Part shown: one piece after another, positions 1 to 64,000 of the stretch
How the letters are laid out: every line of letters begins with the position of its first letter
Position numbering within the stretch: the stretch's first letter is position 1
Sequence record: NC_028780.1
DNA: 64,000 bases
Source of the DNA: Escherichia phage slur07
Direction: 5' to 3' (one strand)
Made by a program: the position numbers and the translations under genes
Notes under the pieces: generated by a model
The model's database searches: none
Told to the model about the DNA's origin: nothing
The model's input: the letters and a program-made list of their open reading frames with translations, nothing else

Positions 1-1
1 A

Positions 2-1126
2 GCGGACCTTGGATATCATCATGGCGAAAACTCTGCACAAGACGCAGGCGCTTTGATGGCTAATACTTGGAATAATAACTTTCCTTTGTTAGATGGTCAA
101 GGAAACTTCGGTTCTCGTACTGTCCAAAAGGCAGCAGCAAGTCGTTATATTTTTGCTCGTGTAAGTAAAAATTTCTATAACGTATATAAAGATACTGAAT
201 ATGCTCCGGTACATCAAGATAAAGAACACATTCCGCCTGCTTTCTATTTGCCTATTATTCCTACTGTTCTTCTTAATGGCGTTTCCGGTATTGCAACTGG
301 TTATGCAACTTACATTCTTCCTCATAGTGTTTCTTCTGTCAAGAAAGCTGTACTACAAGTTCTTCAAGGAAAGAAAGTAACTAAACCGAAGGTAGAATTC
401 CCAGAATTTCGTGGTGAAGTCGTTGAAATTGATGGGCAATATGAAATTCGTGGAACATATAAGTTTACTTCACGAACTCAAATGCACATCACTGAGATTC
501 CGTATAAGTATGATCGTGAAACTTATGTGAGTAAAATCTTAGACCCACTTGAAGATAAAGGCTTCATTACATGGGATGATGCTTGTGGTGAGCATGGTTT
601 TGGATTCAAAGTTAAATTCCGCAAAGAATATTCTTTGAGCGATAACGAAGAAGAACGCCATGCAAAAATTATGAAAGACTTCGGGTTGATTGAGCGTCGT
701 TCTCAGAATATTACGGTTATTAATGAGAAAGGAAAACTACAAGTTTACGATAACGTAGTTGATTTAATTAAAGACTTCGTTGAAGTTCGTAAAACTTATG
801 TCCAAAAACGAATTGATAACAAAATTAAAGAAACTGAATCAGCTTTTCGTTTAGCCTTTGCCAAGGCGCATTTCATTAAGAAAGTAATTTCAGGTGAAAT
901 TGTTGTACAGGGTAAAACTCGCAAAGAACTGACCGAAGAACTTTCTAAAATTGATATGTATTCTTCTTATGCTGATAAACTAGTTGGAATGAATATTTTT
1001 CATATGACTTCCGATGAAGCGAAGAAACTTGCTGAAGAAGCTAAAGCTAAGAAAGAAGAAAACGAATATTGGAAAACTACTGATGTAGTTACTGAATACA
1101 CTAAAGATTTAGAGGAAATCAAATGA
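2..1126 (+). CDS. 52: DNA topoisomerase II medium subunit gp52, 5'-truncated at window edge
   Basis: Open frame from position 2; GyrA-like LLDGQGNFGS motif; matches C-terminal part of T4 gp52; followed by motA as in T4. Confidence 0.9.
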   Translation, partial: ADLGYHHGENSAQDAGALMANTWNNNFPLLDGQGNFGSRTVQKAAASRYIFARVSKNFYNVYKDTEYAPVHQDKEHIPPAFYLPIIPTVLLNGVSGIATGYATYILPHSVSSVKKAVLQVLQGKKVTKPKVEFPEFRGEVVEIDGQYEIRGTYKFTSRTQMHITEIPYKYDRETYVSKILDPLEDKGFITWDDACGEHGFGFKVKFRKEYSLSDNEEERHAKIMKDFGLIERRSQNITVINEKGKLQVYDNVVDLIKDFVEVRKTYVQKRIDNKIKETESAFRLAFAKAHFIKKVISGEIVVQGKTRKELTEELSKIDMYSSYADKLVGMNIFHMTSDEAKKLAEEAKAKKEENEYWKTTDVVTEYTKDLEEIK

Positions 1127-1272
1127 GTCCATTCATTGGTATTACAAGCGCTGCATTAGTATCTGGTAGCATTTTACTAGCGGGGGTAGGTGTTGTTCCA
1201 GCCGTAGCAGGAGGTCTTCTTGCGTTCGGAATTCAACGTGTTATCATGACAGTTATCACAGTCATGCAGTAA
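1123..1272 (+). CDS. small hydrophobic membrane protein (49 aa), start overlaps gene 52 stop
   Basis: ATG at 1123 overlapping TGA of gene 52 (ATGA); translation MSPFIGITSAALVSGSILLAGVGVVPAVAGGLLAFGIQRVIMTVITVMQ is almost entirely one transmembrane helix; not in ORF track because under 60 aa. Confidence 0.45.
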   Translation: MSPFIGITSAALVSGSILLAGVGVVPAVAGGLLAFGIQRVIMTVITVMQ

Positions 1273-1277
1273 TTTTA

Positions 1278-1304
1278 GGGAGAGCCTCGGCTCTCCCTTT
1301 TTTA
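1278..1304 (+). terminator. intrinsic terminator (GC hairpin GGGAGAGCC/GGCTCTCCC plus T-run)
   Basis: Perfect inverted repeat followed by TTTTTTATTTT directly after the small ORF. Confidence 0.6.
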
Positions 1305-1328
1305 TTTTAAAAATTTTTTCACAAAACG

Positions 1329-1358
1329 GTTTACAACCAAAGCATACTGTGGTACTAT
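1329..1358 (+). promoter_or_regulatory. T4-type early (sigma70) promoter upstream of motA
   Basis: -35 GTTTACA at 1329-1335, 17-bp spacer, extended -10 TGgTACTAT at 1350-1358, A/T-rich upstream element; near-identical copy at 18519-18548. Confidence 0.55.
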
Positions 1359-1399
1359 ACAACTATCAACTACTGATACAGAATTACGGAGATTAGAAA

Positions 1400-2035
1400 A
1401 TGTCTAAAGTAACTTACATCATCAAAGCTTCTAACGATGTTCTGAATGAAAAAACTGCTGCGATTTTAATTACCATTGCTAAGAAAGATTTCATTACAGC
1501 CGCAGAAGTTCGTGAGGTGCATCCAGATTTAGGTAACGCAGTAGTTAATAGTAATATTGGGGTATTGATTAAAAAAGGCCTGGTGGAGAAATCTGGTGAT
1601 GGATTAATCATTACAGGTGAAGCTCAGGATATTATTTCAAATGCAGCAACTTTATACGCGCAGGAAAATGCTCCGGAACTGCTGAAAAAACGAGCAACTC
1701 GTAAAGCTCGTGAGATTACTTCCGATATGGAAGAAGATAAAGACCTCATGTTAAAACTTTTAGATGAAAATGGATTTGTTCTTAAAAAGGTTGAAACTTA
1801 TCGCAGTAACTATCTCGCTATTTTAGAAAAACGCACTCACGGAATTCGTAATTTTGAAATTAACAACAATGGAAATATGCGAATTTTTGGATATAAAATG
1901 ATGGAACATCATATTCAGAAATTTACTGACATCGGAATGTCATGTAAAATCGCTAAAAACGGTAATGTGTATCTTGACATTAAACGTTCGGCAGAAAACA
2001 TTGAAGCTGTAATCGCTGTAGCATCTGAACTGTGA
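1400..2035 (+). CDS. motA: MotA, middle-promoter transcription activator
   Basis: 211 aa, same length as T4 MotA and near-identical from MSKVTYIIKASNDVLNEK onward. Confidence 0.92.
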   Translation: MSKVTYIIKASNDVLNEKTAAILITIAKKDFITAAEVREVHPDLGNAVVNSNIGVLIKKGLVEKSGDGLIITGEAQDIISNAATLYAQENAPELLKKRATRKAREITSDMEEDKDLMLKLLDENGFVLKKVETYRSNYLAILEKRTHGIRNFEINNNGNMRIFGYKMMEHHIQKFTDIGMSCKIAKNGNVYLDIKRSAENIEAVIAVASEL

Positions 2036-2045
2036 GGAATAAATA

Positions 2046-2375
2046 ATGAACAAGTTAGAAATTGTTAATGAACTTCGTCGTTGCGCAGAACCTACTCAAG
2101 AGGGTTGGGACATCTGGTACCACGGAGCTTATCTTGGAACTATCGTAAAGATTAAGACCGGTAAATACATGATTATTCGTGAAAGTAAAGATGCTCCAGT
2201 AGGTATTCGCAATAATTTCATGGCAGCGATAAGTTCCTTTACAGATTCAGCTTACGAAATTTACCTTGCTGATTATAAAGAATTCCAGGAATCTCAACCA
2301 GTTATTCGTTCAATTGGTGTTAACAAAGCTCAACAGAAATCTTTGTGGCAGCGTATTAAAGGATGGTTTAAATGA
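2046..2375 (+). CDS. hypothetical protein (arn-motA variable region)
   Basis: 109-aa ORF, start 10 nt after motA stop, end overlaps next ORF start (ATGA). Confidence 0.6.
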
Positions 2376-2833
2376 ATCCATTTATTAATCGTTTAAAAAT
2401 GCTGAATGTTCCTTTATCTCGTGAAACTCCAGAAAGTCTTGTTGAAAAATTTAAAGCACATGGTTATAAATGCACAGAAGAAGATATTCTAAAAGAAGTT
2501 CCTGAAATCTGTTGGCAGACAGCATATTGGGATGAAAACCAAAAGTATCAACGACGAATTGTTTGCGCAGCCAACCGTTTTAAATTAAAAGATGGACGAA
2601 CTCTTGTTATTCCAGGTGCTCGTCATTATTCTAAAGATATGGCAGCAGTTTTAGATGTAGTTAAACCTCAATTAGTTACTCAGCAAGTTTGTGATGATGA
2701 CCAAGGGTTTATTGACCAATATAGTAATTATTGGACACGTGAAGAAGCAATGATTATTGCAACTTACGCTGGACAAGTACGTATTGAACGTGGTGGTAGT
2801 GAAAAAGAACTTTACTCTGAGGACCTTTACTAA
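2372..2833 (+). CDS. hypothetical protein (arn-motA variable region)
   Basis: 153-aa ORF translationally coupled to neighbours. Confidence 0.6.
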
Positions 2834-3129
2834 TGAATATTAAAAAGTTTCAAATTGATGGAATTACGAATCAAATCAAGGCGCTGGAATATGCCAATAA
2901 AATGATGTCAACCAAATGGGGAATTTATGCCAATGAACCGGCATTTCAGTTCTGTAATATGGAATTCACCAAAAAGCTCGTAGGAAAAGATTATGTATGT
3001 CCATTTAGTTCCCCAATAAATGGAATGCTAAAACCTGCTTTACGCGATCTTTATATTGCGATGAACGAAGAGATGATAAAAGAATTAAAACGTCAACTGA
3101 AGGTGATTCAATTTGGCCAGGGAAATTAA
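2833..3129 (+). CDS. hypothetical protein (arn-motA variable region)
   Basis: 98-aa ORF, start overlaps upstream stop. Confidence 0.55.
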   Translation: MNIKKFQIDGITNQIKALEYANKMMSTKWGIYANEPAFQFCNMEFTKKLVGKDYVCPFSSPINGMLKPALRDLYIAMNEEMIKELKRQLKVIQFGQGN

Positions 3130-3331
3130 TTCAAAATCTGATTATTTTAATTCTCTCAATGATAAAGATAAAAATCTAATACGGCATTTTATCGTTGAGA
3201 TGGGATATACTGATACACGTGATTTAAGAGAACATATATTTGAATGTGGTGTAGCTAAAAAGTTTTCATTCACATGCAAATGTTTGAGAGAGGTAATTCA
3301 GCACTATGAACAATTTAGTCGCAAAGCATAA
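3113..3331 (+). CDS. hypothetical protein
   Basis: 72-aa ORF overlapping upstream ORF by 17 nt; coding status uncertain. Confidence 0.4.
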   Translation: MAREINSKSDYFNSLNDKDKNLIRHFIVEMGYTDTRDLREHIFECGVAKKFSFTCKCLREVIQHYEQFSRKA

Positions 3332-3414
3332 TTTTAATAAAGCTTCTGTTCATAAAGATAAGAAGAAAGCGTTTAAAGAATCTAATCGCAAACAGAAACA
3401 TAAGGGGAAGGTCT

Positions 3415-3693
3415 ATGATTATTGATTCTCAGTCTGTGGTTCAATACACAATCAAAATTGATATTCTAGAAAAGCTATATAAGTTTCTACCAAATTTATA
3501 CCACTCAATTGTCAATGAATTAGTTGAAGAACTACATCTCGAGAATAATGATTTCTTGATTGGAACTTATAAAGACCTCTCAAAAGCAGGATATTTTTAC
3601 GTAATTCCAGCTCCAGGAAAAAGTATTGATGATGTATTAAAAACTATAATGATTTACGTCCATGATTATGAAATTGAAGATTATTTCGAATGA
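3415..3693 (+). CDS. arn: Arn, anti-restriction (McrBC inhibitor) protein
   Basis: 92 aa, same length and position (upstream of asiA) as T4 Arn; acidic C-terminus. Confidence 0.8.
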   Translation: MIIDSQSVVQYTIKIDILEKLYKFLPNLYHSIVNELVEELHLENNDFLIGTYKDLSKAGYFYVIPAPGKSIDDVLKTIMIYVHDYEIEDYFE

Positions 3694-3854
3694 GTCATAA
3701 TCTTGAAAAGGTAATCGAGCATAATGTAGCTCAGGAACGTAAGTCGTTCAAGGAATTCGTAGAAAAAATTTTTGAAGAAAATAACACAGACCAGTTTACA
3801 AATCAAGTGTCTGATGATATTATAATAAAGTCAACTAATTGAGTGGTATAGTTA

Positions 3855-4127
3855 ATGAATAAAAACATTGATACAGTTCGTGAAATTATTACTGTTGCGT
3901 CTATTTTGATTAAATTTTCCAGAGAAGATATTGTTGAGAATCGTGCTAATTTTATTGCATTTCTGAATGAGATTGGAGTAACGCATGAAGGTAGAAAGTT
4001 AAATCAGAATTCATTCCGTAAAATTGTTTCTGAATTAACCCAAGAAGATAAGAAAACCCTCATCGACGAATTCAACGAGGGTTTTGAGGGTGTATATCGA
4101 TATCTAGAGATGTATACGAACAAATAA
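3855..4127 (+). CDS. asiA: AsiA, anti-sigma70 factor
   Basis: 90 aa, essentially identical to T4 AsiA (MNKNIDTVREIITVASILIKFSREDIVENRANFIAFLNEIGVTHEGRKL...). Confidence 0.93.
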   Translation: MNKNIDTVREIITVASILIKFSREDIVENRANFIAFLNEIGVTHEGRKLNQNSFRKIVSELTQEDKKTLIDEFNEGFEGVYRYLEMYTNK

Positions 4128-4784
4128 TTATTTAGCCCTTCCTAATATTCTGGCCGCCTGAGCACATATTGATTCAAGGCGGTCATTACTTATATGATCA
4201 TTTCTATACCAGTACATGGTTATCGTTCCAGCATAGATATTATCCAAATTAAAATATGGACAACTGTACATATAGTTTATTTCGGGAGTAGGCTTTTTAG
4301 TTGGTAAAAAAGCAAATTTTGAGTTGGAATAATAATGACGTCCATTTAAATGAACTGTATATTCATCCATAGTTTTATCAACAGGATATCCTCCAAGTGA
4401 TTTTTCAGTTATTGTTGAAGGTAATCTTCCTTCATATGCTATAATATCAACAAAATAGTTTAAGTTTTTAGGGCGGAAAGAATACACCGCACTAAAGTCT
4501 GCCTCAGATGATATATGAACTATCTGGAGTTGTTCCAGGGCGACAGATTCAAAGCGTGCATTTCTTTCCTTTTCAATAATTTCACTGTATGTTTCATACT
4601 TTGATTGCTTATAGTACTCAAAGAAACTATCTCCCCTATACCAAACAATCGCCATCATAAATAAAAGAATTACGACAGCTACCCGGGAAGCAAGAACTTT
4701 CCCGGTAGCATTATCTTTGAACAAGCGATCTAGAACACCAAATAGAATATCAGAGGGCGAAAATGATATTCTAGGTGCTGCCAT
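4128..4784 (-). CDS. t: holin T
   Basis: 218 aa as in T4 holin; single N-proximal TMD with large periplasmic domain; convergent with asiA, stop codons abutting. Confidence 0.9.
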   Translation of the reverse strand: MAAPRISFSPSDILFGVLDRLFKDNATGKVLASRVAVVILLFMMAIVWYRGDSFFEYYKQSKYETYSEIIEKERNARFESVALEQLQIVHISSEADFSAVYSFRPKNLNYFVDIIAYEGRLPSTITEKSLGGYPVDKTMDEYTVHLNGRHYYSNSKFAFLPTKKPTPEINYMYSCPYFNLDNIYAGTITMYWYRNDHISNDRLESICAQAARILGRAK

Positions 4785-4816
4785 AGACCCTCCTTTTAAG
4801 GATATTTATTCAAAAA

Positions 4817-5608
4817 TTATACTCTTGAACCATATATTGTGCCAACTTTAGTCCAAGTTGGAGCGTTACCAGTAACAGCTTTACCAGCCGCACCGCCCGA
4901 GTGAACAGTTCCTCCAGTACCACCTTGAATATATGAAGACTTGCCAGCAGCTCCCAAATCTCCACCATTTCCTCCATAGTGAACCCCAGAAACAGTACCT
5001 TTACCAGGAGCAGAAATTGTACCAGCAGATGCTGCCGCCGCGCCACCTCCTGCTGCGCCAGCTGCGCCAAATGGACGACCGCCGCCGCCACCAAATATCA
5101 TATCCATTTGAGGGAAAGGATGGTATCTAGCGCCAGCGCCGCCACCGCCACCGCCACCAATAATACCATTATTGTTTATTCTTAAACGAGTTCCAATTCC
5201 GTTATTTATTGCAGTTCCTCCTGCTCCACCAGCAGAGTTACTTCCGCCATTTCCTCCCCGACCTAATACATGAACCCCACTATTAATATTTAAGGTAACA
5301 TATGCATTAGTTAATGAACTAGGAAAATCTAAGCAAGGTTGCCCAGCTGATGAAGAAACAATATTTCCTGTAATAGTAACAACAACAGGAGTACTACCTT
5401 GAGATTTGAGATAATTTATTAGCGTGTCTTTATTATATGAATTACTAGCGCCAATACTGTAATATACTTCTTTAGATTGCCCAGCCATTGAACTCATCCA
5501 ACCGGGAACTGAAACACGAACTGCTCTCATCGCAGCATCCATCCAACGTTGTCCAGTTTCATTCACGGCAGATTCGCCAATCCAGCCAGGAACACCTACA
5601 ATTGCCAT
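4817..5608 (-). CDS. 38: gp38 long-tail-fibre adhesin, T2/T6 type with glycine-rich motifs
   Basis: 263 aa; N-terminus MAIVGVPGWIG..AVNETGQRWM conserved with T2-type gp38; several poly-Gly tracts (GGGGGGGAG, GGGGGRPFG) separating variable segments; immediately downstream of gene 37. Confidence 0.85.
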   Translation of the reverse strand: MAIVGVPGWIGESAVNETGQRWMDAAMRAVRVSVPGWMSSMAGQSKEVYYSIGASNSYNKDTLINYLKSQGSTPVVVTITGNIVSSSAGQPCLDFPSSLTNAYVTLNINSGVHVLGRGGNGGSNSAGGAGGTAINNGIGTRLRINNNGIIGGGGGGGAGARYHPFPQMDMIFGGGGGRPFGAAGAAGGGAAAASAGTISAPGKGTVSGVHYGGNGGDLGAAGKSSYIQGGTGGTVHSGGAAGKAVTGNAPTWTKVGTIYGSRV

Positions 5609-5638
5609 TAAAAATCCTTAGAGGGCCGAAGCCCTCTT

Positions 5639-5938
5639 TTACATAAGTTTAGATTCAAGTTCTTTTACACGAGAAGAAAGTGTTTTCACAGCTTCAACCA
5701 GAAGAGCAATCTGGGATTGAGAAGAAACAGTGAGTATTTTATTACCCTTAATATCTTCAACTTCACGAACTGCTTCTGGTAAAACATCTTGCAGTGTTTG
5801 AGCCACAATACCCGCTTCAGTTTGAACAATTTCACCGCCTATATAGTCAGCTTTATCATAGATTAAACCATCAAGCTGTTCAACCTTTTCAAGAGCATTT
5901 TCAATAGGTCTGAAATTAGATTTCAAACGAATATCAGA
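5639..5938 (-). other. C-terminal intramolecular chaperone-like domain of gp37 (endosialidase-CTD type, predicted autocleavage)
   Basis: Last ~99 aa begin SDIRLKSNFRPIENALEKVEQLDGLIYDK, resembling the S-D-x-R-L-K start of self-cleaving tail-fibre chaperone domains; motif recalled from memory. Confidence 0.5.
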
Positions 5939-8900
5939 ACGAATATAAACGTTTGGGGCATTTATATTCATGTCAGAATAAGTGTCACCCGTTTGGAATC
6001 TCATTCGGCGTGCGGCATTAGTAATGATATCAAGAACTCCGTCAGCGGATTGTTTAATTCCGGTATCATTATCACCAAATGCTATACTATTTCCACCAAG
6101 TGCGTTATTGATATTAATACCAAATGAATTTGTTTGATTAATACCAGCTACAGTAGCATTATTTACTACAAAGCGGTTAGCTCCACCTGGAGTTTTTTCA
6201 AAGTAAGCAATATAGTTAGTTTCATCTGCAATTTCAATGCGGTTACCGCGAGAAGCATCACCAGCATGAAATATTCTCATATTTCTCGGGTTAGCACCAG
6301 ACTTATCAAAGTTAATACTTCCATTATTTTTGATGTTAAGGCCATTATAAAACTCTGATACCCCAGAAACGCTCATAGAGTTTGAAATAGTTACTTTACC
6401 TGAATCGATATTGATAGAAAAAGGTCTCAAGCTATTATAAGAACCGGAGGCTTTAGTTTTATCAGTATCGGTATTTTTATCTGTTAATAATATATGGAAC
6501 GTAGTACCATCATTATAAAACAGAGCAGCTGCAGAGCCACTTTCGTCGCCGTTAGATTTGTGACGGAATCCTATAGTAGTATTTGCCACAAAAGTTGCAT
6601 TTGTAGAAATATTAGAACTACCTGCATCAAAAACGCCTGAGCTATTATTAAGAAGTTTAAAAACACGACCTTTAACAGTATCTACAGGAAGCTCTTCTAC
6701 TGGTGATTGTGTAGGCCCATATAATCCATGAACTACTACTGAAGCGTTTTCTGAAGTGCTATATTCTAATGTAAGTCTATTTAAATAAGTGCCACAATTA
6801 ATATAAACATCATACTCATCGCCTGAGGTATTAATATACGCAATATCTTTAATAGCATCTGTTTCGCGTTGCCATAAAACACCATTAATTCCTTTAGGGC
6901 TGTTATTACCTGAACGCAATACAATTTCATTAATTGTTGCTTGTCTAAAAGTACCAACGTTAAATCCAGAACCACCAGTAATTTTAAATTGAACTGTAGC
7001 CACACCTTGAGGCATAGTTACTGTTGCCAATTTATACCAACCGCTATCGACAGAATAATTAATCCAGCCGGTAGTTACTTTACGGTCTAAAGTAGTGTTT
7101 AAGTTAGCAAAATTACCAGAACCGTTGGTAATATTACCGTCAGTTCCTAGTTGGGCATTTCCGACTTTAAGAGGTTTACTGATTGACACGAAATTATCGC
7201 TTATAACAAGACCGTGTCCATAAGATTGACTATAAAGCGATAAATCACTTCCAGCGCCACCAAGACCAACATACCACGATCTAATTCCAGCTTTAGAACC
7301 TTGTAAATAATTAGCAGAAGAAGATGAAGGAGAATCTAGAGTAAGCGCTGCATTACGTTCATTAATAGTTACTGGACATATCATTTTAATAGTTTTAAGA
7401 CTATTACTTACTTGTAATAATCCTGTACCAGATCCAGAATCTCCTAAATGAACATCATGCGACATTTTAACTGTGCCGGTGTTCAGTTCTATTATCAATG
7501 GTCTAAGATTACTTATACCACCTGATTCTCCAGCATCTTTAAGAGTTGGAATAATATAAAAGTTACTTTCAGAACGACGGAAAATTGCGCCGTATTCAGC
7601 ATTCCAAATTCTTAATGCGTCAGCTGTTCCACCAATTTTTACTTGGCCTGTAATAGAAGAACCACCTTGGACAAACAAACCGTTAGACATAGTAACATTG
7701 CCACCAAAAGAACCTGTACCGGAGGCACTTATATTACCAAGGCCTATGATATGGCCTGTTTCGACAGTTCCGTTAAATTTAAAGTTAACCGGACCTACTG
7801 TTTGACCTGACGCAGGATTAGTACGTTGAGCGTAGAAATAATAACCTTGTGAATCTGAAACTTCGAATACAGTTTCTCTATTACCCTTTTCAGCGTTAAA
7901 TGAATTACCCCATGCTTTAATGGTTACGGTATTTTTATTCTGACCATTACGAGTACCTGCATCCCAGTTAATGGTTTTGGTACCATCTACACCGGAAGGA
8001 GCTTTAAACGATAAAGCATTAGTATTATCATCACCATTTAAAAACAAGCCCGTACGCATAGAAATACGCTGGGTGGAGTTAATTGTTCCGTCTGCTCTAA
8101 TAGCAACGCTATTAGAACCGGTTTTAATATCTAAAATGCCAGGCTCAACAAGAAGCCCATCACCCATACTAACGGACATACGACCTGTACCACGGAAATA
8201 GTGATACATCTTAGCATTGCTGCTATATCCGATATGAGTCTGTCCATCGCCGTTATTATTACCATCAACATCGGTACGCGCAGTAAACATTGCTTGGTTA
8301 TTATTTGGGAAATCCCAAGTAGAACCGGAATCTCGACTATAACCAACCATCAATTTTTTAGTACTATTAATACCATTATTCAAAATGGTAGCAGATGAAA
8401 TACCGTTAGCCATCAGGTCATAAACGCCATCGCGGACCCATTTAATACCGGTATCGTTATCGCCAATCGCAATACCAATAGAAATTGCAGAATCTAAAGG
8501 ATAACGACCATTTGTACCACTATCAGGAAGACCTACAGAAATAGATTTACCTGCAGTAATACGTCCAGAGGTATCAAACGCCCACTGGAAAGACGAAGGT
8601 CCTACACCAGTCCACCAAGAAATTTCTTGCGGCTTACCTTTTCGACAATCAACAATTTCATGGAAAATACTTGATGCGCTTGATGCACGTAATTTACGCA
8701 AATAGTTCAATCCATTTGTAGTATTGTCGGAACCATCGGCCGGTGGGTTATAAACCCAGGTAGGTAAAGAAACAATGTCATAACCCGCGTCATTATTCGG
8801 GATAAAGGTTTTCGTGCTTATGTTAATATTTTTTGTGTTGACACGTGGCGCAGAAACTACCCCAGTAGCCGAATTAATATTACCAGAAGCAGAAATATTT

Positions 8901-9442
8901 CCATCTGTTACTGTCAAACTTCCTGTATCAACAACAAATCCACCATCTCTACGAAATGTCCAGTATTTTGAAGTTCCCGATTCATTGATATAATGAATTT
9001 TAAAACTTCCTTCGTTTACTAGCGTACCAACAGAAAAAGTCCCATCTTTATAACGCTGTTTAATTAGCGGATGGTATTCTGAAGTAGAAGTAGTTGAACT
9101 TAAATCTGTAAAAATAGGGGCTTTATTTAGGTGTTGATTTGCCCAAGCGCCATTACCTGCAGTTTTAGGTAAAAATTCAATATATTTTCCTGCATAAACA
9201 AACTGATTTCCATTGAGATTATATGTACCGTTCTGTAAATAATCTCCAGTTTGAGTGATATTTCCACTGATATTACCGCCAGTGGAAATGCTTAAATCAA
9301 TGATATTTCCTGAATCATCTTTAGTAAAAAGTGTTCTATCTTTTAAGTTTATAGCCAATTCACCTTCGGCTAATACTGAAGCAGCAGGACGTGCACCTGC
9401 GGTTTTGCTTCTTTTAAATTGTATTTGTTTTAAAGTAGCCAT
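5639..9442 (-). CDS. 37: gp37 long-tail-fibre distal subunit
   Basis: 1267 aa; N-terminus MATLKQIQFKRSKTAGARPAASVLAEGELAINLKDRTLFTKDDSGNIIDL matches T4/T2 gp37; C-terminus differs from T4 (no His-box tip). Confidence 0.92.
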   Translation of the reverse strand: MATLKQIQFKRSKTAGARPAASVLAEGELAINLKDRTLFTKDDSGNIIDLSISTGGNISGNITQTGDYLQNGTYNLNGNQFVYAGKYIEFLPKTAGNGAWANQHLNKAPIFTDLSSTTSTSEYHPLIKQRYKDGTFSVGTLVNEGSFKIHYINESGTSKYWTFRRDGGFVVDTGSLTVTDGNISASGNINSATGVVSAPRVNTKNINISTKTFIPNNDAGYDIVSLPTWVYNPPADGSDNTTNGLNYLRKLRASSASSIFHEIVDCRKGKPQEISWWTGVGPSSFQWAFDTSGRITAGKSISVGLPDSGTNGRYPLDSAISIGIAIGDNDTGIKWVRDGVYDLMANGISSATILNNGINSTKKLMVGYSRDSGSTWDFPNNNQAMFTARTDVDGNNNGDGQTHIGYSSNAKMYHYFRGTGRMSVSMGDGLLVEPGILDIKTGSNSVAIRADGTINSTQRISMRTGLFLNGDDNTNALSFKAPSGVDGTKTINWDAGTRNGQNKNTVTIKAWGNSFNAEKGNRETVFEVSDSQGYYFYAQRTNPASGQTVGPVNFKFNGTVETGHIIGLGNISASGTGSFGGNVTMSNGLFVQGGSSITGQVKIGGTADALRIWNAEYGAIFRRSESNFYIIPTLKDAGESGGISNLRPLIIELNTGTVKMSHDVHLGDSGSGTGLLQVSNSLKTIKMICPVTINERNAALTLDSPSSSSANYLQGSKAGIRSWYVGLGGAGSDLSLYSQSYGHGLVISDNFVSISKPLKVGNAQLGTDGNITNGSGNFANLNTTLDRKVTTGWINYSVDSGWYKLATVTMPQGVATVQFKITGGSGFNVGTFRQATINEIVLRSGNNSPKGINGVLWQRETDAIKDIAYINTSGDEYDVYINCGTYLNRLTLEYSTSENASVVVHGLYGPTQSPVEELPVDTVKGRVFKLLNNSSGVFDAGSSNISTNATFVANTTIGFRHKSNGDESGSAAALFYNDGTTFHILLTDKNTDTDKTKASGSYNSLRPFSINIDSGKVTISNSMSVSGVSEFYNGLNIKNNGSINFDKSGANPRNMRIFHAGDASRGNRIEIADETNYIAYFEKTPGGANRFVVNNATVAGINQTNSFGININNALGGNSIAFGDNDTGIKQSADGVLDIITNAARRMRFQTGDTYSDMNINAPNVYIRSDIRLKSNFRPIENALEKVEQLDGLIYDKADYIGGEIVQTEAGIVAQTLQDVLPEAVREVEDIKGNKILTVSSQSQIALLVEAVKTLSSRVKELESKLM

Positions 9443-9450
9443 AAGTCCTC

Positions 9451-10116
9451 TTAATAATAGCCGAAATCTTGAACAGAATCCTTAATTACGATTTGGTCAA
9501 ATCGTGGAACATGTGAAGGTTGAGATGCAGGATTCTGCGAGAAAAAGTTTGGTGCGGTTAAGTTTCCCGTCATAGTGTCACCAGATCGTAACACTCTAGA
9601 GTTTGCATTTGCTGTAACAGTATTTATTGCTCCATCAACATAGTCCTTTCTAGTAAGGTCATTCGCTGCTATAGGAGCAGCCGCATCACTTCTTACTTGA
9701 CCAGCTGCCGACACAACACCTTTTGTGCTAATATCACCATTGCGTGTATTAATTACTACAGTTCTACCGGCAGATCCTTGTGATGATTTAAATCCTACGC
9801 CATACCATGAAACAATATCAATATTTGCTGTAACAAAAGTAGCTGCATCTCCATTACCAGGATAAATACCACTTTGGTTTGTATTGTTTATAGCATATGG
9901 TACTTGAACACCAGCATTAAATGTTACCTTTGATGCATAAGTACCACCGTTAGCTTTAGAAACGAAATCGTTATCTGCAGCTTGTGGTTTGTTATATTCT
10001 GAATATATTTTAAATGATTTATAGAGTACATCGTCACCGGCCGGATTCAATGGAAAATTTCCTTGATGCCAAATGACAGAGCCTCCAGTTGTTGAACCTA
10101 CTTTTAAATCAGCCAT
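9451..10116 (-). CDS. 36: gp36 long-tail-fibre hinge connector
   Basis: 221 aa, near-identical to T4 gp36 (MADLKVGSTTGGSVIWHQGNFPLNPAGDDVLYKSF...). Confidence 0.92.
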   Translation of the reverse strand: MADLKVGSTTGGSVIWHQGNFPLNPAGDDVLYKSFKIYSEYNKPQAADNDFVSKANGGTYASKVTFNAGVQVPYAINNTNQSGIYPGNGDAATFVTANIDIVSWYGVGFKSSQGSAGRTVVINTRNGDISTKGVVSAAGQVRSDAAAPIAANDLTRKDYVDGAINTVTANANSRVLRSGDTMTGNLTAPNFFSQNPASQPSHVPRFDQIVIKDSVQDFGYY

Positions 10117-10178
10117 TGTATGCCCCTTTATTTTAATAGTATTTATAAAGAAAAAGGGAACCCGAAGGCTCCCTCAAT

Positions 10179-11294
10179 TTATACTTCTCTAAATTCTTGC
10201 CCAAACACTTTACCAGTTTTAGACGATGCTTGTGTAGGAAGTACCATTATATCCGGAGGTGAAGCAGATTCACAGATATAATTAACACGAATGCCGTTGA
10301 CGCCAAATTCAGCGGGTTTTGAAATTCCGCCATTTCTTGATACTTCAGAAAAGCTTAAATTTCGCATACCGCCTTGTCCCGCTTGAGCAGTTCTTTGTGC
10401 ATATATCGTAAATCCAACTGCATTTTCTGGAACAACTACATAATCTTCCTTTAATTCCCAAGACCCAGCTTGTCCAATAAACTCAGCTTGTGTCGAGGAA
10501 ATATATCCGTTAGATGCATTATAAAAACGGATAGATATATTTGTTGTTCCAAGAGCAAGTAAATCGGCATCAGCATATAACTGGGCTTTAAGATAAAGAA
10601 CGTCACCAGGAATTAAATTATAATCAGAGAGTTTACTTATAGCAGCTGAAGTTGGTAGACGCGCAATTTCGTTATTAGTTCCACCAACCGCTGACATGAA
10701 TTGCTCAACGCTTTCATACGTTCTTCTTGGAAACCCGGTAGCTCCGACGTCTTCTAAACTGTCAAATACAACATCTAAAATAGTTTGATAATCATCTGTG
10801 CTTTTTCTATTACTCAGTTTAACATGCTCTAATGCAATAGCTCTTTTAGAAGAAGTATAAAAAGCAGCATATGATACGTCGAATCTTGACAATATAGAGT
10901 CAGATGGAAAAGCAGACGTTCCGGCGATTCTTAACCAAGATACTACTTCAGGAGGAAAATTAACCTTTCCGTTAGTTAATATAGCAACAATTCGATTATT
11001 CGTCAAAGAATTCATGAAACTAACAAAGGCAGCTGATGTAGTATCATTTGAAGTCGAAAAAGCATATGATTTACTATCAACTAATGCTCCGGTGGAAGGG
11101 TCAAAAACTCTTAAATGAAGGCCTGCGCTAAATGTTTGACTTCCTACAGGATTATCCTGAAATTTAACGTATGGTCCTGCTGTAGAAAGCGGGCAAGAAC
11201 CCGCTATGCTTATTTTATATCTTACTGAATTGCTTTCCGATAAAAATGGCGTTTGGACATATCCTTGTCCAAACTCTGCCATAAATTTTTCCAT
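10179..11294 (-). CDS. 35: gp35 long-tail-fibre hinge protein
   Basis: 371 aa, matches T4 gp35 in sequence and position. Confidence 0.9.
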   Translation of the reverse strand: MEKFMAEFGQGYVQTPFLSESNSVRYKISIAGSCPLSTAGPYVKFQDNPVGSQTFSAGLHLRVFDPSTGALVDSKSYAFSTSNDTTSAAFVSFMNSLTNNRIVAILTNGKVNFPPEVVSWLRIAGTSAFPSDSILSRFDVSYAAFYTSSKRAIALEHVKLSNRKSTDDYQTILDVVFDSLEDVGATGFPRRTYESVEQFMSAVGGTNNEIARLPTSAAISKLSDYNLIPGDVLYLKAQLYADADLLALGTTNISIRFYNASNGYISSTQAEFIGQAGSWELKEDYVVVPENAVGFTIYAQRTAQAGQGGMRNLSFSEVSRNGGISKPAEFGVNGIRVNYICESASPPDIMVLPTQASSKTGKVFGQEFREV

Positions 11295-11302
11295 AATACC
11301 TC

Positions 11303-14300
11303 TTATTCAACCCATTCAAATTTAACAGTTTTATTCACTGGGTCAGGAATAATGCGAACATTACCAATTCGTAAGAAATCACGAATAGTAAGATTCCCCA
11401 TTGTAGCATTATCAGATGGTAAAGCACCGATATCAGATGGTTGAGGAGGGTTACCTCCGTCAAATACCTGAACAAAACTTGACCAAGAGTTTTTGGTTTT
11501 CTGCCATGTACGTGTCCAGCGAGTGGTACGCGCTTCTGGTGTCGTTGGATAAGTAATCCAATCTTGGTAAAGCGAATCAAGTGTGTTACCAAACTGTGTC
11601 AGTGTACCAGGAGATTTAACTTCTTCGCCACGTTCTAAGTATGGAAGCCCAGTCACTTCATTAGTTTTTTCAACCATTTTAAAATAACCTGGGAACTGGT
11701 TATAAGTGGCTGAATCGTTAATATCGATTGACCAGAATCCTACAGTATCAGATGTTGGCGCACGGGTATATAAATCAGATGTTTTAGTACCCTGAGAACG
11801 AATTCTCGAGTTAACAGTCAAACCACCTGAATTTATAGTAGCACCTTTGGCAATGATTAAGCTTTCACCAATTGTGACTTGACCGGATTGATTATTAATT
11901 GATAATGGACGTAATCCATTAAATCCACCGGTCTGATCACCAGATGCAGTAAGCATAAAATTCGTTACTGACCCATCATTGCGAACAATGAAACCATAAT
12001 TTCCGTTAATAGCACGGAAAGCATTTGCGTTTCGAGATATAATTTCACCAGTTGCTGTGACTGAACTACCGAATGTTGCTACACCATTCGCAGTCAATGT
12101 GCCTGAAGCATTCACATTTATCGGTGTTACTGTACCGTTGATATTAAATGTTATATTTCCAGCTTTATTGCGCTGGGAATAAAAATGACTAGACGTTTCA
12201 TCACCAACTTCAAATACAGTAGAACGTGTTGTATCTGAACCGCCGCCAAACTGATTTCCCCAAACTCTAATAGTCATCGTCTGTGCTGGGTTAGTTCCAG
12301 TTTGAGGTCCTTTCTCAAAAATCAGACGAGTTGCCGTTCCAGTATTAGAAATAGTTAATGTACTATTTGCCGAAACTGAACCACCAAACGCAGCAGTACT
12401 AGATGATACAAGAGGGGCACTCAGATTCGTTTGTTGGGTTAAGGTTAGTGAACCATTAACCGTCTGTGCAATATCCCTACGAATGAACTGAGATGAATCT
12501 AGACCATCCAATAAATTACTATCTACAGCTTTTGCTTTTAACGGCAAATAATTTGCTAATACACGGTTTAATTCATATGGTGATACTGCATAGCTATTTT
12601 TCTCATACAGTTCTAAATCTTGGGTAGAACCGACTGTATCATTACCAACGAATGTAATTGAACCAGATGAAGTTTTAACAAAACCTCTTATCGCAGTAGT
12701 AGCTGCCCAGGTAGGTTCACTCTGCACAATCCATTTTAAATTTTTTGGAGATACAGCAGTATTTGCTGACGTTCCAGTCACAGTTTCAGACTGAGTTGCA
12801 ACTTTAATAACACCTTCCTGTGATTCGGTAGATTTAGTACCTAAAAGCTTTTTAGGAGTTATTAAAACATTATCTAATGTTCCTGCAGCAGCTTCGACCT
12901 GTGTAGCTACACGAAGTGTACCACGCTGTGTCTCATTTGCTTCAAGAATATTAAGGGTATAATGGTCCCAGAGAGTTCCTGATTCAACTAATCCAGATAG
13001 AGCAACAACAGAAGTACGATCAGTACTATTAAATCTAGTTTTAATTTTTAATGGTGTAGAGATACGAGTATCGTCGACGCCTGCGTCGAATTCAACCTGT
13101 GTAGCAATTTCAGCTATACCACTTAAACCTTCAGTTGCTCTACGGTCATTTAAAGTTTTAGGAGTGACTGCACGAGTATAATCAGTTCCTGTATTAACTT
13201 CACTTTGCGTAGCAATTTCAATTAAACCAATTCTTGCATCAGTTGATGTCTTTTTGTGTAACGTTTCTGGCGTTACAACAGCATTTGCCCATCCTTCCTG
13301 ACTTTGTCCAGCAATTACTTCACTTTCAACTGCTAAAATTACCGCACCTTGCTGTGTTGGAGTAGCTTTATACTGATCCAAAGCTTTAGGTGAAACAACT
13401 AAATTATTAGTGTTTTTATTATAAACATTCGTACCATTTAATTCACGGCTAGAAGCTGGAGTAGCACCTGCAGTAGATACAAAAGTTACAATACCAGATA
13501 ATGATTCAGAACCTTGGCGAGCTTGAAGCTTTTTAGGAGTGATGATTGTAGTATCATCAGTACCTGTATTAGTTTCTTGCTGCGTAGCAATTTCAGCAAC
13601 ACCTCTACGAGTTTCTGTAGCAGTTCTTTCATTCAGCTTTTTAGGAGTAATGATAAGGTCATCTGCAAAAGAGAATGTGGTGTTCTGATTCACTTGAGCA
13701 GTAGTTGCTATTCTTGCAATACCTCTGCGAGTTTCAGTAGCAGTACGGTTAGCTAATGTTTCTGGAGTAATTGCTAATTCTTTTTGTGGAGAATTTTCTA
13801 AATCGACATTAGCTTGAGCTTGTGTAGCTAAAGCAATTACGCCTAATCTTGCTCTAGTAGAATCATTTAAAGAATCAACTCTTTCTACAGTTGGAACGTT
13901 TTGCTGTACAACCCAGTATTTTCCATCAGAATCTTCTATATAAGCAAGTTGTAAAACTGGAACATAATTAGTTTCACCGTTAAAAACTAATTCTTGAACT
14001 GTAACCCATTCAGCTTCAGGTGGATATTCTGAGCGTTTTGGGAATTGCAGTAATTGAACTGAAGAAGCAATTTTATCTTCGCCCGCAGCTTTGATTTTAA
14101 CTGTTTGTCCTTTTCTCATGTAATTCATGGAAATTTTAACAGTATCACCAACAGAAATATTAGTTGGAAGCTGAAGCTCAATTGTTTGAGTTGTTCCGTT
14201 ATTCGCACCAAATACCATGACTTCTTCGTTTGGACGAATATTAGAATTAGTCGTTATAATGCGTAAACGTGCTTTACTATCCCCGTCAAACAATCTCCAC

Positions 14301-15172
14301 AATTTCTCATTATCATCAAACATCAAGAAACCGTCAATTGATGTACGGCCTTCAATGGAATGAGTTCCAACTTCTTGTACTGAAGTCGTTTCATCGTATG
14401 TAGTAACAATTGTATGATAAAGTGGATTCAGTTTATCTAAATCAACGAAATTAATAATATCTCCATGATTAGCAAATCTTGGAAGTTTAATATTTATCGG
14501 TGCGGCAGAAGTAAATCTACGCACGATAAAATCGTTTGATTGCGCCTGATAGAGACTCGCAGGCGTTACAACTATAGCTTCTCTACTATAATCAGCAACA
14601 TACATTTGCCACAGACGATTACTAAAAATTAAAACTAGCTGTGACTTTGGATGAGTCATTAGTACTGAACGTACTTGTTCACCTCTAAAGTTTACAATAC
14701 TTTGTACTGGAGCTACAATTAAAACTTGGTTAACTCCAGGTTTTCCTCCAATATCTTGGAGAACGATAGTATCTCCATCAATTGGAGAAGATGGTAAAGT
14801 AAACGTGATGTCATTTCCAGTTGCAGTATTAACCGAAATAGCTTCACCGGATTTTAATTGATATGAACCAGATGAAACCGTAATCCAGTTTGCGTCTGTA
14901 CGTAATGCTCTCCAGCGCCCGCTATTAAAAGCTCCTGCCGGTTTTGGAATATCATTTATAGCAGCCCAAAAGCGGTTATCATAAATGATTACAAAATCTT
15001 TTAAATATCCACGAGTTGGATCATATTGTTGAACTGTGTTTTCTTGAATTAAGTAATCAACGTTAACACCGTCAGTTCCTACGGTACGATCAGCTAAAGC
15101 TACGTTGATTATTTTATCGCCACCTGCGTCCAGACCGTCTTCTGCTCTGAACTTTCTTTTAATCTCGGCCAT
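11303..15172 (-). CDS. 34: gp34 long-tail-fibre proximal subunit
   Basis: 1289 aa, same length as T4 gp34; N-terminus MAEIKRKFRAEDGLDAGGDKIINVALADR. Confidence 0.93.
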   Translation of the reverse strand: MAEIKRKFRAEDGLDAGGDKIINVALADRTVGTDGVNVDYLIQENTVQQYDPTRGYLKDFVIIYDNRFWAAINDIPKPAGAFNSGRWRALRTDANWITVSSGSYQLKSGEAISVNTATGNDITFTLPSSPIDGDTIVLQDIGGKPGVNQVLIVAPVQSIVNFRGEQVRSVLMTHPKSQLVLIFSNRLWQMYVADYSREAIVVTPASLYQAQSNDFIVRRFTSAAPINIKLPRFANHGDIINFVDLDKLNPLYHTIVTTYDETTSVQEVGTHSIEGRTSIDGFLMFDDNEKLWRLFDGDSKARLRIITTNSNIRPNEEVMVFGANNGTTQTIELQLPTNISVGDTVKISMNYMRKGQTVKIKAAGEDKIASSVQLLQFPKRSEYPPEAEWVTVQELVFNGETNYVPVLQLAYIEDSDGKYWVVQQNVPTVERVDSLNDSTRARLGVIALATQAQANVDLENSPQKELAITPETLANRTATETRRGIARIATTAQVNQNTTFSFADDLIITPKKLNERTATETRRGVAEIATQQETNTGTDDTTIITPKKLQARQGSESLSGIVTFVSTAGATPASSRELNGTNVYNKNTNNLVVSPKALDQYKATPTQQGAVILAVESEVIAGQSQEGWANAVVTPETLHKKTSTDARIGLIEIATQSEVNTGTDYTRAVTPKTLNDRRATEGLSGIAEIATQVEFDAGVDDTRISTPLKIKTRFNSTDRTSVVALSGLVESGTLWDHYTLNILEANETQRGTLRVATQVEAAAGTLDNVLITPKKLLGTKSTESQEGVIKVATQSETVTGTSANTAVSPKNLKWIVQSEPTWAATTAIRGFVKTSSGSITFVGNDTVGSTQDLELYEKNSYAVSPYELNRVLANYLPLKAKAVDSNLLDGLDSSQFIRRDIAQTVNGSLTLTQQTNLSAPLVSSSTAAFGGSVSANSTLTISNTGTATRLIFEKGPQTGTNPAQTMTIRVWGNQFGGGSDTTRSTVFEVGDETSSHFYSQRNKAGNITFNINGTVTPINVNASGTLTANGVATFGSSVTATGEIISRNANAFRAINGNYGFIVRNDGSVTNFMLTASGDQTGGFNGLRPLSINNQSGQVTIGESLIIAKGATINSGGLTVNSRIRSQGTKTSDLYTRAPTSDTVGFWSIDINDSATYNQFPGYFKMVEKTNEVTGLPYLERGEEVKSPGTLTQFGNTLDSLYQDWITYPTTPEARTTRWTRTWQKTKNSWSSFVQVFDGGNPPQPSDIGALPSDNATMGNLTIRDFLRIGNVRIIPDPVNKTVKFEWVE
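12805..13765 (-). repeat. in-frame tandem peptide repeats within gp34 (approximate bounds)
   Basis: At least six repeat units of type (I/V)TP(E/K)(T/K)L..R.ATE..G(I/V)..IAT in the translated protein. Confidence 0.45.
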
Positions 15173-15206
15173 TCTCCCGGGCTCCTATTGTGTTTTCAAT
15201 AATAAG

Positions 15207-15214
15207 TATTTATA
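15207..15214 (-). promoter_or_regulatory. late promoter (TATAAATA) for gene 34
   Basis: Plus-strand TATTTATA = minus-strand TATAAATA about 35 nt upstream of gene 34 start. Confidence 0.5.
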
Positions 15215-15217
15215 CTT

Positions 15218-15248
15218 GTTTACTTTAAGATTTGGATGGTATATAATA
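15218..15248 (+). promoter_or_regulatory. early promoter upstream of rnh
   Basis: -35 GTTTAC at 15218-15223, about 17-bp spacer, -10 TATAAT at 15243-15248. Confidence 0.45.
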
Positions 15249-15276
15249 GAAATCTCACTAATTGAACGAGGTTCAT

Positions 15277-16194
15277 ATGGATTTAGAAATGATGTTGGAT
15301 GAAGATTACAAAGAAGGAATTTGCTTTATTGACTTTAGTCAAATTGCGCTTTCAACTGCTTTAGTAAACTTCCCAGATAAAGAAAAAATTAATTTATCAA
15401 TGGTTCGTCATTTGATATTGAACTCAATTAAGTTTAATGTCAAAAAAGCAAAAACGCTTGGATACACTAAAATTGTACTGTGTATTGATAACGCGAAATC
15501 TGGATACTGGCGTCGTGATTTCGCTTATTATTATAAGAAAAACCGTGGAAAAGCACGAGAAGAATCTACTTGGGACTGGGAAGGTTATTTTGAATCCAGC
15601 CATAAAGTTATAGATGAATTGAAAGCTTATATGCCATACATTGTTATGGATATTGATAAGTATGAAGCAGATGACCATATTGCTGTTCTTGTTAAAAAGT
15701 TCTCTTTAGAAGGACATAAGATTTTAATCATTTCATCGGATGGTGACTTTACTCAACTCCATAAATACCCAAATGTTAAGCAATGGTCACCGATGCACAA
15801 GAAATGGGTTAAAATTAAAAGCGGTTCTGCTGAAATTGACTGTATGACTAAAATCCTTAAAGGTGACAAAAAGGATAACGTTGCTTCAGTTAAAGTACGA
15901 TCTGACTTTTGGTTTACCAGAGTTGAAGGTGAACGAACTCCTTCAATGAAAACCTCTATTGTTGAAGCTATTGCTAATGACCGCGAGCAAGCTAAGGTGC
16001 TTCTCACTGAATCTGAATATAATCGATATAAAGAAAATTTAGTTCTAATTGATTTTGATTATATTCCTGATAATATTGCTTCAAACATTGTGAATTACTA
16101 TAATTCATATAAATTACCACCGCGTGGCAAAATTTATTCATATTTTGTAAAAGCGGGTCTTTCTAAATTAACTAATAGCATTAATGAATTTTGA
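15277..16194 (+). CDS. rnh: RNase H (5'-3' exonuclease / flap endonuclease)
   Basis: 305 aa from ATG 15277 (MDLEMMLDEDYKEGI...) matching T4 RNase H; ORF-track start 15262 is a TTG; GAGG 8 nt upstream of 15277. Confidence 0.92.
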   Translation: MDLEMMLDEDYKEGICFIDFSQIALSTALVNFPDKEKINLSMVRHLILNSIKFNVKKAKTLGYTKIVLCIDNAKSGYWRRDFAYYYKKNRGKAREESTWDWEGYFESSHKVIDELKAYMPYIVMDIDKYEADDHIAVLVKKFSLEGHKILIISSDGDFTQLHKYPNVKQWSPMHKKWVKIKSGSAEIDCMTKILKGDKKDNVASVKVRSDFWFTRVEGERTPSMKTSIVEAIANDREQAKVLLTESEYNRYKENLVLIDFDYIPDNIASNIVNYYNSYKLPPRGKIYSYFVKAGLSKLTNSINEF

Positions 16195-16202
16195 GGTGAA
16201 TA

Positions 16203-16472
16203 ATGGCTAAAAAAGAAATGGTTGAATTTGATGAAGCTATCCATGGCGAAGACTTGGCTAAATTTATTAAAGAAGCATCTGATCATAAACTGAAAATTTC
16301 TGGTTATAATGAATTGATTAAAGATATTCGAATTCGTGCCAAAGATGAACTTGGCGTTGATGGCAAGATGTTTAATCGTCTGTTAGCTTTGTATCATAAA
16401 GATAACCGTGATGTGTTTGAAGCTGAAACTGAAGAGGTAGTTGAACTTTATGACACAGTTTTCTCTAAATGA
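16203..16472 (+). CDS. dsbA: DsbA double-stranded DNA-binding protein
   Basis: 89 aa matching T4 DsbA; between rnh and gene 33. Confidence 0.88.
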   Translation: MAKKEMVEFDEAIHGEDLAKFIKEASDHKLKISGYNELIKDIRIRAKDELGVDGKMFNRLLALYHKDNRDVFEAETEEVVELYDTVFSK

Positions 16473-16788
16473 TATTCGTCCGGTCGATGAGACCGGTCTT
16501 TCAGAAAAAGAACTTTCAATTAAGAAAGAAAAGGATGAAATTGCAAAGCTTCTTGACCGCCAAGAAAATGGATTTATTATTGAAAAAATGGTAGAAGAGT
16601 TTGGAATGAGTTATCTTGAAGCTACAACAGCATTCTTAGAAGAAAATTCTATTCCTGAAACTCAATTTGCTAAATTTATTCCTTCGGGTATAATTGAAAA
16701 AATTCAGTCAGAAGCTATTGACGAAAATCTTTTACGTCCTTCTGTTGTTCGTTGTGAAAAAACTAATACATTAGATTTTCTACTATGA
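16450..16788 (+). CDS. 33: gp33 late-transcription co-activator
   Basis: 112 aa from MTQFSLNDIRPVDETGL, matches T4 gp33; overlaps dsbA 3' end. Confidence 0.9.
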   Translation: MTQFSLNDIRPVDETGLSEKELSIKKEKDEIAKLLDRQENGFIIEKMVEEFGMSYLEATTAFLEENSIPETQFAKFIPSGIIEKIQSEAIDENLLRPSVVRCEKTNTLDFLL

Positions 16789-17438
16789 TTAAACTCCGCA
16801 TGCCTGCTGGTGGTGAAAGATACATTGATGGTAAATCAGTTTATAAATTATACTTAATGATAAAACAACATATGAATGGAAAGTATGATGTAATTAAGTA
16901 TAATTGGTGCATGCGGGTGTCTGATGCCGCTTATCAAAAGCGAAGGGATAAGTATTTTTTCCAGAAGTTATCAGAAAAATATAAATTAAAGGAACTTGCT
17001 TTAATCTTTATAAGCAATCTTGTTGCTAACCAAGATGCTTGGATTGGTGACATCTCTGACGCTGATGCACTTGTGTTTTATCGTGAATATATCGGACGCT
17101 TAAAGCAAATTAAATTTAAGTTTGAAGAAGATATTCGCAACATTTATTATTTTAGTAAAAAAGTTGAAGTTTCTGCTTTTAAAGAAATCTTTGAGTATAA
17201 TCCAAAGGTTCAATCAAGCTATATTTTTAAACTACTTCAATCGAATATAATTTCGTTTGAGACGTTTATCTTGCTTGATTCGTTTTTAAATATAATCGAT
17301 AAACATGATGAACAGACTGATAATTTAGTCTGGAATAATTATTCTATAAAGTTAAAGGCTTATAGAAAAATTTTAAATATTGATTCACAGGAAGCTAAAA
17401 AAGTTTTTATTGAAACTGTGAAATCTTGCAAGTATTAA
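16785..17438 (+). CDS. 59: gp59 helicase-loading protein
   Basis: 217 aa matching T4 gp59 (MIKLRMPAGGERYIDGKSVYKLYLMIKQHM...). Confidence 0.92.
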   Translation: MIKLRMPAGGERYIDGKSVYKLYLMIKQHMNGKYDVIKYNWCMRVSDAAYQKRRDKYFFQKLSEKYKLKELALIFISNLVANQDAWIGDISDADALVFYREYIGRLKQIKFKFEEDIRNIYYFSKKVEVSAFKEIFEYNPKVQSSYIFKLLQSNIISFETFILLDSFLNIIDKHDEQTDNLVWNNYSIKLKAYRKILNIDSQEAKKVFIETVKSCKY

Positions 17439-17469
17439 TTGCTTATTATAAATAGATTATAATTATCTC

Positions 17470-17537
17470 ACTGACCAGCTATGAGGTCATACATCGTCAT
17501 AGCACCAACTGTTAATTAAATTAAAAAGGAAATAAAA
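17470..17537 (+). promoter_or_regulatory. gene 32 translational operator region (leader with A/U-rich gp32-binding tract)
   Basis: Leader ...GTTAATTAAATTAAAAAGGAAATAAAAATG directly upstream of gene 32; in T4 this leader is the autoregulatory operator. Confidence 0.5.
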
Positions 17538-18446
17538 ATGTTTAAACGTAAATCTACTGCTGAACTCGCTGCACAAATGGCTAAACTGGCTGGAAATAAA
17601 GGTGGTTTTTCTTCTGAAGATAAAGGCGAGTGGAAACTGAAACTCGACAATGCGGGTAACGGTCAAGCAGTAATTCGTTTTCTTCCGTCTAAAAATGATG
17701 AACAAGCACCATTCGCAATTCTTGTAAATCACGGTTTCAAGAAAAATGGTAAATGGTATATTGAAAACTGTTCATCTACCCACGGTGATTACGATTCTTG
17801 CCCAGTATGTCAATACATTAGTAAAAATGATCTGTACAACACTGACAATAAAGAGTACAGTCTTGTTAAACGTAAAACTTCTTACTGGGCTAACATTCTT
17901 GTTGTAAAAGACCCAGCTGCTCCAGAAAATGAAGGTAAAGTATTTAAATATCGTTTCGGTAAGAAAATCTGGGATAAAATCAACGCGATGATTGCGGTTG
18001 ATGTTGAAATGGGTGAAACTCCAGTTGATGTAACTTGTCCGTGGGAAGGTGCTAACTTTGTACTGAAAGTTAAACAGGTTTCTGGATTTAGTAACTACGA
18101 CGAATCTAAATTCCTGAATCAATCTGCGATTCCAAACATTGATGATGAATCTTTCCAGAAAGAACTGTTCGAACAAATGGTTGACCTTTCTGAAATGACT
18201 TCTAAAGATAAATTCAAATCGTTTGAAGAACTGAGCACTAAATTTGGTCAAGTTATGGGAACTGCTGTGATGGGCGGTGCTGCTGCAACTGCTGCTAAGA
18301 AAGCTGATAAAGTTGCTGATGATTTGGATGCATTCAATGTTGATGACTTCAATACAAAAACTGAAGATGATTTTATGAGCTCAAGCTCTGGCAGTTCATC
18401 TAGTGCTGATGACACGGACCTGGATGACCTTTTGAATGACCTTTAA
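17538..18446 (+). CDS. 32: gp32 single-stranded DNA-binding protein
   Basis: 302 aa; near-identical to T4 gp32 including zinc-site Cys/His residues and acidic C-terminus [12 protein letters not shown]. Confidence 0.95.
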
Positions 18447-18468
18447 TAGATTATATTACTAATTAATT

Positions 18469-18494
18469 GGGGACCTCTAGGGTCCCCTTTTTTA
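18469..18494 (+). terminator. intrinsic terminator after gene 32
   Basis: GGGGACC-TCTAG-GGTCCCC hairpin followed by TTTTTTATTT. Confidence 0.65.
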
Positions 18495-18518
18495 TTTCAA
18501 AAATTTTTTCACAAAACG

Positions 18519-18548
18519 GTTTACATACTACAAGGACTGTGGTACTAT
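18519..18548 (+). promoter_or_regulatory. T4-type early promoter (second copy of the 1329-1358 element)
   Basis: -35 GTTTACA, -10 TGgTACTAT; about 70 bp near-identical to 1298-1367. Confidence 0.55.
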
Positions 18549-18591
18549 ACAACTATCGGCAATACTGCTGATGATTAAAGAGGAAAACAAT

Positions 18592-18819
18592 ATGGCTAAA
18601 GTTGATATTGACATCGTTGATTTTGAATATATTGAAGAAATTATTCGTAATCGTTATCCTGAACTTAGTATTACAAGCGTGCAAGATTCTAAGTTTTGGA
18701 GTATTCAAATCGTTATTGAAGGTCCTCTTGAAGACCTCACCCGCTTTATGGCTAATGAATATTGTGATGGCATGGATTCTGAAGACGCAGAATTTTACAT
18801 GGGGCTGATTGAGCAATAA
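18592..18819 (+). CDS. hypothetical protein (frd.3-like position)
   Basis: ORF with AGAGGA Shine-Dalgarno before ATG 18592 ([17 protein letters not shown]...); acidic small protein. Confidence 0.55.
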
Positions 18820-18865
18820 TTATCAAGGGGCTATTTGATAGCCCCGTTAAAATGAGGAAATCAAA

Positions 18866-19252
18866 ATGGAAGTTGGAAAAACTTATATCATTAACCCTTT
18901 ATTTAAAAATGACTTTGCTAACGAGTGCCGTTGCAATGTGATGATGCTAAATTTAATAGAGAAGCACGGACCTAGTTTTGTTGTAGATGAAATGGAAAGT
19001 GATGATTGTGCTGGTGAATGTGTGGTACGTGTAACTATGGAAGATGGCACTGAATACATGGCGGGTGGCCCACTTGAGACGTATTTTGAGATTTACTCTG
19101 AAGAATTCAAATACTTTACTGAGGTAACTTTAGAAAAGCCTCAATCCGCTAATGAAGGTATAGTTTCTGGCGTAACAAAAATTCACTGCATTGTTGACGA
19201 AAACAATGTAGATGAAATCATTGAACTTTTGCGAAAAACTTTCAAAAAGTAG
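18866..19252 (+). CDS. hypothetical protein (frd.2-like position)
   Basis: 128-aa ORF with SD GAGGA upstream; several Cys. Confidence 0.6.
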   Translation: MEVGKTYIINPLFKNDFANECRCNVMMLNLIEKHGPSFVVDEMESDDCAGECVVRVTMEDGTEYMAGGPLETYFEIYSEEFKYFTEVTLEKPQSANEGIVSGVTKIHCIVDENNVDEIIELLRKTFKK

Positions 19253-19307
19253 TTTACAACGGGCTATGGTAATGATACTATAGCCTTATCAACTTGAGGA
19301 GAATAAA

Positions 19308-19550
19308 ATGAGATTACAACGTCAGAGCATCAAAGATTCGGAAGTTAGAGGTAAATGGTATTTTAATATCATCGGTAAAGATTCTGAACTTGTTGAAAAA
19401 GCTGAACATCTTTTACGTGATATGGGATGGGAAGATGAATGCGATGGATGTCCTCTTTATGAAGACGGAGAAAGCGCAGGATTCTGGATTTACCATTCTG
19501 ACGTTGAACAGTTTAAAGCTGATTGGAAAATTGTGAAAAAGTCTGTTTAA
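19308..19550 (+). CDS. hypothetical protein (frd.1-like position)
   Basis: 80-aa ORF with SD GAGGAG upstream. Confidence 0.55.
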   Translation: MRLQRQSIKDSEVRGKWYFNIIGKDSELVEKAEHLLRDMGWEDECDGCPLYEDGESAGFWIYHSDVEQFKADWKIVKKSV

Positions 19551-19560
19551 GGAAAATAAT

Positions 19561-20387
<827 letters not shown>

Positions 20388-20406
20388 AATAACGCGTGGC
20401 GGAAAT

Positions 20407-20754
20407 ATGAATTTTAATTATTACCCTATTCTATTAGAAAAAGACACGAAACAACCAAAATGGCAGGGTCCTCAGTTTATTAAAGGTGTCTATCAATTAG
20501 TAGTTCCTAAAGATAAGATTTATAGTAGTTGTTTTACTGAATCCGCTTGCAGTATTTTCGGTAATAGTTCTCCGTATTGGAATTTTGACATAAAGTTGGA
20601 TAGAAATATCGATATTTGGTTGAAAGCTATGGATATTGGTAATATCACGTTTGATGAGAATAATTATCATATTATTGGTCGCTTTTCCAAACGCGGTAAA
20701 GAATTATATTTCACGCCTGAAATTGAGAGAAAATTTGATGCTAAACCGTATTGA
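20407..20754 (+). CDS. hypothetical protein inserted between frd and td
   Basis: 115-aa ORF with no counterpart I can place in T4, where frd and td abut. Confidence 0.55.
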   Translation: MNFNYYPILLEKDTKQPKWQGPQFIKGVYQLVVPKDKIYSSCFTESACSIFGNSSPYWNFDIKLDRNIDIWLKAMDIGNITFDENNYHIIGRFSKRGKELYFTPEIERKFDAKPY

Positions 20755-20799
20755 TTATTTAGCTTCATAAAATGTATTATAATTTATATAAGGTACTAA

Positions 20800-21660
20800 A
20801 TGAAACAATACCAAGATTTAATTAAAGACATTTTTGAAAATGGCTATGAAACCGATGACCGAACGGGCACAGGAACAATTGCTTTGTTCGGTACTAAATT
20901 ACGCTGGGATTTAAGTAAAGGTTTTCCTGCAGTAACAACTAAGAAGCTCGCCTGGAATGCATGCATTGCTGAGCTTTTATGGTTTATTTCCGGTTCTACC
21001 AATGTTAATGATTTACGTCTTCGCACTCATGGTAGTCTTATTCAAGGCAAAACTATTTGGGACGATAACTATGAAAACCAGGCTAAAGACCTAGGATATC
21101 ATAGTGGTGAACTTGGTCCTATATACGGTAAACAATGGCGTGATTTCGGTGGTGTGGATCAATTAGTTGAAACTATTGATCGTATTAAAAAATTACCAAC
21201 TGATCGACGTCAAATCGTTTCAGCATGGAATCCAGCTGAAATCAATCAAATGGCATTACCGCCCTGTCATATGTTCTATCAGTTTAATGTGCGTAATGGT
21301 TATCTTGATTTACAATGGTACCAAAGAAGTGTAGATGTTTTCTTGGGATTGCCATTCAACATTGCCTCGTACGCTGCCTTGACGCATATTGTGGCTAAGA
21401 TGTGTAATCTTATCCCAGGAGATTTGATATTTTCTGGTGGTAATACTCACATCTATATGAATCATACTGAGCAATGTAAAGAAATTTTACGTCGTGAGCC
21501 TAAAGAACTATGTGAACTTAAAATTGATTGGCCTATAGAGTTTGGAAATTGTGACACCGAAACACAGCTTTACTGGTTAACTGAATACATGAAACCGAAA
21601 GATTTTATCCTTGAAAATTATGAATCGCATCCAGCAATTAAAGGGAAAATGGCAATATGA
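20800..21660 (+). CDS. td: thymidylate synthase, intron-less
   Basis: 286 aa continuous ORF matching T4 Td exons joined; active-site region PPCHMFYQF present; no group I intron. Confidence 0.93.
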
Positions 21661-21920
21661 TTTTACGATTTAAAGATACTTCTGGCGTTGTTCTTTTTAC
21701 ACTTCCTAACCCAAGCGAGTTAGAAGTTCCAGGACCAGAACAGCCTATTATCATTTATGGTAAAAAATATTATACTCATAAAATGACTCGTGAGTATTTT
21801 GATAATAAAATTTCCACAGTTAAAACTTCTTCTGACTGTTACTACGATATTACTGTTTTAACGGAAAAACAATATGACGAATTATTCCAGCGTGGGCCGT
21901 CTATGCCGAGTAGTGAATAA
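21657..21920 (+). CDS. hypothetical protein
   Basis: 87-aa ORF overlapping td stop. Confidence 0.5.
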
Positions 21921-22200
21921 ATATAAATCCGACTTTGATGTTAATATTCACCGTGGTACATTTTGGGGAAATTACGTCGGTAAAGATGCTGGCAGCCGGG
22001 AGGCTGCCATTGAATTATTCAAAAAAGATTTTATACGTCGAATTAAATCCGGAGAAATAACTAAAGCACATTTAGAGCCTTTACGTGGAATGAGGCTAGG
22101 ATGCACATGTAAACCAAAGCCGTGTCATGGTGATATAATAGCTCATATAGTTAACCGAGTGTTTAAAGACGATTTTCAAGTTGAGGACTTATGCAATTAA
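21874..22200 (+). CDS. conserved small Cys/His-motif protein (DUF4326-like, nrdA.1 position)
   Basis: 108 aa with [14 protein letters not shown]...[14 protein letters not shown]; family name recalled from memory. Confidence 0.5.
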
Positions 22201-24455
22201 TTAATGTTATCAAAAGTAGTGGTGTTTCTCAGAGCTTTGACCCGCAAAAAATTATTAAAGTTTTATCTTGGGCAGCTGAAGGAACATCTGTAGATCCTTA
22301 TGAATTATATGAAAATATTAAATCATATCTCCGTGATGGAATGACCACTGATGACATTCAAACCATTGTAATTAAGGCTGCTGCGAATTCTATTTCAGTT
22401 GAAGAGCCTGATTACCAATATGTAGCTGCACGCTGTTTAATGTTCGCTCTTCGTAAGCATGTTTACGGGCAGTATGAACCACGTTCATTTATTGACCATA
22501 TTTCTTACTGTGTAAATGAAGGTAAATATGACCCTGAACTGTTGTCAAAATATTCTGCCGAAGAAATTACATTTTTAGAATCAAAAATTAAGCATGAGCG
22601 GGATATGGAATTTACTTATTCCGGGGCGATGCAATTAAAAGAAAAATATCTAGTTAAAGATAAAACCACTGGTCAAATTTATGAAACTCCACAGTTTGCA
22701 TTTATGACTATTGGAATGGCACTGCATCAAGATGAACCTGTTGATAGATTAAAACATGTTATTCGTTTTTATGAAGCAGTATCTACTCGACAGATTTCAT
22801 TGCCAACTCCTATTATGGCTGGTTGTCGTACTCCGACTCGACAGTTTAGTTCATGCGTTGTTATTGAGGCAGGTGATTCATTAAAGTCTATCAATAAGGC
22901 TTCCGCTTCAATTGTTGAATATATCTCTAAACGCGCTGGAATTGGTATTAACGTTGGTATGATTCGTGCCGAAGGTTCTAAGATTGGCATGGGTGAAGTA
23001 CGCCATACTGGTGTTATTCCTTTTTGGAAACATTTTCAGACTGCTGTTAAATCATGTTCACAGGGCGGAATTCGTGGTGGCGCTGCTACTGCTTATTATC
23101 CTATTTGGCATTTGGAAGTTGAAAATCTTCTCGTTTTGAAAAATAACAAAGGTGTAGAAGAAAACCGCATTCGTCATATGGATTATGGTGTTCAACTGAA
23201 TGATCTAATGATGGAACGTTTTGGAAAGAACGACTACATTACTTTGTTCAGTCCGCATGAAATGGGTGGCGAGCTTTATTATTCTTATTTTAAAGACCAA
23301 GACCGTTTCCGTGAATTATACGAAGCAGCAGAAAAAGACCCTAATATTCGTAAAAAGCGTATTAAAGCCCGTGAACTATTTGAATTGCTCATGACTGAAC
23401 GCTCAGGAACAGCAAGGATTTATGTACAGTTCATTGATAATACGAATAACTATACTCCGTTTATTCGTGAAAAGGCACCTATTCGTCAGAGTAACTTGTG
23501 CTGTGAAATTGCTATTCCAACAAATGATGTGAATAGCCCCGATGCTGAAATTGGATTGTGCACGTTATCTGCATTTGTGCTGGATAACTTCGATTGGCAA
23601 GACCAAGATAAAATTAATGAATTGGCAGAAGTCCAAGTTCGTGCTCTTGATAATCTTTTGGATTACCAAGGATATCCAGTTCCTGAAGCAGAAAAAGCTA
23701 AAAAGCGTCGTAACCTCGGTGTAGGTGTTACTAACTATGCAGCTTGGCTGGCAAGTAACTTTGCTTCTTATGAAGATGCTAACGATTTAACACATGAACT
23801 ATTTGAGAGATTACAGTATGGACTCATTAAAGCATCCATTAAGCTCGCCAAAGAAAAAGGACCTTGCGAATATTATTCAGACACTCGTTGGTCTCGAGGC
23901 GAATTACCTATCGACTGGTACAATAAAAAGATTGACCAAATCGCAGCTCCAAAATACGTTTGTGACTGGTCGGCGCTGCGGGAAGACCTTAAGCTCTTTG
24001 GCATCCGTAATAGCACATTATCAGCACTTATGCCATGTGAGTCATCTTCCCAAGTTTCTAACAGTACAAACGGTATCGAGCCTCCACGTGGACCAGTCTC
24101 TGTTAAAGAATCAAAAGAGGGCTCCTTTAATCAAGTCGTGCCCAATATTGAGCATAACATAGACCTCTATGATTATACATGGAAATTAGCTAAGAAAGGT
24201 AATAAACCTTATCTTACGCAGGTAGCTATTATGCTGAAATGGGTATGTCAATCAGCTTCAGCGAATACATATTATGACCCACAGATTTTTCCAAAAGGAA
24301 AGGTTCCAATGTCAATAATGATTGATGACCTTTTGTATTTTTGGTATTTTGGCGGAAAAAATTTCTATTATCATAATACCCGTGATGGTTCTGGTACTGA
24401 TGATTATGAAATAGAAACTCCAAAAGCTGAAGATTGTTCATCCTGTAAATTATGA
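22191..24455 (+). CDS. nrdA: aerobic ribonucleotide reductase large subunit
   Basis: 754 aa matching T4 NrdA. Confidence 0.95.
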   Translation: MQLINVIKSSGVSQSFDPQKIIKVLSWAAEGTSVDPYELYENIKSYLRDGMTTDDIQTIVIKAAANSISVEEPDYQYVAARCLMFALRKHVYGQYEPRSFIDHISYCVNEGKYDPELLSKYSAEEITFLESKIKHERDMEFTYSGAMQLKEKYLVKDKTTGQIYETPQFAFMTIGMALHQDEPVDRLKHVIRFYEAVSTRQISLPTPIMAGCRTPTRQFSSCVVIEAGDSLKSINKASASIVEYISKRAGIGINVGMIRAEGSKIGMGEVRHTGVIPFWKHFQTAVKSCSQGGIRGGAATAYYPIWHLEVENLLVLKNNKGVEENRIRHMDYGVQLNDLMMERFGKNDYITLFSPHEMGGELYYSYFKDQDRFRELYEAAEKDPNIRKKRIKARELFELLMTERSGTARIYVQFIDNTNNYTPFIREKAPIRQSNLCCEIAIPTNDVNSPDAEIGLCTLSAFVLDNFDWQDQDKINELAEVQVRALDNLLDYQGYPVPEAEKAKKRRNLGVGVTNYAAWLASNFASYEDANDLTHELFERLQYGLIKASIKLAKEKGPCEYYSDTRWSRGELPIDWYNKKIDQIAAPKYVCDWSALREDLKLFGIRNSTLSALMPCESSSQVSNSTNGIEPPRGPVSVKESKEGSFNQVVPNIEHNIDLYDYTWKLAKKGNKPYLTQVAIMLKWVCQSASANTYYDPQIFPKGKVPMSIMIDDLLYFWYFGGKNFYYHNTRDGSGTDDYEIETPKAEDCSSCKL

Positions 24456-24506
24456 TATAATTTGACTCATGGACGAGTCACTATCTATTAACTAAGTGGA
24501 AAATTT

Positions 24507-25685
24507 ATGAGCACAGTTTTTAATACAAATCCAGTTGATGTTTTAAAAGAACCTATGTTTTTTGGTTCAGGTCTTGGTATTGCGCGTTATGATATTCAAC
24601 GCCATAAAGTTTTTGAAGATTTAACCGAAAAGCAATTATCATTTTTCTGGCGTCCTGAAGAAGTAAACTTGATGATGGATGCTGCACAGTTTAATAAGCT
24701 TCCTCAGTATCAGCAAAATATTTTTACTAATAATCTGAAGTATCAATCACTTTTGGATAGCATTCAGGGTCGTGCGCCGTCTGCTGTACTTATGTCATTA
24801 ATTTCAGACCCAAGCCTTGATACATGGGTTGCTACGTGGACTTTTAGTGAAACTATTCACTCTCGTTCATATACACATATCATGCGAAATCTTTATACTG
24901 ATCCATCGAAGGTATTTGATGAGATTGTATTAGATGAAGCTATTATGAAACGTGCTGAATCCATTGGACGTTATTATGATGATGTTCTGACTAAAACTCG
25001 TTATTGGGAAAACGCTAAAGCTGATATCGAATACCAAAAAGAAATTAATGCAGACGAAGATGTTATTGAAGATGCTATTGAGCATGAGACATATTGGAAG
25101 CGTGAGCTAATGAAATCTCTTTACCTCTGTTTGCATGTAATCAACGCATTGGAAGCTATTCGTTTTTATGTATCTTTCGCATGTACCTTTAACTTCCATA
25201 AGAACATGGAAATCATGGAAGGTAATGCCAAGATTATGAAGTTCATTGCACGTGATGAGCAGCTTCACCTTAAAGGCACTCAATATATTATTCGTCAACT
25301 TCAACTTGGCACTGATGGCGATGAATGGGTTAAAATTGCTCAAGAGTGTGAACAAGAAGCAGTTGATATTTTCATGGAAGTTAACCGCCAAGAAAAAGAT
25401 TGGGCAGTTCATTTATTTAAAGATGGCGATGTTCCTGGATTAAATACAAATAGCATGTGGAGCTTTATTGATTACTTAACTGTATCTCGTATGAAACAGT
25501 GTGGTCTTCCATGCCCGATTACCGATGCTCCGGTTAAACATCCATATCCTTGGATTCGTGAATATCTTAATTCTGATAATGTTCAATCCGCGCCACAAGA
25601 AGTAGAACTGTCATCTTACCTTGTTGCACAGATTGATAATGATGTTGATGATAAAGTTATGATGAGTTTTAAAAAATACTTTTAA
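24507..25685 (+). CDS. nrdB: aerobic ribonucleotide reductase small subunit, intron-less
   Basis: 392 aa continuous ORF matching T4 NrdB; no intron or intron endonuclease. Confidence 0.93.
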   Translation: MSTVFNTNPVDVLKEPMFFGSGLGIARYDIQRHKVFEDLTEKQLSFFWRPEEVNLMMDAAQFNKLPQYQQNIFTNNLKYQSLLDSIQGRAPSAVLMSLISDPSLDTWVATWTFSETIHSRSYTHIMRNLYTDPSKVFDEIVLDEAIMKRAESIGRYYDDVLTKTRYWENAKADIEYQKEINADEDVIEDAIEHETYWKRELMKSLYLCLHVINALEAIRFYVSFACTFNFHKNMEIMEGNAKIMKFIARDEQLHLKGTQYIIRQLQLGTDGDEWVKIAQECEQEAVDIFMEVNRQEKDWAVHLFKDGDVPGLNTNSMWSFIDYLTVSRMKQCGLPCPITDAPVKHPYPWIREYLNSDNVQSAPQEVELSSYLVAQIDNDVDDKVMMSFKKYF

Positions 25686-25712
25686 GGAGTGGGCCGCAAG
25701 GCCCATTTTATT

Positions 25713-27300
<1,588 letters not shown>

Positions 27301-27303
27301 GTT

Positions 27304-27333
27304 GTTTACAAGTCCCTCGTGTTGTGTTATAGT
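27304..27333 (+). promoter_or_regulatory. early promoter (repeat family 2, copy A)
   Basis: -35 GTTTACA 27304-27310, 17-bp spacer, TGtTATAGT extended -10; 54 bp with one mismatch to 43120-43173. Confidence 0.5.
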
Positions 27334-27364
27334 AGTCTTACTAACATAACATGAGGACTTTATG

Positions 27365-27868
27365 ATGGATTTGCAGCTTATTACTACTGAAATGGTCGTT
27401 GAAGCATACGGTGATACTACAGATGGGATTTCTGTATTTAAAGGAAATCGGCGAGTTGGATATATCACCGATCTTAAGAAAGATTTAGCTAAGCAAGTCA
27501 AGCGGAAAACGACCATTAAAGAATATCGAAATCGTCGTCTTGAGCAAGCCCGTGATATGCTTCCTGATGCAGTTGAGGAGATGAAAGTCTTTTTAGAAAA
27601 TCAACTCGCTAAGTATGATTGTGAAGTGTTCATTAATCAGACTCAACCTAATGTTCATATCAATAGCTGTAAATGCTATATTATCGTTAATCCTTTAACG
27701 GGAAAACATCGTCTTGGAATTAGTAATCCAAATCGTAGCGCATCGGATATGGCAGAAGATGTTGCGGCATGCTTTAAAATTTCTAAATCTCCAGCTGAAC
27801 ATCATATTTTAATTAACGGTCTTTCTCAAGACGATATTATAGAGGTTATTAAAACTTTATGCAATTAA
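27365..27868 (+). CDS. alc: Alc-like protein (terminates transcription on cytosine DNA)
   Basis: 167 aa at the T4 alc position between gene 63 and pseT.3; call rests on position and length. Confidence 0.6.
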   Translation: MDLQLITTEMVVEAYGDTTDGISVFKGNRRVGYITDLKKDLAKQVKRKTTIKEYRNRRLEQARDMLPDAVEEMKVFLENQLAKYDCEVFINQTQPNVHINSCKCYIIVNPLTGKHRLGISNPNRSASDMAEDVAACFKISKSPAEHHILINGLSQDDIIEVIKTLCN

Positions 27869-28212
27869 GTAATACAACAGCTGGATTGCTATTACTTGTA
27901 ATAGCATTTGGCGGAACATCTATTATTTTAAAAAATAAGGTAGAAAGATTAGAAACATCAGTTACTGAAATTACAAAAACAGCCAATGAAAACGCCTTAG
28001 CATTAAATAATTTGCGAATTCAGTATAATTATATTGATGCGATGAATACTAAAAATCGTGAGGCAATTGCTGCTATTGAGCGTGAAAATGAAAAGCTGCG
28101 CAAAGACGCAAAGAAGGCGGATGTGGTGGCTCATAAGCCAGGATTGGTTGAAAAACAAATCAACAACTCCTTCAACAAGTTCGCAGAAGACATCCAGGAC
28201 CTTTCTAAATGA
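27859..28212 (+). CDS. pseT.3: i-spanin (inner-membrane spanin, PseT.3-like)
   Basis: 117 aa; N-terminal TMD LLLLVIAFGGTSIIL followed by a predicted coiled-coil periplasmic domain. Confidence 0.7.
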   Translation: MQLSNTTAGLLLLVIAFGGTSIILKNKVERLETSVTEITKTANENALALNNLRIQYNYIDAMNTKNREAIAAIERENEKLRKDAKKADVVAHKPGLVEKQINNSFNKFAEDIQDLSK

Positions 28213-28508
28213 TTAAACTATCAGCAGTAATATTATCTATTGGTCTTCTAGTTGGTTGTTCGACAAAGCCTCTAGAAGTAAAGAAAGAAACAGTTCATCC
28301 TAATTGGCCTGTGCAAATAAAGTCATATGACGAAGCTAAACTATCTTGGCAAGTTAAAGTTATCGATGGTAAAGCTTGGGTCGGTATGCCATTTGAAGAT
28401 TCTCAGGAATTTCGTATTTGGCTTAATGATGTAAAACGATATGTACATGACCAGAAAACTATGATATGTTATTATCGTCAAGAGTTAAAAGAGGATAAAT
28501 GTAAATGA
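28209..28508 (+). CDS. pseT.2: o-spanin (outer-membrane lipoprotein spanin, PseT.2-like)
   Basis: 99 aa; lipoprotein signal with lipobox LVGC (MIKLSAVILSIGLLVGCSTKP); C-terminal Cys; start overlaps i-spanin stop. Confidence 0.7.
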   Translation: MIKLSAVILSIGLLVGCSTKPLEVKKETVHPNWPVQIKSYDEAKLSWQVKVIDGKAWVGMPFEDSQEFRIWLNDVKRYVHDQKTMICYYRQELKEDKCK

Positions 28509-28731
28509 TTTCATGGCATCAATTTGAACATCTCAAAGGATTGATTTATGAATCAGAGATGGCAGCAATGATTTATGGACGTCAGATTCAACGATTAGAA
28601 TCTTTACCTCCAACTAATGATGTTTTATTAGCTCAATCACGTGCTAATCTTAAAAATGAATACCAAAATAAGTGGGGTAAAGCATCTAAAGACCTGCATG
28701 ATTATATTCAATCATTGGTTGAGAAAAATAA

Positions 28732-28735
<4 letters not shown>
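28505..28735 (+). CDS. hypothetical protein
   Basis: 76-aa ORF translationally coupled to neighbours. Confidence 0.5.
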
Positions 28736-29938
<1,203 letters not shown>

Positions 29939-29939
<1 letters not shown>

Positions 29940-30136
29940 TGGCGTGGCATCATGAAACTTGGTCTATTGTTATTGTAAATAGTGGTTTAGTTGGTACTAG
30001 TAATGGGCAATTTTGTGTATTCACTAGTGAAATAAGAGCTTGGGAGGAATGCCTTAAATTAAGAGAAAAGAATCCTGATATTGAACTAACAGTAAAGAAA
30101 ACTAAACTACCTTTACCATGGAAAACTTATGAATAA
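29939..30136 (+). CDS. hypothetical protein
   Basis: 65-aa ORF from ATG sharing one nt with pseT stop; ORF-track start further upstream lies inside pseT. Confidence 0.4.
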
Positions 30137-30329
30137 TATAGAAAAGATTTATCGTCTTTGTGATAAAATTGAAAAAGAAAAGAAATATCTATTTTGTTTA
30201 TGGCCTATTGTTGATGGAAGAGTAGGCTTAGATGTTCTTGATTATGAAACAGAAGACAAAGTAGATGGTTCAACTTTTGATAATGCGTTGGATGTTATTG
30301 ATTGGCTTGAAGAAAATTATGTGAGGTAA
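30129..30329 (+). CDS. hypothetical protein
   Basis: 66-aa ORF. Confidence 0.45.
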   Translation: MNNIEKIYRLCDKIEKEKKYLFCLWPIVDGRVGLDVLDYETEDKVDGSTFDNALDVIDWLEENYVR

Positions 30330-30331
30330 AT

Positions 30332-30607
30332 ATGTTTCCGACTTATTCTAAAATCGTAGAAGTAGTGTTTAGTCAAATTATCGCTAATAATATGTTTGAA
30401 AAGCTTGATAACGCAGCCGAACTTCGAATCCATGCTCAAGTGACTCATGTATTAAACACTTTGCTTCCAGACCAGGTGGATTCTGTTGCCATTACGCTGT
30501 ATCCAGGTTCCGCGCATATCATTGTCGTATTCGGTCTTGATGCTGAGTTAGTTATCAAAGGCGACATTCGCTTTGAATCTCAAACTGCGGAATTCAAAGC
30601 GATTTAA
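30332..30607 (+). CDS. hypothetical protein
   Basis: 91-aa ORF. Confidence 0.5.
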   Translation: MFPTYSKIVEVVFSQIIANNMFEKLDNAAELRIHAQVTHVLNTLLPDQVDSVAITLYPGSAHIIVVFGLDAELVIKGDIRFESQTAEFKAI

Positions 30608-30669
30608 TAGTTTACTTTACAGTAGAGTTGTGATATTATGGCTCTACCAAACAAATGAGGAAATTGAAA

Positions 30670-31197
30670 ATGAGCGAATGGTTTGAAGAAGATAAGGTTT
30701 ATCGCTTTAAAGCTGGATATAAAGATATTTTTAATGAAACTTGCGGGGCTAATAAACGAATTGCTCAGTTTATTGGGGAAAATTCATTTAAAGTAAAAAT
30801 TGATCCCGCGAAAAATGTTATTAGCATTAAACGTGAAATTGACGATTACTGGTATAAAGCTGTTGATGTAATGGGTGAATGCTATAAAGATAGCCCATTA
30901 TTTTCAATTACTTATATGTCAGAATATTATTTTTTCGAAGAAGTTCAAAAAGATGATTCTGTCAGTAAATTTGAAATTAAAACTGATAAAGAAATTAAAT
31001 GGAAAGTAGTAGGTATTACTGGTTGTATGTTTTATATCTATGCTCAAACTGATACGAAGGAAGAAGCTAAAAAGAAAGCTCTAGAATATCTTGAAGAGTA
31101 TGAAGAAGGCCCGGTAATGATTACTCAAGATGCTGAATTAGTTTCTGTCAAATTAGTTAAAAACGTTGAAAGTAAGGAGCTGGGATCAACATGCTAA
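30670..31197 (+). CDS. hypothetical protein
   Basis: ORF with GAGGA about 10 nt before ATG 30670 (MSEWFEEDKVYRF...). Confidence 0.55.
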   Translation: MSEWFEEDKVYRFKAGYKDIFNETCGANKRIAQFIGENSFKVKIDPAKNVISIKREIDDYWYKAVDVMGECYKDSPLFSITYMSEYYFFEEVQKDDSVSKFEIKTDKEIKWKVVGITGCMFYIYAQTDTKEEAKKKALEYLEEYEEGPVMITQDAELVSVKLVKNVESKELGSTC

Positions 31198-31427
31198 GTG
31201 AAAAACCGATTACTGTTAAAGAATTCCAAGAAAAAGTTAAACTATTTGCTCAGGAATTGGTAAATAAGGTTTCTGAACGATTTCCAGAAACATCGGTTCG
31301 CGTTATTACCGAAACTCCTCGTTCAGTATTAGTAATTGTGAATCCAGGTGATGGTGACCAAATAACACATCTCAAATTGGATTTTGATGGATTAGTTGAA
31401 GCACAAAGGGTGTATGGCGTACTATGA
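31191..31427 (+). CDS. hypothetical protein
   Basis: 78-aa ORF. Confidence 0.5.
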   Translation: MLSEKPITVKEFQEKVKLFAQELVNKVSERFPETSVRVITETPRSVLVIVNPGDGDQITHLKLDFDGLVEAQRVYGVL

Positions 31428-31762
31428 TGAATTTAACTGATATAATTGATAATTGTCTTGAAAATGATACTGGCGATCATAGAGCGCTTGACTCTGAAAC
31501 AGCACAGTTCATTAGAATAACTTTAATGAATGACACTCTAGTGAATAGTATTCATCCTTCTGTATATGATGCTATTATTGTGACGAAGTATCCAGTTGAG
31601 CTTCACAAAAAGATGGTTGGTGCAATTTTTATTGATAAGAAAAACCGCTTTAAAGACGGACAGAATATAATTAGTTCTGTTATTAAAAGTATAACTAAAC
31701 TTCGTCATGAAATTTATCGTGTTGAAACTGCTAAATCTGCTTATCTGGTGATTATGAAATGA
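31424..31762 (+). CDS. hypothetical protein
   Basis: 112-aa ORF ending at cd start. Confidence 0.5.
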   Translation: MMNLTDIIDNCLENDTGDHRALDSETAQFIRITLMNDTLVNSIHPSVYDAIIVTKYPVELHKKMVGAIFIDKKNRFKDGQNIISSVIKSITKLRHEIYRVETAKSAYLVIMK

Positions 31763-32340
31763 AAGCGAGTACAGTACTTCAAATTGCATATTTAGTATCA
31801 CAAGAATCAAAATGTTGCTCCTGGAAGGTAGGAGCAGTAATTGAAAAGAATGGACGTATTATTTCTACTGGGTATAATGGTTCACCCGCAGGAGGTGTGA
31901 ACTGTTGTGATTATGCTGCTGAGCAAGGTTGGTTGCTAAATAAACCTAAACATACTATCATCCAAGGTCATAAGCCCGAATGTGTATCATTTGGTTCAAC
32001 TGATCGTTTTGTTTTGGCGAAAGAACACCGTAGCGCTCACTCTGAATGGTCGTCTAAAAATGAAATTCATGCTGAACTAAATGCAATTTTGTTTGCTGCA
32101 CGAAATGGTTCTTCTATTGAAGGTGCTACTATGTATGTAACACTTTCTCCTTGCCCAGATTGTGCAAAAGCGATAGCTCAATCTGGTATTAAAAAGCTAG
32201 TTTATTGCGAAACATACGATAAAAATAAACCTGGCTGGGATGATATTCTGCGAAATGCAGGTATTGAAGTGTTTAATGTTCCTAAGAAAAACTTGAATAA
32301 GTTAAACTGGGAAAATATCAACGAATTCTGTGGTGAATAA
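31759..32340 (+). CDS. cd: dCMP deaminase
   Basis: 193 aa; zinc-deaminase motifs HAE and PCxxC; matches T4 Cd. Confidence 0.92.
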   Translation: MKASTVLQIAYLVSQESKCCSWKVGAVIEKNGRIISTGYNGSPAGGVNCCDYAAEQGWLLNKPKHTIIQGHKPECVSFGSTDRFVLAKEHRSAHSEWSSKNEIHAELNAILFAARNGSSIEGATMYVTLSPCPDCAKAIAQSGIKKLVYCETYDKNKPGWDDILRNAGIEVFNVPKKNLNKLNWENINEFCGE

Positions 32341-32576
32341 TGAAATTTCGTTTGGTAAAGCTCACAGCAATTAGTTCTTATTCTAACGAGAACATCTCAT
32401 TTGCTGTAGAGTATAAGAACTATTTTTTCTCTAAATGGAAACAGTATTATAAAACTGATTGGACTAGTATTGATAGACCATATAGTTGGAAATCTGATTT
32501 AGAAAAATGCCAAAAATTACTTTCCACCCTTAAAGAACGTGGAACAACTCATATTAAAACTGTGATAGGTAAATAA
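32340..32576 (+). CDS. hypothetical protein
   Basis: 78-aa ORF. Confidence 0.5.
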   Translation: MKFRLVKLTAISSYSNENISFAVEYKNYFFSKWKQYYKTDWTSIDRPYSWKSDLEKCQKLLSTLKERGTTHIKTVIGK

Positions 32577-32885
32577 ATGAAACTGACAACTGAGCAGAAA
32601 GTAGCAATTCGTGAAATTTTGAAAACTAAACTGTCCATGGGTGTTTCAAACGTAGTTTTTGAAAAGTCTGATGGTACTATTCGTACTATGAAAGGTACTC
32701 GTGATGCAGACTTTATGCCAACCATGCAAACTGGTAAATTGACTGAATCTACTCGGAAAGAATCTACTGACATGATTCCAGTATTTGATGTTGAACTTGG
32801 TGCATGGCGAGGTTTTTCTATTGACAAATTGATTTCCGTTAATGGTATGAAAGTTGAGCATTTACTCCAATTTATTGGTAAATAA
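32577..32885 (+). CDS. hypothetical protein
   Basis: 102-aa ORF. Confidence 0.5.
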   Translation: MKLTTEQKVAIREILKTKLSMGVSNVVFEKSDGTIRTMKGTRDADFMPTMQTGKLTESTRKESTDMIPVFDVELGAWRGFSIDKLISVNGMKVEHLLQFIGK

Positions 32886-32941
32886 ATGCTTTAAGAATTA
32901 TTTGTTATTATTAATTCATCTGTTAACAAAAAGGAAAAACG

Positions 32942-33277
32942 ATGTCTGAAGTACAACAGCTACCAATTCGTGCTGTCGGTGAATATGTTATTTTAGTTTC
33001 TGAACCTGCACAGGCTGGTGATGAAGAAGTTACAGAATCAGGACTTATTATCGGTAAACGTGTTCAAGGTGAAGTTCCTGAACTGTGTGTAGTTCACTCT
33101 GTTGGTCCTGATGTTCCTGAAGGTTTCTGCGAAGTTGGTGATTTGACTTCTCTTCCAGTTGGTCAAATTCGAAATGTTCCGCATCCTTTTGTAGCTCTGG
33201 GTCTTAAGCAGCCGAAAGAAATTAAACAAAAATTCGTTACTTGTCACTATAAAGCTATTCCGTGTCTTTATAAGTGA
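32942..33277 (+). CDS. 31: gp31 co-chaperonin (GroES analogue)
   Basis: 111 aa matching T4 gp31 ([40 protein letters not shown]...). Confidence 0.92.
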
Positions 33278-33403
33278 TATAAATAATAATATGAATTGAG
33301 TTTCAATTCTATGTGGTAGTCTACAACTGAGAGATCTGTCGAAAGAAGATGAAATTCAGAAGAACGTGACTACCGAGTTTTAATCTCTAACGAGAATTTT
33401 TAA

Positions 33404-33652
33404 ATGATTAAACAATTACAACACGCTCTTGAACTGCAACGAAACGCATGGAATAATGGTCACGAAAACTATGGCGCATCTATTGATGTTGAAGCCGAAG
33501 CTCTTGAAATCCTGCGTTATTTCAAACATCTGAATCCTGCTCAAACTGCATTAGCTGCTGAGCTTCAGGAAAAAGATGAACTTAAGTATGCTAAGCCTCT
33601 GGCTTCTGCTGCACGAAAAGCAGTTCGTCACTTTGTGGTAACATTGAAGTAA
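33404..33652 (+). CDS. rIII: RIII lysis-inhibition accessory protein
   Basis: 82 aa matching T4 RIII. Confidence 0.88.
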   Translation: MIKQLQHALELQRNAWNNGHENYGASIDVEAEALEILRYFKHLNPAQTALAAELQEKDELKYAKPLASAARKAVRHFVVTLK

Positions 33653-33940
33653 TTTATTGGAGATTCACTGCCTTAGTGTGAGCTAAATCGAGGAGCCGTC
33701 GAACTGTCTGATTAATGATTCGCAAATCATTATAGTTTTAAGACCCCGGCAGTTTTACGGTGTACCTCTTGAATGTTACTATCATGCGTCAGAAAAGTGT
33801 TATCTGTGTAAGTCTTGGTGGTATGATGACGAGGTTTATGGTTATCCTGTCGGTAAATATTCAAAACCTAAGTACCCCCTTGAGGGCTTGCGCAGGCAAT
33901 GCCAATAAGTCCTGCATTTTCATTTAAAAGAGAATTTATA

Positions 33941-34117
33941 ATGGCAAAACAAGTTAAAGCAAAGAAAGCAGTTGAAAAGAAAGTTGGTGATTCTAAACGC
34001 GCTGGCTACAAGCGTGGGTCGAACTCTCGTATCAATCAAACTGTTGAGAAGATCATGCGCCGAGCACGTGCGGTTCTTCGAGATGATGCTTCTCGTTTTG
34101 GTAAGCAGAAAGCATAA
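33941..34117 (+). CDS. small lysine/arginine-rich basic protein (58 aa)
   Basis: ATG 33941 (MAKQVKAKKAVEKKVGDSKRAGYKRGSNSR...), followed immediately by a strong terminator; the ORF-track start at 33899 is probably too far upstream. Confidence 0.45.
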   Translation: MAKQVKAKKAVEKKVGDSKRAGYKRGSNSRINQTVEKIMRRARAVLRDDASRFGKQKA

Positions 34118-34122
34118 GTTGA

Positions 34123-34147
34123 GGACTCCTTCGGGAGTCCTTTTTTA
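34123..34147 (+). terminator. intrinsic terminator with UUCG tetraloop
   Basis: GGACTCC-TTCG-GGAGTCC followed by TTTTTTATTTT. Confidence 0.7.
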
Positions 34148-34170
34148 TTTTCCAAAGATTGCATAAAGTT

Positions 34171-34204
34171 GTTTACAGTATAGCTCCTTTGTGATAGTAT
34201 TATC
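34171..34204 (+). promoter_or_regulatory. candidate early promoter
   Basis: -35 GTTTACA at 34171-34177 with downstream A/T-rich -10 candidates (TAGTAT/TATTAT). Confidence 0.4.
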
Positions 34205-34227
34205 TTACACAAACAAAGGAGAATAAA

Positions 34228-34560
34228 ATGAAAACGATTAATCTGAACGCTGCAGTTAAAACTAAATGCTTCAATGGTAAATATGATGAAACTATGTGGT
34301 TCTTAATGGCAGTTGAAGGTGATATTATTGAAGTAGAAACAACAGAAGGTATGGGAACAGATTTCACCTTTACAATTCAAGTTCATAATTTCTTTACTGG
34401 TTGGATTTATGAATTGAATACAGTAATCGTTGGAAAAATTGAACAAAATGAATTAGGCGAATGGCATTATGTTACAGCTCGCCAACGTGCAGAACGCTTA
34501 ATTGAGAAGATGAAAAAAGTTGGTAAACTTGACATGCAGCATTGGAAAGTAGTAAAATAA
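34228..34560 (+). CDS. hypothetical protein
   Basis: 110-aa ORF with SD AAGGAG upstream. Confidence 0.55.
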   Translation: MKTINLNAAVKTKCFNGKYDETMWFLMAVEGDIIEVETTEGMGTDFTFTIQVHNFFTGWIYELNTVIVGKIEQNELGEWHYVTARQRAERLIEKMKKVGKLDMQHWKVVK

Positions 34561-34562
34561 TT

Positions 34563-34603
34563 GTTTACTTTGGTACAGGATATGATATTATATACCTGTA
34601 CCG
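34563..34603 (+). promoter_or_regulatory. early promoter embedded in a stem-loop
   Basis: -35 GTTTAC at 34563-34568; 8-bp inverted repeat GGTACAGG (34572-34579) / CCTGTACC (34595-34602) with the A/T-rich -10 candidate TATTAT in the loop. Confidence 0.45.
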
Positions 34604-34627
34604 CAATTAAACATCTTGGAGAATAAA

Positions 34628-34993
34628 ATGAACTACATCAACTTTGAACGTAAATATGTTTCTAATGGTATTGCAGGTTCTATTGATACTATTTGCCTCT
34701 GGAAACATCAAAACGGATCAGTATGCGAAATTGAACAGTATATGACTCCTAACTACGTTTATATGCGATTTGAAAACGGTATCACGGTTTCAATCACGAT
34801 GGAAGGTTCCAACTTCAAAATCGCTCTGGATGATGATTTCCGTCAACGCGATTTAGGGACTCATCCTTGCTGGAATGGTGCTAATCGTAAACTCTTAGTT
34901 AAAACTTGGATTCGTCATATTCTGAGTAACAGAGCTAAACCTGAGCATCTTGAAGCAATCTTTGATGTAGTTCTTAACGAATTTGATATTTAA
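34628..34993 (+). CDS. hypothetical protein
   Basis: ORF with GGAG SD before ATG 34628 (MNYINFERKYVS...). Confidence 0.55.
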   Translation: MNYINFERKYVSNGIAGSIDTICLWKHQNGSVCEIEQYMTPNYVYMRFENGITVSITMEGSNFKIALDDDFRQRDLGTHPCWNGANRKLLVKTWIRHILSNRAKPEHLEAIFDVVLNEFDI

Positions 34994-35033
34994 AATAAAA
35001 TAAAGGGCTTCGGTCCCTATTGAGGAAAATATT

Positions 35034-35321
35034 ATGTTTATGACTACTTATTTTGATACCCGCAAAAATTTCTGTGAAGTTGTTTTCTCAAAGGCACCTA
35101 AAGACCTTCCTGCACATTTGCAACCTACTAGCGAATCGATTAAAAACTACGTTGATGTGGTTTGTCCTTTAGAATTCCGTACAGTAAATGGGCGTGATAC
35201 TTTAGCTATCACTAAACTCAATCGCGAAATTGACATTGACCCTTCAATTGCGCGTGAAATTAACATTTCTGATATTGGCGGCGGTAATGTTAAATCGCAC
35301 GGTTTTCAGATGAGGTTCTAA
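35034..35321 (+). CDS. hypothetical protein
   Basis: 95-aa ORF with SD GAGGA upstream. Confidence 0.5.
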   Translation: MFMTTYFDTRKNFCEVVFSKAPKDLPAHLQPTSESIKNYVDVVCPLEFRTVNGRDTLAITKLNREIDIDPSIAREINISDIGGGNVKSHGFQMRF

Positions 35322-35518
35322 TGAAATTCTTTTTAGGTCAAACTGTTGAATTAAAGGGAGTTGGTATACCTGGATTAATTTCTAAGGTTCTACCTCCATT
35401 TAAATGGAGTGGTATTCAAATAAAAGAGGCTTATATTGTTTCCTGGGTAGATGGAAATGAAGACCTTCGTATGGGTGATGAATTATCTCCTATCTACGGA
35501 TTAAAGGAATTAGTATGA
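35321..35518 (+). CDS. hypothetical protein
   Basis: 65-aa ORF. Confidence 0.45.
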   Translation: MKFFLGQTVELKGVGIPGLISKVLPPFKWSGIQIKEAYIVSWVDGNEDLRMGDELSPIYGLKELV

Positions 35519-35721
35519 ATATAATTAATAAGATTTTTGGAATTCAGTACATTAAGGTCACATATAAAGTAACAGATAAAAATCCGTATACTGATGAACA
35601 CGAAGAACCACAAGTTAAGTCTATTATATTAGAAAAGGACCCTAACTGGCCAGTTGAATTTCGTCTTCCTTGCTATGGTCATTGGGCTGATGTTGAAATT
35701 ATAAGCATTGAAAATGTCTGA
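35515..35721 (+). CDS. hypothetical protein
   Basis: 68-aa ORF. Confidence 0.45.
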   Translation: MNIINKIFGIQYIKVTYKVTDKNPYTDEHEEPQVKSIILEKDPNWPVEFRLPCYGHWADVEIISIENV

Positions 35722-36172
35722 GTTAGAGATTAGAAGTAATTTTAGATGGCCATCATGCGCATTAAGTAATTTTGCCCAATGGCCTTTCGTCATGGATGGT
35801 ATTCAATTCGGAGGTCTCGAAGGATTCCTCCAAGGATGTAAGGTGAAAAACGTTGAACAACAACGTCGTATATTTGGATTATCCGGGCTTGCCGCCCAAC
35901 AAGCTGGAAGGTCTTATGCTAGAGCTCAGGACCATGGGACCCTCTTCTGGCTTGGAGTTCCATTTTCAAGATACTCCCCGGCGTGGAAAGAATTATACAC
36001 AAATGCATATTTTGAAGCAGCGATCCAAAACAAGGGCTTTCGTGATGCATTACAAGCCTCGAAAGGAAAAGTTTTGAAGCACAGCATGGCTAGTGGTCTA
36101 ACAAAAGATGATACAATACTAACCGAAGCTGAATTTATTGATGTGTTAAACCTATTAAGAGACTCTCTATGA
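35708..36172 (+). CDS. NADAR/YbiA-like (DUF1768-type) protein
   Basis: 154 aa; segment ALSNFAQWPFVMDGIQFGGLEGFLQGCK aligns by eye with the E. coli YbiA core FSNFAAWPIKVDGKTWPTSEHYFQAQK; His of the EH pair replaced. Confidence 0.6.
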   Translation: MKMSELEIRSNFRWPSCALSNFAQWPFVMDGIQFGGLEGFLQGCKVKNVEQQRRIFGLSGLAAQQAGRSYARAQDHGTLFWLGVPFSRYSPAWKELYTNAYFEAAIQNKGFRDALQASKGKVLKHSMASGLTKDDTILTEAEFIDVLNLLRDSL

Positions 36173-37005
36173 AGCCTACTATTTTAACTGATATTGATGG
36201 AGTATGTTTAAGCTGGCAATCAGGCCTTCCTTATTTTGCTCAGAAATATAATCTTCCGTTAGAACATATTTTAAAAATGATCCAAGATGAGAAATTTATT
36301 TCTCCTGGTAAACTCTTTAACTGTGATGAAGAACTTGGCGTTAAGCTAATTGAAAAATACAATCGATCAGATTTTATTCGTTACTTGTCTCCATATAAAG
36401 ATGCTCTGTGTGTAATTAACAAATTAAAAGAAGATTATAATTTTGTAGCTGTTACAGCATTGGGTGATTCTATTGACGCTCTGTTGAATCGTCAATTTAA
36501 TTTGAATGCTCTTTTTCCTGGTGCCTTCTCAGAAGTAATGATGTGTGGTCATGATTCTTCAAAAGAAGAGTTGTTCAAAAAGGCAAAAGAGAAATATAAC
36601 GTAATTTGTTATATTGACGATCTCGCTCACCACTGCGATCATGCGAGTGAAATATTACGTGTTCCTGTGTATTGGATGGCTCGAGGAGAGCGTGACAGTA
36701 TTCCAAAAACTGCACAGCGAGTTTATACATGGAATGATGTAGAGAATAAGCTTTTTCCATTGAAGGAAAATAAAGAAAGTTTTGATCGTGAAAAAGCTAT
36801 AAAAGATACAATCGAGAAGATGATTAAAAATGATTCTTTTCGTTGGAACACTACCTGGAGAACTCCTGGATTTAATCCTTATAATCCATATCATCCATAT
36901 CAGACGCATCCGTTTCAGACATGGAACTATATTAAACCCGGTGGTATAGAGTATTTGTATAATAGACCTACTTGTGGTGATAATATTTTCCAAGGAGCAT
37001 TCTAA
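36169..37005 (+). CDS. HAD-superfamily phosphatase-like protein with Pro/aromatic-rich C-terminal tail
   Basis: 278 aa; N-terminal HAD motif I LTDIDGV; C-terminus FNPYNPYHPYQTHPFQTWNY. Confidence 0.6.
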   Translation: MKPTILTDIDGVCLSWQSGLPYFAQKYNLPLEHILKMIQDEKFISPGKLFNCDEELGVKLIEKYNRSDFIRYLSPYKDALCVINKLKEDYNFVAVTALGDSIDALLNRQFNLNALFPGAFSEVMMCGHDSSKEELFKKAKEKYNVICYIDDLAHHCDHASEILRVPVYWMARGERDSIPKTAQRVYTWNDVENKLFPLKENKESFDREKAIKDTIEKMIKNDSFRWNTTWRTPGFNPYNPYHPYQTHPFQTWNYIKPGGIEYLYNRPTCGDNIFQGAF

Positions 37006-37274
37006 TGTTTGTTGTTCACACTATTTATGAAAATGAAGGTAATACTACACGTGATTATGGTCACGTAAATCAATTTTTTAGATGCAATCCAGAATTCCGA
37101 GCTCAAAAAGACGAACGAATTTTTAAAAAATGTGTAGAGCAAGGTTTCATTTACGTCAAGCACTGGATGCAAGGAAATAAAGTTAGAACCACATATCATA
37201 GGTCTTTGACTGAGCTTAATGATGAATTGATTTATAATAGAGCTGTAAACCAAACTCTAAAGGATGAACAATGA
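37005..37274 (+). CDS. hypothetical protein
   Basis: 89-aa ORF between HAD gene and gene 30. Confidence 0.5.
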   Translation: MFVVHTIYENEGNTTRDYGHVNQFFRCNPEFRAQKDERIFKKCVEQGFIYVKHWMQGNKVRTTYHRSLTELNDELIYNRAVNQTLKDEQ

Positions 37275-38734
37275 TTCTTAAAATTCTGAACGAAATAGCA
37301 TCTATTGGTTCAACTAAGCAGAAGCAAGCAATTCTTGAAAAGAATAAAGATAATGAATTGCTTAAACGAGTATATCGTCTGACTTATTCTCGTGGGTTGC
37401 AGTATTATATCAAGAAATGGCCTAAACCTGGTATTGCTACCCAGAGTTTTGGAATGTTGACTCTTACCGATATGCTTGACTTCATTGAATTTACATTAGC
37501 TACTCGGAAATTGACTGGAAATGCGGCAATTGAGGAATTAGTAGGTTATATTACTGACGGTAAAAAAGATGATGTTGAAGTTTTGCGTCGAGTGATGATG
37601 CGAGACCTTGAATGTGGTGCTTCAGTATCTATTGCAAACAAAGTTTGGCCAGGTTTAATTCCTGAACAACCTCAAATGCTCGCAAGTTCTTATGATGAAA
37701 AAGGCATTAGTAAGAATATCAAATTTCCAGCCTTTGCACAATTAAAAGCAGATGGAGCTCGGTGTTTTGCTGAAGTTAGAGGTGATGAATTAGATGATGT
37801 CCGTCTTTTATCACGAGCTGGTAATGAATATCTAGGATTAGATCTTCTTAAGGAAGAGTTAATCAAAATGACCGCTGAAGCCCGCCAGATTCATCCAGAA
37901 GGTGTGTTAATTGATGGCGAATTGGTATACCATGAGCAAGTTAAAAAGGAGCCAGAAGGCCTAGATTTTCTTTTTGATGCTTATCCTGAAATTAGTAAAG
38001 CTAAAGAGTTTGCTGAAGTAGCTGAATCACGTACTACTTCTAATGGAATCGCTAATAAATCTTTAAAGGGAACTATTTCAGAAAAAGAAGCACAATGCAT
38101 GAAGTTTCAGGTCTGGGATTATGTTCCGTTGGTAGAAATATACGGTCTTCCTGCATTTCGTTTGAAATATGATGTACGTTTTTCTAAACTAGAACAAATG
38201 ACATCAGGCTATGATAAAGTAATTTTAATTGAAAACCAGGTAGTAAATAACCTAAATGAAGCTAAGGTAATTTATAAAAAATATATTGACCAAGGTCTTG
38301 AAGGTATTATTCTCAAAAATATCGATGGATTATGGGAAAATGCTCGTTCAAAAAATCTCTATAAATTTAAAGAAGTAATTGATGTTGATTTAAAAATTGT
38401 AGGAATTTATCCTCACCGTAAAGACCCTACTAAAGCGGGTGGATTTATTCTTGAGTCAGAGTGTGGAAAAATTAAAGTAAATGCTGGTTCAGGCTTAAAA
38501 GATAAAGCCGGCGTAAAATCGCATGAACTTGACCGTACTCGCATTATGGAAAACCAAAATTATTATATTGGAAAAATTCTAGAGTGCGAATGCAACGGTT
38601 GGTTAAAATCTGATGGCCGCACTGATTACGTTAAATTATTTCTTCCGATTGCGATTCGTTTGCGTGAAGATAAAACTAAAGCTAATACATTCGAGGATGT
38701 ATTTGGTGATTTTCATGAGGTAACTGGTTTATGA
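37271..38734 (+). CDS. 30: ATP-dependent DNA ligase (gp30)
   Basis: 487 aa, same length as T4 DNA ligase; adenylation motif KADGARC. Confidence 0.95.
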   Translation: MILKILNEIASIGSTKQKQAILEKNKDNELLKRVYRLTYSRGLQYYIKKWPKPGIATQSFGMLTLTDMLDFIEFTLATRKLTGNAAIEELVGYITDGKKDDVEVLRRVMMRDLECGASVSIANKVWPGLIPEQPQMLASSYDEKGISKNIKFPAFAQLKADGARCFAEVRGDELDDVRLLSRAGNEYLGLDLLKEELIKMTAEARQIHPEGVLIDGELVYHEQVKKEPEGLDFLFDAYPEISKAKEFAEVAESRTTSNGIANKSLKGTISEKEAQCMKFQVWDYVPLVEIYGLPAFRLKYDVRFSKLEQMTSGYDKVILIENQVVNNLNEAKVIYKKYIDQGLEGIILKNIDGLWENARSKNLYKFKEVIDVDLKIVGIYPHRKDPTKAGGFILESECGKIKVNAGSGLKDKAGVKSHELDRTRIMENQNYYIGKILECECNGWLKSDGRTDYVKLFLPIAIRLREDKTKANTFEDVFGDFHEVTGL

Positions 38735-38919
38735 AAGCTTACTTAGAAACAATTGTCGTGGCTCAAAAAGAAGGTGGAGATGTTTCTACTTCTGTATCAC
38801 AAATCATGATTGAATTTATAGATGCATATGCTTATAATAAATTCACAGAAACTTTTGATGCTTATGAAAAAGGTCCAAAGTTTGAAATATATCGTACTCT
38901 CTTACCAATAGATTATTAA
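38731..38919 (+). CDS. hypothetical protein
   Basis: 62-aa ORF overlapping gene 30 stop. Confidence 0.45.
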   Translation: MKAYLETIVVAQKEGGDVSTSVSQIMIEFIDAYAYNKFTETFDAYEKGPKFEIYRTLLPIDY

Positions 38920-38928
38920 AGGCCTTCG

Positions 38929-38952
38929 GGCCTTTAATTTTATAAATAGAAT
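38929..38952 (+). terminator. intrinsic terminator with UUCG tetraloop
   Basis: AAGGCC-TTCG-GGCCTT followed by TAATTTT. Confidence 0.55.
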
Positions 38953-38968
38953 AAACACTAGAGAGGAT

Positions 38969-41059
38969 ATGATGGAACTCATTACAGAATTATTTGACGA
39001 AGATACTACTCTTCCGATTACAAACTTAAATCCAAAGAAGAAAATACCACAAATTTTTTCAGTTCATGTTGATGATGCAATTGAACAACCAGGCTTTCGT
39101 TTATGTACCTATACATCTGGAGGTGATACTAATCGCGATTTAAAAATGGGCGATAAAATGATGCATATCGTTCCTTTTACATTAACTGCAAAGGGGTCAA
39201 TTGCTAAATTAAAGGGTCTTGGACCGAGTCCTATTAATTACATCAATTCAGTATTTACCGTAGCAATGCAAACAATGAAACAGTATAAAATTGATGCATG
39301 TATGCTACGCATTCTTAAGTCTAAAACCGCCGGTCAAGCTCGACAAATTCAACTTATTGCTGATAGACTTATCCGTAGTCGTTCAGGTGGCAGATACGTC
39401 CTTCTTAAGGAACTCTGGGATTACGATAAAAAGTATGCATATATTCTTATACATCGTAAAAACGTATCACTAGAAGACATTCCAGGAGTTCCAGAAATTA
39501 GTACTGAACTCTTTACTAAGGTTGAATCGAAGGTCGGTGATGTTTATATCAATAAAGATACTGGAGCCCAAGTAACTAAAAATGAGGCAATTGCAGCATC
39601 AATTGCACAAGAAAATGATAAACGTTCTGACCAAGCCGTAATCGTTAAAGTTAAAATTTCCCGTAGAGCAATTGCGCAAAGTCAATCATTGGAATCTTCT
39701 AGATTTGAAAGTGAATTATTCCAGAAGTATGAATCTACCGCAGCTAATTTCAATAAACCTGCTACCGCTCCTTTAATTCCCGAAGCAGAAGAAATGAAGC
39801 TTGGAATTAATTCATTAGCTTCTAAAACTAAGGCAGCAAAAATTATTGCTGAAGGAACTGCAGATGAACTTCATTATGACTATAAATTCTTTTCAAAAAG
39901 TGAGGTTAATGAAGTTTCTGAAAAAATTAAAGATGTAATTCTTAATGCGATTAAAAATGAACCAACTACTTCAATAAAATGTTTAGAGAAATACGCAGCA
40001 GCTGTTAATCAACTCTTTGAAGAATATAAAGATAATTGGCTTGATAAACATAATAAAACTCGTAAAGGGCAGCCAGATGAAGTCTGGGAAGAAATAACTA
40101 AAAATGCCTGGAATGCAGCAAAAACTAAATTCCTCAAAAGAATGATTTATAGTTTTTCTGGAATTGGTGCAGGTCCAATGATTGATATTACTATTGCCCG
40201 TGATGGTTCTAAATATACTCCATCACAAAAGCGCGGCATTAGAGAGTATTGTGGTTCAGGATATACTGACATCAATAATCTTCTTTTAGGTCGTTACAAT
40301 CCAGAACGATATGATGTAATGAGTGAAAAAGAAATTGAATCTGCTATAAATAATTTAGATTCAGCTTTTGAAAATGGTGACCGCATACCGGAAGGCATTA
40401 CAGTTTATCGTGCTCAAAGTATGACTGCTCCTATATACGAAGCGCTAGTTAAAAATAAAGTGTTCTATTTCAGAAATTTTGTATCTACTTCTTTAACTCC
40501 TATCATTTTTGGGCGTTTTGGAATTACACATGCTGGTATTGGTCTTTTAGAACCAGAAGCTCGTAATGAATTGACAGTTGATAAAAATGAAGAAGGAATA
40601 ACTATTAATCCAAACGAAATAAGAGCGTATAAAGAAAATCCTGAATACGTTAAAGTTCAAATAGGATGGGCAATTGATGGAGCTCATAAAGTTAATGTTG
40701 TATATCCAGGAAGTCTAGGAATAGCAACAGAAGCTGAAGTTATTCTACCGCGTGGATTGATGGTCAAAGTTAATAAAATAACTGATGCTTCTAATAATGA
40801 CGGAACCACGTCTAATAATACAAAACTCATTCAAGCTGAAGTTATGACCACCGAAGAACTCACCGAATCGGTAATCTATGACGGAGACCGTTTAATGGAA
40901 ACCGGCGAAGTAGTTGCAATGACAGGTGATATAGAAGATAGAGTTGACTTTGCATCATTTGTTTCATCAAATGTTAAACAGAAAGTAGAATCATCTCTTG
41001 GAATTATTGCGTCTTGCATAGATATTACAAACATGCCTTACAAGTTCGTTCAAGGATAA
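38969..41059 (+). CDS. alt: Alt ADP-ribosyltransferase (injected, modifies host RNA polymerase)
   Basis: 696 aa; N-terminus MELITELFDEDTTLPITNL matches T4 Alt; catalytic motifs YRAQS (Arg), FVSTS (STS), TEAEVILPRG (E-x-E). Confidence 0.9.
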   Translation: MMELITELFDEDTTLPITNLNPKKKIPQIFSVHVDDAIEQPGFRLCTYTSGGDTNRDLKMGDKMMHIVPFTLTAKGSIAKLKGLGPSPINYINSVFTVAMQTMKQYKIDACMLRILKSKTAGQARQIQLIADRLIRSRSGGRYVLLKELWDYDKKYAYILIHRKNVSLEDIPGVPEISTELFTKVESKVGDVYINKDTGAQVTKNEAIAASIAQENDKRSDQAVIVKVKISRRAIAQSQSLESSRFESELFQKYESTAANFNKPATAPLIPEAEEMKLGINSLASKTKAAKIIAEGTADELHYDYKFFSKSEVNEVSEKIKDVILNAIKNEPTTSIKCLEKYAAAVNQLFEEYKDNWLDKHNKTRKGQPDEVWEEITKNAWNAAKTKFLKRMIYSFSGIGAGPMIDITIARDGSKYTPSQKRGIREYCGSGYTDINNLLLGRYNPERYDVMSEKEIESAINNLDSAFENGDRIPEGITVYRAQSMTAPIYEALVKNKVFYFRNFVSTSLTPIIFGRFGITHAGIGLLEPEARNELTVDKNEEGITINPNEIRAYKENPEYVKVQIGWAIDGAHKVNVVYPGSLGIATEAEVILPRGLMVKVNKITDASNNDGTTSNNTKLIQAEVMTTEELTESVIYDGDRLMETGEVVAMTGDIEDRVDFASFVSSNVKQKVESSLGIIASCIDITNMPYKFVQG

Positions 41060-41062
41060 ATC

Positions 41063-43120
41063 ATGGAACTTATTACAGAATTATTTGACGGCGCTTCGGC
41101 GCCGGTTGTTAACTTAAATCCTAAGCATAAAATACCACAAATTTTTGCTATCCAAGCCGGCGAAGAAAGCGTGCTTCCTGGATTTAGATTTTGTACATAC
41201 ACCTCTGGTGGTGATACAAATAAAAACGTTAAGCCAGGCGATAAAATGATGCATATCGTAATGATAGGTGTCAATGAGAAACTATCATTAGTTAAGCTTA
41301 AAAACTTGGGTGGAAATCCAATTGGTGTCATTAATGCCGTTTTTGATACTGCTCTTCAAACAATGAAACAGTATAAAATCGACGCATGCCTATTCCGCGT
41401 ACTAAAGAGTAAAACAAATGGCGCAGCTCGTCAAATGCAAGTTATTGCTGACCGTTTAGTACGTACTAAAGGAGCAGGTCGATATGTTCTCTTAAAGGAA
41501 ATCTGGGACTATGATAAGAAATATGCATATATTATGGTTTACCGTAAAAATGCCAATTTAGAAGACATTCCAGGTGTACCTCCTATTTCAACTGAGTTAT
41601 TCACAAAAGTTGAATCAAAGGTTGGTGATGTTTATGTAGACGTTAAAACAGGTAATGCTGTTCCTAAAGCTGTCGCTGTTGCTGCTTCTATTGCTTTAGA
41701 AAATGATAAGCGCACTGATCAAGCTGTTATTCAGAAAACTAAAATTAGTCGTCGATTAGCAGCACAAGCTCAATATTCTACTGTTGATGCTTCACTTCAG
41801 GGTGATAGCTTCGCTGCCAAGAAATATCAAGAGTTTGAATCTAAAGTTCCGGTATATAAAGCAGAAGGACCAATGAACTCTGGCGTTATCCAGATTGGTT
41901 CAAACTTCAGCAAAGGAGCTATCGGTGGTATGAGAAGTGCTTCTCGTTTTAAATCTAATGATTATGAACTAGAAAGTTTCCGAAATCATATTGCATTGAC
42001 CCATGCACGTTTACGCGATCCATCTATCAAGCTGCAGAGCGATATAACATATCAAGGTTCTCAAGAATATTTAAAGAATAAAGAATTCTTTGATTATAAA
42101 ACTGATAAAATTTTAAGCGATCTTGCTGACATTAATATTTCTAATAGCTTTGATGTTATTAAGAAAATTATCAATGATTTAGTTAAAGATTCTAAAGCTA
42201 CATCAGATGAAAAGACAGCTATTATTCAATTTGTAATGAATGGCATTTATAAATTGATTAATGAATCTGCTGCTCAGGCATATGAATACGCAAGCACCGA
42301 AGTAACTCCAAAAGGACTGACTCAGGCTGAATCTGATGTAATTGAAGATTATTGTGCAGATTCATATGTTGAAATGAACTCGTTCCTTTTGGGTAAACCA
42401 GATTCTACCCGTGAAGAATACATGGAAAGAGCTATTAATCACATCGAGACGTTAGATTCTGCCTTTGCCAAAGGATCAGTTCTTCCTCCAGGAACTACAC
42501 TTTACCGTGGACAAGAAGTTACCTTTAAAACTTTGCGTCATAACATTGAAAACAAAATGTTCTATTTCAAGAACTTCGTATCGACATCACTTAAACCAAA
42601 TATCTTCGGTGAGCATGGTAAAAACTATATGGCTCTAGATGATTCCGGCGCAGTATTTTCTGGCGAAGGAGAAGGTTCCGTTGATGCAGAAGATTTAATG
42701 CATATGGGTAGTCATTCTACATATGCCAATGAAGATGCTGAAACTAGCGTAGGTATGGTAATTAAAGGGGCTGAGCGAATCAAAGTTATCGTTCCAGGTC
42801 ATTTATCAGGATTTCCATCAGAAGCTGAAGTTATTCTACCACGTGGAATTTTACTGAAGATTAATAAAGTAAGTACGTACTTTATGAAAGAAACTGCTTA
42901 TAACAAGTATCTAATCGAAGGTACAATCGTTCCTCCTTCTGAACAATTAGAGGAATCGGTATATGATGGCGACCATTTAATGGAAACTGGTGAAGTTCGT
43001 CCAATGGCTGGATTTAATCAATTCCTTGTAGAAGAATCAAAAGAAGAGGAAAACGAAGTTTCTCAAATCTTGGCTTCTTTGGTTAACATCAACGGAATGT
43101 CTAAAAAGTTCAAAATGTAG
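41063..43120 (+). CDS. Alt paralogue (second ADP-ribosyltransferase)
   Basis: 685 aa; same fold signature with YRGQ, FVSTS, SEAEVILPRG; conserved N-terminal third, divergent central region. Confidence 0.85.
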   Translation: MELITELFDGASAPVVNLNPKHKIPQIFAIQAGEESVLPGFRFCTYTSGGDTNKNVKPGDKMMHIVMIGVNEKLSLVKLKNLGGNPIGVINAVFDTALQTMKQYKIDACLFRVLKSKTNGAARQMQVIADRLVRTKGAGRYVLLKEIWDYDKKYAYIMVYRKNANLEDIPGVPPISTELFTKVESKVGDVYVDVKTGNAVPKAVAVAASIALENDKRTDQAVIQKTKISRRLAAQAQYSTVDASLQGDSFAAKKYQEFESKVPVYKAEGPMNSGVIQIGSNFSKGAIGGMRSASRFKSNDYELESFRNHIALTHARLRDPSIKLQSDITYQGSQEYLKNKEFFDYKTDKILSDLADINISNSFDVIKKIINDLVKDSKATSDEKTAIIQFVMNGIYKLINESAAQAYEYASTEVTPKGLTQAESDVIEDYCADSYVEMNSFLLGKPDSTREEYMERAINHIETLDSAFAKGSVLPPGTTLYRGQEVTFKTLRHNIENKMFYFKNFVSTSLKPNIFGEHGKNYMALDDSGAVFSGEGEGSVDAEDLMHMGSHSTYANEDAETSVGMVIKGAERIKVIVPGHLSGFPSEAEVILPRGILLKINKVSTYFMKETAYNKYLIEGTIVPPSEQLEESVYDGDHLMETGEVRPMAGFNQFLVEESKEEENEVSQILASLVNINGMSKKFKM

Positions 43121-43149
43121 TTTACAAGTCCCTCGTGTTGTGTTATAGT
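43120..43149 (+). promoter_or_regulatory. early promoter (repeat family 2, copy B)
   Basis: 54-bp near-identical copy of 27304-27357; -35 GTTTACA overlaps the TAG stop of the alt paralogue. Confidence 0.5.
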
Positions 43150-43180
43150 AGTCTTACTGACATAACATGAGGAACACAAA

Positions 43181-43471
43181 ATGAAATCTTCTTTACGCTT
43201 TTTAGGTCAAGAACTTGTAGTTGAAGGCGTTATTCCTGTTGATAATGCTTTTAATGAAGCAGTTTACGATGAATTTATTAAAATTTTTGGAACAGATAAA
43301 AAGTTCGGAATTTTTCCTTCTGAAAATTTTTCAAAGCCAGAACAGACTGAAAGTATTTTTCAGGGTGTAGTAACAGGTAAATTTGAGTCAGAAGCTCCGG
43401 TAAAAATTGAAGTTTATATTGAAGACAGTTTAGTTGCTTCAGTTTCTGCTTTCATTTCATTCCGTAAATAA
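43181..43471 (+). CDS. hypothetical protein
   Basis: 96-aa ORF with SD GAGGAA upstream. Confidence 0.5.
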   Translation: MKSSLRFLGQELVVEGVIPVDNAFNEAVYDEFIKIFGTDKKFGIFPSENFSKPEQTESIFQGVVTGKFESEAPVKIEVYIEDSLVASVSAFISFRK

Positions 43472-43477
43472 AAATAT

Positions 43478-43495
43478 GGGGACCGAAAGGTCCCC
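43478..43495 (-). terminator. hairpin terminator downstream of gene 54 (palindromic)
   Basis: GGGGACC-GAAA-GGTCCCC; U-rich tract on the minus-strand 3' side. Confidence 0.55.
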
Positions 43496-43499
43496 ATTG

Positions 43500-44465
43500 T
43501 TATATTGCTCCTAATATTTTACTCTGCGAATTAACAATTCCTGTCATAGTATTAATGTTTGAAATGCTTCCAGCAGTCCCTCCTAATCTACTAAGTCGTG
43601 AAAGCGAATTAGATAGTCCAGTAACACCTCCACTATTTCCGAGAACGCTTTGAATACCATTTATAGCAGCAGATTCAAGCCATTCAAGCGCAGCTTGCCT
43701 ATCAACTGCTCCAGCCTGCATCACTCTATACGCAAAAGTAACATCAAATGTAGTTATTTGGTTATCTCCATCATATGATAACTCAGGAGCGCTCACTGAT
43801 ATTGGAATGCATCCAGTGAACATCACCGCAGTATGAGGCAATCCATTACGAGAATGAAGATTAACCTGAATATCTGCCTCGACATCCTGTGGCAAAGCGC
43901 GTAATCCAGTTACTGGGTCTTGAACGGAGTTAACCCAGTCTTGCATTGCACGATAGTTACAAGCTTCTGAATCCATTCTAAATGAAATAACCAAAGGGTC
44001 TAATTCTCTCCCGGTTATGCGAATATTAGGAGAATTGTAGTTCCAGTCAGTTTCATAGGATAATCTATTCTCTGGCATTTTTACAGAGTATATCATCAAT
44101 CCAGATGAGTTATATGCCATGTTAAAGAAGTCAATTAAATATGTACCAACTGTAAATGAGCCTAATAAACTTTGAACTGTACGTTGACTCATGGCACCAA
44201 TAAGATATTTACTAACCCCTGATTTTCTTATCAGTTTTTGTGTGCCAGCAGTAATTAGCGTGGTAATTCCCTGATTAATATCACCTTGAGTCAATCCTAA
44301 CCAATCTGAATTTAGGCCCAAGTTATTATAAGAAAAGTTGCTAATTGAACTTATCAACGAAGAGCTTTTAGTTGATGGAGTTGTCGCAAAAACGCAGCTA
44401 AACATATTATTACGTTGGAAATCTGCGTTTATTGCTTGATTATTAAATTCCTCTAAAGAATACAT
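43500..44465 (-). CDS. 54: gp54 baseplate tail-tube initiator
   Basis: 321 aa matching T4 gp54 in position and sequence. Confidence 0.9.
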   Translation of the reverse strand: MYSLEEFNNQAINADFQRNNMFSCVFATTPSTKSSSLISSISNFSYNNLGLNSDWLGLTQGDINQGITTLITAGTQKLIRKSGVSKYLIGAMSQRTVQSLLGSFTVGTYLIDFFNMAYNSSGLMIYSVKMPENRLSYETDWNYNSPNIRITGRELDPLVISFRMDSEACNYRAMQDWVNSVQDPVTGLRALPQDVEADIQVNLHSRNGLPHTAVMFTGCIPISVSAPELSYDGDNQITTFDVTFAYRVMQAGAVDRQAALEWLESAAINGIQSVLGNSGGVTGLSNSLSRLSRLGGTAGSISNINTMTGIVNSQSKILGAI

Positions 44466-45559
44466 TAAAAAGTCCCCGCATATAAAGAAGCACGGTTTAA
44501 CGTGATAATTTCTCTCATAGTAATCTCAAGAGTAAATGTACTAGGGAGGTTTGGAGCAATAGCTAATCCGTTAAAGTTACCATTAGGTGTTTTATCAAAT
44601 CTGATGCTTTGTATTTGGCATGGGCCAAATATTTCCGTTTTTCCATCAAACTTAGATGTTGCACCAAAGTTTTTCACCATCCAAATTGTCGGGTTTGAAA
44701 CTACTAGAACGTTAGTTAAACTCGATGTCATTTTCTCAAATAGTGTTTTATTTTTAGCTGCGTCTTCCGGAGATAAAGGTTCAATTAACGTAGAACGATA
44801 CCAATCATCTAAATACCCCTTTATTTCAGCAGCATATTGAGATTTACCAGTTTCACCATAAGAAAAATAGTTAAAATATTGATAGATATTAATAATAGCC
44901 ATTAAATCTTCTGTTGAACGTGGAGTCAAATCCCAAGTAAACACTTTAGTTCTATTTTCAGCACCACCATACATACTTCGAGCCGTAGTGTATATTTGTT
45001 CATTATTATCAGCCATTATACCTTGTGTTATACTTTCCAGTGCTCCAAATACTGCAGTTGAAGCAATATTACTTAGCACACCAGTAGCAGTACCTCCGCC
45101 TCTGCTGATAAGACTTTCTTGAACATCATTAAATCTATGTGATGATGTATCAACATCGGATTTAGATCTTGGTAAAAGAATATTTGCAACAGGGGCTTTA
45201 CTTATTGTTCCTGAATTATTATCTGATATTAATCCATTTGACAGTTTTGATACTGTATTACTGATAGTGTTTCTGGCTGTACGTAAAATACTCGAAGATG
45301 AAGAAGAGTAGTTAGATCTCATCGATCTAAGACTTCCAGAATCCCTAGATGACATATTGTATGCAGTAAATAATAATCCATTCTTATATAGATCTGTTAC
45401 CTGGAAGTCCCCTGTAGTGTCATTACCACTAGCACGCCCAGTTGGAAACTGGGCTGTGTATGTTTTAGTTCCTACTTCTGATTTAGTACTCTGTCCGGCT
45501 GAAATTTTCTCACCGGACTTTTTAATTAAATCAGCAGTTATTTCTTTAACAATTGCCAT
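44465..45559 (-). CDS. 48: gp48 baseplate tail-tube junction protein
   Basis: 364 aa, same length as T4 gp48. Confidence 0.9.
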   Translation of the reverse strand: MAIVKEITADLIKKSGEKISAGQSTKSEVGTKTYTAQFPTGRASGNDTTGDFQVTDLYKNGLLFTAYNMSSRDSGSLRSMRSNYSSSSSSILRTARNTISNTVSKLSNGLISDNNSGTISKAPVANILLPRSKSDVDTSSHRFNDVQESLISRGGGTATGVLSNIASTAVFGALESITQGIMADNNEQIYTTARSMYGGAENRTKVFTWDLTPRSTEDLMAIINIYQYFNYFSYGETGKSQYAAEIKGYLDDWYRSTLIEPLSPEDAAKNKTLFEKMTSSLTNVLVVSNPTIWMVKNFGATSKFDGKTEIFGPCQIQSIRFDKTPNGNFNGLAIAPNLPSTFTLEITMREIITLNRASLYAGTF

Positions 45560-45567
45560 ATTATTCC

Positions 45568-47340
45568 TTAATTAACCCCAGTCGCATCAAATACACCAGG
45601 AGCAGTTGTGCTTGTGACAGGTGTCATATTATGAACGACAGTATTTTTCTTAATAACATTATTAGTATTGTTGATTGAAGGAGATGCTTGTTGAACAGGA
45701 GCTTGCTGTGCTTTGTTCTTTTCTATTACCTGGACTTGTTTTGCTTCTGGCGATTTAGCAGAAGTTTCAGGTTTGGCATTAGGCTGATTTTTCTTGAGCT
45801 CTTGATAAGTAGCATCAATTTTAGAAAATCTAGCAGCAAGTTCTTTTTTAACTGCCGGTGAATTATTTAAATCCGGGTCATCCATCCGTTTTTTAAGGTC
45901 TTCATAGGCAGATTCAACAGATTTAACCGTTGAGTCTTTACTCATATCAGCTGAATCAGCATATTTTTCAAAGCGAATCATTGCGGCACGGGCTTCATTA
46001 GCCTTCATTAAAGCATTTTTTCTTTCTTCAGGTGAAAGTTGCTTTAATTTTTCTTCTTCTGCTGCACGTTCTTCGTCGGTAGTTAGTGCTTCTTTATTAT
46101 CAACCCCACGAATCCAATTAGATGCACGAGTTTTCCAATTAGCAATTTTATCTAATCCTTTTGCTATCGGACCAAGGTCTCCGTTCATTCGTTTATCTTG
46201 ATAATTTGCAACTTTTTCCTGGTCTTCTTTATTGAGAGATGCTCCAGTAGAATTTTGGAAATTTTCTAATGCTCTTCCTTCTACTTCATCAGCAGTATCC
46301 TTCATACCAGGAATGACTCGAAGAATTGCTGCAGATAATTTAGCCATACCTAATTGAATAAGTTCACCTAAATTAAAAAGAACACTTCCGAGTCCTTCAA
46401 CAATAGCTGCTGTCAATCCACCCCAATCTCCCGCTTCCCAAAGTTGTTTAATTTTATCAATAGAATCAAAGATGCTCTGTAATAAAGGACCCCATGTTCC
46501 GGTTTCGCTAGAGAATTTAGTAAAGTCAGTATTAAATAAATCCCAGGCTTTTGAAAATTTATCTGACCAGTATTTAAAATGAACCATCAACAGGTCTATT
46601 CCAACAACAACAGCCAATATCATTGCAGTCATTTTAGCAGCTTCAATAGCAGCACTGATGGTGTACTTAAATAACATGCTTGATATTTTATCAGTAATTG
46701 AAATGGATTTTTTAAATCCAAAATCAACAGTCTTCGTTAATTTATCTAAAGCTTGAGATAATTTTAAGTTAAATGCTTCTTTTTTCTGTTTTTCTTCTGG
46801 CGATTCTTGTTTGGGTTCAACTGGCTGAGGGGTAGGGAAAAAATCAGCGTCAGGATCATTATTAACTGCTTCAGGGGCCGGTAATAAAGGACCCACAGAT
46901 TCAGCTGTATCATCCTCAACGACTTTAACAGGAATAGCGCTTTCAACTGTGGCTAAACTAGTTCCAGTCTGTTGAATTCCAGCTGTCTGAATTTTTTGCT
47001 CTAGTAAACTTGTTAATTTATCTAATTTACTTCCGAGTGATTCACCGATTTCTTTATTAATATTGTTGCCAATTTCGACAGTTTCAGCAATTAACTCAGA
47101 ACCGGCAGTAGTATCACTCACTGCGCTTTCTACGTTACCAATTGCTCCAACTATTTCATTCGATTTTTCTTCGACAGTTTGAGCTATTAATTCAGAAGCA
47201 GCTTGAGCATCATCCAATTTCGTAGATATATCATTAAGTCCAGATAAAGTGTTGGAAGCGGATTTAGCCGCTTCCTGTGTTGGTTTATTATCTGAAATAA
47301 CTTTTCTACGCATCGTTTGCATTTCTTGTGGCTTTTTCAT
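45568..47340 (-). CDS. 29: gp29 baseplate hub / tail-length determinator
   Basis: 590 aa, same length as T4 gp29. Confidence 0.9.
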   Translation of the reverse strand: MKKPQEMQTMRRKVISDNKPTQEAAKSASNTLSGLNDISTKLDDAQAASELIAQTVEEKSNEIVGAIGNVESAVSDTTAGSELIAETVEIGNNINKEIGESLGSKLDKLTSLLEQKIQTAGIQQTGTSLATVESAIPVKVVEDDTAESVGPLLPAPEAVNNDPDADFFPTPQPVEPKQESPEEKQKKEAFNLKLSQALDKLTKTVDFGFKKSISITDKISSMLFKYTISAAIEAAKMTAMILAVVVGIDLLMVHFKYWSDKFSKAWDLFNTDFTKFSSETGTWGPLLQSIFDSIDKIKQLWEAGDWGGLTAAIVEGLGSVLFNLGELIQLGMAKLSAAILRVIPGMKDTADEVEGRALENFQNSTGASLNKEDQEKVANYQDKRMNGDLGPIAKGLDKIANWKTRASNWIRGVDNKEALTTDEERAAEEEKLKQLSPEERKNALMKANEARAAMIRFEKYADSADMSKDSTVKSVESAYEDLKKRMDDPDLNNSPAVKKELAARFSKIDATYQELKKNQPNAKPETSAKSPEAKQVQVIEKNKAQQAPVQQASPSINNTNNVIKKNTVVHNMTPVTSTTAPGVFDATGVN

Positions 47341-47870
47341 TCAAATAATCCAATAATATTGCCAATTCCAGTTATTGGACCATTAGGGCCAGGAATTGCT
47401 AAAGTTGTAAAAATATCATTTGCCCATTTTAAAACGAATGCTGGCATCTCAAGAAAATTAATTTCTTTAACTTCATCATTGACCTTAAGCAAGCATTTAG
47501 ATAACATATCGCTCACCGTTAAAAATTGTTCAAATTTTCCAGGAGGTCTAAAATAAAATGTATTTCCTTGGTATTGAAATTCTAATCTTTGGCATACATA
47601 AACATCATTAATGTCATAAGTATAGCCATCTATTTCTTTACGAGATTTAATCTTTCCATTAAATTCCAATAAATGAATAGAAACGAAATCAACTTCTGCC
47701 GGTGATAAATTCGGACAAATAGAATCAATAAGAAGTTTTAAATTTTCATCAGGGCCTTTAACATCTTTTAAAATGTTATAATGTTTAAGACCCATTTTAG
47801 GAATAGAAACTTCTTTATTACTTATTGGAAGAACTACTTTCTTCAGTGGTAGTATCAGATTTAAATTCAT
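47337..47870 (-). CDS. 28: gp28 baseplate hub distal subunit
   Basis: 177 aa, same length and position as T4 gp28. Confidence 0.85.
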
Positions 47871-48990
47871 TTTTAACCTTAACTGGGTCTATTGTTTCCA
47901 GTTTCGTTGCATTAGTGAACATATATAGATGAGTTACTGAATTATTATTGGATAATTCATGGATAACTTCATCAACGTAAAATTCTGTTTTAAATTGGTT
48001 TTTACTATCATTAAAAATAATTTTAACACCAGGAGTCAAGTTAAAATTACCGACAGTAGAACATTTAGCATAGCCGTCATATTGTGCCATAGTTTGAAGA
48101 CGAATAGCTTCTTCATATCCATTCCTATAAGTCATTTCAGAATAAGCACCTGACCTTGACACTACAATAGAGTTTTCGCCCTTTCCTGTAGTAATCATTG
48201 GCAGTGAAGAATCTAAAAATGAATGAGCATAGATAGTAGCATTTTTCATTGGGTCACGTTTGTGAGGATTCGATTTAGTCAACCAAACAAAATCATATGC
48301 TAATGGGTATTTTAATTCTTGGACAAATTGACCTATTAAAGATGGCTCACCGACAATCATTGGATATGGTTCTTGATTTATCATCATATCATAGTCCATC
48401 ATGTTAACTCCCATGATGTCTTGCCATACAAATACAAATTTGTCGCTTCCTACAGCTAGAGCAACTTCTCTTACATATGACAAATAGTTTTCAAATGTGC
48501 TAGTCCATGGAATATCAGGAACATAAGCATTTATAGCATTTATTGCTGGAGTTAATAATGTGCGATCCTGATAAATGACACCAAGCATTTCTTTTATAGA
48601 TTCACCTGCATCAGGGAAAAATGGTCTACCAAATTTAAGATTTTCTATAGAATGAATAGTTCCCAATTCAATAGCAATGATGTTATCACCTTTTGAATCT
48701 ACTGACACTGAAAAATGCTTACATCCATAAATTCGTGTTTTAACATTATTAATATCGTTTGCATTAGCTACAGAAATCTGAATTATTTCATTTCCATCCA
48801 TTTTTGTATGGATGTTTTTAGAATCATAAAACTGCAGCATTCCTTCATTTCGGCCATAAAGAGAATCCCGCATAGTTAATGTGGTAATAGTAGCAGCTAA
48901 TTCAACAAATCTATTATTACTCCAAGCGTCGTAGCTATCAAATAATTTAACGCTGAGATTTGGATATCCTGGGCGTTGCAACATACTCAT
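47818..48990 (-). CDS. 27: gp27 baseplate hub subunit
   Basis: 390 aa matching T4 gp27; 3' end overlaps gene 28 start. Confidence 0.9.
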
Positions 48991-49739
48991 TATTGTTTAT
49001 CCTTCTCAATCAGTTTTAATACGAATCCGCGCTCAGCAGGAATCATTTTCATTATTGAATTTAAGCTATAATTACTTTTTACGAGCGTGTGATTGATTTG
49101 ATAAAAAGTAAATATTTCATCTGGGTTAACTAATAGCTTAAACACATCTACTATATCAGTGTATTTTTTTACATACTTATTACAACATGACATATGCAAT
49201 GTTAAATTAATAGGATTCATTGCATCGAGAATTTTTTCTAATGTTTCTATCTCGATGGCATCAACAAGTTCTATTTGACTCGATTCGCTAATTTCCTTCC
49301 AATCATACCACATTTCATCTACTTGAACAGAATGAATATTTTCAGTAATCATCTTTGCTTTATTTTCATAAAACTCAGAAGGAAACTTTAATTTAATTTT
49401 AACATTAGCTACATCAAAAACAGGTTCCTTTAATTCTTTTTGATATATTTCAAATGGAACTGTCTTTTCTTTTTTGCATTTTGGACACACAAATGTGACC
49501 GGTACTTTAGTTTTACCTATTGACCCTACAAATACCTGCAAAAATATAAATGGTTGCCAAGTCTTCGGATAGTCTCCAAAATAATCAGCAATTAAATCAG
49601 CAATTATTTCTTTTTGTTCTTGTGGTGACCGATGTTCTATATCGTTTCGAACTAACAAAAAATCTCGATAATCTTCTACCGTAAATGGTTTAAAACGATG
49701 AACACCATCTGGTAATTTACAACGAATAATGTTTGCCAT
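48990..49739 (-). CDS. 51: gp51 baseplate hub assembly catalyst
   Basis: 249 aa, same length and position as T4 gp51. Confidence 0.88.
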
Positions 49740-49789
49740 AGATGCTCCTTTTATTCTATTTATAAATATGATAAATAAAGGAGCTAAAT

Positions 49790-50416
49790 ATGTATGAATA
49801 CAAATTTGATGTGAGAGTTGGTTCTAAAATAATCAACTGTCGCGCATTTACTCTTAAAGAATATCTAGAACTTATTACTGCTAAAAAGAACGGTTCAGTA
49901 GAAGAGATCGTTAAAAAGCTAATCAAAGAATGCACAAATGCAAAAGATTTAAACCGCCAAGAATCAGAACTACTGCTGATTCATTTATGGGCACATTCTC
50001 TTGGAGAAGTTAATCACGAAAACTCCTGGAAGTGCACCTGTGGAACTGAAATACCAACCCATATAAATCTATTACATACACAAATAGATGCACCAGAAGA
50101 CCTCTGGTATACACTGGGTGACATTAAAATTAAGTTCCATTACCCTAAAATTTTTGATGATAAAAATATAGCCCACATGATAGTATCATGCATAGAAACG
50201 ATTCACGCTAACGGGGAAAGCATTCCAGTTGAAGACTTAAATGAAAAAGAACTGGAAGATTTATACTCTATCATCACAGAGTCAGATATTGTAGCTATAA
50301 AAGATATGCTTTTAAAGCCTACTGTTTATTTGGCTGTTCCAATTAAGTGTCCAGAGTGTGGAAAAACTCACGCTCATGTAATAAGAGGACTCAAAGAATT
50401 CTTTGAGCTATTGTAA
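49790..50416 (+). CDS. 26: gp26 baseplate hub subunit
   Basis: 208 aa, same length as T4 gp26; divergent from gene 51. Confidence 0.88.
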
Positions 50417-50814
50417 TGGCAAATATTAATAAGCTTTATTCTGACATTGACCCAGAAATGAAAATGGATTGGGACAAAGACGTTTCTAGATCCCTTGGAT
50501 TAAGGTCAATTAAAAATAGCCTTTTGGGAATTATTACAACCAGAAAAGGGTCAAGGCCATTTGACCCAGAATTTGGATGCGATTTATCTGATCAGCTTTT
50601 TGAGAATATGACTCCTCTTACTGCTGATACTGTTGAGCGTAACATTGAAAGCGCAGTAAGAAACTACGAGCCACGTATTGATAAATTAGCAGTTAATGTA
50701 ATACCAGTTTATGATGATTATACTCTGATAGTAGAAATACGCTTTTCGGTCATCGATAATCCTGATGATATTGAGCAGATAAAACTGCAACTGGCTTCCA
50801 GTAATAGAGTATAA
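50416..50814 (+). CDS. 25: gp25 baseplate wedge protein
   Basis: 132 aa matching T4 gp25. Confidence 0.9.
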   Translation: MANINKLYSDIDPEMKMDWDKDVSRSLGLRSIKNSLLGIITTRKGSRPFDPEFGCDLSDQLFENMTPLTADTVERNIESAVRNYEPRIDKLAVNVIPVYDDYTLIVEIRFSVIDNPDDIEQIKLQLASSNRV

Positions 50815-50840
50815 TGCTTCACGTATAAACGTGGTATAAT
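50814..50840 (+). promoter_or_regulatory. MotA-dependent middle promoter of uvsY (oriF region)
   Basis: MotA box aTGCTTcA at 50814-50821, 13-bp gap, -10 TATAAT at 50835-50840. Confidence 0.6.
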
Positions 50841-50880
50841 GAATCTAAGTCCATCCAATAACAATTGAATAGAGAACAAT

Positions 50881-51294
50881 ATGAAATTAGAAGATCTTCA
50901 AGAAGAATTGAAGAAAGATGTGTTTATAGATTCGACTAAATTACAGTATGAAGCAGCTAATAATGTGATGTTATATAGTAAATGGCTTAATAAGCATTCA
51001 AGTATTAAAAAGGAAATGCTTAGAATTGATGCACAGAAAAAAGTTGCTCTTAAAGCTAAATTAGACTACTACTCGGGACGAGGAGATGGTGATGAATTTA
51101 GTATGGATCGTTACGAGAAATCAGAAATGAAGACAGTTCTATCGGCTGATAAGGATGTTTTAAAGGTTGATACCTCGTTGCAGTATTGGGGGATTTTATT
51201 GGATTTCTGTAGCGGAGCTCTTGATGCTATTAAATCACGTGGATTTGCTATTAAGCATATTCAAGACATGCGAGCATTTGAGGCTGGAAAATAA
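50881..51294 (+). CDS. uvsY: UvsY recombination mediator
   Basis: 137 aa matching T4 UvsY. Confidence 0.93.
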   Translation: MKLEDLQEELKKDVFIDSTKLQYEAANNVMLYSKWLNKHSSIKKEMLRIDAQKKVALKAKLDYYSGRGDGDEFSMDRYEKSEMKTVLSADKDVLKVDTSLQYWGILLDFCSGALDAIKSRGFAIKHIQDMRAFEAGK

Positions 51295-51518
51295 TGAGAT
51301 ATAGCATTGATGATGCTTTTAATTATGAAGAAGAATTTGAAACTGAGATTCAATTCTTAATGAAAAAGTATAATCTTAAGCGTCAGGATATTCGTATCCT
51401 GGCCGACCACCCGTGTGGTGAAGATGTCCTTTATATTAAAGGAAAATTTGCTGGATATCTTGATGAATATTTTTATTCTAAAGATATGGGCATTGATATG
51501 CATATGAGAGTTGTATAA
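51294..51518 (+). CDS. hypothetical protein (uvsY.-1 position)
   Basis: 74-aa ORF overlapping uvsY stop. Confidence 0.5.
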   Translation: MRYSIDDAFNYEEEFETEIQFLMKKYNLKRQDIRILADHPCGEDVLYIKGKFAGYLDEYFYSKDMGIDMHMRVV

Positions 51519-51546
51519 ATAGATATATAATTCAGAGGAGACAATC

Positions 51547-51714
51547 ATGTCAGATAAGATTTGTGTTGTCTGTAAAACTCCAATCGATTCTGCATTGGTT
51601 GTTGAAACAGACAAAGGTCCTGTACATCCTGGGCCTTGCTATAATTACATTAAAGAACTACCAGTTTCAGAAAGTTCGGAAGAACAATTAAATGAAACAC
51701 AACTTTTGCTATAG
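51547..51714 (+). CDS. small Cys-containing protein (uvsY.-2 position)
   Basis: 55-aa ORF MSDKICVVCKTPIDS...PGPCYNY with CxxC plus distal Cys; SD GAGGAG upstream; under 60 aa so absent from ORF track. Confidence 0.45.
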   Translation: MSDKICVVCKTPIDSALVVETDKGPVHPGPCYNYIKELPVSESSEEQLNETQLLL

Positions 51715-51737
51715 TGTGACCTTTAGTCTATAGTTTT

Positions 51738-51766
51738 GGCCCTTCCTTTTTGGTTGGGCCTTTTTT
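51738..51766 (+). terminator. candidate terminator between convergent uvsY and uvsW operons
   Basis: GGCCC...GGGCC stem with long loop followed by TTTTTTAATTT; weak hairpin. Confidence 0.35.
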
Positions 51767-51769
51767 AAT

Positions 51770-52012
51770 TTAAAAGCTTTCTTCTACTTCATCGTCTGAA
51801 TCTTCTAATTCAGCTCTTTTTCCTGCCAAAGCATCTCTCACAGAGATGTCATCAGTATCTTTTAATTCAGTTTCTTTGACTCTTTTCTTATAATAAGCTT
51901 CAAGTTCTTCTAAACCTTCTAATGTTTGACAAGAGGCAATTTTACCCATAAATTCATCAATAGAAGCTTCATAAAGAAATTGTTTAAATTCTAGTAACAT
52001 CTTTTTCTCCAA
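51770..52012 (-). CDS. uvsW.1: UvsW.1
   Basis: 80-aa acidic ORF immediately downstream of uvsW. Confidence 0.6.
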   Translation of the reverse strand: MEKKMLLEFKQFLYEASIDEFMGKIASCQTLEGLEELEAYYKKRVKETELKDTDDISVRDALAGKRAELEDSDDEVEESF

Positions 52013-52025
52013 AGGGCCGAAGCCC

Positions 52026-53534
52026 TTATAAATTAACTGTTTTCATTACGTAATTAAATTTTTCATCTGCGTAGCGCTGAATACGATCAATGCCGTGTTT
52101 TAAAAGATAGTTCAAATGAACATATTTCTTTTTAGTATTAGCAGATTTTGGCTTAACACCACAATCATCTATGAGGTCCCAGACTATTGCTATTGTCTTA
52201 GAACCATGCTTACGTAATACACGACCGATTGTTTGTAATACAATGATTTTTGATTTAACACCGTGCGCTAAAACAACGTGATGCAGATTTTTAACTGAAA
52301 TACCAGTAGAAAATACACCATAACTAGCTACTATAATTATTCCTTTACCATTTTCAGCTAAGGTTTTCATTATATTGCGGGTTTCGGTATCAACTTCCCC
52401 TGATACGTAATAAACTTTATCGTATTCATTTTTAATTAAATCGAAAATAGCTTTACCATGTGATACATGTTTAAACATGACAAAAGCGTTTTCATCTTTT
52501 TGCGCAAGCTTAATAGCTAATTTAGCGATCCATTTATTTCTTTTACTAAGCCCAGTAATAATTTTTATTTCTTCTTGATAAGTTTTTCCCTTTAATTTAG
52601 TAGTGAACTCATCTGGATAGCGAAGAAAAATACTATTAATTTTTAGCTCAGTTACTTGTCCATCTTCCATTAATTTAGAAGTCGTTACTGGCTTAAATAT
52701 TTCACCAAACATTCCAACATACTGCATGATATTAGCTTTGCCATCACGTAATGAACCTGATAGACCAAATTTAAACATACAGTTATTTAATCCTGATATG
52801 ATAGATGAAATACTTTTTCCTGTAGCAAGATGGCATTCATCATTCATCATCATTCCAAACTGTGAGAACCATTCTTTTGGTTGTTTTACTACAGTTTGCC
52901 ATGTACCAACAACGACTGGTGCATCATTTTTATATTTATCATCTTTTGATGCTCCGCCACCAATTTTCTTTATCATTGCATGGCTGAATAAACGATAGTC
53001 AACGAAGTCATCAGCCATCTGAGTTGTCAGAGCAGTTGTTGGAACAATGATAAGAATTTTACCTTCATAATTTTCCAAATAATACCGAGCAAGCAAAGCT
53101 TGAATTAACGATTTACCAGCGGATGTTGGAAGATTAAGAATTCTACGACGATTAACTAATCCTTCGAACACTGCATCTTTTTGATACCAGTGTGGTTCAA
53201 TTCTTTTATTTCCTGAATAGATTTCTAATTTAGAAAGCCATTCATCAAAATCTTTTCTTGATAATTCTTCTTTTTCGTTAATTTGTGGGTCAATCCAGGC
53301 TTTATAGCCAAAGTTATCACAGAACTTTTTAATTTGCCCGACTAAGCCGAATGGAAGAAGACGATTATAATCTAAAAGACGGATTCGTCCATCCCAGTTG
53401 CCATATCTGAAGCGAGGGTTAAATCTATATCCATCGGCCTCAAACGAAAAGAAATCTCTTAATTCGTGGAACGTGCTCTCTTCACAATCGATGCGTACAT
53501 GACTGAAGTCGTGAAAATGTACTTTAATATCCAT
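52026..53534 (-). CDS. uvsW: UvsW helicase (SF2)
   Basis: 502 aa; Walker A SAGKS and DECH box; matches T4 UvsW. Confidence 0.93.
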   Translation of the reverse strand: MDIKVHFHDFSHVRIDCEESTFHELRDFFSFEADGYRFNPRFRYGNWDGRIRLLDYNRLLPFGLVGQIKKFCDNFGYKAWIDPQINEKEELSRKDFDEWLSKLEIYSGNKRIEPHWYQKDAVFEGLVNRRRILNLPTSAGKSLIQALLARYYLENYEGKILIIVPTTALTTQMADDFVDYRLFSHAMIKKIGGGASKDDKYKNDAPVVVGTWQTVVKQPKEWFSQFGMMMNDECHLATGKSISSIISGLNNCMFKFGLSGSLRDGKANIMQYVGMFGEIFKPVTTSKLMEDGQVTELKINSIFLRYPDEFTTKLKGKTYQEEIKIITGLSKRNKWIAKLAIKLAQKDENAFVMFKHVSHGKAIFDLIKNEYDKVYYVSGEVDTETRNIMKTLAENGKGIIIVASYGVFSTGISVKNLHHVVLAHGVKSKIIVLQTIGRVLRKHGSKTIAIVWDLIDDCGVKPKSANTKKKYVHLNYLLKHGIDRIQRYADEKFNYVMKTVNL

Positions 53535-53536
53535 AA

Positions 53537-54154
53537 TTATGCCTTACTAAATTTGCCTTTAGAATCTCTTTTCATGAGACGACCTTTAATAAATCCGTCG
53601 GGAATAATACCGTCTGGTTGTATTAATTTATTTATTGCACCATTATTGACCCAAAAAGTTCCTGTGGTAGTCGGTTTGACTTTACATCCTTTTCTGGACT
53701 TTCTATTAGGATGAACCATCCCTTTTACAAATCCTTCTGGAACAAGTTCTCCAGGTTTAATAAAAATATTTTTAGTTCCATTAGTGTAACAAGTTGTACC
53801 TAATACCGTGCCCGGTGAGTTTTCAAATCTCTTAGCGGAAGATTCTTTCATCTTTGCTATAACCTCTGTAGTCATAACAATTCCACCAATTCCACCAGGT
53901 TTCATATTATAATAATTTTTGCTTTTTATTATTTCAGGAGTTATAATTTCTTCTTCATACATGTACGCTTCTTCGGAAGTTTTAAACTCTTTTAGTATTG
54001 TTCTAGAGAAATTGTTTTCACCATATTTCTTTATAGCCTGCTGAATTGCCTTACCGGAACCAAGGTAACCATCATTCAAGTCATCAGTAGAGTGTTTTCC
54101 TATATACTTTTTACCATTTATTAGATTTGTTGTTTCATATACAAAGTGGTACAT
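53537..54154 (-). CDS. segE: free-standing GIY-YIG homing endonuclease, SegE-like
   Basis: 205 aa; N-terminal GIY-YIG module HFVYETTNLINGKKYIGKH; located between uvsW and inh/hoc. Confidence 0.8.
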   Translation of the reverse strand: MYHFVYETTNLINGKKYIGKHSTDDLNDGYLGSGKAIQQAIKKYGENNFSRTILKEFKTSEEAYMYEEEIITPEIIKSKNYYNMKPGGIGGIVMTTEVIAKMKESSAKRFENSPGTVLGTTCYTNGTKNIFIKPGELVPEGFVKGMVHPNRKSRKGCKVKPTTTGTFWVNNGAINKLIQPDGIIPDGFIKGRLMKRDSKGKFSKA

Positions 54155-54181
54155 ACTATTTTCCGAGTAATAAATATATCT

Positions 54182-54189
54182 ATATTTAT
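54182..54189 (-). promoter_or_regulatory. candidate late promoter (TATAAATA) upstream of segE
   Basis: Minus-strand TATAAATA about 28 nt upstream of segE start. Confidence 0.35.
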
Positions 54190-54203
54190 ACTGAGGAAAT
54201 ATT

Positions 54204-54884
54204 ATGATAGATAAAGATTATATTGCAGAGCTGAAGGCTCTTGATGATAATAAAGAAGCTAAAGCTAAACTAGCTGAATATGCTGAACAGTTTGGTATAA
54301 AGGTCAAAAAGAATAAATCTTTTGATAATATCGTTGTTGATATTGAAGAAGCCCTCCAGAAGCTCGCTAGTGAACCTATGCCAGAGACTGATGGGTTATC
54401 TATTAAAGACTTAATTGATGCTGCTGATGCCGCAGAGGGATTAAAATATGACGATGAAGAAGTCAATCCAGAAGCAGCACTTCTGATTGATTCTCCAGTT
54501 AAATCTGACATTAAAATTGAAGTAGTAGAAACGGATAAAATTCCTGAAAATACCGATGTTTTGATTGAAGATACTCCTTTTGTTGAAGAAAAATTCGAAC
54601 AAGCTGTAGCTGAGATTATTGAATCTGAAAAGCCGTCTGTATTTACTCTTCCGGAAAACTTTAGCCCGAATCTTCAGTTGATTGGAAAAAATCCAGGATT
54701 CTGCACTGTTCCTTGGTGGATTTATCAATGGATTGCTGAAACTCCGGATTGGAAATCTCACCCAACAAGTTTTGAGCATGCGTCAGCACACCAAACTTTA
54801 TTTAGCTTAATTTATTACATTAACCGTGACGGATCAGTTTTAATTCGTGAAACACGCAATTCTTCTTTCGTAACATTAAAATAA
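54204..54884 (+). CDS. inh: Inh-like protein (inhibitor of prohead protease), acidic
   Basis: 226 aa directly upstream of hoc as in T4; call rests mainly on position and length. Confidence 0.55.
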   Translation: MIDKDYIAELKALDDNKEAKAKLAEYAEQFGIKVKKNKSFDNIVVDIEEALQKLASEPMPETDGLSIKDLIDAADAAEGLKYDDEEVNPEAALLIDSPVKSDIKIEVVETDKIPENTDVLIEDTPFVEEKFEQAVAEIIESEKPSVFTLPENFSPNLQLIGKNPGFCTVPWWIYQWIAETPDWKSHPTSFEHASAHQTLFSLIYYINRDGSVLIRETRNSSFVTLK

Positions 54885-54893
54885 GGATAACTT

Positions 54894-56024
54894 ATGGCTT
54901 TTACAGTTGATATAACTCCTAAAACACCTACTGGAGTTATAGATCAGACTCAGCAGTTTACTGCTACACCCAGTGGTCAAACTGGAGATGGACCTATTAC
55001 ATATGCTTGGACTGTTGATGATGCACCACAGGAAGAAACGTCAGCAACTTTTAGTTATGTACTAAAAGGACCTGCCGGTCAAAAAACTATTAAAGTAGTT
55101 GCAACCAATCAAGTTGCCGATAGTAGTCCCGAAACAGCTGAAATTAGTACAACTATCACAGTTCAAAATAAGACACAAACAACTACCTTGGCAATAACTC
55201 CTGGTAGCCCTGATGCTGGAGTAATCGGAACAGCTGTTGAATTTACCGCTGCTTTAGATTCACAGCCACCAAGTGTATCTGCTACGTATCAGTGGTATGT
55301 AGATGATTCTCCTGTTAGTGAAGCAACTTCCGCTACATTTAGCTATACTCCAACTACAAGTGGAGTAAAAAGAATTAAATGCGTAGCCCAAGTAACAGCG
55401 ACAGATTATGATGCAAAGGAAGTTACTTCTAATGAAGTGTCATTGACAGTTAATAAGAAAACAATGAATCCACAGGTTACATTGACTCCTCCTTCTATTA
55501 ACGTCCAGCAAGATGCTTCGGCTACATTTACGGCTAATGTTACGGATGCTCCAGAAGAAGCACAAATCGAATATTCATGGAAGAAAGATTCTTCTCCTGT
55601 AGAAGGGTCAACTAATGTATACACCGTTGATACATCATCTATTGGAAGTCAAACCATTGAAGTTACTGCAACTGTTACCGCCGCTGATTATGATAGCAAA
55701 ACTATTACAGCAGAAGGCCAAGTTCAAGTGACTGATAAAGTTGCTCCGGAACCAGAAGGTGAATTACCTTATGTTCATCCTCTTCCACATCGTACTTCAG
55801 CTTATATCTGGTGCGGTTGGTGGGTTATGGATGAAATCCAAAAAATGACTGAAGAAGGTAAAGATTGGAAAACTGACGACCCAGATAGTAAGTACTACTT
55901 GCATCGTTACACTCTTCAGAAGATGATGAAAGACTATCCAGAAGTTGATGTTCAAGAATCACGTAATGGATACATCATTCACAAAACTGCTTTAGAAACT
56001 GGTATCATCTATACCTATCCATAA
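54894..56024 (+). CDS. hoc: Hoc, highly immunogenic outer capsid protein (Ig-like domains)
   Basis: 376 aa matching T4 Hoc, with repeated Ig-like modules and capsid-binding C-terminus. Confidence 0.92.
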   Translation: MAFTVDITPKTPTGVIDQTQQFTATPSGQTGDGPITYAWTVDDAPQEETSATFSYVLKGPAGQKTIKVVATNQVADSSPETAEISTTITVQNKTQTTTLAITPGSPDAGVIGTAVEFTAALDSQPPSVSATYQWYVDDSPVSEATSATFSYTPTTSGVKRIKCVAQVTATDYDAKEVTSNEVSLTVNKKTMNPQVTLTPPSINVQQDASATFTANVTDAPEEAQIEYSWKKDSSPVEGSTNVYTVDTSSIGSQTIEVTATVTAADYDSKTITAEGQVQVTDKVAPEPEGELPYVHPLPHRTSAYIWCGWWVMDEIQKMTEEGKDWKTDDPDSKYYLHRYTLQKMMKDYPEVDVQESRNGYIIHKTALETGIIYTYP

Positions 56025-56030
56025 TCGTAA

Positions 56031-56055
56031 GGGGCTTCGGCCCCCTTTCTTCATT
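56031..56055 (+). terminator. intrinsic terminator after hoc (UUCG tetraloop)
   Basis: GGGGC-TTCG-GCCCC followed by CTTTCTTCATTTT. Confidence 0.6.
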
Positions 56056-56114
56056 TTGAAAGCACGCAAAACACAATCAGAAAATGATGTATATAATGGC
56101 ACCAACTCGATAAC

Positions 56115-56330
56115 ATGAGATTGATTATGAGAACTGAGGTTGTGGTGTTTACTCTTCATGAGTCTGGAAAGTCATTCATTGAAATTGCTCGTGAATTGAA
56201 CTTACAGGCAAAAGAAGTGGCTGTATTATGGGCTCGAGCTATGACTGCTAAAAATAAATTTGAAACTCGAGAAAAAGTTGTCTATAGAAAAAGACATATC
56301 AATAAAAAGGTGAAAAATGGAACAGTATGA
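56115..56330 (+). CDS. hypothetical protein (24.3-like position)
   Basis: 71-aa ORF. Confidence 0.5.
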   Translation: MRLIMRTEVVVFTLHESGKSFIEIARELNLQAKEVAVLWARAMTAKNKFETREKVVYRKRHINKKVKNGTV

Positions 56331-56595
56331 TCTTTATGAAAATGAATCTTTTGCTAATCAATTACGCGAAAAAGCATTCAAAAGTAAACAGTTTAATCTA
56401 GAGTGTTTTATTAAAGATTTTTCTGAACTTGCTAATAAAGCAGCTGAACAAGGTAAAACACATTTTAATTATTATTGTATTGCTCGTGATAAATTGATTA
56501 CTGAAGAAATTGGTGATTGGCTGAGAAAAGAAGGATTTAGCTTTAAAGTCAATAGTGATCAGCGTGATGGTGATTGGTTAGAAATTACATTTTGA
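56317..56595 (+). CDS. hypothetical protein (24.2-like position)
   Basis: 92-aa ORF. Confidence 0.5.
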   Translation: MEQYDLYENESFANQLREKAFKSKQFNLECFIKDFSELANKAAEQGKTHFNYYCIARDKLITEEIGDWLRKEGFSFKVNSDQRDGDWLEITF

Positions 56596-56604
56596 GGATT
56601 AATT

Positions 56605-57609
56605 ATGTTTAAAAAGTATAGCAGTCTTGAAAATCATTACAACTCTAAATTTATTGAAAAACTTTACAGTTTAGGATTGACTGGCGGCGAATGGGTAGCT
56701 CGTGAAAAGATTCATGGTACAAATTTCTCGTTGATTATTGAGCGTGATAAAGTAACTTGTGCTAAACGTACTGGACCGATTCTTCCTGCTGAAGATTTCT
56801 TTGGGTATGAAATTATTTTGAAGAATTACGCTGATTCCATTAAAGCAGTACAAGATATTATGGAAACCTCAGCGGTTGTATCTTATCAAGTCTTTGGCGA
56901 ATTCGCTGGACCTGGCATTCAGAAGAATGTTGATTATGGCGATAAAGATTTTTATGTATTTGACATTATTGTTACTACAGAAAGTGGTGATGTGACTTAT
57001 GTCGATGATTATATGATGGAATCATTCTGTAATACGTTTAAATTTAAAATGGCTCCACTTTTAGGTCGCGGTAAATTTGAAGAACTTATTAAATTGCCAA
57101 ATGATTTAGATTCTGTCGTCCAAGATTATAATTTTACAGTAGACCATGCTGGATTAGTTGATGCAAATAAATGCGTTTGGAATGCCGAAGCAAAAGGCGA
57201 AGTATTTACCGCTGAAGGATATGTATTGAAACCTTGTTATCCTTCTTGGCTGCCTAATCGCAATCGTGTAGCGATTAAATGCAAGAATTCCAAATTTAGT
57301 GAAAAGAAAAAGTCTGATAAGCCTATTAAAGCTAAAGTTGAACTATCAGAAGCTGATAACAAATTGGTGGGAATTTTAGCTTGTTACGTTACACTGAACC
57401 GGGTAAATAACGTTATTTCTAAAATTGGCGAAATTGGTCCAAAGGATTTTGGAAAGGTGATGGGGCTAACTGTTCAAGATATTTTGGAAGAAACTTCTCG
57501 TGAAGGTATTACTTTAACTCAAGCAGATAATCCTTCTTTGATTAAAAAGGAATTAGTTAAAATGGTGCAAGATGTACTTCGTCCAGCTTGGATTGAGTTG
57601 GTGAGCTAA
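56605..57609 (+). CDS. rnlB: RNA ligase 2
   Basis: 334 aa; adenylation motif KIHGTN; matches T4 Rnl2. Confidence 0.92.
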
Positions 57610-57616
57610 ATAAAAA

Positions 57617-57640
57617 GGGACCGAAAGGTCCCTTTGTTTT
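57617..57640. terminator. bidirectional terminator between convergent rnlB and gene 24
   Basis: Palindromic GGGACC-GAAA-GGTCCC with T-runs on both sides. Confidence 0.6.
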
Positions 57641-58922
57641 ATTCATCAACGATAATTTTTGGTAGCTTAACACCTAATAAAACAGACAAATCTGAACGAC
57701 CCGCCATTTTATCCATGTCTCCACCATCAATTACTCTTGCTTCTTTTTCATCTTTTGCTACGGTGTAAGGATTTGCTGATAAAGCATATCTAACTAATAA
57801 ACCGATAGATGGCTGCAAACTTTCTGGGTCAACTACAACTTTAAATGCACCTACATGTTCAGGGTCATCTAAGTCGAGACCTTCTGTATACGGAGCATAG
57901 AAAATTGAACCAACAATTTCTTTTTCACCGATATTTTCTACTACCCCCACGATTACATAGTCTAATGGGCTGTTAGTATCGCAATAAAGCGGTAAACCAT
58001 TAGCTAAGAACCCGTAGGCATTTTGTGAAAGATATTTATCATCTTCCGGTTTATGTTTTAACCAACCTGATGCAGCAAGAATCGCAGCAGCACGAGCTGA
58101 AGCTACACAAAATGTTGCTGTATAAGTTGATTCTTTTTGGATATGTGAAACCATTTCACATACCATTCGATATAATGAACGACCAGCTTCAGGTGCAGAT
58201 GCATAACTCAAATCGATGAATCCATTATCAGTAATTCCTGTAACTTTATAGCGTTTTGACACTGTAATCAAAGACTGCAGAATATCTTTATTGATTTCAT
58301 CTGCCATTTCAGTTGCAAGCAAATCTTCCAAGAAATTAGGAGCATCGAATCCATTTGCTTCTAAATCTTGCGCTAATTCAACTGTGATGCCAGTTTTAAG
58401 TTTACGAGATTTAACTGCGGTTTGCCATTTATTAATCTGGAATCTAGCATCCGCAATTTCACTATCAGAGCTTTCAAATTTGCTTGTTGACGCTGCGTCA
58501 GAAAATAGACGAACCTTTAAAAGAACAATTGCAATCTGAAGAGCTAACTCTAAGTCGCTTTCTTCAATATCAGCAAATGGAGTATCTTCTAATACTTTAT
58601 AAACGATATTATTATATTTGAATAAATCGCCTTTATTGAGAGTTAATTTAGACTCTTCTGTTAATTCTGTGATTTGTTCTCGGTCTACATATCCAGCTTC
58701 GCCAGCGTAAGTAGCACCAGTTTTAAATGTAAATTCATTGTCTGGGTTAAGGTATTTGATACCATAAAAAGCAGCAACAGGTTGATTAGTTCTTTGCGTT
58801 GCTACAATGTCAGAATATATTAATTTAGTGGTAGCGCGAGTCAAAGCAACGAGATTTGGGCGACCGATTGAGTTGCTATTCGTTGTGGTTGATTCGCGCA
58901 GAAGTTCGTTGATTTTAGCCAT
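57639..58922 (-). CDS. 24: gp24 capsid vertex protein
   Basis: 427 aa matching T4 gp24. Confidence 0.93.
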   Translation of the reverse strand: MAKINELLRESTTTNSNSIGRPNLVALTRATTKLIYSDIVATQRTNQPVAAFYGIKYLNPDNEFTFKTGATYAGEAGYVDREQITELTEESKLTLNKGDLFKYNNIVYKVLEDTPFADIEESDLELALQIAIVLLKVRLFSDAASTSKFESSDSEIADARFQINKWQTAVKSRKLKTGITVELAQDLEANGFDAPNFLEDLLATEMADEINKDILQSLITVSKRYKVTGITDNGFIDLSYASAPEAGRSLYRMVCEMVSHIQKESTYTATFCVASARAAAILAASGWLKHKPEDDKYLSQNAYGFLANGLPLYCDTNSPLDYVIVGVVENIGEKEIVGSIFYAPYTEGLDLDDPEHVGAFKVVVDPESLQPSIGLLVRYALSANPYTVAKDEKEARVIDGGDMDKMAGRSDLSVLLGVKLPKIIVDE

Positions 58923-58949
58923 TGCGCTTTCCTTTCAGTTTATATGATT

Positions 58950-58957
58950 TATTTATA
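58950..58957 (-). promoter_or_regulatory. late promoter (TATAAATA) for gene 24
   Basis: Minus-strand TATAAATA about 28 nt upstream of gene 24 start. Confidence 0.5.
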
Positions 58958-58974
58958 CCATAAAAACAACTAAA

Positions 58975-58990
58975 GGGACCCGAAGGTCCC
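58975..58990 (-). terminator. terminator hairpin downstream of gene 23 (UUCG loop)
   Basis: Minus strand reads GGGACC-UUCG-GGUCCC followed by a U-rich tract. Confidence 0.6.
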
Positions 58991-59005
58991 TTAAATCGTC
59001 AAAGA

Positions 59006-60571
59006 TTAGATACCTTTAACATATACACGGCGGAAGTAAGCGTTCTTACCAAGGCTGTTCAGGATAGAAGGCATACCACTCTGAATGCGAGAAGCCGGAG
59101 CCTGAGCAGCGGATTCTGCAAATGGGTTGATACCGATACCGTAACGAGTTTTGAATCCCATTACTGGTTGGAAGTTCTTCGGATCGGAACCACGCAGCGG
59201 AGTCAGAGCTACATATGGAGCATAGTAAATACCAGCATCCATTTCGTTCGGACCTTTATAACCTACAGTGAAATAATCCTGTTTAGCATACTGGTCGATG
59301 TATACGCGGTATTTACCACCAAGTACACCGGCAAATACAGACTTAGTAGTGTCGGTATTAAAACCGGAAGCCAGACCCTGTGCAGCGTAAGAAATACCAG
59401 TATCAACAGAAGCCAGTACGTTAACTACGTTACGGGAAGCGATAATGAAGTTACCTTCGCCGCGACCAGTCTGACGAGCAATTTCAACTGCTTCTTTATC
59501 AATCTGGAACAACAGAGATTTAAAGCTTTCACCGGCCCAACGAGCACCACGGATATCAATCGGGTCCTGGAAGTCAAATACACCAGCTTTAGAACCCGGA
59601 GTCAGGGTCATACCAGATTTACCAACCTGTGCAGAGTAGTTAATCCAATCAACAACTTCACGGTTGATTTCCAGCATGATTTCGGTAGCCAGAATACCAG
59701 ACAGTTCAGCATCAGCATCCATACCGTGAACAGCGCGGAGGTCTTGTGCTAATTCAATAGAGTAAGCAGCTTTCAGCTGACGAGATTTAGCTTCGATAAC
59801 TTGCTTATCGATACGGAAGCCCATTTCATTCCATGGGTTATCGGTAGAACCATTGAAACCTTCCTGAAGTTCAGCGATAGAAGTAGCCATACCTTCAGCG
59901 ATTTCTACCAGTGCACCAGCTTCCATTTGTTTCTTAATTTCAGCATCTAATTTAGCAGCATCAGTCGCACCAGCATCGATTGTTACTTGAACAGAAGCTT
60001 GCAGATACACAGTACCAGTGTCCTGGAAGAAGTGAGTATAGATATCACCTACTGTGGTTTGTGTGCTAGCAGCCAGAGCTGGGAATTTCTTAGCAGCACC
60101 CTGACCAGAGAACATTGCATCTGGACCATACATTGGGTGGAATGCTTCTTTAGCATCGGCAGCGATTGGGTCTTTACCGTATACAGCGCGCAGTGCGAAT
60201 ACCTGACCAGTCGGGCTGTTCATCGGCTGAACACCGCAAATATCGAAAGCAATCAGGTTAGGAATAGCACGACGTACCATACCCATAACAGCTGGGCCAA
60301 TCTGAGTTACTGCGCCAGAAGTCTGACCTGCAGCGATGTTGGTAGCATTGTAACCGTGGTCACCACCGATTTCAGCTTCTGTTAAGAAAGAACCGAATGC
60401 CTGAGCAATTTTTTCGTCTTTATATTCCGGAGCTGTCTGGAAATCTTTTTCCTGGTTTTCAAAGATTTTAGCGATAATCGCTTGTTTGCTATTAGCAATT
60501 TCCGGTAAACCTTCACCTTCCAGTAATGGCTTCCATTTGTTCAAAAGTTCAGCTTTAGTTTTGATAGTCAT
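59006..60571 (-). CDS. 23: gp23 major capsid protein precursor
   Basis: 521 aa, near-identical to T4 gp23. Confidence 0.95.
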   Translation of the reverse strand: MTIKTKAELLNKWKPLLEGEGLPEIANSKQAIIAKIFENQEKDFQTAPEYKDEKIAQAFGSFLTEAEIGGDHGYNATNIAAGQTSGAVTQIGPAVMGMVRRAIPNLIAFDICGVQPMNSPTGQVFALRAVYGKDPIAADAKEAFHPMYGPDAMFSGQGAAKKFPALAASTQTTVGDIYTHFFQDTGTVYLQASVQVTIDAGATDAAKLDAEIKKQMEAGALVEIAEGMATSIAELQEGFNGSTDNPWNEMGFRIDKQVIEAKSRQLKAAYSIELAQDLRAVHGMDADAELSGILATEIMLEINREVVDWINYSAQVGKSGMTLTPGSKAGVFDFQDPIDIRGARWAGESFKSLLFQIDKEAVEIARQTGRGEGNFIIASRNVVNVLASVDTGISYAAQGLASGFNTDTTKSVFAGVLGGKYRVYIDQYAKQDYFTVGYKGPNEMDAGIYYAPYVALTPLRGSDPKNFQPVMGFKTRYGIGINPFAESAAQAPASRIQSGMPSILNSLGKNAYFRRVYVKGI

Positions 60572-60589
60572 TTGTGTTAACCTTTAAAA

Positions 60590-61399
60590 TTAGAAACGAG
60601 ATGCGACTTTCGCATATACACTTACAATATCTTCTGCACCAGGTGCAGCTTTATCTTCTACAGCTTCAGTGACGAAATTCAGTCCGGCTGCTTCAGTATC
60701 AGGAGTATTTATACTCTCAGTAATAGTGCTTTCATCTTTATTAGATTTCTTCACCATTTCTACGATTGCACTCAATTTACTTGAGAATGCATCTGAATAA
60801 TCCATACCTTCGACCAGAGCAGAGACTTTTTCTTTTTGAGACTCAGTCAGATCTTTAGTACTTTCGCTCAATGCCACTTCACGCTGCACATAATTGATAT
60901 ATGCGTCACGCTTATTGAGTTCTTCGAACAGACGAGCTGATTCTTCTTTATGTTCTTGCAGCTCTTCTTCCATTTCAGCTACAACATCAACTGATTCTTC
61001 TGGAACAACAACGTTGTGTTCAACAAAGAGCTCTTTTAATCCACCAAGCATGGATTCAAACAGTTCGGCTTTGATGCCTTTATCAACTGCTAATTTATTT
61101 TCAGCGAGCCATTCTTTTGCAAGATGGTCAATGAATTTAGAAGCTTGCTCAGCGATTTTCTTCTCAGCTTTTTCTTCGGCTTCTTCTTTATTTTTTTCTA
61201 CTTCTTCTTCTGCTTTTTCAGCAATTTTAGCGATATGAGATTCAGCTAATTTAACGGCGTGCTGCTTGACGGTAGCTTCGAATACAGTGCCGAAAGTTTC
61301 TTTTGCTTCCGGAGAAATATTAACTGATTCGAAAATACTATCAAGAGCAACGGAAGCATCAATTTTCTGCGCTTCAGCAATCAGTTGTTCTTTAAGCAT
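60590..61399 (-). CDS. 22: gp22 prohead core scaffold protein
   Basis: 269 aa, acidic coiled-coil protein matching T4 gp22. Confidence 0.9.
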   Translation of the reverse strand: MLKEQLIAEAQKIDASVALDSIFESVNISPEAKETFGTVFEATVKQHAVKLAESHIAKIAEKAEEEVEKNKEEAEEKAEKKIAEQASKFIDHLAKEWLAENKLAVDKGIKAELFESMLGGLKELFVEHNVVVPEESVDVVAEMEEELQEHKEESARLFEELNKRDAYINYVQREVALSESTKDLTESQKEKVSALVEGMDYSDAFSSKLSAIVEMVKKSNKDESTITESINTPDTEAAGLNFVTEAVEDKAAPGAEDIVSVYAKVASRF

Positions 61400-61429
61400 T
61401 TTGTAGTCCTGTTGTTTAGATAATAATAT

Positions 61430-62068
61430 TTATAACGCTTTTTTCATGGCCTCTGCGAGAGCCATATAGGCGTCATCGGCACTTGTATCGGCTTCCGCCG
61501 TCTGTGATTCGGTAATTTCCTTAGGAGTTACCCATGCATCTGGAGCACTTGGACCCCATACTGCATCAACACCTACAGTTAATTTGAATCCTTCGTTTAC
61601 GATACGATAACCTTTATTTGTGTCAGTCAATGAACCTAATCCACGAGAAGAAACTCCTGGAATCCATCCGGCACGAATATTAGCTGCTAATTTATCTCCA
61701 GGACCATGGTCACCTTCAATAACACGAGCTCGTCCGTATACGTCATTTCCTTTCCACCACATATCTTCTATAATGATAGCGGCTTGCATCGGGTCAACAT
61801 TAGCGCGTGGAGGATGATTTAATTCTCCGAGAGCTTGTTTAGTTAAAACTTGCTCATTAATATAGTCTTTTACCGCTTTTTCTAATATACGTTTTGGATA
61901 AAGACGTTTATTTCTATTGACGACTTCCGCTTGCATGAATATTCCTTCGATGTATAAACCCGGTTTTAAACCTAAGTCTTTTCCATCGTGAGATTCAAGC
62001 ATTGGCACGCCATCAATAATTTCGCCAGGTTGACCCCAAGTTTCAATTAGTAATTGGGGTTCATTCAT
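61430..62068 (-). CDS. 21: gp21 prohead core protease
   Basis: 212 aa matching T4 gp21. Confidence 0.92.
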   Translation of the reverse strand: MNEPQLLIETWGQPGEIIDGVPMLESHDGKDLGLKPGLYIEGIFMQAEVVNRNKRLYPKRILEKAVKDYINEQVLTKQALGELNHPPRANVDPMQAAIIIEDMWWKGNDVYGRARVIEGDHGPGDKLAANIRAGWIPGVSSRGLGSLTDTNKGYRIVNEGFKLTVGVDAVWGPSAPDAWVTPKEITESQTAEADTSADDAYMALAEAMKKAL

Positions 62069-62493
62069 TAGCTTAATCCTAATGCTTTACGGCGTTTAAG
62101 AGCTTTTTTACGCTTACGCTGAGCACGAGATTGACCTGCTGGATTGGCAATCTTCGTTTTGGTAGCTTTACGAGCAATTTGTCTACGTTTTGCTTTAGAC
62201 AGCCCAGTGGTTTGAAATGCATTACGTTCACGCGTTTTGCGGTCTTTAGTGCGAGTAATTTCACCACGGGCGGAAACATGTTTAACGATAAATTCATTTA
62301 ACGGCATATTTTCATTAATAGAAGCTAATGCAACCGCTAAATCAGTTTCATCATCAAGCATATTCTCGACAATTGTATTTATATCGTCTTTATTTAAAGC
62401 AGAAGACAATTCGTCAAAGCGACCCTGTGCTTCAGGAATAAGTGCTTCGACATTCTCGAGAACTAATTCATGAGTTTCAGGGATCAGAAGCAT
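62068..62493 (-). CDS. 68: gp68 prohead core protein
   Basis: 141 aa, same length and position as T4 gp68. Confidence 0.8.
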
Positions 62494-62740
62494 TATTCAT
62501 CATCCTCGTCTTCGTCATCTTCATCAGAGTCTTTGTCTTTTTTGTCGTCTTTATCATCACTATCTTCGTCTTCGTCATCATCCTCGTCATCAGGTTCTTC
62601 ACCTTCGATTAAGAAATTACGAGCGATAGCGATTTTTTCTTCTTTAATTAAATCAATCGTTCTTGCAGCCATGGCTTCAGCAAATAATTTACGAGCGGCT
62701 ACGAGGTCGTTTGATTTAATAGCTTCAATTAAACCTTCCA

Positions 62741-62741
<1 letters not shown>
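62493..62741 (-). CDS. 67: gp67 prohead core protein with poly-acidic tail
   Basis: 82 aa; C-terminal [35 protein letters not shown]. Confidence 0.8.

Positions 62742-64000
<1,259 letters not shown>

Follow-up and report, generated by a model that had tools for sequence, protein, structure and literature searches.

An adfN (gene 30.3) orthologue in Escherichia phage slur07, a NADAR-superfamily protein that probably counters DarT1 by guanine de-ADP-ribosylation

Characterized NADAR proteins and the T-even anti-DarT factor

The closest described relatives of the gene discussed here are the NADAR-superfamily proteins of the T-even phages, studied by Johannesman et al. in a bioRxiv report of 2024 (PMC11257639) and a Nature Communications paper of 2025 (PMC11825919). 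T-even resistance to DarTG1 was mapped to gene 30.3 by phage crosses, and the gene was renamed adfN, for anti-DarT factor NADAR (PMC11257639; PMC11825919). Deletion of adfN in T4 or T2 lowers plating on DarTG1 about 10,000-fold (~four orders of magnitude), and expression of T4 adfN rescues RB69, a DarTG1-sensitive phage in which a frameshift removes the final 15 residues of the protein (PMC11257639; PMC11825919). The substitutions E36A and K43A as well as truncation impair T4 AdfN, and the purified protein strips ADP-ribose from DarT1-modified DNA (PMC11257639; PMC11825919). AdfN shows no two-hybrid contact with DarT1 and has no effect on DarTG2 (PMC11257639; PMC11825919). Independently, Cihlova et al. 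found that phage gp30.3 hydrolyses guanine-linked ADP-ribose (guanine-ADPr) and not thymine-ADPr in vitro (PMC11125620). The T4 enzyme is inactive on cytosine-ADPr, also takes guanine-ADPr off RNA in vitro and is still effective in a T4 strain without any DNA modifications. Publications between 2023 and 2026 already describe the gene together with its fold, chemistry and anti-DarTG1 role.

According to the mechanism proposed, DarT1 would attach ADP-ribose to guanine of the phage DNA when a host carrying DarTG1 is infected, and replication would be blocked. AdfN, a minimal single-domain phage NADAR, would then cut the bond between ADP-ribose and guanine, leaving an intact base so that replication continues. 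The target of AdfN would be the DNA, and the toxin would not be bound. In the active site, E36 and H123 would surround the distal ribose, with K43 placed at the phosphates and adenine. The enzyme would be specific for guanine-linked ADP-ribose, acting neither on the thymine-linked form (DarT2) nor on the cytosine-linked one. T4 AdfN does not rescue uninfected E. coli from DarT1 and helps phages T5 and Bas25 only weakly; its full effect is confined to T-even infection, and DNA modification does not account for this. A DNA repair enzyme acting by itself is therefore not the whole picture, and the original authors suggested that AdfN may depend on another T-even protein.

Other characterized NADARs differ from AdfN in sequence, context or behaviour. 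DarG1 (E. coli C7; Geobacter lovleyi, PDB 8bat) has an Asp where AdfN has H123, and additional elements at its N-terminus give it a positively charged channel; phage AdfN is the bare core. DarG1 is encoded beside darT1 and rescues cells from DarT1, whereas AdfN is an orphan that leaves uninfected cells unrescued. E. coli YbiA (PDB 2b3w), about 17-20% identical to AdfN, combines a Glu-His pair with a Glu on the last strand, whereas AdfN combines Glu-Gly with His; YbiA has been linked to riboflavin intermediates and swarming (PMC11125620). The Phytophthora nicotianae NADAR (PDB 8bau, ADP-ribose bound) is a eukaryotic protein of 189 aa, with Glu and not His on the last strand. The NADARs of phages Bas32 and Bas60 resemble AdfN in being phage-encoded and directed against DarTG1. 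They branch elsewhere in the NADAR tree and, unlike T4 AdfN, neutralise DarT1 in the absence of infection and work for unrelated phages.

The slur07 gene and its place in the NADAR superfamily

We analysed 64,000 nucleotides of Escherichia phage slur07 (NC_028780.1), hereafter the window. The phage is a Tequatrovirus (T4-like) and the window keeps T4 gene order; on a blastn map it corresponds to the reverse complement of T4 positions 165001 to 101522. The gene of interest lies between genes 30.4 and 30.2, the orthologous position in Tequatrovirus.

35714..36172, + strand: adfN (T4 gene 30.3), 152-aa NADAR-superfamily ADP-ribosylglycohydrolase, stop codon included
35708..35713, + strand: TTG AAA, the two extra codons of a 154-aa reading; the T4 annotation begins at the ATG

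We consider the gene at 35714..36172 to be the orthologue of T4 gene 30.3, and its product to counter DarT1 by guanine de-ADP-ribosylation, with a probability of about 0.93.

A + strand open reading frame of 154 aa extends from a TTG at 35708 to 36172, and a previous reading made from the letters alone (the sequence-only reading) had taken all of it as the gene. The reading frame is real; its start, however, belongs two codons further inside, at the ATG at 35714, which is the start of gene 30.3 in the T4 annotation. We prefer this ATG because the published numbering of E36 and K43 is compatible with it only, and the TTG AAA codons upstream are probably untranslated. The ATG overlaps the stop of gene 30.4 (ATGTCTGA), and the adfN stop in turn overlaps the start of gene 30.2 (ATGA).

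The slur07 product is equal in length to T4 gp30.3 and identical to it at 150/152 residues, differing only by R74H and I125M, and it shares with the T4 protein its genome position, E36, K43, H123 and the C-terminal helix. Identity to the T2 protein is again 150/152. [quoted passage not shown] The protein of Escherichia phage vB_Eco_TB37 is 100% identical. Over the 3.8 kb compared around adfN, nucleotide identity is 99.7% to vB_Eco_TB37 and about 97% to T4, and most of this region is present in 493 phage records. Using tblastn, we found a gp30.3 homologue in 1509 phage records, mostly from T4-superfamily phages of Escherichia, Klebsiella, Aeromonas, Acinetobacter and Vibrio.

Removal of ADP-ribose from guanine and a role against DarT, both put forward in the sequence-only reading, have been shown experimentally for these 150/152-identical T4 and T2 orthologues. 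Orthology, fold, residues and full length are established here for slur07 AdfN itself. Since identity is about 99% and both the catalytic residues and the C-terminal helix are intact, we infer with high confidence that the slur07 allele (R74H and I125M relative to T4) would act like the T4 and T2 proteins.

AdfN matches Pfam PF08010 (Phage_30_3) over profile positions 1-138 of 138 with E = 5e-70; the score of 234.1 bits, against a curated cut-off of 36 bits, places this profile match far above chance. It also matches PHROG 652 (E = 2.6e-51). With the single AdfN sequence, Pfam NADAR (PF08719) gave no match at E <= 1, no NCBIfam model matched, and phmmer against PDB sequences found no chain and no NADAR. 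The NADAR assignment consequently needed tests at the level of the family and the fold. The sequence-only reading had offered a Pfam NADAR search as one of its checks; for the single sequence, taking that check literally leads to a wrong rejection.

At the family level, PF08719 is matched by 23 of 58 gp30.3 family members (full-length relatives from a metagenome protein search), with a best E of 1.5e-07. A profile of the gp30.3 family searched against the PDB has E. coli YbiA (2b3w) as its top match (E = 0.008), in an alignment covering YbiA residues 29-82. The alignment pairs SNFA with YbiA S30-A33 and DG with D40-G41, and E36, G37, Q40 and K43 of AdfN with E48, H49, Q52 and K55 of YbiA. The NADAR/YbiA signature that had been spotted by eye is present as A16-L-S-N-F-A-Q-W-P24, D28-G29, E36 and K43.

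At the fold level, an AlphaFold2 model of AdfN built on the family alignment has a mean pLDDT of 92.7 and a pTM of 0.88. Foldseek of this model against the PDB returns YbiA first (E = 3.4e-05, TM 0.70), and the top three are YbiA, the Phytophthora NADAR with ADP-ribose (8bau) and the Geobacter lovleyi NADAR (8bat); every match beyond these three has E > 1. The comparison with YbiA and NADAR structures that had been called for earlier retrieves three NADARs ahead of anything else, and the predicted fold of AdfN is that of a NADAR.

Active-site residues and the Glu-Gly pair

Four features of adfN bear on function:

35819..35824, + strand: codons of E36 (the catalytic Glu) and G37, the 'Glu-Gly' pair, read from the sequence; E36 aligns with YbiA E48
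35840..35842, + strand: codon of K43, the Lys that binds the phosphates and adenine of ADP-ribose
36080..36082, + strand: codon of H123, the last-strand residue, invariant in the family alignment
36125..36169, + strand: C-terminal helix, residues 138-152, intact; helix 138-151 in the model; lost by frameshift in DarTG1-sensitive RB69

In the ADP-ribose complex of the Phytophthora NADAR, the ligand's distal ribose is held by E43 and E125, and K50 touches its phosphates and adenine. In the E. coli C7 antitoxin, mutants of the residues equivalent to E43, K50 and E125 have reduced activity or none. E36 of AdfN is equivalent to Phytophthora E43, and K43 of AdfN to K50 in that enzyme and to K95 in the C7 NADAR. 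The residues that mutation has shown to matter are the Glu, the Lys seven residues on and the last-strand residue, which is His in phage NADARs. The spacing of seven residues between E36 and K43 of AdfN is that of the Phytophthora enzyme. The last-strand position is occupied by Glu in the YbiA subfamily, by Asp in DarT1-associated NADARs and by His in phage gp30.3 (PMC11125620). H123 of slur07 AdfN stands at this position, where YbiA has Glu and DarG1 has Asp.

We counted these residues in 80 independent IMG/VR viral loci, fetched with gp30.3 family patterns. E36, G37 and K43 are each found in 80/80 copies, and H123 in 79/79 complete copies. The C-terminus of slur07 AdfN is L152, as in T4, with no frameshift truncation of the RB69 type.

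The sequence-only reading had observed Glu-Gly instead of Glu-His and had for that reason doubted the activity of the product. The observation is correct, and an alignment check of the catalytic acid, which it had also proposed, finds E36 retained, with K43 and H123 there too. The doubt about activity is not borne out. We rejected Glu-Gly as a sign of inactivation, since G37 occurs at every one of the 80 loci and in the active T4 enzyme. In the published description consulted, the YbiA His after Glu is not among the ligand contacts or the residues tested for catalysis. Across these loci, the Glu-Gly pair is a fixed trait of the gp30.3 clade and not a lesion.

The last-strand residue also helps to separate AdfN from the other NADAR classes. 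The YbiA subfamily is defined by a last-strand Glu (E125 of the Phytophthora enzyme), and AdfN has instead His123, invariant in its clade. As to DarG1, slur07 AdfN has His123 and not Asp, its neighbours are genes 30.4 and 30.2, and the ADP-ribosyltransferases nearby are Alt-type (PF03496) and not DarT. Among the alternatives, the best placed, and an improbable one all the same, is that the substrate of AdfN would be chiefly soluble. It could then be an ADP-ribose-derived immune signal or a riboflavin-pathway intermediate, as for YbiA-type N-glycosidases, and counter-defence would proceed by destruction of the signal. The T4 protein, however, de-ADP-ribosylates DNA in vitro, its loss sensitises T4 and T2 specifically to DarTG1, a DNA modifier, and AdfN has His in place of the Glu diagnostic of the YbiA subfamily. 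A secondary small-molecule activity of AdfN is compatible with these observations.

Neighbouring genes and differences from T4

The genes downstream of adfN are as follows:

36169..37005, + strand: gene 30.2, HAD-fold hydrolase, from fold and motif
37271..38734, + strand: gene 30, ATP-dependent DNA ligase (PF01068, E = 3.8e-32; T4 synteny)
38969..41059, + strand: first Alt-type ADP-ribosyltransferase gene (PF03496, E = 1.8e-37)
41063..43120, + strand: second Alt-type ADP-ribosyltransferase gene (PF03496, E = 1e-19)

Gene 30.1 is a DUF3045 gene. The HAD, ligase and two ADP-ribosyltransferase neighbours named in the sequence-only reading are all present; the first Alt-type gene begins 2.8 kb past the end of adfN, where about 3 kb had been given.

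The product of gene 30.2 has no Pfam or NCBIfam match. In an alignment of 46 homologues, D8, D10, K132, D150 and D151 are invariant, fitting the DxD, Lys and DD motifs of HAD enzymes. The AlphaFold model has a pLDDT above 90 over residues 1-195 and gives 111 Foldseek matches at E <= 0.001; among the matches listed all belong to the HAD superfamily, the best being a 5'(3')-deoxyribonucleotidase (E = 1.4e-08). The predicted fold and the motifs thus support gene 30.2 as a HAD phosphatase. Residues 229-278 form a low-confidence C-terminal tail rich in Pro, Asn, Tyr and His (NPYNPYHPYQTHPFQTWNY); in many homologues, of about 200 aa, this tail is missing.

The two Alt-type genes differ from their T4 counterparts. 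The first copy (38969..41059) is 70% identical to T4 Alt overall: roughly its first 250 residues and its C-terminal end are near-identical to T4, and the middle, including the catalytic domain, is much more diverged, which looks like mosaic exchange within the gene. The second (41063..43120) is full-length, with 685 aa, and is 41% identical to the first copy, whereas T4 keeps only remnants of the second Alt duplicate, annotated alt.-1 and alt.-2.

Among the 80 gp30.3 loci, 20 have a 30.2-type gene within 6 kb (14 of them adjacent), 19 a ligase and 15 an Alt gene, and the loci having one of these nearby are nearly all close relatives. In KVP40 the gp30.3 homologue lies beside genes 47 and 46, and in Aeromonas phage 31 it lies inside a tRNA cluster near nrd genes. 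We therefore rejected a conserved module of NADAR, HAD, ligase and ADP-ribosyltransferase, seen in few of the 80 loci and replaced by unrelated contexts in KVP40 and Aeromonas phage 31. The proximity of the HAD, ligase and Alt genes to adfN is lineage synteny and not evidence of common function.

These neighbourhoods bear on two further proposals. Gene 30.2 could be the partner needed in T-even infection, aiding AdfN in gaining access to DNA or disposing of the freed ADP-ribose; it is a weak candidate, put forward because its start overlaps the adfN stop, an arrangement of translational coupling. We hold this to be slightly less probable than a soluble substrate, given that a 30.2 homologue accompanies only 20/80 gp30.3 homologues within 6 kb and that the genome-wide T4 transposon screen, in its text, lists adfN alone as DarTG1-dependent.

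Less probable again is a role for AdfN as a counterweight to Alt and related ADP-ribosyltransferases of the phage itself, undoing either the marks they set or off-target ADP-ribosylation of nucleic acids. Such a role could be read from the two co-oriented Alt-type genes 2.8 kb downstream, from a survey reporting that T4-like NADARs are expressed early alongside ADP-ribosyltransferases and from the ability of the T4 NADAR to remove guanine-ADPr from RNA in vitro. An Alt homologue is nevertheless found within 6 kb in only 15/80 gp30.3-bearing loci, and the gp30.3 genes of KVP40 and Aeromonas phage 31 lie in unrelated neighbourhoods. Moreover, the T4 record gives host proteins as the targets of Alt, and none of the reports consulted shows a NADAR reversing protein ADP-ribosylation. 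In the T4 transposon screen, adfN was dispensable on E. coli K-12 and lost on DarTG1, so that it is conditionally essential; its dispensability on hosts without DarTG1 also speaks against this role. Least probable of all is that slur07 AdfN is weakened or inactive through Glu-Gly or R74H: G37 does replace the YbiA His and R74H is in neither T4 nor T2, but G37 never varies in the clade and the active T4 enzyme has it too, E36, K43, H123 and the C-terminal helix are intact, position 74 lies in a variable loop, and another isolated phage, vB_Eco_TB37, has the identical protein. Removal of ADP-ribose from DarT1-modified guanine remains the preferred reading of slur07 adfN.

T4 annotates a gene 30.3' overlapping gene 30.3 ('internal translation in a different reading frame'), which corresponds to 35850..36077 of the window on the + strand, in the +1 frame of adfN. 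The ATG of T4 30.3' (aaaATGttg) is ACG in the window, a change synonymous in adfN, and the sole start codon left is a TTG at 35853. Close relatives retain the 76 open codons, distant homologues do not (median 45 codons), and 10% of synonymous-codon permutations of adfN reach this length. With this permutation frequency and this loss in distant homologues, 30.3' finds no computational support as a separate conserved gene.

Possible transcription signals lie upstream of adfN:

34529..34558, + strand: best sigma-70-like promoter match (TTGACA-18-TAAAAT, 11 of 12), upstream of the co-oriented block 30.7 to 30
34121..34142, + strand: strong terminator-like hairpin 3' of gene 30.9, 9 pairs then a T run

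The number of sigma-70-like sites in the adfN region is not above the shuffled expectation (17 versus 14 ± 3.5), and the promoter match is a lead, not a finding. From their positions, the hairpin and the promoter match may bound the adfN transcription unit.

Elsewhere, the T4 elements missing from the window are segG, the td intron with I-TevI, mobE plus nrdB.1, the nrdB intron with I-TevIII, and segD. The blastn map, read against the T4 annotation, places the junctions of the missing stretches at 17439/17475, 21347/21352, 24451/24507, 25180/25183 and 58934/58995, and all five stretches carry homing-endonuclease genes or group I introns in T4. Three open reading frames have no T4 counterpart in place, and Pfam gives no match for any of them:

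20407..20754, + strand: 115-aa open reading frame between frd and td (phrog_1928)
28732..29034, + strand: 100-aa open reading frame before pseT (phrog_2364)
30655..31197, + strand: 180-aa open reading frame between cd.3 and cd.2 (phrog_3710), distantly like FRD2-type proteins

At the nucleotide level, the distal tail-fibre region at 4810..9292 (genes 37 and 38) resembles T4 little or not at all; it is the usual host-range hypervariable region.

For slur07 itself, adfN brings little new biology. The function of adfN was published in 2024-2025, yet nearly all the adfN records among those listed still say 'hypothetical protein', one says 'GP30.3 family protein', and a few JGI entries name gp30.3 relatives 'YbiA (DUF1768 family)'. 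With records left unlabelled, no NCBIfam model for the protein and a PF08010 family name that makes no mention of NADAR, annotation pipelines miss a characterised anti-defence gene. That a single-sequence Pfam NADAR test would wrongly reject AdfN is a caution for automated checks.

Follow-up and report, generated by a model that had tools for sequence, protein, structure and literature searches.

Two intact Alt-family ADP-ribosyltransferase genes in Escherichia phage slur07 form the standard Tequatrovirus alt / alt.-2 pair, of which T4 retains one

Escherichia phage slur07, which is T2-like, carries two alt-like genes in tandem. Are both intact ADP-ribosyltransferases, and do they serve different ends? 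We analysed a 64,000-nucleotide window of the phage sequence (NC_028780.1); coordinates below are those of the window and refer to the + strand unless stated otherwise. The mechanical open reading frames run from 38969 to 41059 (696 aa) and from 41063 to 43120 (685 aa). The TAA stop codon of the first (41057-41059) is followed by the trinucleotide atc and then by the ATG of the second at 41063. An earlier note on this DNA, made from the sequence without database searches, had described two full-length genes of these lengths lying head to tail 3 nt apart, and the frames and sequence bear this out. Translation of alt probably begins at the second ATG (38972), because a GAGG Shine-Dalgarno sequence (38963-38966) lies 5 nt from this codon and only 2 nt from the ATG at 38969, and because MELITE is the annotated start of all four orthologues compared (RB32, T2, teqsoen and GiZh) and of T4 Alt. 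The Bas37 Alt annotation, by contrast, begins at the first ATG. We therefore place alt at 38972..41059 (695 aa) and number its residues from the second ATG. The second gene, alt.-2 or Alt2 (41063..43120, 685 aa), has its own Shine-Dalgarno sequence, AAGGA (41052..41056), within the final alt codons and 6 nt 5′ of its ATG.

In a Pfam search both proteins exceed the curated gathering score of ADPrib_exo_Tox (PF03496, 23.4 bits), Alt with 129 bits and Alt2 with 71.1 bits. Both also match phrog_802, ‘Alt-like RNA polymerase ADP-ribosyltransferase’, end to end (1.6e-272 and 2e-256 respectively). The combination of PF26846 (Tevenvirinae_ADPRT) with PF03496 is the precomputed architecture of a 99%-identical protein cluster (P0001) and of the hybrid proteins described below. 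The catalytic residues of Alt (40409..40738) are R480 in VYRAQ (40409-40411), S505-T506-S507 (40484-40492) and E587-A-E589 (40730-40738). Those of Alt2 (42506..42829) are R482 in LYRGQ (42506-42508), S507-T508-S509 (42581-42589) and E587-A-E589 (42821-42829). Across a family alignment of 21 sequences the arginine, both serines and both glutamates do not vary, and the middle threonine falls in the class conserved at 90% or above. The R / STS / E-x-E signature ascribed to both genes is correct in order and spacing, and careful alignment of the second copy finds each residue in place. When Alt is aligned to CdtA, TVYR pairs with TVYR and EAEV with EYEV. In the ADP-ribosyltransferase clan it is E-x-E, and not Q-x-E, that marks the arginine type. 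The segment preceding it, which we read as the ARTT loop, is PGSLGIAT in Alt versus PGHLSGFPS in Alt2. Both genes thus encode intact Alt-family proteins with full catalytic motifs, and enzyme activity is predicted for each.

Each paralogue is a protein of ~77 kDa in which a helical linker connects a conserved N-terminal ‘head’ domain of 240 aa to an R-S-E ADP-ribosyltransferase (ART) domain at the C-terminus. The AlphaFold (AF2) model of Alt2, with a pLDDT of 74.8, has the ART fold and matches Vis, Certhrax, CDTa, C3 and VIP2 (E 3e-7 to 1e-4, probability 1.0, TMt ~0.6); from residue 629 onwards its pLDDT is below 50. The clostridial and Bacillus R-S-E toxins (C3, iota Ia / CDTa, VIP2 and Certhrax) and Vibrio Vis have this fold, the R, the S-T-S and the E-x-E in common with the Alt pair, at 14-19% sequence identity. 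What sets the Alt proteins apart is a long stretch that separates S-T-S from the pre-E-x-E loop and that, in the alignment, is poorly conserved within the family. Their ART domain is joined to the phage-specific head and linker, where the toxins have a toxin-delivery domain instead. In BFVD, the Alt-type head fold is also found at the N-terminus of phage proteins with zeta-toxin, deaminase or ParB/Srx domains; on these models it may serve generally as a carrier.

The pair follows the arrangement standard in Tequatrovirus, alt / alt.-2 (Alt2), which is already known and annotated. The earlier note missed both how common this arrangement is and that T4, through a deletion, is the exception. Coverage of the two-gene region reaches 80% or more, at ~95% identity or above, in 377 phage records, and the Alt2 body is found at 95% or above in ~400. 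Two copies are annotated in RB32, T2, GiZh, teqsoen, Pinarejo and Bas37 (phage KarlGJung, MZ501089). RB32 alt.-2, the second ‘Alt-like RNA polymerase ADP-ribosyltransferase’ of T2 and ‘ADP-ribosyltransferase Alt2’ of Bas37 (bas37_0032) are direct orthologues of slur07 Alt2; all have 685 aa and the same 3-nt spacing after alt, with no substantive difference. The Bas37 proteins are 98.9% (Alt) and 98.8% (Alt2) identical to those of slur07. DNA identity across the region is 96.7-97.5% to T2, RB32 and teqsoen, and the closest record is Escherichia phage vB_Eco_CP at 98.0%.

Comparison with T4 alt and its downstream frames places slur07 alt at the same locus, and finds the second copy in T4 only as the fragments alt.-1 and alt.-2, which are 95% and 98% identical to Alt2 residues 1-56 and 62-116. 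These fragments were left by a 1,699-bp deletion, in which the T4 sequence joins the 9-mer CTAAAGAGT (41402..41410 in slur07) to its near-repeat CTAAAAAGT (43101..43109). The same junction is present in 91 phage records, so phages in nature can do without the second copy. Several other phages carry a single hybrid gene, an alt head fused to an Alt2 body, as the product of unequal crossover; at least five independent crossovers, all in the shared head, account for these hybrids. Three natural states are therefore seen: Alt with Alt2, Alt only (the T4 deletion) and the Alt2 body only (the hybrids). The first slot (alt) is polymorphic and the second (Alt2) nearly monomorphic.

T4 Alt (gpAlt, NP_049811) is an NAD+:arginine mono-ADP-ribosyltransferase, present at ~40 copies per head and injected with the DNA. 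Slur07 Alt shares with it the locus between alt.1 and alt.-3, MELITE, the LTE context and R / STS / E-x-E. The two are 70% identical overall, with 99% identity in the head and only 51% in the body (aa 241-628), so that slur07 Alt, judged by its sequence, is a different allele from T4 Alt, with a body of ‘Bas37/T2 type’. Alt2 shares the architecture and all the motifs of T4 Alt, and its body is 25% identical to that of T4 Alt. According to the literature the T4 enzymes ModA and ModB resemble the Alt pair in that they modify host proteins in an NAD-dependent manner as the phage takes over the cell. They are small, early-expressed and non-packaged; neither slur07 protein is so built, and we set them apart on this description.

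How far apart are the two copies? Over the heads (aa 1-240) identity is 68% for protein and ~68-72% for DNA, and the longest exact DNA match is 23 nt; to call the N-terminal third nearly identical, as the earlier note did, was an overstatement. Its view that the central regions had diverged strongly holds, since pairwise alignment gives 28% identity for the bodies (aa 241-628) and 41% for the whole proteins. Synonymous sites are saturated between the paralogues. Among orthologues from five phages alt has a dN/dS of 0.03-0.06 and Alt2 one of 0.02-0.05. Sequence comparison thus shows alt and Alt2 to be old paralogues under strong purifying selection, and both look functional. Together with the PF03496 matches and complete motifs, this selection supports the claim of two ADP-ribosyltransferases.

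The surroundings of the pair bear on when the proteins would be made. The gene order gene 30 - alt.1 - alt - ... - alt.-3 - gene 54, taken from the window's reading frames, is kept relative to the T4, RB32 and T2 annotations. The conserved small gene alt.1 (38731..38919, 62 aa; PF24647 Phage_blade, 7.5e-29) lies between the DNA ligase gene 30 and alt, as does T4 alt.1. Just 5′ of alt is a terminator-like hairpin, AGGCC-TTCG-GGCCT followed by TTAATTTT (38920..38941), which was read directly in the sequence and was not flagged by the consensus terminator scan. A conserved terminator upstream of alt has been described (Nolan et al. 2006). An exact match to the T4-type late promoter box, TATAAATA (38941..38948), stands 23 nt before the start of alt; expression at late times would suit a component of the prohead. 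Scanning the 3-nt gap and the last 250 nt of alt gave no + strand promoter-like or terminator-like site and no TATAAATA box. Nor was any + strand promoter- or terminator-like site found within ~260 nt 5′ of the Alt2 start, the closest + strand promoter-like match being at 40770-40798. The two genes thus lie behind one late promoter. Downstream, the promoter scan gave an early-promoter-like site (43121..43149; (G)TTTACA, 17 nt, TG-TATAGT; 10/12 matches, extended -10) 5′ of alt.-3 (43181..43471, 96 aa, DUF5498; PF17602, 3e-63), a gene placed as in T4 and RB32. A bidirectional terminator hairpin with a 9-bp stem and six GC pairs, found on both strands in the terminator scan, occupies the interval between alt.-3 and gene 54 (43476..43497).

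Both proteins carry the motifs of head processing. The N-terminal propeptide MELITE of Alt (38972..38989), with the gp21 prohead-protease motif ITE-6, is identical to residues 1-6 of T4 Alt; that of Alt2 (41063..41080) is identical to Alt's, and its E6 is shared by every aligned family member. Towards the C-terminus, Alt has the cleavage motif LTE (aa 630-632) followed by a 63-aa propeptide (40859..41056), in the same EELTE/SVIYDGD context as T4 Alt. The putative counterpart in Alt2, LEE (aa 629-631) followed by a 54-aa tail (42947..43117), aligns with the Alt LTE, and E631 is invariant. The disorder in the Alt2 model starts exactly at residue 629, the first of LEE. T4 Alt is cleaved at ITE-6 and at LTE-619, the latter mapped by mass spectrometry (PMC5694885). 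Sites have been mapped experimentally in T4 Alt only; by the same motifs (ITE6 and LTE632 in Alt, ITE6 and LEE631 in Alt2) the predicted mature proteins are residues 7-632 (70.1 kDa) and 7-631 (69.2 kDa). From MELITE, the L-x-E site and the common late promoter we infer that both proteins are injected. Our literature search found no report of virion proteomics for any two-copy phage, so the case for packaging and ejection of Alt2 is one of motif conservation.

Functional data come from transposon libraries of Bas37 (Extended Data Table 7 of 10.1101/2025.11.20.689424). In the reference library on K-12, Alt has insertions at 164 of 179 TA sites and is called ‘Non-essential’, and Alt2 has 116 of 164 and is called ‘Intermediate’; mean counts are 203.6 versus 44.5. 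Against Mokosh type I, the log2FC is -7.74 for Alt and +1.32 for Alt2 (both adjusted p shown as 0.00000), and on isolate CFE331 it is -1.56 for Alt (adjusted p shown as 0.00000) and +0.12, not significant, for Alt2. Alt is thus indispensable to Bas37 against Mokosh type I, and Alt2 insertions are enriched there and under-represented on K-12. Because insertions in the two genes behave oppositely, the paralogues are not redundant. Toxic truncated products or effects of the library, and not loss of function, could lie behind the ‘Intermediate’ status of Alt2. In the same study ectopic T4 Alt rescued Mokosh sensitivity and ectopic Bas37 Alt did not, so the genetics of the Bas37 Alt allele are not simple. 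The divergence of the bodies, the difference in the ARTT loop and the opposite Bas37 phenotypes agree, and fit different targets for Alt and Alt2.

Taken as a whole, the account that we consider likely is of a standard alt / Alt2 pair in which both proteins are packaged, trimmed and ejected and modify different sets of host proteins. Alt and Alt2 would enter the prohead core by means of the MELITE propeptide and the head that they share. Both would be trimmed by the gp21 protease at ITE-6 and at L-x-E, ~55-63 residues from the C-terminus. Once ejected with the DNA, both would use NAD+ to mono-ADP-ribosylate arginines in different host proteins. The first-slot alt, with its Bas37/T2-type body, is needed in Bas37 to escape Mokosh type I, and the role of Alt2 would be separate.

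It is unlikely, though the best of the alternatives, that Alt2 is active yet unpackaged, being made late and acting on host or phage proteins in the cell that makes it. The sole upstream promoter signal is late, the search for virion proteomic evidence of Alt2 drew a blank, and insertions in Alt2, unlike those in Alt, lower baseline fitness on K-12. Late synthesis is, however, exactly what a prohead-core protein needs, and Alt2 keeps the six-residue MELITE and L-x-E site of T4 Alt head processing as well as a head domain 68% identical to that of packaged Alt. Slightly less probable still is an Alt2 that serves chiefly as a non-catalytic internal head protein, taking up core or packaging sites, influencing how DNA is packed or acting as a decoy, with its transferase secondary. 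Internal proteins do affect head contents, for T4 alt- mutants package more DNA; the T4 head holds ~40 Alt copies, and enrichment of Alt2 insertions where Alt is essential would be expected if the two compete for limited head sites. Retention of R, S-T-S and E-x-E across the family and an ART-body dN/dS of ~0.03 are nevertheless hard to explain without catalysis. That the copies are mere dosage or backup, supplying more enzyme for the same targets, is the least credible reading: although architecture, catalytic motifs and operon are alike and natural phages live with one body (Alt's after T4-type deletions, Alt2's in hybrids), the bodies and pre-E-x-E loops differ, saturated synonymous sites indicate copies long kept apart, intact Alt2 does not compensate for Alt loss in Bas37 under Mokosh type I, and the two genes shift in opposite directions there.

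Returning to the packaged pair, we tentatively suggest that the alt locus is a two-slot effector cassette with one delivery module (propeptide and 240-aa head), whose products compete for fixed head sites. The enrichment of Alt2 insertions under Mokosh type I, the three natural states and the possible carrier head would fit such a cassette. Were it true, there would be a trade-off, with Alt2 useful on some hosts yet diluting the anti-Mokosh Alt.

T4, the model for phage ADP-ribosylation, is without the second enzyme, so that what is known of the biochemistry comes almost wholly from a single Alt allele. Two Alt-type enzymes, both presumably injected, are encoded by most coliphages of the T4 type, among them T2 and many candidates for therapy. 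Existing transposon data suggest that the effects of the two enzymes against a defence system differ and partly oppose each other. Defining the targets of Alt2 is tractable, and would extend a known theme rather than open a new one.

The two alt-like genes occupy a segment of a Tequatrovirus (T4/T2-like) genome that runs in the opposite orientation to the T4 map. Comparison of the ORFs with the T4 annotation places 30.2, 30.1 and DNA ligase gene 30 (37271-38734) first, followed by alt.1 (38731-38919), the alt ORF (38969-41059, 696 aa), the alt.-2 or Alt2 ORF (41063-43120, 685 aa) and alt.-3 (DUF5498, 43181-43471), all on the + strand; genes 54, 48 and 29 lie beyond alt.-3 on the minus strand. 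The coordinates, lengths and 3-nt spacing described in the earlier note are thus confirmed, and the junction between the genes reads TAA-atc-ATG. The true start of alt is most likely the second ATG at 38972, since the GAGG Shine-Dalgarno sequence (38963-38966) is better spaced for it; the predicted 695-aa protein would begin MELITE, which is the annotated N-terminus of T4 Alt and of the four orthologues compared. Bas37 Alt is annotated from the first ATG. Scans for tRNAs and Rfam families gave no matches across the window.

Alt and Alt2 share 41% identity overall. The N-terminal third, which had been described as nearly identical, is only 68% identical on pairwise alignment; strong divergence of the central region does hold, with residues 241-628 at 28%. 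Synonymous sites are saturated between the paralogues, and the duplication is therefore old. Recent gene conversion between the heads (aa 1-240) was rejected, as head dS is saturated and the longest exact DNA stretch common to the two genes is 23 nt. Among five phages (the present one, RB32, T2, teqsoen and GiZh) alt has a dN/dS of 0.03-0.06 and Alt2 one of 0.02-0.05, at dS of ~0.07-0.16. Explanations as a pseudogene or as an assembly duplication were both rejected, since every genome compared has the two ORFs intact, dN/dS is ~0.03 and the copies differ at 59% of residues.

Both proteins belong to the Alt family. They score 129 bits (Alt) and 71.1 bits (Alt2) against Pfam ADPrib_exo_Tox (gathering score 23.4) and match PHROG 802, 'Alt-like RNA polymerase ADP-ribosyltransferase', end to end; NCBIfam has no model for either. 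The R / STS / E-x-E signature is complete in both, as had been proposed: R480, S505-T506-S507 and E587-x-E589 in Alt (numbered from the second ATG), and R482, S507-T508-S509 and E587-x-E589 in Alt2. In a family alignment of 21 sequences the arginine, both serines and both glutamates are invariant and the middle threonine falls in the ≥90% class. The Alt motifs align with TVYR and EYEV of CdtA. We identify the segment immediately preceding E-x-E as the ARTT loop; it reads PGSLGIAT in Alt, PGHLSGFPS in Alt2 and PGGSLAPSN in T4. In C3/iota-type toxins this loop contributes to substrate choice. A search of 1.84 billion representatives with the Alt2 ART domain returned 113 matches, nearly all of Alt-family architecture (600-710 aa), and none outside that architecture exceeded 49% identity.

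A sequence search of the PDB found no match for Alt2 and only weak CdtA and iota Ia matches for Alt; no solved Alt protein structure was among the results for either. An AlphaFold2 model of Alt2, with a mean pLDDT of 74.8, has its structural matches among R-S-E toxins of solved structure, namely Vis, Certhrax, CDTa, C3bot, VIP2 and iota-like toxins, with E-values of 3e-7 to 1e-4 and a target-normalised TM of ~0.6.

The pair, alt / alt.-2 (Alt2), is the usual arrangement in T2-like phages and has been annotated before. Megablast with 38700-43500 matched 542 phage records, and in 377 of them the match spans ≥80% of the region with an identity of about 95% or higher. Among these 377 are T2, RB32, RB27, RB33, GiZh and several BASEL phages; in many, the annotation gives two genes named 'Alt-like RNA polymerase ADP-ribosyltransferase'. 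The second gene is named alt.-2 in RB32, and the T2 layout is likewise two-copy. Elsewhere in the window, ORFs of 263 and 1267 aa (4817-9442, minus strand) have sizes like those of a T2-type gp38 adhesin and gp37, which they may be; they adjoin other tail-fibre-sized ORFs, and the assignment, if true, would agree with a T2/RB32-like alt locus. In GenBank MZ501089 (phage KarlGJung, Bas37) the genes are labelled 'ADP-ribosyltransferase Alt' and 'Alt2', and the Alt2 body (aa 241-628, including the catalytic domain) occurs at ≥95% identity in ~400 records.

T4 is the exception. Its alt.-1 is 95% identical to Alt2 residues 1-56 and its alt.-2 is 98% identical to residues 62-116; relative to the window T4 has a 1,699-bp deletion whose endpoints fall in a 9-nt near-repeat, CTAAAGAGT at 41402-41410 and CTAAAAAGT at 43101-43109. 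In all, 91 phage records show the T4-type junction. An origin of the small ORFs alt.-1 and alt.-2 by decay of a duplicated alt is stated already in the GenBank note for T4, and alt duplications in several T4-like phages were mentioned by Nolan et al. 2006.

The first slot is polymorphic. The Alt head is 99% identical to that of T4 Alt, and heads are ~99% identical across Tequatroviruses; the body (39704-40891) is of Bas37/T2 type, found in 315 records at ≥95%, and is only ~49-51% identical to the T4 type. Further body types are Bp7-like (~81%) and HX01-like (~47%). This allelism suggests that the catalytic module has been exchanged in mosaic fashion. Alt2 is not tied to one type of Alt body; in Pinarejo, for instance, it accompanies a T4-type Alt. 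Several genomes carry, between alt.1 and alt.-3, one gene of 684-686 aa that is a clean chimera of Alt head and Alt2 body, corresponding to 38972-43120 of the window and annotated simply as 'alt'. Examples are Yersinia phage PST (locus L010, 1501-3561), Escherichia phage ECML-134 (locus L011, 1501-3561) and metagenome contigs L003, L004 and L008. Query coverage could not serve to count hybrids, since in two-copy genomes separate BLAST pieces had been merged, and only single-piece, single-place matches (PST, ECML-134, SCS4) were accepted by that route. Each hybrid switches once and cleanly from Alt to Alt2, near Alt2 residue 53, 109, 157, 191 or 223; this implies that unequal crossover in the 68%-identical heads has occurred independently five times or more, deleting exactly one gene length each time. 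In a viral structure library the head domain resembles the N-termini of large phage proteins that are uncharacterised (modest TM-scores, 0.4-0.55), some bearing zeta-toxin, deaminase or ParB/Srx domains, which hints that the head may be a reusable carrier module.

The upstream unit is closed by a hairpin and T-tract (38920-38941), and 23 nt before the alt start, at 38941-38948 on the + strand, is the T4 late-promoter box TATAAATA. Alt2 has its ribosome-binding site, AAGGA (41052-41056, + strand), within the last codons of alt. The ~260 nt that precede the Alt2 start contain nothing promoter-like or terminator-like on the + strand, which makes co-transcription of alt and Alt2 the simplest reading, with translation possibly coupled. 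Inside alt there is a second exact TATAAATA (+ strand, 40345-40352), ~710 nt ahead of Alt2, which may act as an internal late promoter or may have arisen by chance; across the window the box occurs 15 times where 9 would be expected. The alt.-3 gene has an early-promoter-like site in front of it (43121-43149) and a bidirectional terminator behind it.

T4 Alt is a prohead-core protein with ~40 copies per head, and is cleaved by the prohead protease gp21 at ITE-6 and LTE-619, the latter removing 63 C-terminal residues (PMC5694885, PMC9026906). Alt has both the ITE-6 and LTE sites in a context identical to T4 Alt. Alt2 has an exact MELITE propeptide, and its LEE aligns with the C-terminal site, the glutamate of which does not vary across the family; confidence in its model drops from residue 629 onward, as expected of a removable tail. 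Given these parallels with T4 Alt, it is a well-motivated inference that Alt2 is packaged, processed and injected. We found neither virion proteomics of two-copy phages nor a functional study of the second copy in the literature.

At the sequence level, separate roles would fit the wide divergence of the two bodies and the differing loops before E-x-E. Experimental evidence is given by the HIDEN-SEQ preprint, which reports saturating transposon libraries in Bas37 (10.1101/2025.11.20.689424); Bas37 Alt (bas37_0033) is 98.9% identical to our Alt and Bas37 Alt2 (bas37_0032) 98.8% to our Alt2. In the reference library 164 of 179 TA sites were hit in Alt ('Non-essential') and 116 of 164 in Alt2 ('Intermediate'), with mean counts in the K-12 control of 203.6 and 44.5, respectively (10.1101/2025.11.20.689424, Extended Data Table 7). 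On clinical isolate CFE331 the log2FC was -1.56 for Alt (adj. p 0.00000) and +0.12, not significant, for Alt2; with Mokosh type I it was -7.74 and +1.32 (adj. p 0.00000 each); on CFT073, CFE299 and CFE303 neither gene was significant (10.1101/2025.11.20.689424). The comparison thus covers the reference library, the K-12 control, CFE331, Mokosh type I, CFT073, CFE299 and CFE303. The alt.-3 orthologue, bas37_0031, was depleted on UPEC CFT073 (log2FC -2.70, adjusted p 0.02) and in none of the other Bas37 conditions examined. The authors treat Alt as an anti-Mokosh factor and observe that the Alt proteins of T4 and Bas37 cannot be swapped; Alt2 appears in their tables without discussion (10.1101/2025.11.20.689424).

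From these transposon values the paralogues are thus non-redundant, and Alt2 cannot replace Alt. A speculative explanation for why Alt2 insertions are enriched under conditions that make Alt essential is that the two proteins compete for the same head sites. The overall interpretation in the earlier note, two injected ADP-ribosyltransferases with different targets, is reasonable and largely supported. The putative packaging of Alt2, its targets and a possible trade-off with Alt are experimentally accessible but incremental questions.

Follow-up and report, generated by a model that had tools for sequence, protein, structure and literature searches.

The closest described counterpart of the open reading frame (ORF) considered here is uvsY.-2 of phage T4 (T4p185; NP_049797; UniProt Q00778), which databases label as an uncharacterized 6.1 kDa protein of the uvsW-uvsY intergenic region; T4 annotations have carried it for decades, Pfam gives it a DUF entry of its own, and no functional account of either uvsY.-2 or DUF2685 was found in the literature. 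In a time-resolved transcriptome and proteome of T4 its RNA falls into the middle class and its protein into the late class (PMC9697503 supplement); since it is class-listed in the proteome, the protein was evidently detected by mass spectrometry (PMC9697503). A CRISPRi-ART screen classified uvsY.-2 as “Semi-Fit”, with three guides over the ribosome binding site and start codon scoring approximately 2.1–2.3, and guides directed against uvsY, uvsY.-1, and uvsW as “Not Fit” (PMC11879866). Upon knock-down with a single guide the efficiency of plating was nearly the same and plaque size was reduced, and this defect was complemented by expression of uvsY.-2 in trans (PMC11879866). For complementation, uvsY.-2 was fused in line with sfGFP (plasmid sfGFP_linker_T4_uvsY.-2; PMC11879866); as sfGFP is named first in the plasmid designation, the C-terminus of uvsY.-2 would be free in this fusion.

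Proteins built along comparable lines have been described outside of the phages. YacG (PDB 4TMA, 1LV3) combines a zinc treble clef with an acidic tail which plugs into gyrase, an architecture that parallels the one proposed below for uvsY.-2; however, there is no detectable homology between the two, the tail motifs are different, and the Pfam YacG family does not match. When the uvsY.-2 family alignment was compared to E. coli YacG (query sequence verified against 4TMA) with hhalign, this single comparison yielded a probability of 2.9% (E 0.015), and homology to YacG was rejected. Compared to eL24/Rlp24, TRASH/FCS (MYM), the first finger of LIM domains, and Vps39, uvsY.-2 is a stand-alone, phage-specific protein of 55 residues with a conserved tail of its own; eL24 is basic and binds rRNA, whereas uvsY.-2 is acidic.

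In the window (the whole stretch of 64,000 nucleotides from Escherichia phage slur07, NC_028780.1, that was analyzed) the ORF occupies positions 51547–51714 of the plus strand, exactly where the initial annotation had placed it. It begins with ATG at 51547, ends with a TAG stop codon at 51712–51714, and encodes 55 amino acids, MSDKICVVCKTPIDSALVVETDKGPVHPGPCYNYIKELPVSESSEEQLNETQLLL, which amount to 6062 Da with a pI of 4.44, nine acidic and four basic residues, and a net charge of about −5. The coding sequence is 100% identical to T4 uvsY.-2 in both DNA and protein. Pfam DUF2685 (PF10886) matches over its full length (profile positions 1–55 of 55) with 119 bits against a curated cut-off of 25 (E 9.3e-35), PHROG 1043 matches as well (E 3.9e-31), and the gene has the setting of that family, that is, it is a stand-alone gene for a protein of roughly 50–65 amino acids in the uvsY…uvsW.1/uvsW cluster of Straboviridae. 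The 55-codon ORF is the Tequatrovirus gene uvsY.-2, real, expressed, and already annotated; as a feature, it is nothing new. This bears on the earlier view that the ORF is missed by a 60-amino acid cut-off: the protein does fall below this size and its gene is absent from the annotation of two records, but in T4 it is annotated, as uvsY.-2/DUF2685. The two records, GiZh (KT184311) and Kha5h (KT184312), are otherwise well-annotated Tequatrovirus genomes in which the uvsY.-2 sequence is intact and only the coding sequence lacks an entry, because the ORF is so small.

With its T4 counterpart the gene shares sequence, neighbors, promoter region, and terminator, and there is no difference in the gene itself. 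The window nevertheless derives from a close Tequatrovirus relative and not from T4: genes 25 and 26 differ at approximately 3–4% of their positions, and there are two indels, one of 2 nt between the late-promoter motif and the Shine-Dalgarno sequence of uvsY.-2 and one of 10 nt upstream of uvsY. The former consists of two extra nucleotides (AT) at 51523–51524. The latter, near position 50854, is the lack of CCAATAACAA, one copy of a tandem duplication present in T4 (NC_000866); it falls into the intergenic region of gene 25 and uvsY, which in T4 carries the uvsY promoter and oriF.

An ORF of only 55 codons in an AT-rich genome, left without annotation in a few GenBank records, could in principle be a chance ORF within a non-coding spacer between uvsY.-1 and the terminator; this explanation can be considered refuted. 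Stop codons or frameshifts in close relatives, which the initial annotation had named as evidence against the ORF, were looked for and none were found; the frame is open in all 10 diverged relatives compared, and it is the only frame for which this holds. Among four close relatives the variable columns are distributed over first, second, and third codon positions as 18/8/33, and dN/dS (Nei-Gojobori) is 0.05–0.3 wherever dS is not saturated, well below 1; the comparison with phage AV114, for example, shows 14 synonymous and four non-synonymous differences (omega = 0.06). A tblastn search places uvsY.-2 in 1250 phage records, of which 1242 reach a coverage of 80% or higher; identities range from 100% to about 41%, and the hosts of these phages include Escherichia, Klebsiella, Acinetobacter, Aeromonas, and Vibrio. 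UvsY is found in 1464 records, the main contrast being the Synechococcus phages, which have UvsY and are absent among the organism groups listed for uvsY.-2. Conversely, a search of the uvsY.-2 region against Rfam matched no RNA family. Together with the strong Pfam match, the detection of the protein by mass spectrometry, and the complementation of the knock-down in trans, this establishes that uvsY.-2 is translated, selectively maintained, and makes a modest contribution to phage fitness. Two ORFs on the minus strand, at 51357–51614 (85 aa) and 51550–51627 (25 aa), were rejected as spurious; most relatives have stop codons in all minus frames over the length of the uvsY.-2 coding sequence.

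The gene is preceded by the motif TATAAATA (51514–51521, plus strand), which is the consensus of T4 late promoters; 25 nt separate it from the uvsY.-2 start codon further downstream, and it overlaps the stop codon of uvsY.-1. The exact motif has only 15 copies on both strands of the window, compared to nine expected by chance. Its position upstream of uvsY.-2 is conserved across five genera, with exact copies at similar distance in Mosigvirus AV114, Moonvirus Moon, Muldoonvirus Muldoon, and Acinetobacter phage Maestro; in WG01 and KP185, AATAAATA is found in its place. From its sequence, TATAAATA at 51514 is a probable gp55-dependent late promoter of uvsY.-2, and the conserved motif and the “late” class of the protein together suggest that the gene has a promoter of its own, besides being reached by read-through from uvsY. 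Elsewhere in the window, at 49757–49768, two overlapping copies of TATAAATA on opposite strands are found in the divergent intergenic region of gene 51 and gene 26, and judged by sequence they look like back-to-back late promoters.

The initial annotation had also noted a good Shine-Dalgarno sequence, and this observation is borne out: GAGGAG (51535–51540, plus strand) is located 6 nt before the ATG, an equivalent GGAG or GGAGG is present at the same spacing in nine relatives, and it is guides across this ribosome binding site and the start codon that cause the defect in the CRISPRi-ART screen. Downstream of uvsY.-2 lies the intrinsic terminator of the uvsY operon (51738–51766, plus strand), a GGCCC…GGGCC hairpin at 51738–51760 followed by six T residues (51761–51766). 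The 64-nt stretch at 51712–51775, which holds the hairpin, has a predicted folding energy of −16.1 kcal/mol (z = −2.5), and a GC-rich hairpin with a T-run is kept 3′ of uvsY.-2 in relatives, being annotated as terminator in GiZh and Muldoon. A simple consensus scan for terminators found nothing at the 3′ end of uvsY.-2, because the stem contains an internal loop.

On the plus strand, uvsY (50881–51294; Pfam UvsY E 4.5e-52, PHROG 1541, T4 annotation) is followed by uvsY.-1 (51294–51518; 74 codons, T4 annotation), which belongs to the same transcription unit; thus, uvsY.-2 is located 3′ of uvsY, as the initial annotation had stated, but not directly so. On the minus strand, and convergent with uvsY.-2, are uvsW.1 (51770–52012; Pfam UvsW-1 E 1.7e-30) and the gene for the UvsW helicase (52026–53534; from the ORF list). 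In the window, uvsW (502 aa) and uvsW.1 (80-aa ORF) are separate, as they are in most modern records; the T4 references AF158101 and NC_000866 (112677–114440) instead give a single uvsW coding sequence of 1764 nt accompanied by a note on sequence discrepancies. KP185, Moon, Muldoon, and Phi1 lack the intervening uvsY.-1, and in WG01 it is reduced to 32 amino acids, so that, as far as these genomes tell, uvsY.-1 is dispensable in evolution.

Across 15 loci, the span of which takes in Tequatrovirus as well as Vibrio, Aeromonas, and metagenomic lineages, uvsY.-2 stays in the cluster formed by uvsY and, convergent with it, uvsW.1 and uvsW. Its placement between gp25/uvsY on one side and uvsW.1/uvsW on the other is the same in Tequatrovirus, Mosigvirus, Dhakavirus, Jiaodavirus, Moonvirus, Muldoonvirus, Krischvirus, Biquartavirus, Schizotequatrovirus, and several metagenomic lineages; in all loci examined but one, that of Acinetobacter phage Maestro (Hadassahvirus), uvsW is the convergent neighbor, and uvsW.1 is recognizable in most. 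In Maestro, uvsY.-2 directly follows gene 25 and is separated from uvsW by several other genes; in this phage and in Aeromonas phage 31, uvsY is not adjacent to uvsY.-2. Since most genomes have the gene 3′ of genes 26 and 25, and since it shows late-protein kinetics and a late-promoter motif, one might ask whether it is a morphogenetic or assembly factor tied to baseplate genes 25, 26, and 51, for example a zinc-dependent chaperone or a minor virion component; tail and baseplate genes are indeed among the other “Semi-Fit” genes of the CRISPRi-ART screen (PMC11879866). Such a role is very improbable considering the rearranged loci. In two of them (L018 and L019) the order is a Dda-like helicase gene, a YqeY-like gene, uvsY.-2, uvsY, a 114-aa ORF, and convergent uvsW.1/uvsW, without baseplate genes nearby, and the stop codon of uvsY.-2 overlaps the start codon of uvsY by 4 nt; uvsY and uvsY.-2 overlap or abut in L014, L016, and L020 as well, and the two genes are coupled throughout L014–L016. 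The persistent linkage of uvsY.-2 is therefore to recombination genes and not to baseplate genes, and nothing points to a virion protein.

The YqeY-like gene (137–156 aa; PF09424, with matches from sub-threshold to threshold) deserves mention because it immediately precedes uvsY.-2 in four divergent lineages of T4-like phages, namely Aeromonas phage 31, Vibrio phage VS1, and two metagenomic contigs (L002:2004-2474; L003:1913-2326; L015:531-962; L018:3064-3504). The slot is kept where uvsY is on the other side of uvsY.-2 (L018) and where uvsY is absent from the locus (L002). The annotation of the Aeromonas version as “tRNA amidotransferase” is probably an over-call. The idea that uvsY.-1, which takes this slot in T4, is a remnant of the YqeY-like gene was rejected, the hhalign probability being 0.1%.

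The DUF2685 family is small. When the family profile was run exhaustively against 1.84 billion representative proteins (E ≤1e-3), it retrieved only 65 clusters, the representatives of which are 46–75 amino acids long in 58 cases and mostly stand-alone; the other seven are longer owing to N-terminal extensions, mis-called starts, or spurious repeat matches. Among the long ones, P0064 (1774 aa), P0069 (172 aa), and P0085 (445 aa) are repeat proteins which match short stretches of the profile repeatedly and are almost certainly spurious. A version of 123–126 amino acids, represented by P0030 (L014:487-867) and by BFVD A0A3Q9R9K3, occurs in some phages; in P0030 the DUF2685 finger is preceded by a fused N-terminal extension of 72 residues, and the stop codon of uvsY lies within the overlap of the two genes. 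PHROG 26998 is the sole match to this extension, which has no similarity to uvsY.-1. One close homolog (P0003) carries the NCBI label Enterococcus faecalis, probably owing to phage contamination of the assembly. Within the window, no paralog of the DUF2685 finger is encoded.

In an alignment of 59 diverse representatives (50%-identity level; 58 of them full-length), C6, C9, C31, and E42 are invariant, and K10, G24, H27, and G29 are conserved to at least 90%. The CxxC motif and the distal PGPC recorded in the initial annotation correspond to C6/C9 and to residues 28–31 (within H27-P-G-P-C31), and the conservation in related phages which that annotation proposed to examine is thus found for the cysteines as well as for the ORF. 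The pattern C-x2-C-x15-20-[H/C]-x3-C is present in 58 of the 59 sequences, the exception being a truncated sequence which looks corrupted; exactly three cysteines are present in 43. Position 27 is His in 56 of 58 members and Cys in the remaining two (P0080 and P0084), an exchange which, as far as an alignment can tell, substitutes one ligand for another in the way characteristic of metal sites. The four positions correspond to codons 51562–51564 (C6), 51571–51573 (C9), 51625–51627 (H27), and 51637–51639 (C31) of the plus strand. Conservation and the predicted fold strongly suggest that uvsY.-2 binds one zinc ion via these residues in a treble-clef module.

In the AlphaFold model, which was built with the diverse family alignment, the mean pLDDT is 79, with values of 84–91 for residues 1–38 and 56–67 for the tail. 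It contains β-pairs 4–5/12–13 and 19–21/24–26 and a helix at 30–37; C6 and C9 lie in a predicted zinc knuckle, H27 follows strand 24–26, and C31 is in the first turn of the helix, the ligand geometry being deduced from secondary structure and conservation. The predicted one-zinc module comprises residues 4–38 (51556–51660, plus strand). Because the second half-site is H-x3-C and the last ligand sits on the helix, the model argues for a treble clef rather than a two-knuckle ribbon: four conserved ligands would be supplied by a CxxC knuckle and by the end of a hairpin together with the N-terminus of a helix. The hallmark of a classical zinc ribbon, two CxxC knuckles from β-hairpins, is not found. 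Hence, the “small zinc-ribbon-like” protein of the initial annotation holds as far as a small metal-binding protein is concerned, which is well supported by ligand conservation and fold matches, but its fold is probably that of a treble clef (eL24/TRASH/LIM-half-like).

The structural neighbors of the model are all zinc mini-domains, among them eL24/Rlp24, LIM, C1, FYVE, RING, YacG, FCS, TRASH, and CsfB, with LIM, RING, and PHD domains returned by Foldseek; rubredoxin- and TFIIS-like ribbons are not among these neighbors, and the absolute match scores are low, which is no surprise for a module of approximately 35 residues. Matches in BFVD are members of the DUF2685 family only. Of the solved structures, only the C-terminal zinc finger of Vps39 (6ze9) is matched by the family profile (E 1.1e-3); zf-Vps39_C (PF10367) in turn matches P0030 alone, with 17 bits against a cut-off of 24.7, and neither this family nor LIM, TRASH/FCS, or eL24 gives a match above its threshold.

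Fingers resembling those of eL24, FCS, and TRASH can bind RNA, and by analogy uvsY.-2 could be a nucleic acid-binding zinc finger, acting for example on the R-loop of oriF(uvsY), on late mRNAs, or on recombination intermediates. This is quite improbable in view of the strong negative charge and low pI of the protein; of its four basic residues only one is conserved, and beyond the ligands the conserved surface consists of an acidic and hydrophobic tail, as is typical of protein docking. As uvsY.-2 is too acidic for a typical nucleic acid-binding protein, a protein-binding adaptor or regulator is most likely.

The tail (residues 39–55; 51661–51711, plus strand) has no predicted regular structure and is, despite the low confidence of the model in this part, the most conserved portion of the family apart from the ligands. 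The C-terminal third consists of [LIV]-x-E42-[SN] (E42 codon at 51670–51672), a short and variable acidic linker, and a terminal motif, hydrophobic-x-[DE]-[TVI]-[QE]-[LM]-[LI]-(hydrophobic)-COOH, which is present in nearly all 59 representatives. In the window this motif reads LNETQLLL (L48-x-E-T-Q-L-L-L55; 51688–51711); Q52 is variable among family members (E, H, S, T, V, G), many of which terminate in …QLL. No other ORF of the window carries it, and variants with N-terminal extensions such as P0030 exist in nature. We infer that the conserved tail is a motif for docking to a partner.

Tails of this kind have precedents. Bacterial SSB and clamp-binding tails are acidic and end with a few hydrophobic residues at the C-terminus. 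Similarly, the tails of gp33, which binds the gp45 clamp and ends with TLDFLL (also in the window), and of gp32 (…DLDDLLNDL) resemble that of uvsY.-2 in combining an acidic stretch and a hydrophobic extreme C-terminus in a flexible segment. The resemblance does not extend to the motifs themselves. The consensus for gp45 binding is [ST]LDFL[FLY] and that for β-clamp binding is QL[SD]LF or QLxLxL; the uvsY.-2 tail fits neither and lacks an aromatic residue, so that a sliding clamp-binding peptide of either type was rejected. Mimicry of the gp32 tail was discarded for the same kind of reason, the motif not fitting, and the Dda-binding peptide of gp32, which comprises residues 248–270 (gp32-Dda paper), is not an analog of the uvsY.-2 tail.

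A docking-type tail on a small, acidic, and non-toxic protein would also suit an inhibitor directed against the host, that is, an acidic finger neutralizing a host enzyme or an immunity protein, with the location in the recombination cluster being incidental. The authors of the CRISPRi-ART study list uvsY.-2 among the genes possibly involved in “host-encoded defense system inhibition” (PMC11879866), and the structural neighbors YacG and CsfB would offer models, YacG acting on gyrase and CsfB/Gin on a sigma factor. Still, we regard this as unlikely: functions in host takeover are mostly early, whereas the protein accumulates late, apparently from a late promoter; the gene occupies a fixed place in the core genome, which sets it apart from typical accessory anti-defense genes; and as phages of Escherichia, Klebsiella, Acinetobacter, Aeromonas, and Vibrio share the tail motif, the target would have to be very conserved. 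Searches with PADLOC and NCBIfam HMMs gave no matches for uvsY.-2, and the failure to link it to YacG by profile comparison points in the same direction.

We therefore lean towards a two-part protein, zinc finger plus docking tail, which would bind other proteins as an adaptor or regulator and act in late recombination or replication. Transcription reaches the gene by read-through from the uvsY promoters and, most probably, starts at a late promoter of its own as well (TATAAATA, 51514); the transcripts stop at the hairpin and T6 (51738–51766), and translation starts from the strong Shine-Dalgarno sequence. Approximately residues 4–38 would form the single-zinc treble-clef finger and act as a rigid handle, and the flexible acidic tail (residues 39–55), with E42 and L-x-E-T-Q-L-L-L-COOH, would fit into a groove on a partner. 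This partner would be conserved across T4-like phages and, although its identity is a matter of speculation, would most plausibly be a phage protein for recombination or replication that belongs to the uvsY/uvsW module and works late in infection; the effect would be an improved late recombination-dependent DNA metabolism and, with it, a larger burst and larger plaques. The more specific proposal that uvsY.-2 is an accessory subunit of the T4 recombination/replication-restart machinery, a zinc-finger adaptor the tail of which docks late in infection to UvsY, UvsW/UvsW.1, or another core protein of DNA metabolism and which thereby tunes recombination-dependent replication, is doubtful at this point; if true, one of the most thoroughly studied models for recombination mediators would gain a new component. 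More generally, should the partner be a recombination or replication protein, a textbook model system would be refined. uvsY.-2 belongs to a small group of T4 genes without assigned function which most T4-like phages of Proteobacteria share, which are made as protein, and which are measurably helpful in infection, and the combination of treble clef and docking peptide makes its function testable, the more so as a published knock-down and complementation assay exists.

A second docking-like tail may be encoded next door. UvsW.1 (51770–52012, minus strand) is likewise small and acidic, and its C-terminus, …AELEDSDDEVEESF, looks like an acidic tail of the SSB type with an aromatic last residue; the genes of two proteins with docking tail-like C-termini, uvsY.-2 and UvsW.1, thus face each other across one terminator.

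Follow-up and report, generated by a model that had tools for sequence, protein, structure and literature searches.

The segE gene was located at 53537..54154 on the minus strand of the window, by which we mean the whole 64-kb stretch of DNA analysed in this study. It forms an uninterrupted ORF with an ATG start and encodes a free-standing GIY-YIG homing endonuclease of 205 aa (plus stop codon). On one side lies the uvsW helicase gene (52026..53534, minus strand), a 502-aa ORF whose ATG is found 2 nt past the segE stop; on the other side lies inh, formerly hoc.1 (54204..54884, plus strand), a 226-aa ORF that diverges from segE and has hoc as its next neighbour, the names being those of the T4 annotation. 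The position between inh (hoc.1) and uvsW and the co-orientation with uvsW are the same as in T4, and the insertion site of segE is tabulated as inh/uvsW (PMC2988022). The span 53537-54189 delimited in the first-pass annotation comprises the segE ORF and 35 nt upstream of it, which hold the sequence TATAAATA. Beyond the start of uvsW, the interval 51770-53534 (minus strand) contains the 502-aa uvsW gene and then a separate small ORF, uvsW.1, and other relatives are likewise annotated with two genes; the T4 RefSeq record gives a single uvsW of 587 aa, with sequence discrepancies flagged in that section.

The gene is the already known segE of T4, intact and in its canonical place. Alignment with T4 SegE (NP_049795), which had been proposed as a check, gave 202 identical residues of 205 without gaps, and the two genes were identical at 610 of 618 nt (8 nt differences). 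The three substitutions relative to T4 are L75I, D97E and K120T, none of them at a family-conserved position in the 64-sequence alignment described below. The similarity extends beyond the gene: a 901-nt alignment covering segE and both flanks showed 99% identity to T4, the 49-bp inh-segE intergenic region was 100% identical, and the junction between the segE stop and the uvsW start has the same form, TAA-TT-ATG (GCATAATTATGGAT). The segE gene of phage Aplg8 is 100% identical at the nucleotide level to the one described here. Neither a frameshift nor an internal stop nor a truncation was found in the ORF 53537..54154. Among profile libraries, SegE matched the Pfam family SegE_GIY-YIG (PF19835) with 37.6 bits (cut-off 25) and phrog_314, 'homing endonuclease', with E = 9e-44, and its score against the generic GIY-YIG family PF01541 was 20.9 bits, just under the cut-off of 22.6. 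The claim that a 205-aa segE-type GIY-YIG gene sits between uvsW and inh is thus borne out by the identity to T4 SegE, the PF19835 match and the flanking genes.

The N-terminal part of SegE (about aa 1-92; 53879..54154, minus strand) was assigned as the GIY-YIG catalytic domain by an AlphaFold2 model, Foldseek and hhalign. The model has a mean pLDDT of 85, rising to 96-98 over aa 1-80, and its predicted N-terminal order b1-b2-a1-b3-a2-a3, a three-stranded sheet with flanking helices, corresponds to the fold of the I-TevI catalytic domain. The top three PDB matches in Foldseek were all the I-TevI catalytic domain (1mk0, 1ln0), with a probability of 1.00 and a target TM of 0.59-0.62; the E-values of these matches were modest (5e-3) despite that probability. 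A sequence-only search of the PDB with SegE returned no GIY-YIG entry, I-TevI included, and the fold search on the predicted structure was required. In the hhalign profile-to-sequence alignment, Y6, Y17, E67 and N83 of SegE pair with Y6, Y17, E75 and N90 of I-TevI, and the motifs of SegE read FVY6 and KYIG17-19. The search for homologues found 1401 proteins, of which 63 full-length sequences were aligned together with the query (64 sequences). Conservation was complete for Y6, Y17 and N83 (64/64 each) and nearly so for H21 (63/64) and E67 (62/64), and the invariant positions were Y6, Y17, G19, D28, Y30, G32-S33-G34, K43, G45, N83 and G87-G88.

Frameshifts or the loss of the catalytic Arg and Glu had been named in advance as grounds for rejecting the assignment. 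The ORF is intact and E67, aligned to E75 of I-TevI, is retained, so this part of the test went in favour of segE. The part concerning Arg turned out to be poorly posed, with no residue aligned to R27 of I-TevI anywhere in the family: both the MAFFT and the hhalign alignments leave I-TevI residues 23-31, R27 among them, opposite a gap of 9 residues in SegE and in its family, and no invariant Arg was found in the GIY-YIG domain across the 64 sequences. The region of the gap corresponds to SegE aa 20-34, at about 54053-54097 (minus strand). The missing R27 equivalent is no sign of inactivation, because the whole family, including the reportedly active T4 SegE, shares the gap. The invariant or near-invariant basic or polar residues of the domain in the 64-sequence alignment are K15, H21 and K43, any of which may be a candidate substitute for the canonical Arg in the SegE family. 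No published statement on an Arg equivalent in Seg proteins was found in PMC2330249 or PMC1564403.

The C-terminal half of SegE (about aa 93-205; 53540..53878, minus strand) is the presumed DNA-binding region, assigned from the model, a PHROG match and the analogy with I-TevI. In the model, a helix spans 96-112 and beta-hairpins span 122-131 and 167-178, and the linker at 149-160 is of low confidence. An HNH endonuclease PHROG aligns through its C-terminus with residues 154-199, and NUMOD3 (PF07460) is present in many SegE homologues. Two similar motifs of the form [YW]xxNGxxNxxIxPxxxxPxGF[VI]KG were recognised by eye at aa 121-145 and 165-191. A DNA-binding role is presumed for this half because of its analogy to I-TevI.

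The first-pass annotation had suggested a possible late promoter upstream of segE, and this was confirmed in one respect and modified in another. An exact match to the T4 late-promoter consensus, TATAAATA, lies at 54183..54190 on the minus strand, 29 nt upstream of the segE ATG. The motif occurs 15 times in the window, compared with 9 expected, and on its own it is weak evidence. The promoter is not specific to segE: TATAAATA is also found upstream of uvsW in the segE-less phages T2, RB32, Sf21 and UFV11, where its sequence and its position relative to inh are as in T4. All six phages compared share, without a single difference, the intergenic sequence on the inh side as far as '...CAGTATAAATATAGATATATTTATTAC', and in the segE-less phages the uvsW start codon follows 13 nt after '...CAGTATAAATATAGATATATTTATTAC'. 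Because the identical inh-side sequence directly precedes uvsW in phages without segE, the promoter is probably older than the insertion and belongs to uvsW. We read TATAAATA here as an ancestral uvsW late promoter that would now drive both segE and uvsW. The segE gene is interposed between this promoter and uvsW, takes the place of the 13-nt leader and stops 2 nt before the uvsW ATG, and no further copy of TATAAATA that could serve uvsW as a second exact late promoter was found inside the segE ORF; a scan for sigma-70-type promoters gave fewer hits than the chance expectation. In agreement with this reading, a review places the promoter from which segE is transcribed in non-coding DNA ahead of the ORF (PMC2988022). 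For annotation, the upstream TATAAATA is best understood as a shared uvsW promoter.

Comparison of the uvsW-hoc interval among relatives, another check that had been proposed, gave a clear-cut distribution of occupied and empty sites. The segE gene is present in 157 of 508 related records matching the locus; in the remaining records the locus is exactly 616 bp shorter with clean junctions, and these empty alleles hold a 13-nt alternative spacer in place of segE. The flanks are 98-99.6% identical to the window in segE-containing records as against 93-96% in empty alleles. In the alignment of six phages, occupied and empty alleles do not diverge on the inh side. Towards uvsW, the initial 138 nt of that gene (53397..53534, minus strand) form a recoded patch linked to segE, recognised by comparison with T2 and coinciding with the reported SegE target region in segE-less phages. 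This patch differs from T2 at 35 of its 138 nt, compared with 13 differences over the next 560 nt, and from T4 at 1 nt. Relative to T2, 21 of its codon changes are synonymous and 5 are non-synonymous, and one codon fewer is present; UvsW of segE-less phages has 503 aa, with one extra codon after the ATG.

The linkage between the patch and segE was examined in 50,697 phage records with a synthetic query that joined the empty junction to the patch from this window. The complete patch was found only together with segE. All matches of at least 99% to the synthetic query were in two pieces, i.e. segE-containing, and no segE-less allele with a complete T4-type patch, as expected from precise loss of segE, was found; the best single-piece match reached 96.8%. 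The best single-piece matches came from the segE-less phages UFV05, 06, 09, 10, 11 and BCH953P4, whose patch is chimeric: roughly its first 85 nt are T2-type and the rest is T4-type (for UFV11, record positions 500-850 were compared with 53397-53534). These chimeric empty alleles are, from their sequence, probable natural recombinants within the segE-linked patch.

The literature on T4 provides a functional frame for these boundaries. PMC2330249 and PMC2988022, both citing Kadyrov et al. 1997, describe T4 SegE as an active site-specific endonuclease whose cut in the segE-less phage RB30 lies in the hoc.1-uvsW region, where uvsW has its 5' end. They also report that in T4 x RB30 crosses segE homing was almost 100% efficient and the flanks were co-converted (PMC2330249, PMC2988022). 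Because the divergence sits where this literature puts the SegE cut, we read the patch, by position, as the carrier's putatively cleavage-resistant version of the target, which would travel with segE.

The genomic background of the locus is that of a T4-like phage. Megablast placed the whole 64-kb stretch in Tequatrovirus (T4-like phages of Escherichia, Shigella and Yersinia), and BLAST against T4 positions 100000-168903 showed T4 165.0 to 101.5 kb to be colinear with the window in reverse orientation, mostly at 94-98% identity. The parts of the window lacking a T4 counterpart are gp37/gp38, which are T2-type, an additional copy of alt and several small ORFs. The adhesin genes (4817-9442, minus strand) encode gp37 of 1267 aa and gp38 of 263 aa, of the T2 type, compared with T4 sizes of 1026 aa and 183 aa, and their nucleotide similarity to T4 is almost nil. 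Two tandem full-length genes for Alt-like ADP-ribosyltransferases of 696 and 685 aa occupy 38969-43120 (plus strand); of these, the second shares only about 68-80% identity with T4 alt, and the T4 counterpart of the pair consists of one alt gene and the fragments alt.-1 and alt.-2. Two further plus-strand ORFs of unknown function lack a T4 counterpart: a 100-aa ORF at 28732-29034 (phrog_2364) between pseT.1 and pseT, and a 180-aa ORF at 30655-31197 (phrog_3710, distantly Frd.2-like) in the cd.3/cd.2 interval.

A 115-aa ORF (phrog_1928) was found at 20407..20754 (plus strand) between frd and td, two genes whose T4 versions overlap. A FelixPlatter gene with 100% identity to it bears the annotation 'putative homing endonuclease'. 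That label was rejected: neither a nuclease motif nor a profile hit was found in the ORF, and 553 phage records have it in synteny. Identity among these syntenic copies goes as low as 31%, in Klebsiella phages, which argues for a conserved rather than a sporadic mobile gene. The ORF probably represents a conserved gene, of unknown function, lost from T4. No nuclease family was detected by Pfam, PHROGs or NCBIfam in this or the other ORFs that lack a T4 counterpart (28732..29034, 30655..31197, 19561..19806, the second alt and others). Since the stretches without T4 counterpart contain no nuclease family and the label of the 115-aa ORF was rejected, segE is the sole recognisable homing endonuclease gene within the 64 kb.

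The first-pass annotation had also listed several T4 mobile elements as absent, and every one of these absences was upheld. The td gene (20800..21660, plus strand) is a single 286-aa ORF, with an uninterrupted intron site at td nt 549/550 (21348..21349), and the 1017 nt that lie between the joined T4 td exons have no counterpart in the window by BLAST against T4. The nrdB gene (24507..25685, plus strand) is likewise a single ORF, of 392 aa, its intron site (25182..25183) being uninterrupted and T4 139056->138457 (598 nt) missing. Neither I-TevI nor I-TevIII gave a tblastn match, which agrees with both genes being intron-less. No mobE was present between nrdA and nrdB, where the empty mobE/nrdB.1 site is a 51-bp spacer (24456..24506, plus strand) with T4 140420->139719 missing and MobE gave no tblastn match. 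The absence of a seg gene after gene 32 was verified by the 99-bp spacer between genes 59 and 32 (17439..17537, plus strand), an empty segG site with TATAAATA at 17447-17454 and with T4 148542->147918 missing, and SegG gave no tblastn match. Between genes 23 and 24, an 83-bp spacer (58923..59005, minus strand) marks the empty segD site, with T4 107311->106521 missing. In tblastn searches with T4 SegD, SegG, MobE, I-TevI, I-TevIII and NrdB.1, the only match, apart from SegE itself, was that of SegD to the segE locus, as a paralogue. Remnants of the five absent elements were sought by colinear BLAST, tblastn and inspection of the ORF structure, and none was found. The window can therefore be labelled with confidence as segE-positive and as lacking the td intron, the nrdB intron, mobE, segG and segD. 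In the nrdA-nrdB spacer of vB_Eco_CP and FelixPlatter, a different gene, a 213-aa 'homing endonuclease', is found (14128-14769 and 2321-2962 in the respective records). Judging from these gene contents, the spacer is a hotspot used by differing endonuclease genes.

It had further been suggested that the pattern of empty sites indicates which loci can be invaded in mixed infections. Emptiness by itself is insufficient to show this. In td, the CNNNG motif for cleavage (CAAAG, -27..-23) sits where it does in T4, and the last 17 nt ahead of the intron insertion point are kept; 10 of 30 positions downstream differ from T4, and td overall is 77% identical. In nrdB, the 137 nt upstream of the intron site are 73.7% identical to T4, as against 97.2% for the 503 nt downstream; a 12-nt insertion is located at 25034-25045, and the identity step lies at the intron site (region 25046-25183, plus strand). 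Divergence of this kind in td and nrdB could have an effect on recognition and likewise on the homologous repair on which homing depends. The identity step in nrdB and the divergence in td look like recombination boundaries at endonuclease or intron target sites.

It is textbook knowledge that T-even phages vary in the homing endonuclease genes they carry, and the present pattern fits within this variation. About 500-550 related genomes matched the segE locus, and an element was counted as carried when a record held at least 80% of the T4 element. By this measure segE was carried by 157-167 records of roughly 510 (about 31%), I-TevI by 187, segG by 142, segD by 53 and full-length mobE by 21, so that each of these elements occurred in a minority of relatives and in varying combinations. 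Phaginator carries none of the six elements, segE included; vB_Eco_CP and FelixPlatter carry segE and the different endonuclease between nrdA and nrdB; and RB3 to RB9 have the segE-positive, segD-negative state in common. No exact twin of the six-locus pattern was found among the three relatives examined (Phaginator, vB_Eco_CP and FelixPlatter). If the loci were independent, the frequencies of the single elements would lead one to expect this combination in roughly 10% of Tequatrovirus genomes. T4, with 15 endonuclease genes, is an outlier, and most relatives carry few, according to a 2010 review (PMC2988022). The presences and absences behind the 'distinct pattern' of carriage proposed in the first reading are real, but the pattern is not distinctive, each element being a minority trait and T4 an outlier. 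It is an unremarkable sample of a mosaic that is already well known. Little is new in it: a known segE is in its canonical place, and the absences are typical for the group.

The location, target and homing behaviour of segE were described for T4, together with the gene itself, in the 1990s. Taking the evidence from the locus together, we are highly confident that the gene is a functional orthologue of T4 segE, a free-standing GIY-YIG homing endonuclease, and judged by its sequence it is almost certainly active. Late in infection, segE would be transcribed from the TATAAATA promoter in the inh-uvsW interval on a single message with uvsW, and the product would combine the N-terminal GIY-YIG nuclease domain with the C-terminal DNA-binding region, an architecture that the fold comparison supports in part. 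By extension from the T4 x RB30 crosses, co-infection with a segE-less relative would lead SegE to introduce a double-strand break near the 5' end of the uvsW gene of that phage. The break would be resected and then repaired by homologous recombination templated by the segE-carrying genome, and the repair would copy segE and the adjacent recoded uvsW start to the recipient, i.e. intronless homing with co-conversion of the flank. The uvsW start of the carrier would itself be a poor SegE substrate, because 35 of its 138 nt differ from the empty allele, mostly synonymously; the alignment and the published T4 biochemistry both point to this form of self-protection.

Homing endonuclease genes pass through a life cycle of invasion, fixation, degeneration and loss, and an intact-looking segE could be functionally decaying, i.e. 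fixed, free of selection for cleavage and heading towards loss. The three substitutions L75I, D97E and K120T are of unknown effect, and degenerate endonucleases do occur in the group, T4 I-TevIII being annotated as defective. All of these substitutions are, however, conservative or at variable positions, the ORF has no frameshift, stop or truncation, and identity among the segE copies of about 157 records is 98-100%, the Aplg8 allele being 100% identical at the nucleotide level. About two-thirds of the relatives still have empty sites, so selection for homing would persist, and we regard decay as very improbable. The least probable account, in our view, is that segE persists mainly as part of uvsW expression rather than by homing, which would draw on the shared promoter that predates segE, on the stop-to-start spacing of 2 nt and on the precise deletion that would be needed to keep uvsW expressed, since segE lies between promoter and uvsW and ends 2 nt from its start, but which accounts for retention and not for origin or spread, is compatible with homing, and is at odds with the empty alleles, which to judge from their sequence express uvsW without segE from the same promoter.

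Two further proposals may be put forward. The mobile unit may be a cassette made up of segE and the 138-nt synonymously recoded start of uvsW, which would serve as a portable immunity patch; this cassette lies downstream of uvsW's own late promoter. The donor of the patch was presumably a more distant phage, because the patch is about 25% divergent from the empty allele. Separately, the SegE subfamily may carry out GIY-YIG chemistry without the canonical Arg, relying instead on another conserved residue (K43, K15 or H21). We consider it unlikely that these proposals are correct. If the cassette proposal is true, the chimeric alleles of UFV05-11 and BCH953P4 could be used to map the minimal resistance determinant. 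The patch illustrates cleanly the influence of free-standing endonucleases on local mosaicism and on the boundaries of exchange in phage genomes, and its complete linkage with segE across about 500 genomes adds to this picture of mosaicism.

I-TevI, the endonuclease of the T4 td intron, is the structural archetype of the GIY-YIG homing endonucleases. It is the best structural match to the N-terminus of SegE, the Tyr-Tyr-Glu-Asn positions are common to both, and both are bipartite, with an N-terminal nuclease and a C-terminal DNA-binding region that in SegE is presumed. The two enzymes are only about 20-25% identical, and they differ in that SegE is free-standing whereas I-TevI is intron-encoded, and in that the R27 segment (residues 23-31) is gapped in the SegE family. 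No zinc finger or helix-turn-helix of the I-TevI type was detected in SegE. Intronless homing and marker exclusion are also mediated by T4 SegD, SegG, SegF and SegB, Seg endonucleases that are likewise free-standing; they resemble SegE in enzyme class and lifestyle, differ from it in insertion sites and targets, and are all absent from the window. The closest paralogue in the region is SegD of T4, whose overall identity to SegE is 36%, rising to 46% within the N-terminal 95 aa. SegE also differs from I-TevI in its target, which is in the gene next to segE and not at the point where segE itself is inserted (PMC2988022). The closest known system is T4 segE itself. The background described here differs from that of T4 in lacking segD, segG, mobE, the td intron and the nrdB intron and in having a T2-type gp37/gp38, whereas the segE locus resembles that of T4 in protein length (205 aa), amino acid identity (98.5%), neighbouring genes, orientation, upstream region with TATAAATA, junction with uvsW and recoded uvsW patch.
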